Origin: a virus | Strand: one strand, 5' to 3' | DNA length: 36,074 nucleotides | Virus record (IMG/VR): IMGVR_UViG_3300045988_089796 | Shown: in pieces, positions 1-36,074 of the stretch | How the letters are laid out: every line of letters begins with the position of its first letter | How positions within the stretch are numbered: position 1 is the first letter of the stretch | Position numbers and translations under genes: made by a program | The notes under the pieces: generated by a model | What the model was told of the DNA's origin: nothing | Database searches by the model: none | Seen by the model: only the letters and a program-made list of their open reading frames with translations

Positions 1-55
1 TGTCGTGGATTTCAATTGAGCCATCCTCACGCTTTCGCATTAAGAATACGTGTCC
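1..55. repeat. Terminal 55-bp exact direct repeat, copy 1. This is an assembly overlap, so the molecule is circular or circularly permuted with a unique length of about 36,019 bp.
   Basis: Bases 1-55 (tgtcgtggatttcaattgagccatcctcacgc...gtgtcc) are identical to 36020-36074. An ORF reads through the junction without a stop. Confidence 0.9.
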
Positions 56-280
56 ATCTTCTGTATACTGACCTCTTGAAAATCCCAAAAATCCAATCAC
101 CCAAATACCCACTGGTGCATGCCCAGTATTTATCCTACCCGCGTTCAGTTCGTTTAAGTAAGCTGTTTGAGCATTCGGCGAACGTGCGAGTGAGTTAATC
201 GCGTCATCTACATACTGTAAGCACCAGCCGCTTCTCGCTCCGATATTTAGATTTGGTTCATAGATTTGTCGTACTGGCAT
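1..280 (-). CDS. Endolysin, 5' segment encoding the N-terminal CHAP/NlpC-P60-like cysteine peptidase domain. The gene continues at 36019 once the contig is circularised.
   Basis: The ATG at 280-278 follows a GAGGAGG RBS and overlaps the upstream stop (TAATG). The translation is MPVRQIYEPNLNIGARSGWCLQYVDDAINS...VGIWVIGFLGFSRGQYTEDGHVFLMRKREDGSIEIHD. It is in frame with ORF 34584..36059 through the 55-bp overlap. The Cys (GWCLQY) and His (DGHVFL) arrangement is CHAP-like. Confidence 0.7.
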   Translation of the reverse strand, partial: MPVRQIYEPNLNIGARSGWCLQYVDDAINSLARSPNAQTAYLNELNAGRINTGHAPVGIWVIGFLGFSRGQYTEDGHVFLMRKREDGSIEIHD

Positions 281-651
281 TATTTCCTCCTCACTTGTGT
301 TTGAACTTCTTCCTTTAATTCTGTAACTGTCTTATTCTGTTGAATTAAGTTGTTAGTTGCGTAAATTGCTAATCCTACAAGTGCGATTGCGAATAATTTC
401 GCTAAGTTGCTTGTTACAAGGCTCCAAAAATTCATCACACCCTCGATTTCGCTACGCTTGACGTACTTTACTTCTGATTCTTTTTCGTGCGCTGCCAATT
501 GCGCTTGAGTAACATTCGCCCGTGCTATATTCTCAATTCGCTCTAAGGTTATAGTGTGTTTATCCACGCCCTCTTTAATATGCTCAACGTTCGCCTGCAA
601 GGCTCCGAATTCTTTTGCTGATACTTCTGGCTGTTCGTTGTTTTTGTCCAT
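280..651 (-). CDS. XhlA-like lysis-associated membrane protein
   Basis: 123 aa. It has an N-terminal coiled coil (ANVEHIKEGVDKHTITLERIENI) and one C-terminal TM helix (LFAIALVGLAIYATNNL). It lies directly upstream of the endolysin. The architecture matches the XhlA family. Confidence 0.55.
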   Translation of the reverse strand: MDKNNEQPEVSAKEFGALQANVEHIKEGVDKHTITLERIENIARANVTQAQLAAHEKESEVKYVKRSEIEGVMNFWSLVTSNLAKLFAIALVGLAIYATNNLIQQNKTVTELKEEVQTQVRRK

Positions 652-705
652 AACTACCTCTTTTTTATTTTGATGTCTCTTTTAGCTATTCTAATATAAA
701 ACCGC

Positions 706-1095
706 TTGAATATACAGTCGTGCAATATTGATTTTACGACTATACCAGGCAATAAATATAGTGCTGAAGAGCAAGATACAGGTCAAAAATGGCTCGACGG
801 TCGCCCTATCTATCGTAAAGTCGTGCGTGGCACTGTGAACATGACTGGCAACAGCACATCGAGGCTCGCTCATGGTATTCAAGGCTTAACTAGTAGATGG
901 GAACTAATAAAATATTATGGCAATATGCGGCTTGGCGGTACTTTATCAAACAATCCTGTAAAACAGGCACTGCCTTATATTGAGAACACGCATCAGTCGG
1001 GAATTACGTCAATAGACGAGACTACTGTAACAATATCAGGCAGTTATCCTTGGGGTAATTCAGAGGTTAGTCTTGTACTAGAATATGTTAAATAA
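706..1095 (+). CDS. Silent alternative tail-fibre C-terminal cassette in inverted orientation. It has no ATG and no RBS.
   Basis: This is the only credible plus-strand ORF. Its frame opens at 700 after a TAA, the first possible start is a TTG, and no SD is present. Residues CNIDFTTIP repeat the DNIDFTTMP of the minus-strand tail fibre at the nucleotide level. The body carries a tail-fibre-tip-like motif (EEQDTGQKWLDGRPIYRKVV). Its stop at 1093-1095 lies 1 nt from the convergent tail-fibre stop at 1097-1099. Confidence 0.6.
   Translation: MNIQSCNIDFTTIPGNKYSAEEQDTGQKWLDGRPIYRKVVRGTVNMTGNSTSRLAHGIQGLTSRWELIKYYGNMRLGGTLSNNPVKQALPYIENTHQSGITSIDETTVTISGSYPWGNSEVSLVLEYVK
723..743. repeat. Left inverted repeat of the putative invertible tail-fibre segment
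   Basis: caatattgattttacgactat is the perfect reverse complement of 1452..1472. It occupies the same codon phase in ORF 706..1095 as its partner does in the tail-fibre gene. Confidence 0.85.
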
Positions 1096-1096
1096 C

Positions 1097-2056
1097 CTAG
1101 CCTATAGCTATCCAGTTCACATAATACGTTCCCAAAAGTGGCGCGCCGTCGAAACGTCGACATCTAGCCGTAAAGCCTGAGTTTGTAACACCTACCGCAC
1201 TAAAAGCACATCCACCCCAGGATGAATTCGGGGTATCTGTCCACCCGTCGCCAGGTTGACCATATCCGCCAAAGCTACAGACCACAGTCGGGATTGTACC
1301 TGACGTGAATGATTCTGGAAAAGTGATTTGAGCCGTAGCCTCAAGTGTAGCCACTGGAGCATTTAGCATAGCCACACCACACTGGATTTTCACAGGTTTA
1401 TCGCCGACCGTTCTGTTATTGCGCTGTATCTTAGTGTTTTCAGATATCGGCATAGTCGTAAAATCAATATTGTCAGCCTTTATTGTTGTCTGAGCAATTT
1501 TGCTTCCACTTACTGAGCCGTTCTCTAAATAATCACCGTTGAACGGCAAGCCTACCATTTTTCTCATGTCCATAATCGACGTCTGAGCAAGCGATGTAGC
1601 GTTAGCGTTTATTCGAACTCGACCAAAAACGATGTAAGGGTTAGTCGCTCCCACGCCAGACTGAATGACTGAGGCAGGTGGGTCTTGTGGTGAGGCGGCA
1701 GGTGTACCCGCAATCTCTTTAATTTTGAAAATGCCGTTGGTGTTGTCTATCACTGTAGTTGTTGGTGAGACGGATTTGTCTATATAGCCTACAATCAGAG
1801 AGTTCCGCGGTAAAGACGGTGAGGCTGCGGCTAAAGTTATGACCTCGTCTGTATCTGCTTGAACCATATGTCCGTAACCAAGCCCAGTGTCGATGTTGGC
1901 TGTGCCAGCTTTTACGACCACTTTAAGCCCCGTTCCGCCTGGGGCTACAATATTCAACCCGTTTGCAACTGACGTGCCATACAGGGCGTTTATAAAGGCT
2001 GAGAGGGCGGCTTGTGAGTGTCTGCCCCCGTTCATATTGAAAACTTTTTTTGTCAT
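1097..2056 (-). CDS. Tail fibre / receptor-binding protein. The C-terminus currently expressed is H-type-lectin-like.
   Basis: 319 aa with an AAGGAGAA RBS. It is the last structural gene before the lysis genes. The C-terminus (QITFPESFTSGTIPTVV...VGVTNSGFTARCRRF...YYVNWIAIG) has an H-type lectin-like pattern. The constant N-terminal part ends at the DNIDFTT repeat. Confidence 0.65.
   Translation of the reverse strand: MTKKVFNMNGGRHSQAALSAFINALYGTSVANGLNIVAPGGTGLKVVVKAGTANIDTGLGYGHMVQADTDEVITLAAASPSLPRNSLIVGYIDKSVSPTTTVIDNTNGIFKIKEIAGTPAASPQDPPASVIQSGVGATNPYIVFGRVRINANATSLAQTSIMDMRKMVGLPFNGDYLENGSVSGSKIAQTTIKADNIDFTTMPISENTKIQRNNRTVGDKPVKIQCGVAMLNAPVATLEATAQITFPESFTSGTIPTVVCSFGGYGQPGDGWTDTPNSSWGGCAFSAVGVTNSGFTARCRRFDGAPLLGTYYVNWIAIG
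1452..1472. repeat. Right inverted repeat of the putative invertible tail-fibre segment
   Basis: atagtcgtaaaatcaatattg is the reverse complement of 723..743. It encodes (D)NIDFTT(M) inside tail-fibre gene 1097..2056. Confidence 0.85.
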
Positions 2057-2077
2057 TTTAATTCTCCTTTTCTTTTA

Positions 2078-2524
2078 TCATACCAACGTCAAGCTACCCT
2101 TTCCAGTAGACAAAGCGTAAAACTTTATTCTGTATGTTTCTTGCCTATCTCCCGCCGACAGTCTAAGTTTCACGGAAAAGTCTTGGTATTTTTCTGAAGT
2201 TGGGGGCTTCCTAAAAATGCGAATGTCTGGAGTCGGTGGGTACTGTGCTGAGGTTTTGACTTCGTGATGTTCAGCGATTTTGAAGCAAGCTGGTTGCTTT
2301 CCGTCTCTTGTTTTTTCGGGCGTGAACCTAGCCGTGTAGTTGTACTCTTGCTCAAGCGCGTTAGCTGGCAAGGTGATTTCTACGTCCCAAACTTTCTCTG
2401 TTTGAGACTTAAAAGTTTTGACTGCGTCTGAGCCTACAATCTGATTACCTTTTAGCTCGTTGAAGTCCGTCTCAAGTTCTCGAATTATCGAGATTAGGTC
2501 ATTGTCTTCGCTTAATCTACTCAT
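2078..2524 (-). CDS. Distal-tail/baseplate-associated protein, paralog 3 of 3
   Basis: I place the start at MSRLSEDNDLISIIRELETDFNELKGNQIVGSDAVKTF (ATG at 2524), 2 nt after the upstream stop. The N-terminal helix is homologous to that of 2527..2961. Confidence 0.55.
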   Translation of the reverse strand: MSRLSEDNDLISIIRELETDFNELKGNQIVGSDAVKTFKSQTEKVWDVEITLPANALEQEYNYTARFTPEKTRDGKQPACFKIAEHHEVKTSAQYPPTPDIRIFRKPPTSEKYQDFSVKLRLSAGDRQETYRIKFYALSTGKGSLTLV

Positions 2525-2526
2525 CC

Positions 2527-2961
2527 TCAATACCTCTCTGCTCTTATTGTAACAGGGGCGTTGGCAATCACCGTAGCTCTGATGTTGAACGTATAGCCTG
2601 TAGCTTGATTTCCGAAAACAGGCACGAACCAAGCCATAAAGTCCGCACCGTATCTTGTAGGGTCAAGCGGGAATGAGAACGGGGCAGAGTCTAACTCCAT
2701 AGCTCTGTCAATCTCAACCACCATATCTGCCACTAGGTCTATCCCCTCGGATTGAACGTAAAATATGACAGCTCCCCACTTACTGCCTGGAATTTGTCCG
2801 TTCTTGTCGCACGTGATAGAGATATCCCAGGGCTTACCTGATGTTTGCGGATAAGTCATAATCTGATTTGAGCCTATAAATTGACGGCTTTTCAGCTCGT
2901 TCCTTTCTCTCTGCAAGATGTGGATACGTTCTATCAAACTGTTGTCGTCTCTGTAAATCAT
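2527..2961 (-). CDS. Distal-tail/baseplate-associated protein, paralog 2 of 3
   Basis: 144 aa. Its N-terminus (SLIERIHILQRERNELKSRQFIGSNQIMTYPQTSGKPWDISIT) aligns with paralog 3 (SIIRELETDFNELKGNQIVGSDAVKTFKSQTEKVWDVEIT). Confidence 0.55.
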   Translation of the reverse strand: MIYRDDNSLIERIHILQRERNELKSRQFIGSNQIMTYPQTSGKPWDISITCDKNGQIPGSKWGAVIFYVQSEGIDLVADMVVEIDRAMELDSAPFSFPLDPTRYGADFMAWFVPVFGNQATGYTFNIRATVIANAPVTIRAERY

Positions 2962-2976
2962 TTCTCATATTCCCAT

Positions 2977-3573
2977 CTACGTAATATAGCGATAGCTCTT
3001 TACTAACATTCTCAACTGTCCTTTGTCCGTGCTTCTCACGAAAAATCGGAACTTCAAGCTTATACCTTGTCCTGGTGGTGTTTCCCAGTAAAATGACGAT
3101 TTCCATCTATACACTGGTTTCTGTAAAGAATAATTCGTCAAATCGTTTTGATAATTTAATTCGCTGTTAGCCAGTAGAGAAGCCTGCCCAGTAGAGGCTA
3201 TCATACAAACTCCAAAGTTCGGATTGTAAGACGGTTGCAATCTCGCAGAATTATTCAGCAAGGCATCTAGGTAGGGTATCACAATTGGGCAGTCTTGATT
3301 TAATGGTCGAAATTCACACGTAACGTCTAAGTTGTTGAGTGCACCTACCATTGAAGTCGGGGGCAGGTTCACGGTGTCGGTGGTAGTTACTACCCCGTTG
3401 TAATCCGTGTACTCGAAAGACTGCCAGTCCGTACTTTTAGGATTTAAGTATGTTTTCACGCCCGATTTATTAGAGGTAGGTTGAGGTGTAAGTTTGAGGT
3501 CTATCAATTTAGCCTCCAGGTTGGCAATTCGCCTCTGTAGGTGCATTTCCTGCATGTCGTTTAATCTGTTCAT
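2977..3573 (-). CDS. Distal-tail/baseplate-associated protein, paralog 1 of 3 (more divergent)
   Basis: 198 aa. It has an N-terminal coiled coil (LQRRIANLEAKLIDLKL) followed by a beta-rich body, the same layout as the two downstream genes. It lies directly after Tal. Confidence 0.5.
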   Translation of the reverse strand: MNRLNDMQEMHLQRRIANLEAKLIDLKLTPQPTSNKSGVKTYLNPKSTDWQSFEYTDYNGVVTTTDTVNLPPTSMVGALNNLDVTCEFRPLNQDCPIVIPYLDALLNNSARLQPSYNPNFGVCMIASTGQASLLANSELNYQNDLTNYSLQKPVYRWKSSFYWETPPGQGISLKFRFFVRSTDKGQLRMLVKSYRYIT

Positions 3574-3581
3574 AGCCCTTG

Positions 3582-4664
3582 TTACCCCTCCTCTTGCTGA
3601 GCCACAATGTTGTCGATGTTGATATCGTCAAAAGTGATATCGACTGTCTCTGCGTCGTTATTGTCGACTGAACACTCGATTTTCTCAATCCTGTAATAGC
3701 CTTTGATGTGAGACAAAGACTTGAACCCGCCCAGCTCGGCGTAAACGGTATCACCTACTCCTACATCATTTAAGTCTAGTATTCCATCGTGAACTGTAAA
3801 CGACGGAAGCTCTCGCGGGTCTTTAGTAGCTTGAAGAACTCCGTTTACATTTTCCTGTAAGGTGGATAATCTTTCAACTGAGTTGTAAGTAACGACTTTC
3901 TCCCGACGGTAGAACTGTTGCATAGAGTGATAATCGCGTGAAAACGCTTGTACAGCGTCGTCTCCGTTTCCCGAACCAAATCCTTGTATATAGTTGAAAA
4001 GCACGTCTCCGCGTCTCTCAAACGTAAATGAGTCTACATTTTCGGGGTAGACTAATCGAATATCTGGGCGGTAGTTTCCCAAAGCCTCATATGAATGAAA
4101 AGTCTTGTCAGCGTCGAACTTAATGTCAGGTCCTTTAATCACGTTGGTCATCTGCTGGATAAAGTCCTTGACGTTTTTCTTGGTGAAGTGTCGGTCGCGC
4201 TTCATTCCCTGAGCTATGTTTCCCTTTTTAATTCCGAAATTGCTCCCCGTTTTCGCTTGCACCTGGTCAATCACGCCCCAGAGAATATCGCCCTGCCAAG
4301 TATTGTCGTAATCAATCGTTAGATACTGGTCTTTCAGATAATTCAAGTATCCAGTGCAACTCACGGTCAGTTTCACGGAAGCTCCATCTGGTGAATATCC
4401 AAACTTGATGATGTTAGCTCCGAATAAATACTTGCCCTCTCGCTTTACCCTGATATCTGTTGACAGAATGTCCATGAACGAAAAGGGGTTAGCTATCACC
4501 CCAATCTTCTCTATGTACTGCTCGTATTCGTATAAGTCCATCTCGAACTCCAGCGTCTCGTGAGCGTTTCTCTGCATTGTCCACTTCACGTTAGAACAAA
4601 GGTGGCGAATATCTCCTAACAAGACACCGTTCTTACTCCAAACTTCGATTTCATACCTGCTCAT
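3582..4664 (-). CDS. Tail-associated protein Tal (prophage tail endopeptidase-type baseplate hub)
   Basis: 360 aa. It holds the position after Dit. The N-terminus (MSRYEIEVWSKNGVLLGDIRHLCSNVKWTMQRNAHETLEFEM) is typical of siphophage Tal N-terminal domains. Confidence 0.65.
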   Translation of the reverse strand: MSRYEIEVWSKNGVLLGDIRHLCSNVKWTMQRNAHETLEFEMDLYEYEQYIEKIGVIANPFSFMDILSTDIRVKREGKYLFGANIIKFGYSPDGASVKLTVSCTGYLNYLKDQYLTIDYDNTWQGDILWGVIDQVQAKTGSNFGIKKGNIAQGMKRDRHFTKKNVKDFIQQMTNVIKGPDIKFDADKTFHSYEALGNYRPDIRLVYPENVDSFTFERRGDVLFNYIQGFGSGNGDDAVQAFSRDYHSMQQFYRREKVVTYNSVERLSTLQENVNGVLQATKDPRELPSFTVHDGILDLNDVGVGDTVYAELGGFKSLSHIKGYYRIEKIECSVDNNDAETVDITFDDINIDNIVAQQEEG

Positions 4665-4665
4665 C

Positions 4666-5493
4666 TTAAATACCTAAGAACCCTGACTGGTATCGAACCT
4701 CAGCTTTTGAATTCTCTGAAGCTATATCGCTTTGTATTTCCATAACGTTCACTCCTGGGATAAGACCGAAGAATGTCGAACCGTCGCGCTGTAATGAATA
4801 GACATTTAAGCCGTTGTGAGTGATAGTCTTGTTCCGCATGTCGATTATCAGTTTATCGCCCTCAAGTACTGTAGTCATCACTTGCATAAACTCGTTAGTG
4901 GCTCGATTGATGAGTTTCGGGTTAGTAGCTAGTGTACTGATAGTGATAATTGGGTAGACTGTCTCATTCCCTGAGTTAGTTACGACTGACGGCTCACCCC
5001 CAGCTGAGATGTTGAAAGGTATATCAAAGGGTATATCAAAACCGCCATCCATAACCTTGCCTACCGTTGCTAATAATTCCCCAGCTGAGTTGTCATAAAA
5101 GAGAGGGTCTTCAGACAGTAAATCAATCTTCCACTTCACTATATTCAGTTCACGGTTGATAGGCATTTGGTTAGCCATAACGAACACTTCAGTTATGAAC
5201 TCCATTCCCGCGTAGGTGATGATACGAAGCTTCAATTTTTTCCTCTGTAACACGCTCACAAGCTCTCTACGCTTGTTTTCCACGTCAATTGGTTCACCAC
5301 CAAAGATACGACCCTGGAAGCTGATATAGCGCCCCTCATACAGTTGTCGCGACACCCACGAACCATCTCTACCCTGATTTACGCCAGTTGCTGAGCGAAT
5401 ATTCGGCAATCCAGACACGCCCTCGATTGGCTCGTCCAGATACATAAGGTTCTCTGCGCTGTTTAGTTCAAAATCATCTAAATATACTCTCAT
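4666..5493 (-). CDS. Distal tail protein Dit (siphovirus tail component)
   Basis: 275 aa, immediately downstream of the tape measure. The Dit-like N-terminus is MRVYLDDFELN...GVSGLPNIRSATGVNQGRDGSWV. Confidence 0.65.
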   Translation of the reverse strand: MRVYLDDFELNSAENLMYLDEPIEGVSGLPNIRSATGVNQGRDGSWVSRQLYEGRYISFQGRIFGGEPIDVENKRRELVSVLQRKKLKLRIITYAGMEFITEVFVMANQMPINRELNIVKWKIDLLSEDPLFYDNSAGELLATVGKVMDGGFDIPFDIPFNISAGGEPSVVTNSGNETVYPIITISTLATNPKLINRATNEFMQVMTTVLEGDKLIIDMRNKTITHNGLNVYSLQRDGSTFFGLIPGVNVMEIQSDIASENSKAEVRYQSGFLGI

Positions 5494-5503
5494 CTTTCCC
5501 TCC

Positions 5504-8020
5504 TTATGCTTGGCTCACTAGATATCCAATTCTCGACGCCAGTTGATACGCGTCTGTGTCTTTGTAAATCTTAGCGTCAATATTGATGTTGATGTTGCCT
5601 CTCTCTCGATTTTCTTTCAGGTAGTTTTCAGTCCTCTGTGCTGGCATAACCTTAGCCCCTCTTGGCAGAGTAACCATCTCAGGTCCGTTCTCACCAACCA
5701 GATATCTACCACCCTCGGCGTGTTCTGTACCCTTTGCTAATCGTCCAAAATGAACTTCTGGTACTTTCGGAATGTGAACCCCTGGGATGTTGTTGATGAT
5801 ACCAGCTGCTCCGTTGATTAAACCGATAAAGAAGTTGATACTTTTCTCTGCTCCGCTAATGATACCGTTCACGACACTCTTAACAGCTCCACCTATCGCG
5901 TTTCCGACGGCTGTACCTATTGTTGTGAACTTATTTACAATCGTATTCCACATGTCCTGGAAGAATTGTCCCACGGGCGCGAACACTTTCTTTACGTTTT
6001 CCCAGGCTTCTCTGAACCTATCTCCGAACCACGTGCTGACTGTTTGGAAGACACCAACCACCTTATTCCAGACTTCACCAAAGAACCCAGCTGCCGCGTT
6101 CCAGGTGTCGCAAATGGCAGTCCAAGCCTCCTTAAATCTGTCTCCGAACCACGTGCTGACTGTCGTGAATATTTCGACTATGCCATTCCACACACCCTGG
6201 AAGAACTCGACTACCGCATTCCAAACTGTCTTTATGCCCTCCCAAGCGTCATTGAACCTATCGCTAAACCATTGAACTACAGGTGTGAATACCTCGACAA
6301 TTTTATTCCAGAGACCGACGAAGAAATCACCTACCGCAGTTGCTATGGTGTTGAAAAACGCCTTTATTTCGTCCCAGTGTTGAATAATCAAACCAAGGAT
6401 GAGTGAGAATGGCCAGAATATCACCGCCAGTACTGTCAGTCCCCATTCTTTGAACCAGTTCACGACTTTATTGAACACATCTTTGACACCAGTCCAGACG
6501 TCTCCGAACCATTTCTTAATTCCGTCCCACAAATCCTTAAAGAACTTGATTGCGTCGTCCCAGCTCTTCTTGAACCACTTAACAAACTCATCAACGCCTT
6601 TTTTAATTCCGTCCCAGGCACCTATAAAGAAGTTCCTGAACCCCTCGACGTTATTCCAAAGCCAAATAAACCCAGCGACTAAGGCTGTAACGGCGATGAT
6701 TGTCGCACCTATAGGGTTAGTTGCGAACGCAATTCCCAACTTCACGACCTGGATTGTCGCTTTCTTGACTGCCCCAGCTATCACGCCGAACGCAGTTCCG
6801 ATTTTCGCCGAAGTAACCCCCTGAGACGCACCCTTAATGCCCTCCATGCCCAACTTAAAGCCATCAGCCGCGGTCTGGCAACTCAAAAATGCACCGTGTA
6901 AGCCCTTTATAACGCCTGTAACGACGTTTATAGTCTTGAGACCCAACGCTGCCGCCTTGAACGCCACAAACGCCCCAGCGGCGATTTTAACAGCTAACAC
7001 GACTTTATCGAAGTTCTCACTCAACCATTTCAGAGCGTCAAGTATTTTCGGTATGATTTCCTCTGCCAGTTTCGCCAATTGGTCGCCCAGGTCTTTCATC
7101 GCCTGTTTCATCTCGGGCTTGTTCATCTCTTCAGTCAAACCTCGGATTAAGTTCATCAATCTGTCGCCAGCTCCGCCCTCAATAAACTTGTTCGTGTTTG
7201 CGTCCACACCCAAAATCTGCATACCCAGATTACGAAAAGCAGACTGTACGCGGATTAAAGCACCATCAATGGTGTTAGCTCGCCCCTCCAAGAGACTGTC
7301 TGGCAAGGCTTTATCTAGGGCTTTGAACAATTCTTCACTCGTGATTTTCGTACCACGAAGTGATTTATCTAATCCTATTCCTCGCTCAATCAACATATCG
7401 AATGTCATAGCGTCCAGATTCCCAGTCGCGGAAACGCGTCCAAGGATAGCTGACAATTCTTGGAATGAGGTTTTGCCCAAAGATACACCCTTGGACAGGA
7501 TTTTCACCTTATCGACTAACGTGCTAGTTTCCTGACCGTACATCTTCAAGGTAGAAGCAGCCGCGAATAAGTCCGAACGGTTAAATAGAACTCCAGTGTC
7601 GCTTTTCGCATATTTCACCAAATCCTGCAAGACTTTATTGACGGCGTTCCCATCTTTTTCATAGGCTTTCAGTGCATATGAGGCGTTCTCGACGTTCCTC
7701 ACTTGTTCAAACGCTGCCTTGCCCATCGCCATAAAGCCAACTGAACCCGTAACCGCCACACCTGCTATACCCTTTAAGAATGAACCGACCTTTGAAGCCG
7801 CACCGTCCAGTCCTGTTGTCATTCTCGACAGTCCCGATTGAGTGTTAGTTAGAAAATCACGGAAAGACTTATGAGCATTGCCAGCCGCGACTTGTTGACG
7901 CTTAAAACTCGCCTCAACTTCATTCGTGGCGGATTTAGAGGCAGACGCCAACTTGGCAAAAACCTCTGAAGCGCTGTCCTGTGCTGAGATGATGATTTTA
8001 ACGTTGTTGTTGCTTGCCAT
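5504..8020 (-). CDS. Tape measure protein
   Basis: 838 aa and the longest ORF. It has a helical N-terminus, central TM-like stretches, tandem Trp-rich 40-aa repeats (STWFGDRFKEAW.../STWFGDRFREAW...) and a typical C-terminus (GENGPEMVTLPRGAKVMP). Confidence 0.9.
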   Translation of the reverse strand: MASNNNVKIIISAQDSASEVFAKLASASKSATNEVEASFKRQQVAAGNAHKSFRDFLTNTQSGLSRMTTGLDGAASKVGSFLKGIAGVAVTGSVGFMAMGKAAFEQVRNVENASYALKAYEKDGNAVNKVLQDLVKYAKSDTGVLFNRSDLFAAASTLKMYGQETSTLVDKVKILSKGVSLGKTSFQELSAILGRVSATGNLDAMTFDMLIERGIGLDKSLRGTKITSEELFKALDKALPDSLLEGRANTIDGALIRVQSAFRNLGMQILGVDANTNKFIEGGAGDRLMNLIRGLTEEMNKPEMKQAMKDLGDQLAKLAEEIIPKILDALKWLSENFDKVVLAVKIAAGAFVAFKAAALGLKTINVVTGVIKGLHGAFLSCQTAADGFKLGMEGIKGASQGVTSAKIGTAFGVIAGAVKKATIQVVKLGIAFATNPIGATIIAVTALVAGFIWLWNNVEGFRNFFIGAWDGIKKGVDEFVKWFKKSWDDAIKFFKDLWDGIKKWFGDVWTGVKDVFNKVVNWFKEWGLTVLAVIFWPFSLILGLIIQHWDEIKAFFNTIATAVGDFFVGLWNKIVEVFTPVVQWFSDRFNDAWEGIKTVWNAVVEFFQGVWNGIVEIFTTVSTWFGDRFKEAWTAICDTWNAAAGFFGEVWNKVVGVFQTVSTWFGDRFREAWENVKKVFAPVGQFFQDMWNTIVNKFTTIGTAVGNAIGGAVKSVVNGIISGAEKSINFFIGLINGAAGIINNIPGVHIPKVPEVHFGRLAKGTEHAEGGRYLVGENGPEMVTLPRGAKVMPAQRTENYLKENRERGNININIDAKIYKDTDAYQLASRIGYLVSQA
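5990..6560. repeat. Degenerate tandem repeats of 120 bp (40 aa) inside the tape measure gene
   Basis: The 23-mer tctccgaaccacgtgctgactgt occurs at 6021-6043 and 6141-6163. Degenerate copies follow near 6261 and 6501. Confidence 0.75.
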
Positions 8021-8043
8021 GTTTGTTCTCTTTTTGTTCTCTT

Positions 8044-8313
8044 TTATCGCTGTTTCTGTTCAGCCCTCTTTTGTTCTAGTTTATCACGCTCATCTTGTAG
8101 CTGCCAGATGTACAAAGCTCTCTCAACTTCTTCATAAGGCTCCTCTAAATAGTCATGATACGACAATCCAAGGCGTTCTCGATAGATTACGCCCTGGATT
8201 TCTTGTGCAATTCGCGGTGGGATTTGTGCGTCTCTTAGGATAGCACTTCTGTACCAGCTACGACGCTCGTTGGCTCGGATACGACGCTCTGAGCCGTCGC
8301 TGAAGCTTTTGGG
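8044..8313 (-). CDS. -1 frameshift extension of the tail assembly chaperone (gpGT-like)
   Basis: On the minus strand the slippery site C_CCA_AAA lies at 8313..8307. The -1 frame stays open for 88 codons (SFSDGSERRIRANERRSWYRSAILRDAQIPPRIAQEIQGVIYRERLGLSYHDYLEEPYEEVERALYIWQLQDERDKLEQKRAEQKQR) to a TAA at 8046..8044, 24 nt before the tape measure ATG. Confidence 0.55.
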   Translation of the reverse strand, partial: PKSFSDGSERRIRANERRSWYRSAILRDAQIPPRIAQEIQGVIYRERLGLSYHDYLEEPYEEVERALYIWQLQDERDKLEQKRAEQKQR

Positions 8314-8630
8314 TCAAAATCTTTTCCTACTAGTACAGAGAAGATTTCGGTAACCACTATAAACGGCAGTTCATCAACGTCTTCTGCTTGCATGTCCACT
8401 AGTTCTTTACCAGTGTCGGTCTCGATGTATACCTTACCTCGCACGAACTTCTTTTTCACCCATTCTACCGTCTGAGCGGATAACTGAGCCTTGTCTGCCT
8501 CGTCAAGGTTTGAGTTGGCGAACTCTGCCATGTCTTTGGTCAACATTGGTGAGACGATGACGTAAGCTCCGTCCCAGCCGTCAATCAGTTTACCGATATC
8601 TACTTTCTTGTTAAGTGCTAAACGTCCCAT
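8235..8630 (-). CDS. Tail assembly chaperone (gpG-like, zero-frame product)
   Basis: 131 aa and acidic. It lies between the major tail protein and the tape measure, and contains the slippery heptamer CCCAAAA. Confidence 0.7.
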   Translation of the reverse strand: MGRLALNKKVDIGKLIDGWDGAYVIVSPMLTKDMAEFANSNLDEADKAQLSAQTVEWVKKKFVRGKVYIETDTGKELVDMQAEDVDELPFIVVTEIFSVLVGKDFDPKASATAQSVVSEPTSVVAGTEVLS

Positions 8631-8647
8631 ATTCCTCCTTATTCTTA

Positions 8648-9631
8648 TTAAGCGTTGTAGTTTGCTTTGGTGTTAGTCAAAACTGCCTCAATAGCCTTAC
8701 CCTTGGTTGCGTCTAGTTCGATACTGAACGATAACGTCTGCTCAATAACTGCGTCTAGGTCGTTTGAGGTACTCCATTCGCTCACTCGCACCTTTGGCGC
8801 TTTAATCTTGATACCAGGGTGAGACTTCGTACCGATTTGAACCTGCTTGTTCTCGATGCTCACTTCCATAGCCTGAGCGGTGTTGTTGTAGTACTTGTTC
8901 TCCCAGTCTTGGTTTGTGTAAATCAACACCATCTCGCCTGTAAGCTCATATGCTCCTGTGTGGATGTCTGTAATGTCGATAGAGTCGTTGCATGCCAAGT
9001 ATGTATTCGCATTGCGGTTGATAGTTATCTTGAAGCTCTTACATGCAACTGGGGCGGCTGTTGCCAGTCCTGCCTCGTCGTTCGCCATCTTTACGGATAG
9101 GTTGCGGCTTGTGAACTCGTTCTCTTCGATGAATGCTACAGTGTTTGAGGTGTCTGTACCCATCTTTGCCAAAATATCGCAGTTCACCTTTACCCAATCG
9201 CCAGCCTCAACTGATAATTCCATCTGGCTCAAGGTACCCAAAGCGTGGCGTCGGTCTGAGTTCGGGTCTTTACGCGCAATAGTCATAGTCGGCGGTGTTT
9301 GCAACTGGTTAATTGTGAATGAGTGTTCATACACAGTAGCGTCGTCCGCTTTCTTCTGTGAATTCACTGTACCGAAAATGTTAGCTAACAGATAACCAAC
9401 TCCGATGTCAGTTACTTTACCCTCTAGCTGTCCCTCTGCCCACTGAGACACGATTGCTGAGTCGTTAATCTTCTCAACGCGTCCCATTGCGCTTTCGTTC
9501 TGAATAGCCGTGGTTTTGCGTCCAAAACTCAATGATAAATGCCTAAACCAGTAGCTCGGTGCTACCGCTGTGCCTCGGGTGGTTTCGTTTCCAACTCCGA
9601 CTGATACTCGCCTACCAATAAACTCTGCCAT
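8648..9631 (-). CDS. Major tail protein
   Basis: 327 aa with a strong RBS. It sits upstream of the chaperone and tape measure, and its composition is beta-rich. Confidence 0.6.
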   Translation of the reverse strand: MAEFIGRRVSVGVGNETTRGTAVAPSYWFRHLSLSFGRKTTAIQNESAMGRVEKINDSAIVSQWAEGQLEGKVTDIGVGYLLANIFGTVNSQKKADDATVYEHSFTINQLQTPPTMTIARKDPNSDRRHALGTLSQMELSVEAGDWVKVNCDILAKMGTDTSNTVAFIEENEFTSRNLSVKMANDEAGLATAAPVACKSFKITINRNANTYLACNDSIDITDIHTGAYELTGEMVLIYTNQDWENKYYNNTAQAMEVSIENKQVQIGTKSHPGIKIKAPKVRVSEWSTSNDLDAVIEQTLSFSIELDATKGKAIEAVLTNTKANYNA

Positions 9632-9778
9632 TTATTTGTTCTCCTTTTGTTCGTTTTTATCTTCTATCGCTTCTTCTAAGCTCTCTGCTTCCACCACTTC
9701 GCCAGTCTCTGGCATAAAATATTTTCGTTTGGGGGTGATGATTTCTTGTGAGATATCTTTCTTTTTCTTTTCGTCCAT
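9632..9778 (-). CDS. Small acidic/basic hypothetical protein (48 aa)
   Basis: The ATG at 9778 follows AAGAGGAAAAGGAAAGAG. The translation is MDEKKKKDISQEIITPKRKYFMPETGEVVEAESLEEAIEDKNEQKENK. Its stop abuts the major tail protein ATG. The ORF falls below the length cut-off of the ORF track. Confidence 0.35.
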   Translation of the reverse strand: MDEKKKKDISQEIITPKRKYFMPETGEVVEAESLEEAIEDKNEQKENK

Positions 9779-9807
9779 ACTTCTCTTTCCTTTTCCTCTT
9801 TATCTTA

Positions 9808-10251
9808 CTACACTTTGCGTGAATATTTAACAGTTACGGTCATTCTGAACACCAGATTGATACCGTTATTCATTTCTAACAGTTCATAACCTCCGTATGT
9901 AACTTGAGTTTGCAACACGTTGACCAGGTTCTCCCAGTCGTATTCTTGTAACTTGTCCATGATGAGGTCTTGTAGGTCATACATAGTGTTGTACGCTTCC
10001 TCCTCACTCTCTGGGGTCTCGGTCATTTCTATATGAGTTAAGAGGGTGAACTTCGCCATTCTCTCGTCGCTACGGTTAGTCTCCGTTTCGTTGTCCACAT
10101 CATCAGGTAAGACTCGGATTGAGGGGTAAGCCTCGAATATCTGGAAGCTCGAACCTGCCACCTCCTGGATTTCCGTTCCGTTCTCGGTAGGTTTGAGGGT
10201 TTTTAATGCTCGTATGAGTGAGTTTTTGATATCTTTGGTTATGAACTGCAT
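9808..10251 (-). CDS. Tail terminator / tail completion protein
   Basis: 147 aa. Assigned by position, between the gp10-like protein and the major tail protein. Confidence 0.45.
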   Translation of the reverse strand: MQFITKDIKNSLIRALKTLKPTENGTEIQEVAGSSFQIFEAYPSIRVLPDDVDNETETNRSDERMAKFTLLTHIEMTETPESEEEAYNTMYDLQDLIMDKLQEYDWENLVNVLQTQVTYGGYELLEMNNGINLVFRMTVTVKYSRKV

Positions 10252-10261
10252 ATTTCTCCTT

Positions 10262-10717
10262 TCATAAAATCTTCTCTATAATCCTATTCATTCCGCGGTT
10301 AAAATCGTCCAGTACTTCACCATCCACATCTGACAAGGTTCTCTGCAAGTATGGATGAGGCTTCGTTCCCTTTTTCGCAATCGCTCGTTGCATTGCGTAA
10401 GGGTTGATACCTTTCATCCTCGACCACTGATACAAGGGCGTTCCTCTTTTCACAGACACCCAGTGCGGTTTCGTTCCGTACTCGTGAGGGGCTGCGTGTT
10501 TGGCTGCTGGATACACTGAGACGGTTAGGAAGTTCTCGAACGTGTACCTGATTGACTTCTTCAGTTCTCCCGACACACCCGTGTTCACCTTTCTACGCAT
10601 AATCCCCTGAGTTTGGATACCAGCACGCTCTAGCATTGAGTGCGTTCCCTGCTTGATAGTGTCTGGGGCGCGTCCTAAGGCTGTCTGAAAGGCTCTGTCG
10701 TCAATCTTGACCCGCAT
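10262..10717 (-). CDS. HK97 gp10-like tail/neck component
   Basis: I favour the start MRVKIDDRAFQTALG (ATG at 10717, 1 nt after the upstream TGA, GAGGGA RBS). The track ORF extends to 10747. The motif AAKHAAPHEYGTKPHW is typical of the HK97 gp10 family. Confidence 0.6.
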   Translation of the reverse strand: MRVKIDDRAFQTALGRAPDTIKQGTHSMLERAGIQTQGIMRRKVNTGVSGELKKSIRYTFENFLTVSVYPAAKHAAPHEYGTKPHWVSVKRGTPLYQWSRMKGINPYAMQRAIAKKGTKPHPYLQRTLSDVDGEVLDDFNRGMNRIIEKIL

Positions 10718-10718
10718 A

Positions 10719-11036
10719 TCATTTTCCCTCTGTCGACGTACAGGCAAGCTCTAAATGGCTCACAGGGGGCTGGTTCACATACCGCTTAATTCCCTGCACG
10801 TACATTGTAAGACCAATCACCTCCAACTTGTCGCCTGATTTCACGTCTGCGTTCACATCACAGTACACAGTGTAAGCTTGTCCTATGTCGTATCCATTCG
10901 CCACCGCGTCTTTGTCAGACATTGGCTGAGCTAGACATTTAATCACAGAACCGGTTTCAACGTACCGCCTCGCAATTCCCGTCCCGACTTGTGATTTTCG
11001 GAAGACTTTCGCGCTGTGGTTCAACAATAACATCAC
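10719..11036 (-). CDS. Head closure / head-tail joining protein
   Basis: 105 aa. Size, position and pattern (AQPMSDKDAV...YTVYCDVNADVKSGDKLEV...YVQGIKRY) match head-tail joining proteins. Confidence 0.55.
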   Translation of the reverse strand: MMLLLNHSAKVFRKSQVGTGIARRYVETGSVIKCLAQPMSDKDAVANGYDIGQAYTVYCDVNADVKSGDKLEVIGLTMYVQGIKRYVNQPPVSHLELACTSTEGK

Positions 11037-11620
11037 ACTCTCCTTAGTCTGTACGCGTTCAGTATCATCGCCACCGAACCCTGCTCGCCCACTCCTGAGC
11101 CGCTCTGTGAGCCGCCAGAGACATTTCCTGTACCCGAACCGTATGTTACAGAATAACCGCCTGTAGACGCACTAGAAATGGTTTTAGAGCCATTCTTGTT
11201 ATTCAGGTTGTCCTCAATCATCTGAGACGCAGCTAATAGCACGTCCGTCGGCACTTCTCCGTCGTCATACTGGGTTGTGTACTTCACTTTCACCTGGTCA
11301 TAATCTCCACGGTCGCCCTTGAATGAAGTTCCTGTCGTGCTTAACACAATCCGTCCCTGAGAGTTCCAACTGAACTCTTTAAGTCTCTCGCCTCGAACTT
11401 CCACGTACTCTATCGACTTAATGTCCACGTGAGGCAAGAATACGACTGGGTCATAATCTAACACTACCTCAAAGGTCTTTGGCTCTCCGAACACCCGTCC
11501 AGTGTAGCCCTCAATCCATCTATTTACTGCCTCAACGTGCAACTTCATACGTTCTCCCTCTTCCATAGAGAACGTCTTTCCCGTGATTTGCTCTAATTTC
11601 TCTACAGTGATTGCTCCCAT
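11033..11620 (-). CDS. gp6-like head-tail connector (DNA-packaging) protein with a Gly/Ser-rich C-terminus
   Basis: 195 aa. The N-terminus (ITVEKLEQITGKTFSMEEGERMKLHVEAVNRWIEGYTGRVF) has the gp6-like connector pattern. Confidence 0.55.
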   Translation of the reverse strand: MGAITVEKLEQITGKTFSMEEGERMKLHVEAVNRWIEGYTGRVFGEPKTFEVVLDYDPVVFLPHVDIKSIEYVEVRGERLKEFSWNSQGRIVLSTTGTSFKGDRGDYDQVKVKYTTQYDDGEVPTDVLLAASQMIEDNLNNKNGSKTISSASTGGYSVTYGSGTGNVSGGSQSGSGVGEQGSVAMILNAYRLRRV

Positions 11621-11660
11621 AAGTTCATTCCACCTTTCCTGGGTATTTTCTTCTGATTAT

Positions 11661-11686
11661 AGCAAAAACTGCCACAATGGGCAGTT
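11661..11686 (-). terminator. Rho-independent terminator after the capsid gene block
   Basis: On the minus strand, AACTGCC-cattgt-GGCAGTT forms a 7-bp stem followed by TTTGCT. It lies about 30 nt downstream of the stop of ORF 11719..11901. Confidence 0.5.
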
Positions 11687-11718
11687 CATGCTTAGTAGGT
11701 TCTCAGTGCGTTTTCACA

Positions 11719-11901
11719 CTATTTCTTTTCTACTTTCTCTTCTACTTTTTCTTCAGCTTTTTCAGCCTTGACTTCAACATACGGCGTTTCGATATCGCGT
11801 GCTTTAACAGCTTCATCGACGCGTGCTTGTTCGTCGTTGCTCAGGTTCACCACATCACCTTTGCAGTATGGGTAGATATCAGTATTGAACTTTACTAACA
11901 T
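11719..11901 (-). CDS. Small head-associated hypothetical protein with a Lys/Glu-rich tail
   Basis: 60 aa with an AAGGAGGAAAT RBS, directly after the major capsid gene. Confidence 0.5.
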   Translation of the reverse strand: MLVKFNTDIYPYCKGDVVNLSNDEQARVDEAVKARDIETPYVEVKAEKAEEKVEEKVEKK

Positions 11902-11950
11902 ATTTCCTCCTTGGTTGAGGGGGAAGTCTCCTCCCCCCGTCTATCTTTTA

Positions 11951-13027
11951 CTATTTAACCTTGGTCAATTTTGCGAAGCTCTCGCTCATGATTGGCAAAC
12001 CAGCCACTCGCTTGAAGATAACAAGGCTAATCTTGTCGCTCTCAAGGTCTGTACCTGTCGTACCAAACTTAATGCGTGTAGCCTCACGGTCGCCGATTAG
12101 GTAGTTCTTAAAGTCGCCGAACCAGATTTCTGTCTCATTCGTACCTGTACCTAGGTTCTCTGGGATTTCAGAGACTTCATACACTGGTCGTCCTAACAGA
12201 GTTGCAGGTGCACCCTCGGTCAAGCTTGGCAAGTAGATTGGTCGACCTGCGTTGTCTTTCAAGGTCATAATCAAGCCTAGAGCCTTAGTGCTTACTACGA
12301 AGACTGAGTTTGCACGGTAAGCCGCGTTCACTTTCAGGGTCAACTTAACTAGGTCGTCCCAAGCAAGTGTTGCACCAGCCTGTTGAAGTTCAGCAGGTGT
12401 GATTTTTGAGCTACGGAAGCCAAACGGTTTGCCGTTTCCATCGCCACCTACAAACGCTGCGTTCTCGTTGATAGCCAAGCTCAATGCAAAACGGTCAGCC
12501 ACAAAGTTCTGAAGACTTGGAGTTACAGCGGTGTCTGCCAAGCTCTCGTATGTGAACTTACCAAATCCACCCAGTTTGTGAGCTTTCATCTTAGCAACGT
12601 CAAAGGTTTGCTTGCTCTCGGTTGGGGCTACACCCTCACTTACCCAGTAAGTTGTCGGCAACGTACCCTCGAGAGGTAGTGTCAAGTTTGCTGGCATATT
12701 CGACAGAACAGTTGCGATTTGGCGGATTGGGCTTAATACTCGCAACTTCTCACGGATTTGTGTGTCAAGAGTTGTAGGTACCAAGTAACCACCGTCAGCG
12801 TCCGTTCCGATACTCTGACCCTTAGCCTTGTAGTCCTTTTCAAACTCTGAGTTCAGTTCTCGCAATTCGGCTACGTCCTTGTTTGCCAAAGCTTTGTAAA
12901 ATCGGCTGTTCAAGTCTTTCTCGCGGTCTTCTTCTTTGGTTTCCTCACCTTTACCCACGACTGCGTTTTTTGCTGTTGCAGCTGCTGCTTCTTTTGCTTT
13001 CTTGGCTGCCAATTCTTTGATTGTCAT
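11951..13027 (-). CDS. Major capsid protein (HK97 fold)
   Basis: 358 aa. It follows the prohead protease. The N-terminal delta-like helical region (KELAAKKAKEAAAATAK) and the motif GGYLVPTTLDTQIREKL are typical of HK97-family capsid proteins. Confidence 0.85.
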   Translation of the reverse strand: MTIKELAAKKAKEAAAATAKNAVVGKGEETKEEDREKDLNSRFYKALANKDVAELRELNSEFEKDYKAKGQSIGTDADGGYLVPTTLDTQIREKLRVLSPIRQIATVLSNMPANLTLPLEGTLPTTYWVSEGVAPTESKQTFDVAKMKAHKLGGFGKFTYESLADTAVTPSLQNFVADRFALSLAINENAAFVGGDGNGKPFGFRSSKITPAELQQAGATLAWDDLVKLTLKVNAAYRANSVFVVSTKALGLIMTLKDNAGRPIYLPSLTEGAPATLLGRPVYEVSEIPENLGTGTNETEIWFGDFKNYLIGDREATRIKFGTTGTDLESDKISLVIFKRVAGLPIMSESFAKLTKVK

Positions 13028-13043
13028 CTATTTTTCCTTTCTT

Positions 13044-13970
13044 CTATTTTTCTTGTTCTTCTTTGAGGGCTTTTGCGAACTCTTTCGCAAACTCTTCCTC
13101 TTGCTCTGGAGTTAGCTCGGTGTCCTCATCTACCTCATCAGCCCCAGAGTGGTCGTTCTCGCCCTCTTTAGCTGTGTCAGTTTCTGATTTCATCTGCTTT
13201 TCACCCTCGGCTTCCTGATTGTCGGTCTCATCTTCGTCAGCGTCCTCGTTGCTCTCCGCACCGACCTTGTCAGCTATTGCGTCTAGTTTTTCAATAACTG
13301 GGGCAAACGCCTCGTTGAGGGCAGTTCCCAACGCCTCTACAATCTTCTGAATGTCTTCGTCGCTCATTGTTTTTGTGTTCCTTTCTTGTTCTTCATCTTT
13401 ATTTTTATCACTATCTAGTTCTTCTTGCAACAGTTGTGCCTCTTTACTCATAGAATCAATCATGAACCGTGCGTCTTTCCGTGAGATTGTCCCGTCTTTG
13501 TACGCTAACGCTACCGCACGTGGATTGGCAGGAATAGGCACGATAGAGAACTCTAGCAGTTCGTTGTCGGCTAAAACGTCCTTGTCATCATCACTGGTCT
13601 TAAAGGTCTTAGGTATGAACCCCACGGATACTGTACGAAGAATACCAGCTTTAACTTGATTAAACACCATGTCAGCTTTCGGGTTTATTCCCTCATCACT
13701 GAACTTCACGGTAGATTTGGTTCGGGTTACGTCATCGTCGCCTTTCTCCGTTTCCAGTCCTAGAGATGTTCCCAAGACGTTCTCTGGCTCGTCGGGATTA
13801 TGTCCCCAAAGTACTATAGGGTTGTTCTCGTAGTTACCTGTGTCCCACGACTGCTCGACTATCTCGTCCATACGGTCAACTTGGTCGTCAGAGATGATGA
13901 ACTGAGCCGTTCGCTCTTTCTCGTCCACGGACACTGATTTTGAGGTGAATAGTTTGGTGATTTTTCTCAT
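13044..13970 (-). CDS. Prohead protease (HK97/S78 type) fused to an acidic scaffold-like C-terminal region
   Basis: 308 aa. Protease motifs are PIVLWGHN, RTVSVGFIPK and LLEFSIVPIPANPRA. About 130 aa of the C-terminus are D/E-rich and helical. Confidence 0.8.
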   Translation of the reverse strand: MRKITKLFTSKSVSVDEKERTAQFIISDDQVDRMDEIVEQSWDTGNYENNPIVLWGHNPDEPENVLGTSLGLETEKGDDDVTRTKSTVKFSDEGINPKADMVFNQVKAGILRTVSVGFIPKTFKTSDDDKDVLADNELLEFSIVPIPANPRAVALAYKDGTISRKDARFMIDSMSKEAQLLQEELDSDKNKDEEQERNTKTMSDEDIQKIVEALGTALNEAFAPVIEKLDAIADKVGAESNEDADEDETDNQEAEGEKQMKSETDTAKEGENDHSGADEVDEDTELTPEQEEEFAKEFAKALKEEQEK

Positions 13971-14003
13971 GTTCGTTTTTTGTTCTCCTTTCCCTTAATC
14001 TTA

Positions 14004-16139
14004 CTACAAATCTTTCATGACGGGTAGTAGCACACAGCGACATCTCACATGCAAAGGTTGATGAGCGATATCCTCATAGTTGAAGTTCAACACTGCGTCG
14101 CTCTTGTTCTCTCTCGGCACTACCATGCTGTCGCCCTTGTTATAGAAGTTGTCGTCGATTGAGACTGTTCTGTTATGCATAGCTCCGCAAAACTTACACA
14201 CTCGTTCGTCTTTACTCGTATACCAGCGCTTGGCGGTTACTTGTCCCGACTGCCTCCACGCTTCCACATCGGCAAAGCCTTGACTTCTCGTGGTTTCACT
14301 CTCGGCTATTTTGTAGGCTCGGTCTTGTGCGGCGTATCCGAATATCTGATTTACGGTCTCGGTCAGTTCATGGATACTGTCCCCGTTCATCATTCCCTGA
14401 GATAGGGCAGCTCGTATCTGCTTCTTGGTCTCGTCGGTGATGGTCTTTGAGGCTTTCAGTGGTTCTGCTTCCAAGAACCTCTGTATCCTGAGTGAGAATG
14501 GGTCAAAATCTGGTAAGTCGGTCAGGTTCAACGCCTCCAGTGCGTCTTTCCCCGTTTCCTCGATAATCATCGTGTAGATATGCTTCATCGTCTCCGCGAA
14601 CTCCGATTGGTACTTCTCCCAGTCCGCCATATCGTCCAACATTTCCTTCTTTTGCTTCTGTGAGGCTGTAGGATACGTTTTGAGGGCGTTTCCCAACCAT
14701 TTCAATACATCTTCCCTCTGAGCGTTAAACATCGCCTTAGAGGCTCTTAGAATGAGGTTTTCGTAGTTCCTCGCTCTCCGCGTGTACAATACAGATTTCG
14801 CTTCCCCGATGGCTTCTATCTCGTCCGTCTCTTCACCTTTTTTTAGGCTTTTCTCACCCTCCTCTTCGTCAGGTGTAGTCTCGGGTGTAGGTTGTGATGT
14901 AGTCTCGGGTTTCGTCATTTCGGCTATCACATCAATCGGCACTTCATTGAGAGGTCGATACAGAACCGCTCCTGCTCCGTTCTCCAACGGTGGTAGTCCT
15001 CGCTTCTCTCTGATTTCGTCAATCGTCAACCATTTGTTAATTCCCTGAGTATCCTCTGCTAGGGCTTGGGTCTTATCTTCTGGTACTGGGTTCACAAAGT
15101 CTATCTCTAGTGCTGGGTCGTATTTCTCCACCAGTTCCACATTCAACAGCTCTTTCAGTCCTCGCACTCGTGGCAAGACTACTCGCTTTGCCATTGTATA
15201 ATCTTGAGCCTCAGCGTTGGCTCGGTTCACGTCCTCTGTCATTCCCACAATCGACGGTGAAGTTCTGAACATCGCGAATATCTCGTCTTTTGAGAACTTT
15301 CTCGATTCTAGGAAGTCCAGGTCTTGCTGGTTGAGAGAGTACGGCACTAGCTTAGCTCCGCCCTCCAGGATAATCTGCTTAAAGGCGTTATCACTGCCCG
15401 CATGAGCTTCGTCCATTTGCTTACTCAATCTCTGGTAGGTTTCGTCGGTCATGACGTCAGGTACTTCTAGCACTGCTGATGGTCTGGCTGCGTTGGCGAA
15501 TAAGCCTCGGTTCCATTCTCGCATACGATAATCAGTGTCTAACACCATTGCTGAAGCCTTGATAATACTACGTCCTTGATACGGATTGTCTGGGTCAGGA
15601 TTGATATCCCGAATAAAACAATCAAGCGGGATATCTCGTCCCAGGAAGTTCACCATGCTGTCCTCTCGACTTTCTCCAAGTTTCAAGTTCGCAAGGTGAG
15701 ATGGTATCACGTGTAAAGCATGAGGTATCTGGTTAGAGTCTGCGTCCATGATTTCGCCGTTTCGCATTTTCAGGATGTAGACTTCTCCCGTTAAGTTCAT
15801 GTACTGGTAGTACAAACTCCAGAACTGAGAACCTCTGAGCCAGCCGTTCGGTCTCTTCAATAAGTCTAGTATTTCGTGGTCGAAGATTTCCTCGCGGTCG
15901 CCATTCTTTTTTCTCTTGTAAAGTTTCAATTCAATTGAGGCACATTCCTCAGCAATAGCAGAGTTAGCCGCAAACACCCAGCCTATGTTAGCTCTCAGTT
16001 GAGACTGTTTTGATGAATAGTTATTCACACGTGAGCTTCCACTGAAGTTTCCACTCAGATATTTGTCTAGGTCAATATGAGGTACGTCCTGGAATACTGT
16101 CCCTCCTATTAGATTCTTGATTACTCTCTGCATTCTCAT
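14004..16139 (-). CDS. Portal protein fused to a Mu F / SPP1 gp7-like minor head domain
   Basis: 711 aa. The first 400 aa or so are portal-like. The C-terminal 250 aa or so (IRAALSQGMMNGDSIHELTETVNQIF...ESETTRSQGFADVEAW...WYTSKDERVCKFCGAMHN) match the head-morphogenesis Mu F pattern. Confidence 0.8.
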   Translation of the reverse strand: MRMQRVIKNLIGGTVFQDVPHIDLDKYLSGNFSGSSRVNNYSSKQSQLRANIGWVFAANSAIAEECASIELKLYKRKKNGDREEIFDHEILDLLKRPNGWLRGSQFWSLYYQYMNLTGEVYILKMRNGEIMDADSNQIPHALHVIPSHLANLKLGESREDSMVNFLGRDIPLDCFIRDINPDPDNPYQGRSIIKASAMVLDTDYRMREWNRGLFANAARPSAVLEVPDVMTDETYQRLSKQMDEAHAGSDNAFKQIILEGGAKLVPYSLNQQDLDFLESRKFSKDEIFAMFRTSPSIVGMTEDVNRANAEAQDYTMAKRVVLPRVRGLKELLNVELVEKYDPALEIDFVNPVPEDKTQALAEDTQGINKWLTIDEIREKRGLPPLENGAGAVLYRPLNEVPIDVIAEMTKPETTSQPTPETTPDEEEGEKSLKKGEETDEIEAIGEAKSVLYTRRARNYENLILRASKAMFNAQREDVLKWLGNALKTYPTASQKQKKEMLDDMADWEKYQSEFAETMKHIYTMIIEETGKDALEALNLTDLPDFDPFSLRIQRFLEAEPLKASKTITDETKKQIRAALSQGMMNGDSIHELTETVNQIFGYAAQDRAYKIAESETTRSQGFADVEAWRQSGQVTAKRWYTSKDERVCKFCGAMHNRTVSIDDNFYNKGDSMVVPRENKSDAVLNFNYEDIAHQPLHVRCRCVLLPVMKDL

Positions 16140-16181
16140 GTCGTTTTCCTTTTTATTTTATCTTATATCTATTAGTATAAA

Positions 16182-17570
16182 TCACAAAACTCTTATCTGA
16201 TATTGCTTTTGTTTCTCTTGCCATAAAGCTAGTGCATTACTCCAGAAGCTGTCTCCGTGTCCGTCTACGCTTTCAAAGGCTTGTAGGTCAGAGGTAACAG
16301 CTAGGATTTGGTCAGTTTGGCGTGTATCGTTTATAAGCTCTAAATTCCCACTTAAGACTATGGATTGCATGCTTGCTGCCATTGAATTCTTGGACTTCAT
16401 ACTGAAATGTACAGGTTTCATTTCTCGCGGTACAAGACCTTGTTCTTTAAAGCCCTCAAACTCGCCTCGCGTGTCGTCGTAGCGTAAAACATCAATCTTG
16501 TACAGTTCGATAGCATGAGTGAGATATTCCAGCTGTTTTTTGTAGTCCCAACCGTCTAGCCATTTGCTTAATAATTGTTTGTAGTGCGTTCCGTCTTTGT
16601 CCTCCCACGTCTCGAATACAGAAAAATGAGCTGGGTGTGTGTGTTTGCCTATGTCATACCCCGCTACGACGTCGTGAGAGCCGCTGTAAGACGCTTGGTT
16701 GATTAAAGATGGGTTAATACACGTTATGAGTTCTTTACGGCTTATATAGCTGTCCTCAGAGTATGATGGCTTGGCTCTGTATTCCTGGTTGAACGACTTC
16801 TCTCCGATTGTACGTCTGATAGCCTCCAGTTCGTCGAAAGATTTCCACTCAGGGAATAGAGCTATACGGTTAGCCTCGTCTTTCATCGCGTCTAGGATTA
16901 CGACGTCAAATCTCTCTCTCAGTCCCTCGTCAAAGAAAAAGTCTGAGTACGTTTGAGGCGTTCCGACTACCCTACACTTTCCGTCTTTCTTGACCATAGC
17001 GTAGATTTCAAGTTTTATCACGTTGTTGATTTTGTGAATTACGGTCGGGGCTAGCTTGTTCTCTGGGTCTTTGAGGGGGTCGTCAATGTAAATCCTCTCA
17101 GCGTGAATACCGCGCTTAAATGATAGAAGTCCCTCTGGTACGAACCACACCCTGGCTCTGCCGTTGTGAAAATCCACGGTAGACATCGACTGAGTGTTTA
17201 AGTTAGTGCAAAACGTGAAGAACGGGTTAATCTCTATCATTCGCTTGACCTTTGATAAATGATACGAACTCATTCCCGCTTGATAAGAAAAATAATGACC
17301 CTCAATGTCTTTCTCAGCTGTAAAGATGTCATACATGATTTCCGCATACAGTCGGGTAGATTTGAAGTGGTCTCGAGCTGTAACGTCCATTGTCCAGTCA
17401 TGCTCTTCCAGTCTGTCTGCCACAAAGTCGATGTATTCACCCGTGATAAAGTGTTCAAAACTCGCCTTAAAAACATGATTAACAAAGAACTTAAATCCGC
17501 CTGGCTTTTTACAGCGTCGGCGGACAAGCTCTATTTTGGCTTTTGCCTGTTTCTGGGTCATTGGAACCAC
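16182..17570 (-). CDS. Terminase large subunit
   Basis: 462 aa, upstream of the portal. It has an ATPase-region motif (VTARDHFKSTRL), a Walker-B-like motif (ERIYIDDPL) and a C-terminal RNaseH-like nuclease region (VVAGYDIGKHTHPAH...DGHGDSFWS). Confidence 0.85.
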   Translation of the reverse strand: MVPMTQKQAKAKIELVRRRCKKPGGFKFFVNHVFKASFEHFITGEYIDFVADRLEEHDWTMDVTARDHFKSTRLYAEIMYDIFTAEKDIEGHYFSYQAGMSSYHLSKVKRMIEINPFFTFCTNLNTQSMSTVDFHNGRARVWFVPEGLLSFKRGIHAERIYIDDPLKDPENKLAPTVIHKINNVIKLEIYAMVKKDGKCRVVGTPQTYSDFFFDEGLRERFDVVILDAMKDEANRIALFPEWKSFDELEAIRRTIGEKSFNQEYRAKPSYSEDSYISRKELITCINPSLINQASYSGSHDVVAGYDIGKHTHPAHFSVFETWEDKDGTHYKQLLSKWLDGWDYKKQLEYLTHAIELYKIDVLRYDDTRGEFEGFKEQGLVPREMKPVHFSMKSKNSMAASMQSIVLSGNLELINDTRQTDQILAVTSDLQAFESVDGHGDSFWSNALALWQEKQKQYQIRVL

Positions 17571-17578
17571 GACCGCTC

Positions 17579-17968
17579 CTACTCTTCTTCAGTAGCACTT
17601 GCACCGTCAGCAATTTTCTTCAGTTCGTCGTCCGTGAGATTGTCGAACGCTTCCACTTGTCTTATTTCAGATTCTGTACGTGTCGCGAACTCCTTACGCT
17701 TCTTCCTCTCTAGTAACCATTGAGCTGTCTTCACATCCTCTTTCTCCAGAGATTTCACCACGACCTGACGTGCTAATAATACAGGTTTCTCTTTAAGTCC
17801 TGCCTTTTCCTCGATGAACTCGGGATTGGCATTTTGGTAGTTGTAGAGTGTCGATAAAGCCACATCCGCATAAACACAGGCTTCTCTGTCTGAGCAACCG
17901 ATACTAAAAGCTTGGCGTAGTTTCTGTAGTTTCTCGTCAGTCATTGTTGACTTTCTTCCTGCTGTCAT
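17579..17968 (-). CDS. Terminase small subunit (HTH type)
   Basis: 129 aa, immediately upstream of TerL. The N-terminal HTH is CSDREACVYADVALSTLYNY. Confidence 0.65.
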   Translation of the reverse strand: MTAGRKSTMTDEKLQKLRQAFSIGCSDREACVYADVALSTLYNYQNANPEFIEEKAGLKEKPVLLARQVVVKSLEKEDVKTAQWLLERKKRKEFATRTESEIRQVEAFDNLTDDELKKIADGASATEEE

Positions 17969-17970
17969 GA

Positions 17971-18588
17971 CTAAAATCCTTTCTCAAGATGACGGTTAGT
18001 GAGTATATCTTTACGACTCATCTCAAAAGTCTCAAGGCAGTGTGGACACATGATTTCAAGGGTAGCGTCTTGTCGTTCCTCTGATTTTTTCTCAAACTGT
18101 TCTTCCAGTTCTTTCTCTTTTTTCTCGACTTGCTCGTCGGTGATTTCAAAGTCTAAGTCCTTAAAGCCTGCCTCTAAGTTAATCTCAGGGAAGAATGACT
18201 TCACCGTTAATGGGTCGATAAACTCTTTCAACTCCAAGGTGAGGTTGTCAATGTCCCAGTTTGAGTACTCGCTGGTCTTGTTATCAACCACTCGGAATTC
18301 CTTAGCTTTCTTCTTGTCCATTTCTGAGACGATTACAGCCACGGTGTCGAACTTTTTGTATAGTTTCCCATCTTTGTCGCTATTGAGCCTCTGAAGTGCC
18401 TTAAAACGCGTATGACCAGCTATTATGACGTTATCTTTGTCCACAATGATTGGCACTTGGTATCCGTAAGTCTCGATAGACTCCATAACTTTCTGAACAG
18501 CCTCATCATTATTATCTCTTGGGTTTCGCCAGTACGGCTGGATTTTACTAAGCTTTATCTGTGTCAGTTTGTTTGTCGGCGTTTCCAT
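17971..18588 (-). CDS. ParB N-terminal-domain (ParB/Srx-like nuclease) protein with a C-terminal zinc ribbon
   Basis: I favour the start METPTNKLTQIKLSKIQPYWRNPR (ATG at 18588, AAGGAGAAG RBS). The track ORF extends to 18672. The motif VIIAGHTRFKALQRL is ParB-like, and CPHC is at the C-terminus. Confidence 0.65.
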   Translation of the reverse strand: METPTNKLTQIKLSKIQPYWRNPRDNNDEAVQKVMESIETYGYQVPIIVDKDNVIIAGHTRFKALQRLNSDKDGKLYKKFDTVAVIVSEMDKKKAKEFRVVDNKTSEYSNWDIDNLTLELKEFIDPLTVKSFFPEINLEAGFKDLDFEITDEQVEKKEKELEEQFEKKSEERQDATLEIMCPHCLETFEMSRKDILTNRHLEKGF

Positions 18589-19219
18589 TTTTCTTCTCCT
18601 TTTCTTTCCATTCTTTTTTATATTTGAGCTGTTTGTCTGTTTCCCAAGACTTTCCATACTCAACGTCTTCAAATAGTTTACTAAAGCCCGTGATGTGTTT
18701 CAATCGTGCTAACTCTTCCGCCTCAAGCCCTAGCTCTTTACAGATTTCTTGGTCGCTCTTCCCGTTTTGAAGCATATCAAAAACGATTGTACTCATCCCT
18801 GCGACTGAGTGCTTGCCTCTCGCTCGGTTGTGTCGAACGGTAGACGCCATTCTTTCGTTGATGTCTTTATTCAAAACCACGCACGGAAGATATCCGTTAT
18901 TCAGCTCGTAGATATCTTTGTTAGTCCTCATAGTCGTGTAGCGGTGAAATCCGTCCACAATGACATACTTCTGGATACTCTCATCCCAGATGGTTACGAC
19001 CGGCATTGTGTAGGTGTCGTGGAAGATTGACAGATACAAAAGCCTCATCTCGTTACGGGCTACAGCGTTTGGGTTGTAGTCGTTAGCTTGCACTTGCTCA
19101 ATCGGTATGAACTTCACATTAGCTACGGCGTTATGTTTACAAAACTCTGGTAGGTGTGAGTTGTCTACCTCGTAAATTGGGCGTTTCTCGGTGTTCTCTT
19201 TTTGTTCCATTTTAGTCAT
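18548..19219 (-). CDS. IbrB-like ParB-domain protein
   Basis: 223 aa. The ParB/Srx fold motifs are FIPIEQVQANDYNPN...VIVDGFHRYTTMR. It overlaps the stop of the upstream PAPS-reductase-like gene. Confidence 0.65.
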   Translation of the reverse strand: MTKMEQKENTEKRPIYEVDNSHLPEFCKHNAVANVKFIPIEQVQANDYNPNAVARNEMRLLYLSIFHDTYTMPVVTIWDESIQKYVIVDGFHRYTTMRTNKDIYELNNGYLPCVVLNKDINERMASTVRHNRARGKHSVAGMSTIVFDMLQNGKSDQEICKELGLEAEELARLKHITGFSKLFEDVEYGKSWETDKQLKYKKEWKEKEKKNGNADKQTDTDKA

Positions 19220-20342
19220 AAACTTTCTCTCCTCTCATTCGTCTACGTGCTAATACTTGGTGTGGATTATTCTCCCAGTTTTTAAGCTTCGTTAAAGCGT
19301 CATCGTTATTCACTATTGAGTTCACATGAAGCTTATACAGTTCTTTGTCAGGGACGATACCAGCATAAAGCCTCTCATGCTCGGCAAACTTTCTGGCAAG
19401 CTTGTTCTTTAGCTCGTCATTGTTGACGATAAGCTTATCCAGTAAATAATCTCTGTACTCTTTCCAGCTCGTGAACATGAACGGTAGTTCTTTCACCCAA
19501 AAATCTTCAAAGCCCATTTTGGCGGCAGTGTCTACACCGTTGAGCCTCGCTACGACTCTGTTATAAGTATCTGCCTCAAACTCTTGTAAAAAGAATAGCG
19601 ACCTCACCGCGGTAACGTGAACAAGGCTCGACACTCGCATGTCTCTGACTGAAGTTCCGTACTGGTACATCACGTCGTAAAGCTTAGAATAAGTCCAGCC
19701 GTTGTCGTGAATGGCTTTCCAAACATCAACATAGCTCCAATCGTAAATCGGGTAAAACGTGTACTGGTCTTTACCTTTGAGCCTCTTACCCCAAGTAATC
19801 CACTTATAAGTTACAAGATTAGTCAACCCTGTAAAGCGCGTCGGTGATTCTTCAGTGCGAACTCCGCCTAACATTGCTACCCGTTGACCTGCGAACTCTT
19901 TAGCTATAACAGCGTCGTACATTTCGCTAAATCTATCCACTCCGTACGTATTCTCTTTGATTGAGATAGGGTCTTTCTCGTGTATCCACTTGTCTTTTTC
20001 GTTCTCGTCCCAAGCGTGGAGAAAAGCTTTTTCTTTGTCTTGTGCCGCGGTGGAGTTGAACATCTTAAAGGGTACTTGTATCCAGTACGGCTTCACCCTC
20101 GGGTCATACATCACTTCCCTTACTACGTCTATCGTAGACTGCCACTCCGCCTCTTGGTCTATGAACAATACAGGCAGTGGAAGCCTCCCCAGCTCCTCCG
20201 CGACTTCCAAGGCGAGGTGGAAAACTACGACGCTGTCTTTACCTCCACTGAATGCTACTACTACATTGGGGAAGTCCTCAAAAAGCTCTCGAATACGTCT
20301 CTTTGAAGCTTCATAAACATTCTCTTTTGAATAATATTTCAT
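19212..20342 (-). CDS. IbrA-like PAPS reductase / PP-loop ATP pyrophosphatase family protein
   Basis: 376 aa. It carries the PP-loop VVAFSGGKDSVVV and a long helical C-terminal extension. It is paired with a ParB-like gene as in IbrA/IbrB and DndC/DndB-type pairs. Confidence 0.7.
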   Translation of the reverse strand: MKYYSKENVYEASKRRIRELFEDFPNVVVAFSGGKDSVVVFHLALEVAEELGRLPLPVLFIDQEAEWQSTIDVVREVMYDPRVKPYWIQVPFKMFNSTAAQDKEKAFLHAWDENEKDKWIHEKDPISIKENTYGVDRFSEMYDAVIAKEFAGQRVAMLGGVRTEESPTRFTGLTNLVTYKWITWGKRLKGKDQYTFYPIYDWSYVDVWKAIHDNGWTYSKLYDVMYQYGTSVRDMRVSSLVHVTAVRSLFFLQEFEADTYNRVVARLNGVDTAAKMGFEDFWVKELPFMFTSWKEYRDYLLDKLIVNNDELKNKLARKFAEHERLYAGIVPDKELYKLHVNSIVNNDDALTKLKNWENNPHQVLARRRMRGEKVYD

Positions 20343-20770
20343 CTTCCTCCTAAATCCTTTTTATATATAGTATGACAATTGCAACTGCCACTACAAGTAT
20401 CACATAAATCACTGAACCATTTCGGTATTTCTTCAGGTGAGACTACCTTGAAGCCCCTTTCCTCAAGTGCTACTGACCTAGCAGGCTTAAATAGTATCAC
20501 GCTTTCAGTCTCGACCTCTCCCATAATCTTGTCAAGCATAGTATAGCCAATTCCTCGCCCTCGATATTCTGGATGAACTACCTGGGCTCCTATTTCCGTG
20601 AACTCACCTAAAACGCCTGTAATTGCGATATGTCCTATCGTCTTTTCGTCGACTGCTAAAACTGACGTGTCGTATTCTTCTCTCGGCTTTAGCATTCCAT
20701 CAGTTACGTTGCGGTTCAAAAGCTCTACAGTTTGACTATCTAGCCTCCCGTGATTGATTCTATACTCCAT
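20339..20770 (-). CDS. GNAT-family N-acetyltransferase with a Cys-rich C-terminus
   Basis: 143 aa. The acetyl-CoA binding motif is VVHPEYRGRGIGYTMLDKI. The C-terminus is CDTCSGSCNCH. Confidence 0.7.
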   Translation of the reverse strand: MEYRINHGRLDSQTVELLNRNVTDGMLKPREEYDTSVLAVDEKTIGHIAITGVLGEFTEIGAQVVHPEYRGRGIGYTMLDKIMGEVETESVILFKPARSVALEERGFKVVSPEEIPKWFSDLCDTCSGSCNCHTIYKKDLGGR

Positions 20771-20771
20771 C

Positions 20772-21563
20772 TCACCTCTTTCTATTCTTCAAGTGCATAG
20801 CTCTTGCGAAAGGCGTGAGGTCAGAACTTATAGGCTCATGGTGATTATTTCCCTTAGTCGCATACTTGTCTTTCTTGGCTCTCTTATAGTCGAATATTTC
20901 AGGATGAGGCACTACTGCGTCGTGCTTGTGTCTCCAGTCTTTCAGCCCTCCCTTGGTTACGACAGCGTGAACTATCAAAGAACCTAAATATCTGTAGTTT
21001 TCGTAACCGTTCACATAAGCCTTTGCTGATATCTCAGAGTCTTCATATCCGATATTGTCTGGCATAGAGATTATCAAGTCTCGAATACGCCTGCCAAAGA
21101 CCATTCCTCCTGCCGTGTGAACTATACTTTGCTTTATGAATTCCGACTTCATCTTGGGTATCTTTTTTTGAGCTAATTCAAAAGTGCGTCCCCAATTTCC
21201 AGAAACACAGCCTACAAAATCGTACTTCAGAACCATCTTAGCCATCGTGTTGTAGTTTTGAGTGGGTAAAATTATCATGTCATCGTCTAGGTTGCAATAA
21301 ACGTCATAGTCTGATTGATAACACAGCTTGCGTCCTCCGAAGCAACCTAAGGGCTTCTCAGAGGTTTTGAAGACAGTTCTGTCCGTCAACCCCAATTCAT
21401 CAATAAAGCGCGTCATATCGTCTCTCTCAGCCTCTGAGTAGCATTGAGCAGCTATGAGAATATCCCAGGTGTCGTCCACCTCGGCTTTGATAGACTCTAA
21501 CAGCCTTTTAAGCCCCTGTATTCTGTTAGGAACAGTCGGGATTACAAAAGCTTTAGTCGCCAT
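20772..21563 (-). CDS. GT-A fold (family 2-like) glycosyltransferase
   Basis: 263 aa. The N-terminus (FVIPTVPNRIQGLKRLLESI) and a DDD motif (NLDDDMIIL) are typical of GT-A enzymes. Confidence 0.55.
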   Translation of the reverse strand: MATKAFVIPTVPNRIQGLKRLLESIKAEVDDTWDILIAAQCYSEAERDDMTRFIDELGLTDRTVFKTSEKPLGCFGGRKLCYQSDYDVYCNLDDDMIILPTQNYNTMAKMVLKYDFVGCVSGNWGRTFELAQKKIPKMKSEFIKQSIVHTAGGMVFGRRIRDLIISMPDNIGYEDSEISAKAYVNGYENYRYLGSLIVHAVVTKGGLKDWRHKHDAVVPHPEIFDYKRAKKDKYATKGNNHHEPISSDLTPFARAMHLKNRKR

Positions 21564-21855
21564 ACACCCTGTCCTGTTCTCCCTTTAATGACCTGTTCAG
21601 TATCCACTCCGCGGACATAGGCTTATTGCCTGTCCAGTATTTATGACCGTTCACCTTATAGACTGTGAATGTAGCTCTAAAGTATTTTTCAGGTTCGCCG
21701 TTTTCTCTTATGAACTGAACTGCCTTTTCGTATTCTGCTCGTCGCGGGTGGTTCGCCTTACAAACTATGTATTCGTGAGGGGATTTCTTGGCGTAAGTCT
21801 TGGCAAACGTCCAGTCCCAGCTCTCCACAAACTTTATAAATTCTTCTTTTGTCAT
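21553..21855 (-). CDS. Conserved phage hypothetical protein (W-x-FAKTY...PHEY motif)
   Basis: 100 aa. It is translationally coupled to its neighbours, with ATGA and other overlaps. Confidence 0.5.
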   Translation of the reverse strand: MTKEEFIKFVESWDWTFAKTYAKKSPHEYIVCKANHPRRAEYEKAVQFIRENGEPEKYFRATFTVYKVNGHKYWTGNKPMSAEWILNRSLKGEQDRVYGD

Positions 21856-22019
21856 TCTATCTCCCTCCCATTTTTAACAAGCTTAAGATATTGTCGGGTT
21901 TTTCTACGAAAGACTCGGTTAGCCATCACGTATACAGCCTTACATCCGTCTTCAAACTTACAGCAGAAGCCTTTAGTTCCCCACACTTTATAACGCTTTG
22001 CTGATTTAATTCTAGGCAT
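21852..22019 (-). CDS. Small basic Cys-containing hypothetical protein (55 aa)
   Basis: The ATG at 22019 lies 7 nt after GAGGGGGA. The translation is MPRIKSAKRYKVWGTKGFCCKFEDGCKAVYVMANRVFRRKTRQYLKLVKNGREIE. Its stop overlaps the next ATG (ATGA). The ORF falls below the track cut-off. Confidence 0.45.
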   Translation of the reverse strand: MPRIKSAKRYKVWGTKGFCCKFEDGCKAVYVMANRVFRRKTRQYLKLVKNGREIE

Positions 22020-22133
22020 TGTCATTCCCCCTCGACATTAGTGCTGGGCTACACGTACTAGCTGATATGTTACCTCGCCCTTGTAAATACCAGATTACGT
22101 TCGAGCGGAGGGAACTCCATAGCCCAGCTGGTT

Positions 22134-22334
22134 TTATGATACAGCAAAATACCAAAGCCATACAGTAGCCCAGAATGTCGTCAAAATCGTCAAGACGGTG
22201 ATTATCCATTTTGCGATGTTCAGCGCGTTACAGAGCCTCTCACGGCGTTGTAGCACCCGTTTTTCTTTGAGTTGTTCATCGCGAACCCAAGCTCTGGTTG
22301 ATATAAAGGTGGTTGTGGTGTTTATTTCGTTCAT
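22134..22334 (-). CDS. Small membrane protein
   Basis: 66 aa with a C-terminal TM helix (WIITVLTILTTFWATVWLWYFAV). It is the first gene after promoter 22341..22369. Confidence 0.5.
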   Translation of the reverse strand: MNEINTTTTFISTRAWVRDEQLKEKRVLQRRERLCNALNIAKWIITVLTILTTFWATVWLWYFAVS

Positions 22335-22340
22335 ATTCTT

Positions 22341-22369
22341 AGTTTATATCATCGTGCTTATGTTGTCAA
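22341..22369 (-). promoter_or_regulatory. Sigma-70/SigA-type promoter (TTGACA-17-TAAACT), member of a 4-copy family
   Basis: The minus strand reads TTGACAacataagcacgatgataTAAACT. It shares the spacer motif TAAGCACG with the other three copies. Confidence 0.6.
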
Positions 22370-22374
22370 CACTT

Positions 22375-22773
22375 TTATTCAAAAATCATATTTTTTGCGT
22401 CTGTTATCCTGAACTCGGCGAAAGAATCGTCAATACCGTCAGTGTTTAATTTCTTGTCAGAGACGATTGGATATCCGAATCTTTTCCAATCAGCGTATAT
22501 GTATAACCAAATCTCACTGATGAAGTACTGTCTCTTTGGGTTTGTTGACTGATATCTTCTTAAGAATATGACGTTGATGTCTCTATCTTGTTTACGTATA
22601 TAGTTCAGTTTCTCATTCAGGTAAAATCGACTAAGGTCGTTTCCGTTTGAGCTGTCAATCCACATAAAGCCAATTTCTGAAGACCCTCGCTTGAATTGTG
22701 GATTATCTTTGTAAAAGCTTTCCCAGTATCTACGGAAGATTTTGCTGTTTGAACATACTACTAAATTAGTCAT
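22375..22773 (-). CDS. Hypothetical protein
   Basis: I favour the start MTNLVVCSNSKIF (ATG at 22773), which overlaps the upstream stop by 8 nt. The track ORF extends to 22800. Confidence 0.5.
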   Translation of the reverse strand: MTNLVVCSNSKIFRRYWESFYKDNPQFKRGSSEIGFMWIDSSNGNDLSRFYLNEKLNYIRKQDRDINVIFLRRYQSTNPKRQYFISEIWLYIYADWKRFGYPIVSDKKLNTDGIDDSFAEFRITDAKNMIFE

Positions 22774-23077
22774 TGGCTTTCTCATAAAGCACCCTCTCAA
22801 TTCCCTTTACTTTTTCCGTATAGTATTCAATCTTTTCTACTAATTCGTATGTGTAGATTTTCTCAGTTGATTTTGAACGTCGGTCAAGCTCTTGTAGTTT
22901 TGAGTAACCGTAAGTTTTAATCATGAACAAAGCGTACGCGGTGTAGTTTCCATTTAAGAAAATATTACAGCGCTTGCAATTGTGATGAGCCAATCCATCA
23001 GCTATAAATGTGCCTGTAGAAGTTTGCACTGCGTAAACTCTCCTAGGCTCAACTTTTTTGATTGACTTTACTCGCAT
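22766..23077 (-). CDS. ninG: Split-intein C-fragment (33 aa) fused to the C-extein of a NinG/Rap-like nuclease
   Basis: It has its own strong RBS (GGAGGAGGAGAAGTT-ATG). MRVKSIKKVEPRRVYAVQTSTGTFIADGLAHHN corresponds to intein blocks F/G and ends in HN. It is followed by C(+1)KRCNIFLNGNYTAY, the CxxCN...GN..Y motif of NinG. Confidence 0.75.
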   Translation of the reverse strand: MRVKSIKKVEPRRVYAVQTSTGTFIADGLAHHNCKRCNIFLNGNYTAYALFMIKTYGYSKLQELDRRSKSTEKIYTYELVEKIEYYTEKVKGIERVLYEKAND

Positions 23078-23857
23078 AACTTCTCCTCCTCCCTGTGATT
23101 AAGTGAGCTACTGTCGAATATGGCATTCCAACTTGTTCTCCAGCTTTTTTATATGAAAGCCCACTCTCAACTAGTGATATTACCGTTAGACATTGTTTTT
23201 TGGTGTATTTTAGATTTGTTCCGCTGTCTTTTGGCAGCAGAGCAATCCTCCCGTTATCAATAGCGTGTCTCATATTTTCTTTATGACTTACCCATTCAAG
23301 GTTTTCGATTGAGTTATTTTGTTTATTGAAGTCTTTATGATTTACCTCTGGCTTGTTTTCTGGATTTGGTATAAAAGCACTAGCTACAAGTCTATGCACC
23401 TGGTAGTTGCCGTTGGTAGTTCTTGCATAATAGTATCCTCTTTTGTTTTTTTGGATACGTCTTTTTCTTAGCGTGCCATCATCATGATAAGTGCGAGAAC
23501 TCCACACAGTGCCGTCCTCGGCTATGTACCATTTAGTATGTTTCGTCTCGTCAAATAGTGCTTTTTTCATAGTTCAAAAATATCATACGTAGACTGACTT
23601 TGCAACATACAATTTATACACTTCCAGCTACCGTTCGCAACCACCTTGTGGTCGCCTGTAGCATAGAACTTGTCGCCGTTCTCCATTTCAACCTCGTATA
23701 GTTCGCTAGGTATAAAGCTATCAGTACTTTCAACGATTGCAACTTTAGGCTCGAAAGTATCTTCATCGAAAGCCCACAATTTATCTCCAACTTTAACGTC
23801 TGCTATGCTTTTATTCGTGCCGTTAAACATTCTAAGCCTGCTGTCCTCTGTCAGGCA
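22979..23857 (-). mobile_element. Split intein plus homing endonuclease gene insertion (IntN 23570..23857, HNH gene 23049..23570, IntC 22979..23077)
   Basis: See the three CDS entries above. The insertion sits exactly in the catalytic/zinc motif HPQ|CKRCN of the host gene. Confidence 0.7.
23049..23570 (-). CDS. Free-standing HNH homing endonuclease (NUMOD4-like N-terminus, HNH_3-like core, C-terminal HTH)
   Basis: 173 aa. Motifs are WYIAEDGTVWS, GYYYARTTNGNYQVHRLVASAF, PEVNHKDFNKQNNSIENLEWVSHKEN and the HTH LSYKKAGEQVGMPYSTVAHLITG. Its ATG overlaps the IntN stop (ATGA). It is in a different frame from both intein halves. Confidence 0.8.
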   Translation of the reverse strand: MKKALFDETKHTKWYIAEDGTVWSSRTYHDDGTLRKRRIQKNKRGYYYARTTNGNYQVHRLVASAFIPNPENKPEVNHKDFNKQNNSIENLEWVSHKENMRHAIDNGRIALLPKDSGTNLKYTKKQCLTVISLVESGLSYKKAGEQVGMPYSTVAHLITGRRRSYASKVNQKS

Positions 23858-24094
23858 CTGTGGATGTACATTGTCTTCGCTCCACCTTGTCGCATACTTC
23901 CCTCGTGAGATGTAGTGTCCAGCGTCCATCTTTGTGATATCTTGAACTACTCCACACGTACAGCACTTATTCAGTATTCTGCGGTCGGGGGTGATTTTTG
24001 CACCCCGCAACCTTACCCATTTTGAGAAGATTGAGTCTAACCGTTTGACTACCTCTCCTCTGGTCATTTTCTTATTTTTGATGTTAGTCTTCAT
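23567..24094 (-). CDS. ninG: N-extein of a NinG/Rap-like nuclease fused to a split-intein N-fragment (96 aa)
   Basis: I favour the start MKTNIKNKKMTRGE (ATG at 24094, AAGGAG RBS). The extein (LDSIFSKWVRLRG...CCTCG...DAGHYISRGKYATRWSEDNVHPQ) has the NinG pattern. From the Cys codon at 23857..23855 onward, CLTEDSRLRMFNGTNKSIADVKVGDKLWAF...FYATGDHKVV corresponds to Hint blocks A/B. Confidence 0.75.
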   Translation of the reverse strand: MKTNIKNKKMTRGEVVKRLDSIFSKWVRLRGAKITPDRRILNKCCTCGVVQDITKMDAGHYISRGKYATRWSEDNVHPQCLTEDSRLRMFNGTNKSIADVKVGDKLWAFDEDTFEPKVAIVESTDSFIPSELYEVEMENGDKFYATGDHKVVANGSWKCINCMLQSQSTYDIFEL

Positions 24095-24368
24095 AATTCT
24101 CCTTGATGAACTTCCTCGCCTGTCTGAACGTTCTGAACCTACCCAGAATTTCCACCTCGCCATCTACTCTTGCCAGCTCTATGTTGTGTTTTCTCAGTCT
24201 AGCCACATCCGCATACAGTTTTTCAATCCTCTTAGCTTCTTCTGGGGTGATACACGTCTTTATCTCTTCGAAGTGAGGCGGTATTCTTAGGTTCACAATT
24301 GAGAAAATCGCACCGCTCGCTTCCCAAGCCTCTTGTCGTTTCGGGTCTCCAGCTCTTAATCGTTTCAT
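24084..24368 (-). CDS. Hypothetical protein
   Basis: 94 aa. It abuts the stop of the upstream gene at 24369. Confidence 0.5.
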   Translation of the reverse strand: MKRLRAGDPKRQEAWEASGAIFSIVNLRIPPHFEEIKTCITPEEAKRIEKLYADVARLRKHNIELARVDGEVEILGRFRTFRQARKFIKENYED

Positions 24369-25313
24369 TTATTTACTCCCCAGCATGCAACCTATGAAGT
24401 TCTCGGTTTGGTCTTCGAATATTGTCTTTTTGAGGTCTTTCTCAAGCTTATCCATATCGTTATCTATTTGGTCTTCCCGTAACAATTTACTGCCAATCAC
24501 GACGTTGAACTCGTTGTTGTATTCTTGCTTGATTATATCCTCCAGATTGGTATTGTGCCAGAATTGACTAGAGTTTCCATAGCCAAAGGGTTCAATCGTA
24601 GGCGAATTCTCTCGAAATTTGAACTGACAGCGTCTGAAAAAATCAGAGTGCGTAGCAATAGCTATATCGTTTATATTAAAGACCTCATCGAACTTCTTGA
24701 CTACTATCTCGCAGTGTGAGTTATCGTTCGTATACATAACAGTGATTGCACACCGAACCTGGTTAGTTTCCAACCAATCTACCAGCCGTTTTACTCGCTC
24801 AGACCGTTTATTTATTAGCTCGTGGTCGACCTCACAGCTTGCCATAGCTGGTATCAAAATATTTACGCGCTTAGAACGTGGATTTCCGTTGTACATACTC
24901 CCGAAAGTCTCTGGTATCCCCTCGACGTATCTGCCCATGTCGATGAAGTCGCCTGTAACGTCATACTCTATACTCATACCAGCACTATCACCGCCCAAAA
25001 TCTTGTCGTCTTTCTCGATGAAGTTTGCAACCTTAGACGGATTATTTTTGAAAGTGTCTATCGCCTCATCGTAAGTATCGAAGAAGTAGAATTCGTCTTT
25101 ACCCCTCCTTTGAGAACTGTCTCCATACTTCCCAATCTTCAAACTCGTCTCTGTCAAAGCGTTTAAGAATATGTCGACACCCTCGAACTTTCCACAAAGC
25201 TCTCTGATTTCAAGATATTTTAGGCTTGTCTTGGTTCTGTTGCCGACCCTGCCAAAGATGTAGCCGTCCCCTCGCTCGATATCTGCCAAAGTGTTATAGT
25301 CTATCAGTTCCAC
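24369..25313 (-). CDS. Partner protein of the AAA+ ATPase. It may have a vWA-like fold with a degenerate MIDAS, but this is an inference.
   Basis: 314 aa, 6 nt downstream of the ATPase gene. The segment RVNILIPAMASCEVDHELINKRSERVKRLVDWLETNQVRCAITVMY has the beta-alpha-beta rhythm of a vWA/Rossmann-like core. Confidence 0.35.
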   Translation of the reverse strand: MELIDYNTLADIERGDGYIFGRVGNRTKTSLKYLEIRELCGKFEGVDIFLNALTETSLKIGKYGDSSQRRGKDEFYFFDTYDEAIDTFKNNPSKVANFIEKDDKILGGDSAGMSIEYDVTGDFIDMGRYVEGIPETFGSMYNGNPRSKRVNILIPAMASCEVDHELINKRSERVKRLVDWLETNQVRCAITVMYTNDNSHCEIVVKKFDEVFNINDIAIATHSDFFRRCQFKFRENSPTIEPFGYGNSSQFWHNTNLEDIIKQEYNNEFNVVIGSKLLREDQIDNDMDKLEKDLKKTIFEDQTENFIGCMLGSK

Positions 25314-25319
25314 AACGAC

Positions 25320-26309
25320 CTACCAGATTATCTCAGCCTCTTCCGCCTCGGCTGTTTTGCGTGCTTTTTTCGTTTCTGAGTTATCGTTCCATTTCTTGTT
25401 AGCTATGTCTCGAAAACGCGACTTCTTATCATTTGGTAAGTTTTCCACAATCACCGCGTCAAGAACAGTTTGAAAATCAAGCCCGATGTTCAATAAAGAA
25501 CAGCCTTTCATAGTAGCTCGTGGCGTTACCAAAGCCCGAATACCGTCTTCCTCGATAGTCTTTCTCAGTTCTCGCACGACCTTGAGCCATTTCTTGCCAG
25601 TGTCTCCGTATGACTCTGCCATTTTATCTTCCAGTTTCTCATCAACGTCCCAGACCAACACAGCGAAGCGGTCAAGCGTGGCAGCGTCAAGTTGGTTACG
25701 ACCGACATACATACGGTTAGCACCGTTTCCGAACGTGTTAGCAGAGGCGATAAAGACAAAGTCCTTGTGTCGTTCCACCATTTTGTCAGGAAAGGCACAG
25801 AACCCGTTAGACAGTGCTGCGTTGACCTGAATAAGAACGTTAGCGTTGCCAGCGTCGATTTCGTCCATCAAGAACACTCCGCCCTCCTCATACGCTTTAC
25901 GGAAGAGCGTCGGCACGTAGCCTCCTGAAGCGTGCATATAGCCGATTATGTCTGATTTTGAGGTTTGAGCACCTACCGACATTGTGTAGTGTTTCAATCC
26001 CAACGCCTCAGCGACCTGAGCGGCAGCATGCGTCTTTCCAGTACCAGCCATTCCGACTAACATTACAGGGATTTTCTGGGAAGCCATAACAATCAGATTG
26101 TCCAAAGACTTGTGGCGTAAGCCTTTAACCTCGTGAATCTTGCCATTATACTCAATTTTGACTGGCGTGTTTTCTTTGATAGATTTCTCAGCGTTTTTTA
26201 CCAGTTTTTTCAGCTCGGGTATTTCGCTTGATATTTTACTGTCAATTTTGTCTGAGACTGTTTTGTCAATCTCGTCTAGTAGGGTGTTTAGCCCAGAGAA
26301 GTTTGCCAT
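25320..26309 (-). CDS. AAA+ ATPase (AAA_5; MoxR/CobS-like)
   Basis: 329 aa. It has Walker A (VGMAGTGKTHAA), Walker B (GGVFLMDEIDAG), sensor 1 (FVFIASANT) and an Arg finger region (ATLDRF). Confidence 0.8.
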   Translation of the reverse strand: MANFSGLNTLLDEIDKTVSDKIDSKISSEIPELKKLVKNAEKSIKENTPVKIEYNGKIHEVKGLRHKSLDNLIVMASQKIPVMLVGMAGTGKTHAAAQVAEALGLKHYTMSVGAQTSKSDIIGYMHASGGYVPTLFRKAYEEGGVFLMDEIDAGNANVLIQVNAALSNGFCAFPDKMVERHKDFVFIASANTFGNGANRMYVGRNQLDAATLDRFAVLVWDVDEKLEDKMAESYGDTGKKWLKVVRELRKTIEEDGIRALVTPRATMKGCSLLNIGLDFQTVLDAVIVENLPNDKKSRFRDIANKKWNDNSETKKARKTAEAEEAEIIW

Positions 26310-26387
26310 AATTCCTATGTATCTCCATTTTAATTTAATAAAAGAAAGGTACGACCGTTTGCAAGACGGCAGTTTTTGCAGTATTTT

Positions 26388-26846
26388 TTAGTCTTCTTTT
26401 GGAAGCTCTCTCAAAACGTCAAGACATGCAGTTAATACGCATAGAGTTTTGTAAACGGCTGTAGTGTTCTCTTCCTCGTCTTCTTGAAAAATGTCAAAAA
26501 CAATTTCGCCGATATCGCTCGCAAGTGCGATAGCCTCCAGCCTCGACAATCCAAACACAGTCTCGGCAGTCATAACGAGAACAGCTTTCATATCGTCTAC
26601 GTCCTCAATTTCGATTTCTTCGTTGATGAGTGTGTCAGCTACCATCAAGACTCGTATTGCGAATTTCATTTTCTTTGCAGTGTCAGAGTCTTTATCGTGA
26701 TTTTTAAGTATTGTCGACGACAGCGCGTCAGCTTTTTGACGTAACTTAGGCTCCGCACTCACTGCCTCTTTTAGTTTTTCCGTGAGGCTTTCGATAAGCT
26801 CAAGTGCTTCCTCTTTTTCGGATTTTTTAGAAGTGATTTTAGGCAT
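26388..26846 (-). CDS. Acidic helical hypothetical protein
   Basis: 152 aa and rich in D/E (EIEIEDVDD, FQEDEEEN). It is the first gene behind promoter 26887..26915. Confidence 0.55.
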   Translation of the reverse strand: MPKITSKKSEKEEALELIESLTEKLKEAVSAEPKLRQKADALSSTILKNHDKDSDTAKKMKFAIRVLMVADTLINEEIEIEDVDDMKAVLVMTAETVFGLSRLEAIALASDIGEIVFDIFQEDEEENTTAVYKTLCVLTACLDVLRELPKED

Positions 26847-26886
26847 AAATTGCCCCCTTTCTGGTGATTATTTTTGATGTATTCTT

Positions 26887-26915
26887 AGTATAACACAACC
26901 GTGCTTAAATTGCAA
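26887..26915 (-). promoter_or_regulatory. Sigma-70/SigA-type promoter (TTGCAA-17-TATACT), member of a 4-copy family
   Basis: The minus strand reads TTGCAAtttaagcacggttgtgtTATACT. Confidence 0.6.
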
Positions 26916-26965
26916 TATGTTTTTTAAGTTTCGTTCAAGTTTCGATGAAGTCTAATTCATAACTT

Positions 26966-27199
26966 TCAAGAATCATCTCTATTTTTGCGTTCCTCAATTT
27001 TTGAGCGACGCGTCTGTATTGATTTCTCAACCGCTCTCTTGAGTACGCTTGGGTCATGAAAACCAGTTTTTCTGCCACGGGCTTTGCCCCCTTTTCTACC
27101 TCTCTCACGAAGTGTCTCAGTGTCGATTGCATTTTTAGCTCCTCTCTTAAAGTTCCAGCCTCTTTGCCGTCGTTCCTGATTATCGTTTCCGACCTCCAT
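26966..27199 (-). CDS. Small basic protein with a KGG-like motif
   Basis: 77 aa. RERGRKGGKARGRKTG resembles the KGG stress-protein repeat also present in ORF 32314..32547. It competes with the overlapping ORF 26935..27132, which has a better SD. Confidence 0.4.
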   Translation of the reverse strand: MEVGNDNQERRQRGWNFKRGAKNAIDTETLRERGRKGGKARGRKTGFHDPSVLKRAVEKSIQTRRSKIEERKNRDDS

Positions 27200-27359
27200 T
27201 TTCCTTATCCCTTTCTAAATAATAACCGTAAGCGACCGCCGATATAATGCTGATTAGCCCTAAGGTAAAGATTGTGATGAGAACTCCCACCAGACCTGTA
27301 TAAAGATAGACTAACCCTAATCCGCTCGCGATTGTCATTATGATAATTGCTATAAACAT
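27180..27359 (-). CDS. Small two-TM membrane protein (59 aa)
   Basis: The ATG at 27359 follows AAGGAGGAAGAT. The translation is MFIAIIIMTIASGLGLVYLYTGLVGVLITIFTLGLISIISAVAYGYYLERDKENGGRKR. The ORF falls below the track cut-off. Confidence 0.5.
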   Translation of the reverse strand: MFIAIIIMTIASGLGLVYLYTGLVGVLITIFTLGLISIISAVAYGYYLERDKENGGRKR

Positions 27360-27395
27360 ATCTTCCTCCTTATAAGTAAGACTACGTAGATTATA

Positions 27396-27512
27396 CTATA
27401 CCCCGAAAATCCACATCACAAATCGTACTACCAAAGCCATAAAGATAGCTGTTAAAAATACGCATATGACCATTGCCAGAATTTCTCCGAATGTTTTGCT
27501 AAATTTTTTCAT
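27396..27512 (-). CDS. Small hydrophobic peptide (38 aa)
   Basis: The ATG at 27512 lies 6 nt after GGAG. The translation is MKKFSKTFGEILAMVICVFLTAIFMALVVRFVMWIFGV. Confidence 0.35.
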   Translation of the reverse strand: MKKFSKTFGEILAMVICVFLTAIFMALVVRFVMWIFGV

Positions 27513-27771
27513 TCTTACTCCATGATTTAGGATATTTTGGTATTCCTGAATCGCCTACACAAAAATCTGCACTTCTATACCCATTTTTCCAGACATAATC
27601 TTTACCAAAGTGCTTTTGACAAATCTCATCCCTAGACGGTACTTTTTCAGCCCCCATTGCGCTGAAAATGAGGAATATAAGGATTCCTATAAACAACGCC
27701 ATCCAGATAGACGAAAAAATACCTGCTTCCTTTATTTCCTCTCGTAACTCAGTTATCCGTAAATCTTTCAA
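27499..27771 (-). CDS. Membrane-anchored hypothetical protein
   Basis: 90 aa with a TM helix (IFSSIWMALFIGILIFLIFSAMG). Confidence 0.5.
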   Translation of the reverse strand: MKDLRITELREEIKEAGIFSSIWMALFIGILIFLIFSAMGAEKVPSRDEICQKHFGKDYVWKNGYRSADFCVGDSGIPKYPKSWSKNEKI

Positions 27772-27974
27772 AACAAAACCTCCTGTCCCCGTTCATCTTG
27801 GATACGTGATATAGCTAAGATGAGTTTTTCTAATTCTGAGTATCTGTCCAAAGCTCCGCTCTTCATTTCGGCTAACGTTTCATCGTCAAACGTTCTCAGT
27901 GTCTCAAGTTGTCGACACTCTCGACGCTCGTCGTCTTCTTTTATCGCTTCGTCTATTTCTCTAGGCGTTTCCAT
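27768..27974 (-). CDS. Hypothetical acidic protein
   Basis: 68 aa. It overlaps both neighbouring genes, which suggests translational coupling. Confidence 0.45.
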   Translation of the reverse strand: METPREIDEAIKEDDERRECRQLETLRTFDDETLAEMKSGALDRYSELEKLILAISRIQDERGQEVLF

Positions 27975-28515
27975 TTTGTTCTCCCATATTTTCTAGTGTA
28001 GCTCTGATATCACAGCCTACCGTTATTATTAAGTCGACGGCTTCCTCATACATCTTTGGCGATAGATGAACGCGTTGAAAATCGACTTCTTGAGTATGTT
28101 GGTTGAATTGCATATAGTCAAACACTTGAGCTTCTGGGAATAGAACTTTGTAAATCTTGTGTTGAATTCCGTTCGCATACGTAGCTAAAGGCGTTCTCCC
28201 TGTCTTAAAGTCTACCAGGTGCATTTCACCATCCACAAAATGGCAGAGGTCAACTCGACCTTTCAGCTTCAGCCAGTCCGTGAGTTCCAATTCTCTAGTT
28301 AGCTCTGTACCCCATCTTTCCAAAGGCTCGCCTCCGAATACTTTCGGTAAACATCCTGTGTTTCTGACTTCTTGCTCCCATTCTTTGTGTTTGTCAATTC
28401 CGTACTGAGCCGCCTCGCTGGTTTCTCCCCAGTCTCCCTTGAGGGCTTTGAAGACGCCCTCGTAGTCGCCCGCAAGCCACCAGCTTATGAGTGAGTAACT
28501 AAGCTTAATGTTCAT
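27961..28515 (-). CDS. PD-(D/E)XK (RecB/Cas4-like) exonuclease
   Basis: 184 aa. The motifs GRVDLCHF...GEMHLVDFKTGR (D...ExK) and QHKIYKVL (QxxxY) are present. It lies in a module with RecT. Confidence 0.7.
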   Translation of the reverse strand: MNIKLSYSLISWWLAGDYEGVFKALKGDWGETSEAAQYGIDKHKEWEQEVRNTGCLPKVFGGEPLERWGTELTRELELTDWLKLKGRVDLCHFVDGEMHLVDFKTGRTPLATYANGIQHKIYKVLFPEAQVFDYMQFNQHTQEVDFQRVHLSPKMYEEAVDLIITVGCDIRATLENMGEQNGNA

Positions 28516-28517
28516 CT

Positions 28518-28931
28518 TTATTTCAATCTGCTTATACTGATTTTCTTTTGACGTTTAACTTTCTCTATTCCGTCTGGTAACTTTCCATCATGATTTTCTG
28601 CATAAGCTGAGACCAGCTCGGTGTTGAGTGAGTAGGTCGTTTCCGTCTTATAAAAGTCTGGTGAGGCGTTCTTCGGGTCGACCAGTTTATACAAAGCTCC
28701 AAACGCTCGATATTCAACTTTGATTTTGTCGCCTCGCACTCCAGAGAAGTCTGGGTTCAGTTTCAAGCCGTTAGTCTCGAGATTGCTCTTGACCTGCTCT
28801 ATGACATTATCTAGTTTGTCCTTGATTTCAAGCAGTTTTTCCAGTTTGTCCTCAGCGTTTTTATCAAAGACGAACTTACCGCCATCTTTGGCTGTTATTA
28901 CGATGTCGTCAGTGTCGATTGTGATTATCAT
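28518..28931 (-). CDS. Hypothetical protein in the recombination module
   Basis: I favour the start MIITIDTDDIVI (ATG at 28931), which overlaps the recT stop as ATGA. The N-terminal extension in the track, to 29087, lies inside recT. Confidence 0.5.
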   Translation of the reverse strand: MIITIDTDDIVITAKDGGKFVFDKNAEDKLEKLLEIKDKLDNVIEQVKSNLETNGLKLNPDFSGVRGDKIKVEYRAFGALYKLVDPKNASPDFYKTETTYSLNTELVSAYAENHDGKLPDGIEKVKRQKKISISRLK

Positions 28932-29569
28932 TTTTGACCTCCCAAGCGTTTCATAGCCTCTTTTTTCGCCTGCTCTTTGTCCTCGTCTGAGGCTTGAGCG
29001 GGTGTGAAGTCCTCGACAATTTCGGCTTCCTCGTATACTTTGCCCAGATTTGGGAATGCTGCCCGTAAGGCTTGAGCCTCCGCACATTTCGCTAACATAA
29101 CCTCTGGGAATTTGCGATACATGTTTCCCAGGGCGCTATCTCCTGGATAATAGTCTTCCCATTGAGCTGAGCGTGAGGTTTTAATTGGTAGACCGTCCAC
29201 GACTTTTATGACAGTTACGGTCGCGGTGTTCGGTACTTTCTTGACCTTACCGTTGACTTTGACGGTCAGTCCCGCGTCATAGTCGAACTTTGGCAGTTCT
29301 GAGCCTCCGTACTTTCCCGACCTTTCAGCCACAGCTCGCATTCCGTCAATTCCTGTCTGGATTGTGAGCTTTCCACCTCGATAAATCGCGTAGATTTCTT
29401 TACGGGCTGGGTTTAACCCTGTAGCTTGGCAGGTTTGAGCGTAGAAAATCATCTCTTCCATCGATGGTTCTTTGCCTTTGCCCGCAAACAATTGCTCTTT
29501 GATTAGCTCCAGCCACGCCTTAGGGCTTGCCCCTTGTGGTGCGAACTTTGCCAGCGTGTTCACGTCCAT
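28928..29569 (-). CDS. recT: RecT-family single-strand annealing protein
   Basis: 213 aa. The pattern GLNPARKEIYAIYRGGKLTIQTGIDGMRAVAERSGKY...MLAKCAEAQALRAAFP is typical of RecT. Confidence 0.8.
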   Translation of the reverse strand: MDVNTLAKFAPQGASPKAWLELIKEQLFAGKGKEPSMEEMIFYAQTCQATGLNPARKEIYAIYRGGKLTIQTGIDGMRAVAERSGKYGGSELPKFDYDAGLTVKVNGKVKKVPNTATVTVIKVVDGLPIKTSRSAQWEDYYPGDSALGNMYRKFPEVMLAKCAEAQALRAAFPNLGKVYEEAEIVEDFTPAQASDEDKEQAKKEAMKRLGGQK

Positions 29570-29612
29570 TTCTGGTGTTTTCTCCTTTCTGGTGATTTGA
29601 TATTACGTCTTT

Positions 29613-29641
29613 AGTATACATCAACGTGCTTAAATTGTCAA
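29613..29641 (-). promoter_or_regulatory. Sigma-70/SigA-type promoter (TTGACA-17-TATACT), member of a 4-copy family
   Basis: The minus strand reads TTGACAatttaagcacgttgatgTATACT, about 45 nt upstream of the recT ATG. Confidence 0.65.
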
Positions 29642-29701
29642 CATGTTTATTTTTGCTTTGTTTTTTCATAAGTACGTGTCATCACACAGCGTATATACCC
29701 T

Positions 29702-29738
29702 CTATTTACGTTTCTAACGCCCTCTGACGCGTTTTATT
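29702..29738. repeat. 37-bp intergenic direct repeat, copy A (candidate origin or regulatory element)
   Basis: ctatttacgtttctaacgccctctgacgcgttttatt matches 31004..31040 at about 29 of 37 positions. The shared blocks are ctattt, ttctaa, gccctctg and gcgtttt. Confidence 0.6.
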
Positions 29739-29789
29739 CTCTTTTTTGAGTATTTACCCGTTTTGAATTGTTAAAGTGCGTAGAGACGA

Positions 29790-30032
29790 TTAGACGGCGG
29801 TATGGTATCGTTGCTTGTACATCTCGTTCAGTTTTTGAACTTGATATGGTTTTGGCAGTGAATGGCTGGGCGGTATCGGGCTAGAATCAAACTTCAAATA
29901 TGCAACTAAACATTCTCGACTGTTAATATCGCTCAGGTAGTAGTAGCCAACCCCAGCTTTCATATGAGCTATCGATTTGTCGTCAATTCCCTTTTTCAAT
30001 GTTCGCAATACCCATTTCCCTCTCTTGTACAT
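29790..30032 (-). CDS. Hypothetical protein
   Basis: 80 aa, directly downstream of the initiator-like gene. Confidence 0.45.
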   Translation of the reverse strand: MYKRGKWVLRTLKKGIDDKSIAHMKAGVGYYYLSDINSRECLVAYLKFDSSPIPPSHSLPKPYQVQKLNEMYKQRYHTAV

Positions 30033-30044
30033 CTTGGTTCCCCC

Positions 30045-30857
30045 TTAAAAATCTATCGTAGACAAGTCCATTATCGTTCTGCCGTCTTTGTCTTTTTTAG
30101 CCTCGACCTCGTACTTGTTTGCCCATTCTTCAGTCCTCTCAGCATTTTCAACCAACCAGTACAGGTCTTTGTTGTCGATTGACCAGCCACTCGGATTATC
30201 TCCTCTGTGCCAGGGTGATTTGGATATTGCGATGTAAGCTTGTTTCAATCGTTCCTCACCTAACTCCTCCAGTCTCTTCTTAAGTTTCCGTTTTCGTTTG
30301 TCGGTTAGTGCTATCCTGTCTGGGTTCTTTCCAAATAAATCACAAATGAAAAGATGGATGTGGTGCAAGTCGGCAGACTTGTACAAAGTCTCTGCCACAG
30401 CCCTTGGTTTTTTAACAATATCTTGTCCAGAGACTGACGCGGTTTTCCTTACTTTCCCCACATACTCTATACTTTCTTCTAAGCTTTCTTCTATGTTTTC
30501 TTCTATGGGTACATTTCTACGTACTGTAGAGTTACATTTTTTCGTATGTCTTGGTTTGGATTTTTCGTATGTCTGAGTTGCATAGGTTTTACTACGACCA
30601 TCGTTTTTGATACAGACAATGTAGCCCAGTCTCTCCAGCTTTCTCCTCGCGTCTTTCACAGACCGCTCACTTTTCCCCAAAAACTCACCGCACGCCTTAG
30701 CACTTTCAAAATATTCTTCAAAAGCCGATATTCGTGCGTAAACAAGCTTCTCTGTGTCGGTTAGATTTTTATCACCTAAAACATCCTCACTGATAACTAT
30801 GTATCTTTTCCGCACGCCAACAGTCTTTAGCTCGCTCTGTAGCTCATCTGCATTCAT
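30045..30857 (-). CDS. Replication initiator / replisome-organizer-like wHTH protein
   Basis: 270 aa. The N-terminal winged-helix pattern is LTDTEKLVYARISAF...AKACGEFLGKSERSVKDARRKLERLGYI. The conserved C-terminal phage motif is ISKSPWHRGDNPSGWSIDNKDLYWLVEN. Confidence 0.55.
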   Translation of the reverse strand: MNADELQSELKTVGVRKRYIVISEDVLGDKNLTDTEKLVYARISAFEEYFESAKACGEFLGKSERSVKDARRKLERLGYIVCIKNDGRSKTYATQTYEKSKPRHTKKCNSTVRRNVPIEENIEESLEESIEYVGKVRKTASVSGQDIVKKPRAVAETLYKSADLHHIHLFICDLFGKNPDRIALTDKRKRKLKKRLEELGEERLKQAYIAISKSPWHRGDNPSGWSIDNKDLYWLVENAERTEEWANKYEVEAKKDKDGRTIMDLSTIDF

Positions 30858-31003
30858 TCGTTCCCTCCTTAAAAATAATATAGACCGCCAACCGCAGATA
30901 AAGTAGTGTGCGATAGACGGTCAGCAGTCCATATTATTACTTTATCTTATTTACTATCACACTCTTTGATTATACTACTCACACCTCACAATGAAAATAC
31001 CCG

Positions 31004-31040
31004 CTATTTCGCGTTCTAAAGCCCTCTGTGGCGTTTTGTT
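31004..31040. repeat. 37-bp intergenic direct repeat, copy B
   Basis: ctatttcgcgttctaaagccctctgtggcgttttgtt. It is bracketed by a 9-bp inverted repeat, aaatacccg (30995..31003) and cgggtattt (31049..31057). Confidence 0.6.
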
Positions 31041-31064
31041 GCAAAAAACGGGTATTTATTCATC

Positions 31065-31292
31065 TCACGCGTCGTGGCTTTCCAGACGCTCGTTTAATTT
31101 ATCGCAGTAATCGCCCAAGGTTGCTATACCACTGCTCAAGTTATCAATCGTTTTACACAAAGTTTGAATATACTCTAAAGTTTTCACCTGGATTTGCTCT
31201 TGGTGTTTCACCTTATCTTCCAAAATCTCAACCTTGCCCATCAACTTTCCCACCTCGTACGGCAGATTGAAGCTTTCATTTTTTGAGTTCAT
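31065..31292 (-). CDS. Coiled-coil hypothetical protein
   Basis: 75 aa with a heptad-like sequence (KLMGKVEILEDKVKHQEQIQVKTLEYIQTL). Confidence 0.45.
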   Translation of the reverse strand: MNSKNESFNLPYEVGKLMGKVEILEDKVKHQEQIQVKTLEYIQTLCKTIDNLSSGIATLGDYCDKLNERLESHDA

Positions 31293-31554
31293 CTATATAC
31301 CTCTCTTCCTCGTCTAATTCGCGGTCGTAACAAGTCTCACACACAGCATATCCAGAGCCAGCTTTGTTGTGAATGAATAGTGAAGTGTACATGTCGCCGA
31401 AAGTGAACTGCATTCCGCACTCAGCACACGACACCTTGTCGTCCAGTTCCGCCAGTAGCTCAGAGCCAGCTGGTAACAGATAATCGTAGTATTTTTGAGC
31501 CTTAGGATACCATTTCCTACCCGTTTTGCCAGTTCTCAATATTTCCTCAAGCAT
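31276..31554 (-). CDS. Zinc-ribbon hypothetical protein
   Basis: 92 aa with CAECG...CETC. Confidence 0.5.
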   Translation of the reverse strand: MLEEILRTGKTGRKWYPKAQKYYDYLLPAGSELLAELDDKVSCAECGMQFTFGDMYTSLFIHNKAGSGYAVCETCYDRELDEEERYIDELKK

Positions 31555-32047
31555 TTTTCTCTCTCCTTTTCTTATTCACTTTATCGGTGATTTCCTCTGG
31601 GTTCTTCCACTCTATAGACCAGAACCCGACACCCTTGTTCTCGGGTAAGAACCAGCGAGCGTTCTCTAGGTCTTTCAGTGAGTACTTCGTAGTTGAGTAT
31701 TCATCGACGGTTATAGTTTTCCATTTAGACGGGTCTATCAAATCTCTCAAGCTCATCTTGTCGTCCTCAGAGTGGTCAGCGTAAATCCCGTAGCCTTTCT
31801 TTAGCTTAGCCTCGTCAATGTCCGCGACCACACAGAATTTGGTAGTTGCGACTGAACACAGATATTGAGCTATGTTGTAGATTGTGTCGTCTTTGAATTC
31901 GTCAATCGGGGTGAAGCAAAAACCGATAGAGTCTGTTTTACAGTCATCTTCCTCTTTATGGTTCTTGGTGTTCTCCAGTTCTTTACCCTCGATTAAGCCC
32001 AAAAACTCAGAGAATGACATAAATCGCACGACCTTAATCATTCGCAA
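31547..32047 (-). CDS. Hypothetical protein
   Basis: 166 aa. It overlaps both neighbouring genes. Confidence 0.5.
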   Translation of the reverse strand: MRMIKVVRFMSFSEFLGLIEGKELENTKNHKEEDDCKTDSIGFCFTPIDEFKDDTIYNIAQYLCSVATTKFCVVADIDEAKLKKGYGIYADHSEDDKMSLRDLIDPSKWKTITVDEYSTTKYSLKDLENARWFLPENKGVGFWSIEWKNPEEITDKVNKKRREKNA

Positions 32048-32321
32048 CCCCCTCTGATACGTCGTCTAAGCCCTCAAGACGCTCTTTTAGGTCGGCAATG
32101 GGTATTTCGTACAAGAATACAGTTTCACGGTTCTTAGAGGGTCTCAGCGGGTATTTAACAGCCTCTTCTCCTCTGATATATAGCGGTTTGGGGTAGCCTT
32201 GGATGTGTATCTCATTGACCAGACCAAGCCTGAGGGGGTGAATTACCACCACCAGCTTACCGTTCACGCTCAAGGGTGTTTTCAGGTCGATGACAGAAAA
32301 GTCTCTCACACCCTTAGACAT
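32034..32321 (-). CDS. Hypothetical protein
   Basis: 95 aa. Confidence 0.5.
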   Translation of the reverse strand: MSKGVRDFSVIDLKTPLSVNGKLVVVIHPLRLGLVNEIHIQGYPKPLYIRGEEAVKYPLRPSKNRETVFLYEIPIADLKERLEGLDDVSEGVAND

Positions 32322-32547
32322 TTGTAACCTCCTTTTTCTTACCTCTTTTACTGATGAGACCGCCCTTTCTACCAGCGATTTTAGCTCGTTGAGGACCTGT
32401 CAATCCATCATTCCCGACAAAGTCTGAAGCAAAGCCTCCAGTCTGTCCGTTTTTGCCTCCAATTCTACCGATATCACGATAGAAGTTTGGATTTTTCTTA
32501 AGGTTCGCGTCTCGGGCTTTCAACCCTCCAGCTCGGGTGCCAGACAT
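32314..32547 (-). CDS. KGG-repeat (GsiB/YciG-like) small basic protein
   Basis: 77 aa. IGRIGGKNGQTGGFASDF...QRAKIAGRKGGLISKRG matches the KGG stress-protein repeat pattern. Confidence 0.5.
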   Translation of the reverse strand: MSGTRAGGLKARDANLKKNPNFYRDIGRIGGKNGQTGGFASDFVGNDGLTGPQRAKIAGRKGGLISKRGKKKEVTNV

Positions 32548-32945
32548 TATTTATTCCTCCTCGTTTTTTCAGCAGCCATCTTTTTGAACGTAACGGCGAA
32601 CTCTGCCGCTTGAGCCATCATCGCCACAGTCAAAACTGTCCTCAGTTGTTGTTTAGACAGATTGAAGTCTTTACACAGTGCTTGACCGTTGATTTTCGGT
32701 GCTTTGTCAGGGTTCACCTCGCCATCTTCTTTATCAAAAATTAAGTATTCCTCGGGACGTTTCTTGCCAAAGTCGCCAATCTGTAGTTTCTCCATCTCAC
32801 CGACGAACATACAAGCCAAAGCGCTACATTGTAACCCAGTCATAGAGTCGATATCACTCTCGACCTCTTTCTTTATTTCTTCTCCAGACCCGACCAAGAG
32901 CTTTATAATCTCCTCAGCCGTCAAGTCGTCGTATTTACCATTCAT
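32547..32945 (-). CDS. Hypothetical protein
   Basis: 132 aa. Confidence 0.5.
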   Translation of the reverse strand: MNGKYDDLTAEEIIKLLVGSGEEIKKEVESDIDSMTGLQCSALACMFVGEMEKLQIGDFGKKRPEEYLIFDKEDGEVNPDKAPKINGQALCKDFNLSKQQLRTVLTVAMMAQAAEFAVTFKKMAAEKTRRNK

Positions 32946-33001
32946 AAGTTTTCAACCTTTCCAGTTCAGTTTTGAACCATGATTTTAATTTAGTTAGTAA
33001 G

Positions 33002-33268
33002 TTAGTCATTGCCATAAATCCTCTCAGCGATTTTAGCGATAGTCGTCGCGTTCATCCTCGCTAAGATGTATTTTTTATGCTTGAGTTCCATTTTAGTCTC
33101 GACTTTTTCTCTCAGTTCATCGCCAGTCAATCCCAATTTTGTGTATTTATCGAGCAGCGTGTAATAAAGCTTGTCCTCGTCGAATTGCCAGGGAAGTCGC
33201 CAAGACGAAAGCACCGCTTTTATGAACAGTTCGCGTTTCGTATTTAATTCTTGCGTTGATTCTTGCAT
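33002..33268 (-). CDS. Hypothetical protein
   Basis: 88 aa with an AAGGAGAGGATG RBS. Confidence 0.5.
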   Translation of the reverse strand: MQESTQELNTKRELFIKAVLSSWRLPWQFDEDKLYYTLLDKYTKLGLTGDELREKVETKMELKHKKYILARMNATTIAKIAERIYGND

Positions 33269-33382
33269 TCATCCTCTCCTTTCTTTAGATTTTTTAAGTT
33301 TACGAATGAGGCTGTGAAGTGATAAGTTCCCTCCTTTCCGTTTCTGGTTTAATCATGACAGATGTAAGCGATTATTAAGGAT

Positions 33383-33685
33383 TTATTCTCCGACGACACC
33401 CTCTTTACCCAGAGCTTGTCTCAGCAAAGCCTCCAAGAACAGTTGTGAGGCAGTTCGGTCGGAATGAAGAGACAGTACCGTATCTTTATTGTTCTGAATT
33501 ATTGCCCTCGCCTTTTTTGCGGATGTGGTTTTGTAGGTGATTTGAACCCCGTTAGACAAGAATTGTATCTGGTAGAGTTCCTTGAAGTTTATTCTCTTAT
33601 CGCGTTTGACGAAAATTTCTTTTCTGAGACCTCGCACTGAGTTGATTTTGATTTTATTGATTGAAGTCTTCTTGCCGAAGCTCAT
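33383..33685 (-). CDS. Hypothetical basic protein
   Basis: 100 aa with an AAGGAGAAAAAC RBS. Confidence 0.5.
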   Translation of the reverse strand: MSFGKKTSINKIKINSVRGLRKEIFVKRDKRINFKELYQIQFLSNGVQITYKTTSAKKARAIIQNNKDTVLSLHSDRTASQLFLEALLRQALGKEGVVGE

Positions 33686-33716
33686 TGTTTTTCTCCTTTC
33701 AGAGATTAGGTTAAGT

Positions 33717-33947
33717 TTATTCGAAGAACAATTGATTTATCGTGATACCGTCCAGGAAGTTGTCAGAGACGATTTTAGCTCGCCTGTTGAATTCTTGGAC
33801 AATCTGTTGGATTTCGATTTTTATGTCAGTAGGAGTACTCACAAAGCTGTCGTAGCCATCATTCTCAAGCTCATCACGGATAATGTCGATAAGCTCAAAC
33901 AGCTCCTCTTGAGTTAATTCGGTTATAGAGTGATTGTTGTAGGTCAT
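33717..33947 (-). CDS. Hypothetical acidic protein
   Basis: I favour the start MTYNNHSITELTQEE (ATG at 33947, AAGGGGGAAACT RBS). The track ORF extends to 33998, where there is no SD. Confidence 0.45.
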   Translation of the reverse strand: MTYNNHSITELTQEELFELIDIIRDELENDGYDSFVSTPTDIKIEIQQIVQEFNRRAKIVSDNFLDGITINQLFFE

Positions 33948-34001
33948 AGTTTCCCCCTTGTTATGATTATTTTTTAAGTTGAAGTTTGAGTTTTTCATCG
34001 G

Positions 34002-34319
34002 TTAAATCTCAGCACCGTGTAGGGCGTTTAGAACTTTTTCAAAATCCATCACCAGAATAACGCGTGTTCGTGGATTTTCACTGAAGTAATTGTAAGCCTC
34101 TCGTTCAAGCGTACCCCATTGAGGCAAGTTTTTGCCAGTTGTGAGTTCACGTGTAAAGTCTGAACGTTCGAATTGAGTTGTAAAGATTGGCATTGCACGT
34201 CGCGTAGTGTAGCGACCAGAGCCGGTAGTCCACTCTGAAGCGGTTTTGATGTAACCTGAGCGGGCGAATTCACGGATATTGTCAATGTCGCGTTTAGTGA
34301 TTTTTTTGATAGTTTTCAT
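34002..34319 (-). CDS. Hypothetical protein, the first early gene
   Basis: 105 aa with a GGAGGATAAACG RBS. It is the first ORF behind promoter 34379..34407. Confidence 0.5.
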   Translation of the reverse strand: MKTIKKITKRDIDNIREFARSGYIKTASEWTTGSGRYTTRRAMPIFTTQFERSDFTRELTTGKNLPQWGTLEREAYNYFSENPRTRVILVMDFEKVLNALHGAEI

Positions 34320-34378
34320 TCGTTTATCCTCCGATAGAGTTTAAGTTATTGTGTGGTAACCGTTTTGGTTATGTTCTT

Positions 34379-34407
34379 AGTATACATAACCGTGCTTACG
34401 TTGTCAA
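34379..34407 (-). promoter_or_regulatory. Sigma-70/SigA-type promoter (TTGACA-17-TATACT); candidate early promoter
   Basis: The minus strand reads TTGACAacgtaagcacggttatgTATACT. It lies in the 264-bp gap between the end of the lysis genes and the first early gene. Confidence 0.65.
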
Positions 34408-34583
34408 CGGTTTTATGCTTATTTTTCTAGTTTTTTTCTATATTTTTTAATCTACCCCCGTTAGGGTTGTGGAAAACTCGCCCAAAAAGAAAGAGACACT
34501 CACCAGAAAAAGGGTCTCAGTCTATAGTAGGAAGTGTAGATAAGCTAGGTTACCACAAACTAGCTCTATCCATTTCCATTATA

Positions 34584-34895
34584 CTACACTTTTTTCGCTT
34601 TTCCGTTCTTATAAATCCCGAACATCGTCAACAAGAACAGCCCCGCCGTGGCTAAAGCCCCACTGATAGCGTTAATCTTTACATAAGGCTCATCTGAAAG
34701 AATGGCGATTGCGACCTGTGGTGCGATTGCACTTGCCCCCAGCAAAATGTCGCCGATGATGTAAACTACCAGCTTAGTACGTTTGCTTACACTCGAGACT
34801 AGCTCCTCAGCTACATCCGTATTCGATACTTCAGTTGCCATCTCCAAGCTATTGTCTTTTAGTTCGTTTAGTTTTGCTATGTTTTCGTCAGTCAT
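34584..34895 (-). CDS. Candidate internally initiated holin-like protein (103 aa), in frame with the endolysin
   Basis: The ATG at 34895 follows AAAGAAAGGAAAGTC. The translation is MTDENIAKLNELK...KLVVYIIGDILLGASAIAPQVAIAIL...INAISGALATAGLFLLTMFGIYKNGKAKKV. It has two TM helices and a basic C-terminus, as in class II holins. Confidence 0.45.
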   Translation of the reverse strand: MTDENIAKLNELKDNSLEMATEVSNTDVAEELVSSVSKRTKLVVYIIGDILLGASAIAPQVAIAILSDEPYVKINAISGALATAGLFLLTMFGIYKNGKAKKV

Positions 34896-36074
34896 GACTT
34901 TCCTTTCTTTGTTTGGTTTGTTTTCGCTCGACGCGTTCTGAGGCTCTGTAGGGCGTTCTTTGTCTTCAGACGGTAAATCATTCACCTTTTCATCTTTCGA
35001 CGGCTCTGCGGGCTTAGACGCGGTAATTTGAGCTATATTCTTCAATTCGTCTAACGAAATCTTGATTGTAGAGAAGTCTAAGTTGCCATCGAACCCATCA
35101 ACCTTGCCCTTGTCCGTGAATTGATGTATCAAAGCTCCGTGTGCGTAGTTGTCTTTAGCTCCGTAGTTCGGGTACCAGTCAACGCGTTCTAGTCCTAGCT
35201 TCTTAATGACAGCCTCACCCGCATAAGTGAACACTTGCTTGCCTGTCTTCTGTAAGACAATATTCTTAAATAGCTTTAATTGCTCGACTGTTCCCTCGAA
35301 ATCTGGCTCTAAGTCGACGAATAACAGAGGTGCGTTGACTAATTTTTGAGCCTCCACGAACCTTTCAGCCTCCATCTTGACTTCTTCTTCGGTTGAGAAA
35401 TAAGGTAGCCAGTAAATACCCAGCAGCTTATCACCCGCGGCTTTCGCGAATTTGACCAACTTCGGGTCAATCTTGTTAGCGTCGCCTCCGAACGACTGAC
35501 CGACGTGTCCAGCCTTGATGATAACACCAGCGAACTTATGTAAATGATTTACAATAGCGTCGTCTTGATGATTTGAGATGTCTAAAATCAGTTTGCTGTA
35601 GTCTTGAGTTTCAGGCTTAATTTCTGGTTTCGGGGCTGATTGAGGCGTCAAGTCTGGCAAATCGTGAGTACTCTTGTCTGTAAAGACCTCGGCAGACATA
35701 TACTTACCGCTCCTGCCAGTAACGAACCAGACTTGGTTGCCATCCACAGCCTCGCCGTTAGTAATATAGCCTTTCATCTCAACCGTTGAGCCAGCGTCGA
35801 CTTGTTGGAATATTCCGCTTGAAGTGTTAGCCTCGTCCCTCGCATTCGCTAACACTGCGGTCGTTCTCTCTGTAGGTTTTGCTTCGTCGTAATCTTCAGC
35901 AATTCGTCTTCCATCGCAACAATATGAGAAGCCTAGATAATCTGGTGCATAGTTTCCCATCCAATTCATCAACTCTTCAATGCTGTTATAAATCCCTCTA
36001 GCTCCGCTGTGTACTTCGCTGTCGTGGATTTCAATTGAGCCATCCTCACGCTTTCGCATTAAGAATACGTGTCC
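34584..36074 (-). CDS. Endolysin, 3' segment: SH3-like region, GH25 muramidase domain, Lys/Glu/Pro-rich linker and a C-terminal two-TM holin-like module
   Basis: The frame stays open to the window edge (GHVFL precedes the M of track ORF 34584..36059). The GH25 pattern is LDISNHQDD...GVIIKAGH...KAAGDKLLGIYWLPYF...LLFVDLE...VFTYAG...DWYPNYG...LIHQFTDKGKVDGFDGNLDFSTI. With 1..280, the whole gene encodes about 571 aa. Confidence 0.8.
   Translation of the reverse strand, partial: GHVFLMRKREDGSIEIHDSEVHSGARGIYNSIEELMNWMGNYAPDYLGFSYCCDGRRIAEDYDEAKPTERTTAVLANARDEANTSSGIFQQVDAGSTVEMKGYITNGEAVDGNQVWFVTGRSGKYMSAEVFTDKSTHDLPDLTPQSAPKPEIKPETQDYSKLILDISNHQDDAIVNHLHKFAGVIIKAGHVGQSFGGDANKIDPKLVKFAKAAGDKLLGIYWLPYFSTEEEVKMEAERFVEAQKLVNAPLLFVDLEPDFEGTVEQLKLFKNIVLQKTGKQVFTYAGEAVIKKLGLERVDWYPNYGAKDNYAHGALIHQFTDKGKVDGFDGNLDFSTIKISLDELKNIAQITASKPAEPSKDEKVNDLPSEDKERPTEPQNASSENKPNKERKVMTDENIAKLNELKDNSLEMATEVSNTDVAEELVSSVSKRTKLVVYIIGDILLGASAIAPQVAIAILSDEPYVKINAISGALATAGLFLLTMFGIYKNGKAKKV
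36020..36074. repeat. Terminal 55-bp exact direct repeat, copy 2 (assembly overlap)
   Basis: Identical to bases 1-55. Confidence 0.9.

What the first reader, a model, noticed from the sequence alone, without database searches (positions are those of the whole stretch)
700..1475. In-frame invertible tail-fibre C-terminus cassette (host-range switch) with no recombinase encoded in the genome
A perfect 21-bp inverted repeat (723..743 and 1452..1472, caatattgattttacgactat) lies in the coding sequence on both strands. In the tail-fibre gene on the minus strand it encodes DNIDFTT. In the only plus-strand ORF it encodes CNIDFTT. Both copies sit in the same codon phase.

The plus-strand ORF has no ATG, no SD and no upstream promoter. 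Its stop is 1 nt from the tail-fibre stop, so the two unrelated C-terminal domains are packed tail to tail inside the repeat-bounded 750-bp segment. One domain is H-type-lectin-like (active now). The other is of the TGQKWLDGRPIYRK type (silent now). Inverting the segment would replace the last 124 or so residues of the fibre with the alternative 116 or so residues and silence the current one.

This is the logic of the Mu G, P1 C and p15B segments. However, I can recognise no serine invertase, tyrosine recombinase, Rci homologue or reverse transcriptase anywhere in the 36-kb genome. The switch may therefore depend on a host enzyme or on an unrecognised phage function, such as the RecT/exonuclease or NinG module.
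Basis: partly seen in the sequence, partly recalled or inferred. Interest (0 to 1): 0.8.

Follow-up and report, generated by a model that had tools for sequence, protein, structure and literature searches.

The report
Recombinase-less invertible tail-fibre switch
A phage of ultrasmall mouth bacteria (Saccharibacteria/TM7) carries two alternative receptor-binding tips for its tail fibre on a flippable 0.74-kb DNA segment, encodes no enzyme to flip it, and bounds the segment with copies of a conserved host chromosomal recombination site, so it probably borrows the host's own recombinase to change its target.

Summary
A perfect 21-nt inverted repeat (723-743 / 1452-1472) lies in frame in the tail-fibre gene (1097-2056, minus) and in a start-less plus-strand ORF. 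The two C-terminal cassettes sit tail to tail.

The invertible-switch reading is supported by comparison. A 95% identical contig (L001) has exactly this segment flipped, with breakpoints inside the repeat. Four flank lineages each show both orientations, including one pair with 99.8% identical flanks. I found 37 distinct repeat pairs in viral contigs. Both cassettes show dN/dS of about 0.11 whichever copy is silent.

The window is a complete circular genome (55-nt terminal overlap). About 60 ORFs contain no serine or tyrosine recombinase, reverse transcriptase or transposase.

New finding: the host is Saccharibacteria. The repeat is the core of a 28-bp 11-6-11 site that matches a single-copy intergenic site in 17 TM7 genomes (ATGTCGCACAA-TATAGA-TTTTACGACAT). 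The same site lies next to a xerD-like gene in other Patescibacteria, so it is dif-like. One related phage bounds its cassette with 26/28 and 27/28 copies.

Best explanation: a host Xer-type tyrosine recombinase flips the cassette. The inversion is well supported. The identity of the enzyme is inferred. I rate this a new variant of a known kind, with high interest.

The parts
1454..2056 (-). Constant N-terminal part of the tail-fibre gene (residues 1-201, ending ...KADNIDFTT).
   Evidence: ORF. It is 97-98% identical over residues 1-203 in L001-L003, and similarity stops at the repeat. dN/dS is 0.12 against L001.
1453..1480 (-). Fibre-side crossover site, a 28-bp dif-like site: AAGGCTGACAA | TATTGA | TTTTACGACTA (left arm 1480-1470, spacer 1469-1464, right arm 1463-1453). 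It contains the repeat arm 1452-1472.
   Evidence: 21/28 identical to the host consensus. It is one of only two sites in the whole genome with 8 or fewer mismatches. The repeat arm was confirmed.
1097..1453 (-). Currently expressed C-terminal cassette (M202-G319 plus stop), H-type-lectin-like.
   Evidence: PF09458 at E 1e-4, below the cut-off. The same cassette is the silent antisense ORF in L001 and L003 and in a podovirus-like contig, L280. dN/dS is 0.11.
742..1095 (+). Currently silent C-terminal cassette (IPGNKYSAEEQDTGQKWLDGRPIYRK...EYVK plus stop).
   Evidence: There are 242 homologues. Many are C-termini of 172-224-aa proteins that sources name tail fiber protein. It is the active C-terminus in L001. 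dN/dS is 0.11. The AF2 model is all-beta with pLDDT 79.6, and there is only a weak match to the R-pyocin fibre foot.
715..742 (+). Distal (silent-side) crossover site, a 28-bp dif-like site: CAGTCGTGCAA | TATTGA | TTTTACGACTA (left arm 715-725, spacer 726-731, right arm 732-742). It contains the repeat arm 723-743.
   Evidence: 21/28 identical to the host consensus. Its left arm is non-coding yet resembles the host arm. Across 16 distinct silent-flank arms, identity is 4.7/8 against a null of 2.3, reached by 0 of 20000 resamplings.
729..1466 (.). Invertible segment (spacer to spacer, about 0.74 kb) holding the two cassettes tail to tail, with 1 nt (1096) between the stops.
   Evidence: Reverse alignment to L001 between colinear flanks. 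In-silico flipping keeps the ORF intact.
652..714 (.). Non-coding distal flank, which stays fixed in both orientations. It lies upstream of the 123-aa membrane-protein gene.
   Evidence: The flank peptide artefact ..RLNIQSC is the same in the window, L001 and L003 whichever cassette abuts it.
280..651 (-). 123-aa single-TM, holin-like neighbour. It is not part of the switch but is syntenic with it.
   Evidence: Apart from the fibre, this is the only window protein widely shared next to repeat pairs (34 of 57 loci). It has no family match. A lysin follows it.
27961..29569 (-). RecT (28928-29569) and PD-(D/E)XK nuclease (27961-28515). These are the phage's only recombination proteins and the candidates for the rival homologous-recombination explanation.
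   Evidence: PF03837 at E 1e-20 and PF12705 at E 6e-7.

Best explanation
The window is the complete genome of a siphovirus from the human mouth. Its host is a Saccharibacteria (TM7) bacterium.

The tail-fibre gene consists of a constant N-terminal part and one of two unrelated receptor-binding C-terminal cassettes of about 117 residues. The cassettes lie tail to tail on a 0.74-kb segment. The segment is bounded by two inverted 28-bp sites, each with an 11-bp arm, a 6-bp spacer and an 11-bp arm. The inner 18-21 nt of each site double as the codons for NIDFTT.

These sites imitate a conserved single-copy chromosomal site of the host (ATGTCGCACAA-TATAGA-TTTTACGACAT). That site has the layout of a dif site and lies beside a xerD-like gene in other Patescibacteria.

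During infection, or in lysogens of temperate relatives, the host's Xer-type tyrosine recombinase binds both phage sites and exchanges strands at the identical spacers. This flips the segment. The previously silent cassette is then fused in frame to the fibre and the other cassette is silenced, which changes receptor specificity.

What is shown: the anatomy; both orientations in close relatives; purifying selection on both cassettes; absence of a phage recombinase; and the similarity of the sites to the host site.

What is inferred: that the host site is dif; that a host Xer enzyme is the catalyst; how often flipping occurs; and that the cassettes differ in receptor.
For: Inversion:
- Window 1472..723 aligns in reverse to L001 between colinear flanks.
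- Both orientations occur in four flank lineages. L020 and L029 have flanks 99.8% identical over 5.6 kb on each side, with the segment flipped.
- There are 37 distinct repeat pairs in IMG/VR, always + then -, spaced 701-852 nt.
- All 17 silent cassettes first surveyed are intact ORFs. dN/dS is 0.11 for both cassettes.
- Two contigs of the cultured Nanosynbacter sp. TM7-076 assembly, and a MAG contig, terminate exactly at the inner edge of the repeat. This fits mixed orientations in the reads.

No phage enzyme:
- The genome is a complete circle.
- No recombinase family was found in about 60 ORFs. tblastn with four tyrosine recombinases from relatives was negative.
- No conserved unknown gene lies near repeat pairs in unrelated phages.

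Host and site:
- 27 of the 120 genome hits to the 18-nt core that I checked are Saccharibacteria or close relatives. They include a prophage in a 164-kb TM7 contig.
- Seventeen TM7 genomes each carry one intergenic copy of the 28-mer, between convergent genes.
- The same 28-mer occurs in Liptonbacteria, Moraniibacteria and Woesebacteria. In Woesebacteria it lies 476 nt from a xerD-like gene.
- In syntenic loci of other Patescibacteria the arms are conserved and the central 6 bp vary.
- The window has only two such sites, each 21/28.
- Non-coding silent-flank left arms resemble the host arm.
- A rumen phage bounds its cassette with 26/28 and 27/28 copies.
- Mismatches between the two arms of a pair never fall in the spacer but do fall in the right arm, leaving as little as 10 nt of perfect identity.
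- Relatives that lack a silent cassette lack the core, even when they carry the same H-lectin head.
Against: - No read-level evidence of both orientations in one sample was available. The exact flipped protein of this phage is not in the 15-billion-protein collection.
- That the host 28-mer is dif was not proven. GC skew around it is not clean. Its position relative to the terminus could not be checked.
- No xer gene lies within the 8-kb TM7 blocks. I did not show that TM7 genomes encode Xer.
- In Moraniibacteria the 28-mer lies next to an integrase and phage-like genes, so it can also serve as an attachment site.
- The window's sites match the host consensus at only 21/28, and the fibre-side left arm is constrained by coding.
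- Canonical XerCD recombination at dif needs FtsK activation. No activation factor was identified in the phage.
Confidence: 0.6

Rival explanations
1. The invertase is a tyrosine recombinase supplied in trans by a co-resident prophage or other mobile element of the host, not the chromosomal Xer enzyme. The conserved 28-mer would then be that element's attachment site.
For: - Many relatives, including TM7 prophages, encode XerC/D-like integrases 1-4 kb from the fibre.
- In Moraniibacteria the 28-mer lies 437 nt from an integrase followed by phage-like genes.
- The left side of the TM7 28-mer is variable and rich in mobile-type genes.
Against: - The attachment region next to the integrase of prophage L120 has no dif-like core.
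- Contigs with integrases but no repeat pair have no such site.
- The 28-mer is single-copy among the returned hits. It is often next to ftsQ-murG-ftsW and is conserved across several Patescibacteria phyla. In Woesebacteria-type loci it is paired with a syntenic xerD-like gene.
Confidence: 0.15
2. Inversion happens by homologous recombination between the short inverted repeats. It would be driven by the phage RecT/PD-(D/E)XK pair, by host RecA, or by template switching during replication.
For: - The window encodes RecT and a PD-(D/E)XK nuclease.
- The two arms evolve in concert: CAATATTGAT in one lineage and CAAGATAGAC in another.
Against: - Perfect identity is only 18-26 nt, and in some pairs only 10 nt.
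- The non-coding silent flank could freely carry a longer repeat but never does. The repeat's outer boundary is at the same nucleotide in unrelated flanks.
- The core is the same in unrelated sipho- and podovirus-like phages and matches a host site, up to 27/28 including bases outside the repeat.
- Mismatches between arms avoid the 6-bp centre.
- RecT was not found near other repeat pairs within the flanks held.
Confidence: 0.12
3. One of the phage's unannotated proteins (for example 20772-21563, 263 aa, or 28518-29087, 189 aa) is a recombinase of an unrecognised family.
For: Several ORFs of 130-260 aa have no Pfam or PHROG match.
Against: - None of them is shared with the unrelated phages that carry the same sites, within the 6-14 kb of flank held.
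- This explanation does not account for the sites copying a host chromosomal site.
Confidence: 0.05
4. There is no ongoing switch. The arrangement is a relic of rare past rearrangements and module shuffling, and the plus-strand ORF is a decaying or separately expressed gene.
For: - No read-level heterogeneity was shown for this phage, and the exact flipped protein is absent from the collection.
- Cassettes are also replaced wholesale: the H-lectin cassette of L020 and L029 has dS 0.64 while the flanks are 99.8% identical.
Against: - All silent cassettes surveyed are intact, and dN/dS is 0.11.
- Both orientations recur in four lineages.
- Assemblies break at the repeat.
- Silent copies lack start codons in many loci (upstream ORF length 0).
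- The core is present exactly where a silent cassette is present.
Confidence: 0.05

Closest known systems
Invertible tail-fibre segments of Mu (G/Gin), P1 (C/Cin), e14 (P/Pin) and p15B (Min)
   Same: A constant N-terminal fibre part is joined to alternative C-terminal parts by inversion between inverted repeats inside the coding sequence. The result is a change of host range. This rests on established knowledge, summarised in the paper read (doi 10.64898/2026.02.14.705889) and in PMC6109161.
   Different: Those systems encode a serine invertase next to the segment, use 26-bp gix/cix sites with a 2-bp core, and need a Fis-bound enhancer. Here there is no recombinase in the genome. The sites have an 11-6-11 tyrosine-recombinase layout, the segment is only 0.74 kb, and there are no tail-fibre assembly genes.
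Rin shufflon of Bifidobacterium prophages, and the second bifidophage inversion locus (Mavrich et al. 2018, PMC6109161)
   Same: This is tyrosine-recombinase-type inversion of receptor-binding-protein C-termini at short repeats in the coding sequence. The second locus (about 500 bp, 8-bp repeat) has no flanking recombinase, and the authors suggested an invertase supplied in trans.
   Different: Rin has its own adjacent rin gene, an 11-bp rix repeat and 3-5 cassettes. For the recombinase-less locus, no trans enzyme or host site was proposed, and those prophages still encode integrases. Here the genome has no recombinase at all and the sites match a host chromosomal site.
IMEX elements (CTXphi, VGJphi, TLCphi, gonococcal GGI) and Acinetobacter pdif modules
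   Same: These are mobile DNA without its own recombinase. They carry dif-like 28-bp sites and rely on host XerC/D (established knowledge; PMC9226527, PMC7399989 and PMC5790767 were listed).
   Different: Those elements use Xer for integration at dif, or for co-integrate formation and resolution. None is known to use it for in-frame inversion of a phage receptor-binding cassette. Catalysis by Xer is not shown here.
R64 shufflon (Rci, sfx sites in pilV)
   Same: Short asymmetric sites (19 bp conserved) inside coding sequence swap the C-termini of an adhesin through a tyrosine recombinase (established knowledge).
   Different: Rci is encoded next to the shufflon, several segments are involved, and the element is a conjugative pilus system, not a phage.

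Membership tests
Serine-invertase fibre switches (Gin/Cin/Pin/Min) | A serine recombinase (Resolvase, PF00239) gene adjacent to, or elsewhere in, the element. | tested here: not met
   No resolvase hit in about 60 ORFs of a complete genome.
Serine-invertase fibre switches (Gin/Cin/Pin/Min) | A constant N-terminus and alternative C-termini swapped by inversion at repeats inside the ORF. | tested here: met
Serine-invertase fibre switches (Gin/Cin/Pin/Min) | 26-bp hix/gix-type sites with a 2-bp core, plus a Fis-dependent enhancer. | not tested
   I made no formal comparison. The sites parse as 11-6-11 with a variable 6-bp centre, which is a tyrosine-recombinase layout.
Tyrosine-recombinase shufflons (Rci/R64, Rin) | A dedicated tyrosine invertase gene flanking the cassettes. 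| tested here: not met
   No PF00589 hit in the window, whereas relatives' integrases score E 1e-23 to 1e-28. tblastn was negative.
Tyrosine-recombinase shufflons (Rci/R64, Rin) | Short conserved repeats within the coding sequence at each cassette border, and more than two cassettes. | tested here: inconclusive
   Short in-frame repeats are present. Each genome has only two cassettes, although at least five cassette types circulate in the population.
Xer-exploiting elements (IMEX / pdif-like) | The element encodes no recombinase of its own. | tested here: met
Xer-exploiting elements (IMEX / pdif-like) | The element carries 28-bp sites (11-bp arms, 6-bp centre) resembling the host's dif. | tested here: met
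   The window's sites are 21/28 identical to the TM7 consensus, and they are the only two such sites in the genome. Relatives reach 26/28 and 27/28. Arms are conserved and centres vary in Patescibacteria loci. That the host site is dif itself is inferred.
Xer-exploiting elements (IMEX / pdif-like) | Recombination is catalysed by host XerC/D (or a single Xer). | not testable with these tools
   This needs genetics or biochemistry.
Xer-exploiting elements (IMEX / pdif-like) | Integration into, or excision from, the chromosomal dif site. | tested here: not met
   There is no cassette homology next to any of the 17 TM7 28-mers. The reaction inferred here is inversion.
Diversity-generating retroelements | A reverse transcriptase with a template/variable repeat pair. 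| tested here: not met
   No RT family hit. The only significant repeat is the inverted pair.
H-type lectin domain (PF09458), active cassette | Pfam score at or above the gathering threshold. | tested here: inconclusive
   22.8 bits against a cut-off of 24, E 1e-4, covering 66 of 67 profile positions.

The most novel reading that the evidence does not exclude
Phages of Saccharibacteria and probably other Patescibacteria have embedded copies of the host chromosome's dimer-resolution (dif-like) site in frame in their tail-fibre genes. The host Xer recombinase, an enzyme the host is unlikely to be able to lose, therefore flips receptor-binding cassettes for them. The same universal site lets unrelated phages (sipho- and podovirus-like) trade cassettes. 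This would be the first case of a host housekeeping recombinase driving a viral host-range switch, and the first described adaptive mechanism of CPR phages.
Probability: 0.5. Interest if true: 0.9.

Novelty: new variant of a known kind. Interest (0 to 1): 0.8.

Why it matters
Fibre-inversion switches are a textbook mechanism, but every well-characterised example carries its own invertase. This one is a complete phage genome with none. Its crossover sites copy a conserved host chromosomal site, and that points to hijacking of the host Xer system. Xer hijacking is known for integration (IMEX elements) but not for phase variation of a viral adhesin.

The finding also gives a first concrete and testable handle on phage-host dynamics in Saccharibacteria/CPR. 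The literature I read calls those interactions largely speculative (PMC13578794).

Further points of interest:
- The analysis predicts the dif site of these reduced genomes.
- The module is common in oral viromes (37 distinct repeat pairs).
- Cassettes are shared between unrelated phages, which suggests a general docking site for exchange of receptor-binding domains.
- Cultured TM7 strains with such prophages exist (TM7-076), so experiments are feasible.

Tried and rejected
- Cultured-phage comparison. megablast of 1-3600 and tblastn of both cassette proteins against 50,697 GenBank phages found nothing. The portal is only about 25% identical to any cultured phage, so no annotated relative could be used.
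- Rfam scan of the 17 TM7 loci. No RNA family lies at the 28-mer, so it is not a known RNA gene or a tRNA-type attB.
- Phage integrase attachment site as the source of the core. The att region beside the L120 integrase has no match. Rejected.
- A xer gene next to the TM7 28-mer. None lies within the 8-kb blocks. Adjacency was found only in Woesebacteria-type loci.
- GC skew across the 28-mer. The result was noisy and not decisive. Only gene orientation and AT skew switch.
- Exact look-up of the predicted flipped protein. It is not in the collection.
- Structure of the silent cassette. The model is acceptable (pLDDT 79.6), but Foldseek against PDB gave only weak hits, the best being the R-pyocin fibre foot at E 0.03. 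No receptor can be inferred.
- The A/T polymorphism at repeat position 19 as a crossover marker. It shows no consistent linkage to flank or cassette and is uninformative.
- Literature. I found no paper describing TM7 phage fibre inversion, a TM7 dif site, or Xer-driven inversion in phages.
- Conserved neighbour gene. The 123-aa protein beside the segment is widely syntenic. It is a small single-TM protein upstream of the lysin, so I rejected it as a recombinase.
Full report
**1. Observation**

The 21-nt sequence CAATATTGATTTTACGACTAT occurs at 723-743 (+) and 1452-1472 (-) and nowhere else in the window. No dinucleotide-preserving shuffle gave a match, even with three mismatches allowed. With flanks, the inverted repeat extends to 35 nt at 83%.

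All credible genes run on the minus strand. The 319-aa fibre ORF at 1097-2056 (-) reads ...KADNIDFTTMPISEN.... The plus-strand ORF at 706-1095 reads LNIQSCNIDFTTIPGNKYSAEEQDTGQKWLDGRPIYRK...EYVK. The two stop codons are 1 nt apart.

The plus ORF has only a TTG start, and no promoter-like site lies upstream of it on its strand. Inverting 744-1451 in silico gives an intact 318-aa fibre ORF. The swapped parts are 118 and 117 residues.

**2. Genome context**

The window begins and ends with the same 55 nt, and the lysin gene continues across the junction. It is therefore a complete circular assembly of about 36.0 kb. It comes from a human oral metagenome, ERR589681, PRJEB6997.

It is a siphovirus. 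The following were identified:
- TerS and TerL, a portal-MuF fusion, a prohead protease and an HK97-type capsid protein
- a tail tube protein, a tape-measure protein, Dit and a Tal-like minor tail protein
- three small paralogues, the fibre, a 123-aa membrane protein and a lysin
- an early region with a replication initiator, RecT, a PD-(D/E)XK nuclease, an interrupted NinG, a MoxR-like ATPase, ParB-like proteins and a PAPS-reductase/DUF3440 protein

No serine or tyrosine recombinase, reverse transcriptase or transposase family matches any of about 60 ORFs. tblastn with four tyrosine recombinases from relatives finds nothing in the window. Pfam scores those same relatives at E 1e-23 to 1e-28.

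**3. Is the segment really invertible?**

Cultured phages give no match, but IMG/VR does.

- L001 is a 36.7-kb contig. Window 6000..1454 aligns colinearly to it at 94.8%, window 1472..723 aligns in reverse at 90.8%, and window 746..653 aligns colinearly at 96.8%.
- In L001 the fibre is the same N-terminus plus DNIDFTT plus the TGQKW...EYVK cassette. The H-lectin cassette is the start-less antisense ORF, preceded by the same flank ..RLNIQSC.
- L003 and L002 pair other cassettes at the same sites.

A survey found the pair in 17 loci. The core is CAA[T/G]AT[T/A]GA[T/C]TTTACGAC, encoding (N/K)IDFTT. Perfect arms are 10-26 nt (18-26 nt in all loci but one) and the spacing is 716-747 nt. Four lineages, defined by their flanks, each contain both orientations. 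L020 and L029 have flanks 99.8% identical over 5.6 kb on each side, with the segment flipped.

A pattern scan of IMG/VR gave 110 stretches and 37 distinct genuine pairs, always + then -. Every silent cassette in the first survey is an intact ORF.

dN/dS between the window and L001 is 0.11 for each cassette, whichever copy is silent. It is 0.12 for the constant part.

Relatives without a silent cassette have other junction peptides and no core, even when they carry the same H-lectin head, as in L010 and L011. The core therefore goes with invertibility rather than with fibre function.

Two contigs of the cultured Nanosynbacter sp. TM7-076 assembly, and one MAG contig, end at exactly the same nucleotide at the inner edge of the repeat. 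This is what an assembler produces when both orientations are present in the reads. The evidence is indirect. I had no read data, and the exact flipped protein of this phage is not in the protein collection.

**4. Host, and what the repeat is**

I scanned 185,579 species genomes with the 18-nt core. The scan returned 120 stretches, which is about the number expected by chance for 596 Gb. However, 27 of those I checked are Saccharibacteria, Nanosynbacter or Nanosyncoccus. They fall into two classes.

Class 1 consists of fibre genes with cassettes. One is a prophage inside a 164-kb TM7 contig (L120), laid out as fibre, silent H-lectin cassette, holin, lysin, integrase and then a host gene. Together with the oral source and the shared cassettes, this makes Saccharibacteria the host.

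Class 2 consists of 17 different TM7 genomes that each carry one intergenic copy of aATGTCGCACAA-TATAGA-TTTTACGACAt.
- The layout is two 11-nt arms that are 9/11 inverted repeats of each other, around 6 central bases.
- 17 of its 28 positions match E. coli dif as I recall that sequence. The comparison was made by eye and is a lead, not a test.
- No Rfam family matches it.
- It lies between convergent genes. ORFs on the left are on the + strand in 12 of 14 loci with long ORFs there, and ORFs on the right are mostly on the - strand in 13 of 14.
- ftsQ-murG-ftsW often lies on one side, and variable, mobile-type genes lie on the other.

The same 28-mer occurs in Liptonbacteria, Moraniibacteria and a complete Woesebacteria genome. 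In the Woesebacteria genome it lies 476 nt upstream of a gene with XerD-type N-terminal SAM-like domains. Homologues of that gene are named XerD by their sources. In two of three further YebC-DUF5656-gap-xerD loci, the gap holds ATGTCGTACAA-TAATAC-TTTTACGACGT or TAGTCGCACAA-TGTTTC-TTTTGCGACAT. The arms are conserved and the centre varies, which is the signature of a tyrosine-recombinase core site. This validates the 11-6-11 parse.

I therefore read the 28-mer as the dif-like target of a Patescibacteria Xer-type recombinase. That reading is an inference. GC skew is noisy, no xer gene lies within the TM7 blocks, and in Moraniibacteria the site adjoins an integrase and phage-like genes.

**5. The phage sites are full copies of that site**

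- In the window, only 715-742 (+), CAGTCGTGCAA|TATTGA|TTTTACGACTA, and 1453-1480 (-), AAGGCTGACAA|TATTGA|TTTTACGACTA, come within 8 mismatches of the consensus. Each is 21/28.
- The left arm on the silent side is non-coding and lies outside the repeat, yet it resembles the host arm. Sixteen distinct arms average 4.7/8 identity against a null of 2.3, reached by 0 of 20000 resamplings. These arms are not phylogenetically independent.
- In a rumen-derived contig (L096/L155), the cassette is bounded by ACGTCGGACAA|TATAGA|TTTTACGACAT (26/28) and, on the non-coding side, ATGTCGCAGAA|TATAGA|TTTTACGACAT (27/28).
- Across the 37 pairs, differences between the two arms of a pair never fall in the six central bases or the adjacent A. 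They do fall in the right arm, and some pairs keep only 10 nt of perfect identity. This is what a tyrosine recombinase tolerates and homologous recombination does not.
- Contigs that have an integrase but no repeat pair lack such sites. The att region of the L120 integrase lacks the core. The sites therefore do not belong to the phage integrases.
- tblastn of all window ORFs against 57 repeat-bearing loci shows that only the fibre and the neighbouring 123-aa membrane protein are widely shared. No hidden conserved recombinase lies near the switch.

**6. Mechanism and rivals**

Best explanation (0.6): a host Xer-type tyrosine recombinase synapses the two inverted dif-like sites and exchanges strands at the identical 6-bp spacers. 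This flips 0.74 kb and swaps the fibre tip.

Shown: the anatomy, natural isomers, selection on both cassettes, absence of a phage enzyme, and site mimicry. Inferred: the catalyst, the rate, any need for FtsK or an activator, and the difference in receptor.

Rivals:
- A recombinase supplied in trans by a co-resident mobile element (0.15).
- Homologous recombination by RecT or RecA on the short repeat (0.12).
- An unrecognised phage recombinase (0.05).
- No active switching (0.05).

Cassettes are also exchanged horizontally. An H-lectin cassette at least 90% identical to the window's is the silent cassette of a podovirus-like contig with a 224-aa fibre. Between L020 and L029, one cassette is nearly identical (dS 0.014) and the other has been replaced (dS 0.64).

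**7. Comparison with known systems**

Functionally this works like Mu G, P1 C and p15B Min. It fails their defining features, which are an adjacent serine invertase and hix-type sites.

It is closer to the tyrosine-recombinase shufflons: R64 Rci and the bifidophage Rin system (PMC6109161). That paper also reports a roughly 500-bp inversion with no flanking recombinase and suggests an invertase supplied in trans. However, the Rin system encodes its own invertase, and those prophages carry integrases.

In its dependence on dif-like sites and its lack of any recombinase, it resembles IMEX elements and Acinetobacter pdif modules. Those integrate or form co-integrates. They do not invert a coding cassette.

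I found no paper on TM7 phage fibre switching, a TM7 dif site, or Xer-driven phage inversion. A 2026 paper calls CPR-phage interactions largely speculative (PMC13578794).

**8. Verdict**

I extend it with the host identity and a specific, testable mechanism.

Novelty: a new variant of a known kind. It is an invertible fibre cassette, but it has no recombinase of its own and is bounded by mimics of a host dif-like site, in phages of Patescibacteria.

Interest: 0.8. The most novel reading not excluded is Xer hijacking as a general host-range and cassette-exchange device of CPR phages. I give it a probability of about 0.5.

Noticed in passing
window 22766-24163 (-): The NinG-like gene appears interrupted. 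ORF 23567-24163 has the NinG N-terminal part plus Hint/intein-splicing matches. ORF 23049-23570 is an HNH_3 endonuclease. ORF 22766-23077 has the NinG C-terminal part. The three ORFs are in different frames. This may be an intein or homing-endonuclease insertion, or a remnant of one.
   Followed up: no
window 1-55 and 36020-36074: There is a 55-nt identical terminal direct overlap, and the lysin ORF runs across it. The contig is a closed circle or circularly permuted genome of about 36,019 bp.
   Followed up: yes
window 17971-20342 (-): Two ParB-like proteins are followed by a PAPS-reductase/DUF3440 protein, an IbrA/IbrB-like pair. They sit just upstream of the terminase genes, and a GNAT acetyltransferase is next to them.
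   Followed up: no
window 2078-3573 (-): Three small proteins (148, 144 and 198 aa) lie in a row between the Tal-like protein and the fibre. Each starts with a similar coiled-coil-like N-terminus (MSRLSEDNDLISIIRELE.., MIYRDDNSLIERIHILQRE.., MNRLNDMQEMHLQRRIANLE..). None has a family match. They may be further baseplate or receptor-binding components.
   Followed up: no
L280 3001-4033 (ENA ERZ28663584 scaffold_232, 37.1 kb): A podovirus-like contig (SU10_adaptor) has a 224-aa fibre tail to tail with a silent H-lectin cassette. That cassette is at least 90% identical to the window's active one. Cassettes move between unrelated phage types.
   Followed up: partly
L020 vs L029 (IMGVR_UViG_3300008415_000015 / 3300008734_000006): The flanks are 99.8% identical and the segment is flipped. 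One cassette is nearly identical (dS 0.014) and the other is strongly diverged (dS 0.64). This indicates replacement of half of the segment in addition to inversion.
   Followed up: partly
L096 4115-4881 and L155 4228-4994 (contig JAFTFC010000001.1, binned as Prevotella, roe-deer abomasum): The same fibre locus occurs twice, 40 kb apart, in one contig. Each copy is bounded by near-perfect (26/28 and 27/28) copies of the Patescibacteria 28-mer. The contig may be a mis-binned or duplicated CPR phage. L163, binned as Vampirovibrio, also has an inverted pair with at least 32 nt of identity.
   Followed up: partly
L276 3001-3878 and L277 3001-3990: The xerD-like gene beside the 28-mer in Patescibacteria is called as two consecutive ORFs, one with the SAM-like domains and one with the catalytic domain. 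Many homologues are recorded as partial or come from very short contigs. The gene may be split, or assemblies may tend to break there.
   Followed up: no
L120 6500-6760: The junction between the prophage integrase and the first host gene in the TM7 contig contains a GC-rich stretch that looks structured. It may be a small RNA gene serving as the integrase's attB. It has no dif-like core.
   Followed up: no
17 TM7 loci, about 15-20 nt upstream of the 28-mer (for example L147, L122, L144): A semi-conserved hairpin followed by a T-run (GACGyATgAAtACtCGTCTTTT) precedes the 28-mer at a fixed distance. It may be a terminator of the convergent gene or an accessory element of the site.
   Followed up: no
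window 24369-26309 (-): A MoxR-like AAA_5 ATPase (25320-26309) is paired with a DUF7192 protein (24369-25313) in the early region. Its function in a phage is unknown.
   Followed up: no

Follow-up and report, generated by a model that had tools for sequence, protein, structure and literature searches.

Organization of the NinG locus

Three consecutive ORFs occupy the minus strand of this viral DNA at 24094..23567, 23570..23049 and 23077..22766 (positions refer to the window, i.e., the whole 36,074-nt stretch that was analyzed), and ORF calling and reading of the sequence placed them exactly where the initial annotation had put them. The product of the first ORF (175 aa) consists of the N-terminal part of a NinG/Rap nuclease (N-extein; 23858..24094, minus strand; 79 aa, MKTNIK...EDNVHPQ), which harbours the DAGH motif as well as the first CxxC, followed by the N-terminal part of an intein (IntN; 23570..23857, minus strand; 96 aa, CLTEDSRLRM...YATGDHKVV...STYDIFEL), with Cys1 in block A, TxxH in block B and a net charge of -9. 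An alternative ATG at 24163 would yield a longer product; however, the start at 24094 is preferred because it is preceded by AAGGAG, overlaps the stop codon of the upstream gene and is the start of all homologues.

The second ORF (23049..23570, minus strand) is a free-standing HNH_3 endonuclease gene, whose product of 173 aa carries a C-terminal helix-turn-helix and is presumed to be a homing endonuclease. Its start codon overlaps the TGA stop of the N-half (23567..23569, minus strand) as ATGA (23570..23567), an overlap also present in the related loci L005, L006, L010 and L025. The product of the third ORF (103 aa) begins with the intein's C-terminal fragment (IntC; 22979..23077, minus strand; 33 aa, MRVKSIKKVEPRRVYAVQTSTGTFIADGLAHHN), which contains blocks F and G, ends in His-Asn and has a net charge of +4, and continues with the NinG/Rap C-extein, 70 aa from Cys+1 (CKRCNIFLNGNY...; 22766..22978 with the stop codon, minus strand). 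The C-half has its own ATG and, 7 nt 5' of it, its own Shine-Dalgarno sequence, GGAGGAGG (23085..23092, minus strand), located within the codons for the C-terminal tail (GRRRS) of the HNH protein. Thus the free-standing gene with its ATGA overlap and the independent translation signals of the C-half were both found as first described.

The first and third ORFs share one reading frame and the second uses another; with 13 stop codons in the shared frame between the halves, a single protein made by read-through is ruled out. Programmed frameshifting into a single polypeptide was rejected as well, since alleles lacking the endonuclease gene keep two ORFs in different frames. A promoter and terminator scan of the region yielded four promoter-like sites, against 5.5 expected from shuffled sequence, and no terminators; as no signal stood out, co-transcription of the three ORFs is an assumption.

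Profile matches and predicted fold

The two halves match consecutive parts of the NinG profiles. In Pfam (NinG, PF05766; cut-off 25.4 bits), positions 68-133 match the first ORF with 32.7 bits and positions 128-192 match the third with 32.4 bits, and in PHROGs the NinG/Rap family phrog_5034 is represented by positions 5-72 in the first ORF and 67-133 in the third. The intein is inserted between Q and C of QCKRCN. Together with an intein-less relative described below (P0004), these matches confirmed that the exteins are those of NinG and that the insertion lies inside the QCxxCN motif. To our knowledge, lambda Rap is the only member with a known structure-specific (junction) endonuclease activity.

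The second ORF matched Pfam HNH_3 with 45.2 bits (7.3e-12; cut-off 24.8) and phrog_59 with 2.7e-39, and its product shares about 36% identity with proteins annotated as HNH homing endonucleases in Enterococcus, Lactobacillus and Bacillus phages. The profile searches suggested by the initial annotation were therefore positive for NinG in both halves and for HNH_3, but less so for the intein: IntN matched Hint (4.8e-5) and Intein_splicing (6e-5) in Pfam, with Hint in the first ORF alone reaching 23.5 bits, under the cut-off of 29.7, and IntC alone was without any Pfam match. A natural contiguous allele of the same intein (P0002, 279 aa, 87% identical) scored 33.2 bits for Hint, over that cut-off. 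Its AlphaFold model (pLDDT 76) retrieved by Foldseek only inteins or HINT domains among the top 50 PDB matches, including the Ssp DnaB mini-intein (1mi8, TM 0.72), gp41-1 (TM 0.72) and NrdJ-1 (TM 0.66). By way of P0002, the intein is thus predicted to adopt the HINT fold, and the description of a class-1 Hint domain split into 96 and 33 aa held. The alignment used for structure prediction (A4) left out foreign C-halves, as MAFFT had placed IntC fragments on the N-extein or IntN in alignments A2 and A3. Sequence searches of the PDB gave only marginal matches for the joined intein (best E = 1e-3) and no solved homologue for NinG.

Allelic forms of the locus in sister phages

Syntenic sister phages of about 36 kb carry intein-less, contiguous and endonuclease-less split alleles at the same site. 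The window, L005, L013-L015 and L052 have the HNH gene, and L001-L004 and L016 lack it; such sporadic occurrence at one fixed site in otherwise syntenic genomes is a trait of HNH_3 homing endonucleases. The intein-less alleles (L002, L003 and L004) have the junction CCACAG|TGC (CCACAG|TGCAAxCGC in L002, where the surrounding sequence reads ...GTACATCCACAG|TGCAAACGCTGTAAT...), which defines a precise in-frame insertion site. The intein-less NinG P0004, with 149 aa, is identical to the predicted spliced product at 147 of 149 residues: its residues 1-79 are 100% identical to the N-extein of the window, and its C-terminal part matches the C-extein at 68 of 70 positions.

A contiguous mini-intein allele of 130 aa occurs in two diverged contigs, L001 and L016. 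DNA alignments showed that these alleles lack the segment corresponding to 23081..23557 (minus strand) and carry 2 nt in its place, reading ...TATGAAAAAGCAC-CT-GTTAT(G/A)CG..., with the start codon and the first four codons of the HNH gene retained. Because these first HNH codons were kept, the contiguous allele looks like a secondary re-fusion of the split intein. The opposite polarity, with the contiguous allele as the ancestor, was rejected: the allele contains the HNH start peculiar to the clade (ATGAAAAAGCAC) and falls within a group of split alleles, and the outgroups are split without exception. Judging from these junctions, the contiguous form appears to be derived from the split form. 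In the split alleles without an endonuclease gene, L007 and L009, the halves are two separate ORFs in different frames, and L007 has kept the 3' end of the HNH gene, with the Shine-Dalgarno sequence and ATG, as a 28-nt remnant.

Conservation, selection and alternative readings of the locus

A search with IntN among representative proteins gave 358 matches (E ≤ 1e-3). At the 50% identity level, about 30 clusters terminate at one and the same residue (...YDI(L/M)E(L/I/M)*), and more than 40 loci, from metagenomes of the gut and the environment, show the same break. The residues C80 (Cys1), L81, and T146 and H149 of the TxxH motif were invariant in 32 relatives; the window has HPQ|CLTEDS at the junction and ATGDH at the motif. 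Likewise, TSTGTFIADGLAHHN-C (TFIADGLAHHN|C), comprising blocks F and G, the His-Asn end and Cys+1, was invariant in 13 C-halves, and all C-halves start with Met at the same position (M(K/R)(I/V)K). Mean net charges were -6.5 for IntN (n = 34) and +2.7 for IntC (n = 14), compared with -9 and +4 in the window.

Between the window and L005, dN/dS was 0 for the N-extein, 0.23 for IntN, 0.15 for the HNH gene, 0 for IntC and 0.10 for the C-extein, values that rest on few substitutions (19 in IntN and 5 in IntC). All five segments are thus, to judge from these ratios, under purifying selection. Selection on the exteins is no proof that the halves are joined, as NinG may be dispensable to the phage. 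The strongest alternative is that the locus is a non-splicing remnant, in which NinG is dead or the intein halves serve as non-covalent docking domains for the NinG fragments. A precedent for reassembly without splicing is reported for the phage nrdA gene fragmented by the free-standing endonuclease gene mobE (PMC3045599). However, the class-1 splicing residues are all invariant or nearly so across the family, IntC shows no amino-acid change against five synonymous ones relative to L005, and two diverged contigs retain a contiguous allele in which these residues are unchanged. Moreover, a non-covalent complex would have a broken metal site, because the split falls inside the CxxC/N motif. We therefore regard a non-splicing locus as unlikely.

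The second alternative is that the HNH protein is an ordinary phage HNH enzyme, for example one associated with packaging, rather than the homing endonuclease of the NinG locus. HNH_3 domains are indeed very common in phages, with 2272 records matched. Nevertheless, a homologous HNH ORF was found at exactly the same intein point in most of the loci examined, from many phages and environments, and the gene is missing from sister phages with the same backbone. Its divergence also tracks that of the intein parts and not that of the exteins: between the window and distant loci, identity was 23-34% for the exteins, compared with 56-65% for IntN, 52-57% for HNH and 55-82% for IntC. Since the intein and the HNH gene are far more conserved than the exteins, the cassette appears to be mobile as one unit. 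In L080, an HNH gene of another PHROG family is present in the same split site, and such endonuclease turnover is typical of selfish elements. An unrelated HNH gene at this site is accordingly still less probable than a non-splicing locus.

Finally, the reading that two sequencing or assembly frameshifts have broken a single contiguous intein, with the HNH domain nested in it, into separate ORFs can be dismissed as extremely improbable: the first and third ORFs do share a frame and homopolymer runs (T5 and A6) adjoin the left boundary, but the HNH ORF is out of frame with the intein along its full 173 codons, with the 13 stops in the intein frame, identical breaks recur in independent assemblies at 85-95% identity (L005, L013-L015 and L052) and in the roughly 30 clusters near 50% identity, and the endonuclease-less L007 and L009 also have two separate ORFs in different frames. 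The refuting condition named in the initial annotation, a frameshift or indel artefact of a contiguous intein, thus fails in the face of the identical break in about 30 diverged clusters and more than 40 loci and of purifying selection on the segments.

A probable functional fractured NinG gene and its proposed mechanism

Taken together, the sequence comparisons suggest, with a probability of roughly 85%, that the locus is a functional "fractured" NinG/Rap gene. In the mechanism that we propose, one minus-strand transcript would give rise to three proteins, NinG(1-79)-IntN, the HNH_3 endonuclease and IntC-NinG(80-149), with translation of the HNH gene coupled through the ATGA overlap and that of IntC-NinG driven by its own strong Shine-Dalgarno sequence. 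The acidic IntN and the basic IntC would then associate into a complete class-1 HINT fold, and standard class-1 chemistry would follow: an N-S acyl shift at Cys1, trans-thioesterification to Cys+1, cyclization of the terminal Asn and an S-N shift. The predicted product is a NinG of 149 aa with the QCKRCN motif restored, and until splicing the nuclease would be without its second CxxC. The HNH enzyme would act as the mobility engine, cutting cassette-free NinG alleles in co-infecting phages, whereupon the whole of IntN-HNH-IntC would be copied in together during repair. We infer protein trans-splicing from the conserved catalytic residues and the charge complementarity of the halves. The coupling of expression and the endonuclease target are predictions too, and the target could be endonuclease-less intein alleles rather than empty NinG alleles.

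Comparison with known split genes and inteins

The likeness to the fractured genes of gp41, NrdJ and IMPDH noted in the initial annotation proved apt when compared with the examples of Dassa et al. in 2009 (PMC2677866). As in that set (gp41-1, gp41-8, NrdJ-1, IMPDH-1, NrdA-2 and others), a gene half with IntN, a free-standing endonuclease gene and IntC with the other gene half follow one another on one strand, the intein is divided at the canonical point of endonuclease insertion, and the C-half takes its start from the 3' end of the endonuclease gene, with which it overlaps. Endonuclease-free alleles are also shared (gp41-7 there; L007 and L009 here), as are the phage origin and a DNA-metabolism host enzyme that is hit at an active-site motif. 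In contrast, NinG is absent from the eight enzyme types of the 2009 set, and its endonucleases are GIY-YIG or Vsr-like only, with no HNH (PMC2677866), whereas the host gene here is NinG/Rap and the endonuclease is of the HNH_3 type. In addition, a non-coding spacer of 27-51 nt with a hairpin precedes the endonuclease gene in the 2009 examples, while here there is neither and the ATG overlaps the IntN stop. GIY-YIG or Vsr-like endonucleases and the spacer with its hairpin describe those examples and do not define the class of fractured genes. A further difference is that empty, contiguous and split alleles all occur here in near-identical genomes. Judged by sequence, the host gene and the endonuclease family are new relative to the 2009 set, and the architecture matches it.

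The intein also resembles the cyanobacterial DnaE split inteins (Ssp and Npu) in its class-1 Cys1 and Cys+1, a canonical split (about 100 + 35 aa), an acidic IntN with a basic IntC, and the HINT fold (the structural matches include PDB 4kl5, 1zd7 and 2keq). Unlike the DnaE halves, which are encoded at distant loci without an endonuclease (PMC2677866), the halves here lie in one putative operon, at a distance of 0.5 kb and on either side of an endonuclease gene, and sequence similarity to DnaE is negligible (15-16% identity in structural alignment; no PDB sequence match better than E = 1e-3). In Aeromonas phage Aeh1, a free-standing endonuclease gene (mobE) similarly splits a DNA-metabolism gene (nrdA) into two ORFs that need reassembly; the enzyme there is an HNH endonuclease, no intein is involved and assembly is reported to be non-covalent (PMC3045599), whereas complete intein halves flank the endonuclease here. 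A parallel in the host family is the unannotated gut phage contig L012 (GenBank MT840030.1), which has a NinG host (Pfam NinG, 73.6 bits) and splicing blocks that look homologous (CLT.DS, VYEVELENGDK and TFIA.G.A.HN). It differs from the split locus in being one ORF of 443 aa, a contiguous intein with an in-frame LAGLIDADG domain, whose insertion site is shifted downstream by three residues and precedes the second Cys of CxxCN (ECRH|C...HN|CN).

The impression of a Firmicutes-type siphophage was not sustained, as there is no close cultured phage (portal at most 26% identical) and no prophage copy in reference genomes. A megablast search with 22300-24500 found no match in 50,697 phage records, tblastn with the portal gave nothing above 26% identity, and a scan for the IntC pattern in 185,579 reference bacterial and archaeal genomes found no relative. 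No NinG intein was found in the literature searched, which covered papers accessible without subscription, and neither NinG nor Rap is mentioned in a 2015 survey of inteins (PMC4760082).

Implications for split inteins and fractured genes

Protein ligation, labelling and split-gene delivery all build on natural split inteins, of which there are few. Sequence databases are still mined for new ones (PMC12707363). On the evidence of its sequences, the present family may offer, as candidate ligation tools, diverged Cys1/Cys+1 pairs by the dozen with the canonical split (96 + 33 aa), and the natural contiguous counterpart permits a direct comparison of cis- and trans-splicing.

On balance, we lean toward the view that the NinG split intein represents a large, undescribed natural family, with about 30 clusters (at 50% identity) from phages of the gut and the environment, and that its near-identical genomes document every stage in the life of a fractured gene: the empty allele; the split allele with HNH; loss of the HNH gene, leaving a remnant spacer or ATGA-coupled halves; and replacement of the endonuclease by another HNH lineage. 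They would also capture its natural reversal, i.e., re-fusion into a contiguous cis-splicing mini-intein through deletion of the endonuclease body and a 1-nt frameshift, with the HNH start codon still in the linker. In the gene-breaking model of 2009, an endonuclease invades, it is lost and a contiguous gene is re-created in separate steps (PMC2677866). As empty, split (with or without endonuclease) and contiguous alleles occur in otherwise nearly identical phages, the order of these events can be read from the junctions and is testable at the bench. The locus would also add a recombination nuclease to the host proteins of inteins, and HNH enzymes to the endonucleases known between the halves of split inteins.

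A fractured NinG gene in a tailed-phage genome

Three consecutive minus-strand ORFs were confirmed from the sequence at the positions assigned by the initial annotation. ORF1 (24094..23567, 175 aa; MKTNIK...EDNVHPQ/CLTEDSRLRM...YATGDHKVV...STYDIFEL, then stop) joins the NinG N-extein to the N-terminal intein half (IntN). The HNH endonuclease gene, ORF2 (23570..23049, 173 aa), was seen to start at an ATG overlapping the ORF1 stop as ATGA, in a separate frame, as annotated. ORF3 (23077..22766, 103 aa; MRVKSIKKVEPRRVYAVQTSTGTFIADGLAHHN/CKRCNIFLNGNY...), which carries the C-terminal half (IntC) and the C-extein, indeed has its own SD sequence, GGAGGAGG at 23092..23085 on the minus strand, with a 7-nt spacer to its start. 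In the frame common to ORF1 and ORF3, 13 stop codons lie between the halves.

In the profile searches that the initial annotation had suggested, Pfam NinG was divided between ORF1 (profile positions 68-133) and ORF3 (positions 128-192), both above the curated cut-off, and PHROGs divided the NinG/Rap profile identically. ORF2 matched HNH_3 with 45 bits, and residues 79-154 of ORF1 matched Hint and Intein_splicing with an E-value of ~5e-5, a match that falls short of the Pfam cut-off. The profile matches fit a reading of the three ORFs as NinG, intein and HNH endonuclease. The finding is real, and the earlier interpretation of a fractured NinG gene with a split intein is supported.

Conservation of the predicted HINT domain

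The natural contiguous allele P0002 (279 aa, 87% identical) scored 33.2 bits against Pfam Hint, above the 29.7 cut-off. Its AlphaFold model averaged a pLDDT of 76, with low values confined to the splice junctions, and its top 50 Foldseek hits among PDB structures were all inteins or other HINT domains, including the Ssp DnaB mini-intein 1mi8 and gp41-1 (TM 0.72 each), NpuDnaB (0.70) and NrdJ-1 (0.66). The sequence likeness of the NinG intein to any solved intein is marginal. The MAFFT alignment A3 placed IntC fragments (VKSIKKVEPRRVYAVQTSTG-TFIADG) on the IntN stretch VESTDSFIPSELYEVEMENGDKFYATGDH, perhaps owing to the pseudo-two-fold repeat within the HINT fold.

Across the family, Cys1, Thr and His of block B, the final His-Asn pair and Cys+1 show little or no variation. 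Between the window and L005, a related locus from an independent ENA sample, dN/dS was 0 for the N-extein, 0.23 for IntN, 0.15 for HNH, 0 for IntC (five synonymous and no non-synonymous changes) and 0.10 for the C-extein; the counts are small and the values consistent. IntN is acidic (-9 in the window, family mean -6.5) and IntC basic (+4, family mean +2.7), and the same pattern occurs in cyanobacterial DnaE split inteins.

Distribution of the split-intein family

Searched against 5.8 billion proteins, ORF1 recovered one 175-aa relative, 95% identical and ending alike, seven N-halves of 165-176 aa (~50% identical), all seven ending in ...YDI(L/M)E(L/I/M), two NinG proteins without an intein (149 and 146 aa) and one protein of 279 aa with both intein halves joined. 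The ORF3 search yielded 14 C-halves of 94-105 aa, all beginning with M(K/R)(I/V)K and containing an invariant TSTGTFIADGLAHHN/C. When IntN by itself was compared exhaustively with 1.84 billion representatives in HMMER, 358 matches reached E<=1e-3, and the best ~30 short proteins were all NinG-N plus IntN with the same final residue. Among loci drawn from Logan, ENA, IMG/VR and JGI metagenomes, the three-ORF layout recurs in most, with an IntN of 95-98 aa counted from Cys1 and an HNH ORF of 162-176 aa ahead of IntC. The split NinG locus is neither an artefact nor a one-off.

The block F/G motif TSTGTFIA(E/N)G..(S/T)HN also ends long contiguous inteins of other large phage proteins (L028-L051, IMG/VR), with Cys, Ser or Thr at +1, and the NinG split intein is thus part of a wider intein lineage. 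In Salmonella S16-like phages (matches H17 and H27-H33), the genes annotated as UvsW/DNA helicase include a stretch that is 29-36% identical to the window IntN and is presumably an intein within the helicase.

Alleles of the NinG site and apparent mobility of the cassette

The syntenic ~36 kb sister contigs keep the gene order of the window upstream of NinG (AAA ATPase, DUF7192, 94-aa ORF), while genes further downstream differ from contig to contig, and the state of the NinG site differs among them. Three (L002, L003 and L004) carry an empty allele, CCACAG/TGCAAACGC, whose 149-aa NinG is identical at 147/149 positions to the predicted spliced product of the window. The split allele with HNH is present in L005, L013, L014, L015 and L052, and a contiguous 130-aa mini-intein in two sister phages from different samples, L001 (3001..3840) and L016 (about 2400..3241; L023 and L053 are the same contig).

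Further states come from more distant phages. Two split alleles lack HNH: in L007 (1960..2863) a 28-nt spacer is what remains of the HNH gene, namely its 3' end with SD and ATG, and in L009 (3001..3821) the stop of IntN and the start of IntC overlap as ATGA. In P0073 (253 aa), the IntN frame continues directly into the C-terminal helix-turn-helix tail of HNH (...MPYSTVPHLIRGSRRNIK), which looks like a decayed endonuclease gene. The HNH_3 usually found between the halves belongs to phrog_59; L080 (about 700..1310) has another HNH lineage there (phrog_374/3377, no Pfam match), which suggests replacement of the endonuclease at the same split site.

Two neighbouring observations concern other elements. 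The phage-like contig L009 encodes an IS605 OrfB/TnpB-type gene (898..2007, Cas12f1-like TNB domain) ~1 kb upstream of its split NinG. An unannotated human-faecal phage contig (L012, GenBank MT840030.1; 2899..4230) encodes a 443-aa contiguous NinG with a related, full-size intein that contains a LAGLIDADG domain in frame (GWIAGMIDADGHI). The splicing blocks of this intein are similar to those of the window's split intein. Its insertion point precedes the second Cys of CxxCN and lies three residues further downstream than that in the window.

Between the window and distant loci, the exteins are 23-34% identical, whereas IntN (56-65%), HNH (52-57%) and IntC (55-82%) are more similar, and therefore the cassette appears to have moved as one unit among very different NinG genes. 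Together with the empty sister alleles, such apparent movement is a signature of homing, and the HNH enzyme could cut empty NinG alleles or inteins without an endonuclease.

Origin of the contiguous alleles

Both contiguous alleles share the junction ...GATATTCTGAGTTATGAAAAAGCAC-CT-GTTAT(G/A)CG..., and their linker (SYEKAPV) still holds the start codon of HNH along with the first four codons of that gene (ATG AAA AA(A) GCA C, MKKA), an N-terminus specific to the window clade, other clades having MKEL or MRKL. Compared with the split allele, they are without ~476 nt (23557..23081) and one T of the run before the IntN stop; with both losses, translation misses the TGA and the frame is re-established. 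If instead the contiguous form came first and the endonuclease gene was inserted, the target would already have needed the first and last endonuclease codons, and this scenario was rejected. In an IntN neighbour-joining tree, the contiguous alleles are nested in the window clade and all outgroups are split. Given the retained codons, the demands of the insertion scenario and this nesting, the contiguous form is probably a secondary re-fusion of a split intein, with a likelihood that we place at roughly 0.8. The earlier model (Dassa et al. 2009, PMC2677866) envisages endonuclease loss, and also a return to a contiguous gene when the endonuclease is captured in frame; the re-fusion route suggested for L001 and L016 is absent from it.

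Phage background and comparison with known fractured genes

The window is the genome of a tailed phage, and almost all of its genes lie on the minus strand. It encodes an HK97-type capsid protein, a prohead protease and a portal protein with a fused Mu-F-like domain (14004..16139), as well as a PAPS-reductase/DUF3440 protein (19212..20342), a DUF7192 protein (24369..25313) and an AAA ATPase with 'porphyrin biosynthesis' as the label of its top PHROG (25320..26309), the four with coordinates all on the minus strand. No close cultured phage was found, nor any prophage copy in reference genomes, and the nearest phage matches point to different hosts, Bacteroidota for the NinG extein and Firmicutes for HNH; the 'Firmicutes-type' label of the initial annotation is therefore unsupported.

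The proposed likeness to the fractured genes of Dassa et al. 2009 (PMC2677866) holds, as the architecture is the same. However, the host gene, NinG/Rap, is outside their eight enzyme types, and the endonuclease is HNH_3 rather than GIY-YIG or Vsr-like. Here the endonuclease gene is apparently coupled translationally to IntN, whereas theirs is preceded by a spacer and hairpin. A search of the literature outside subscription journals found no description of an intein in NinG. Beyond the known fractured genes, the value of this locus would lie in the size of its family, the complete series of alleles and the apparent reversal from the split to the contiguous state.
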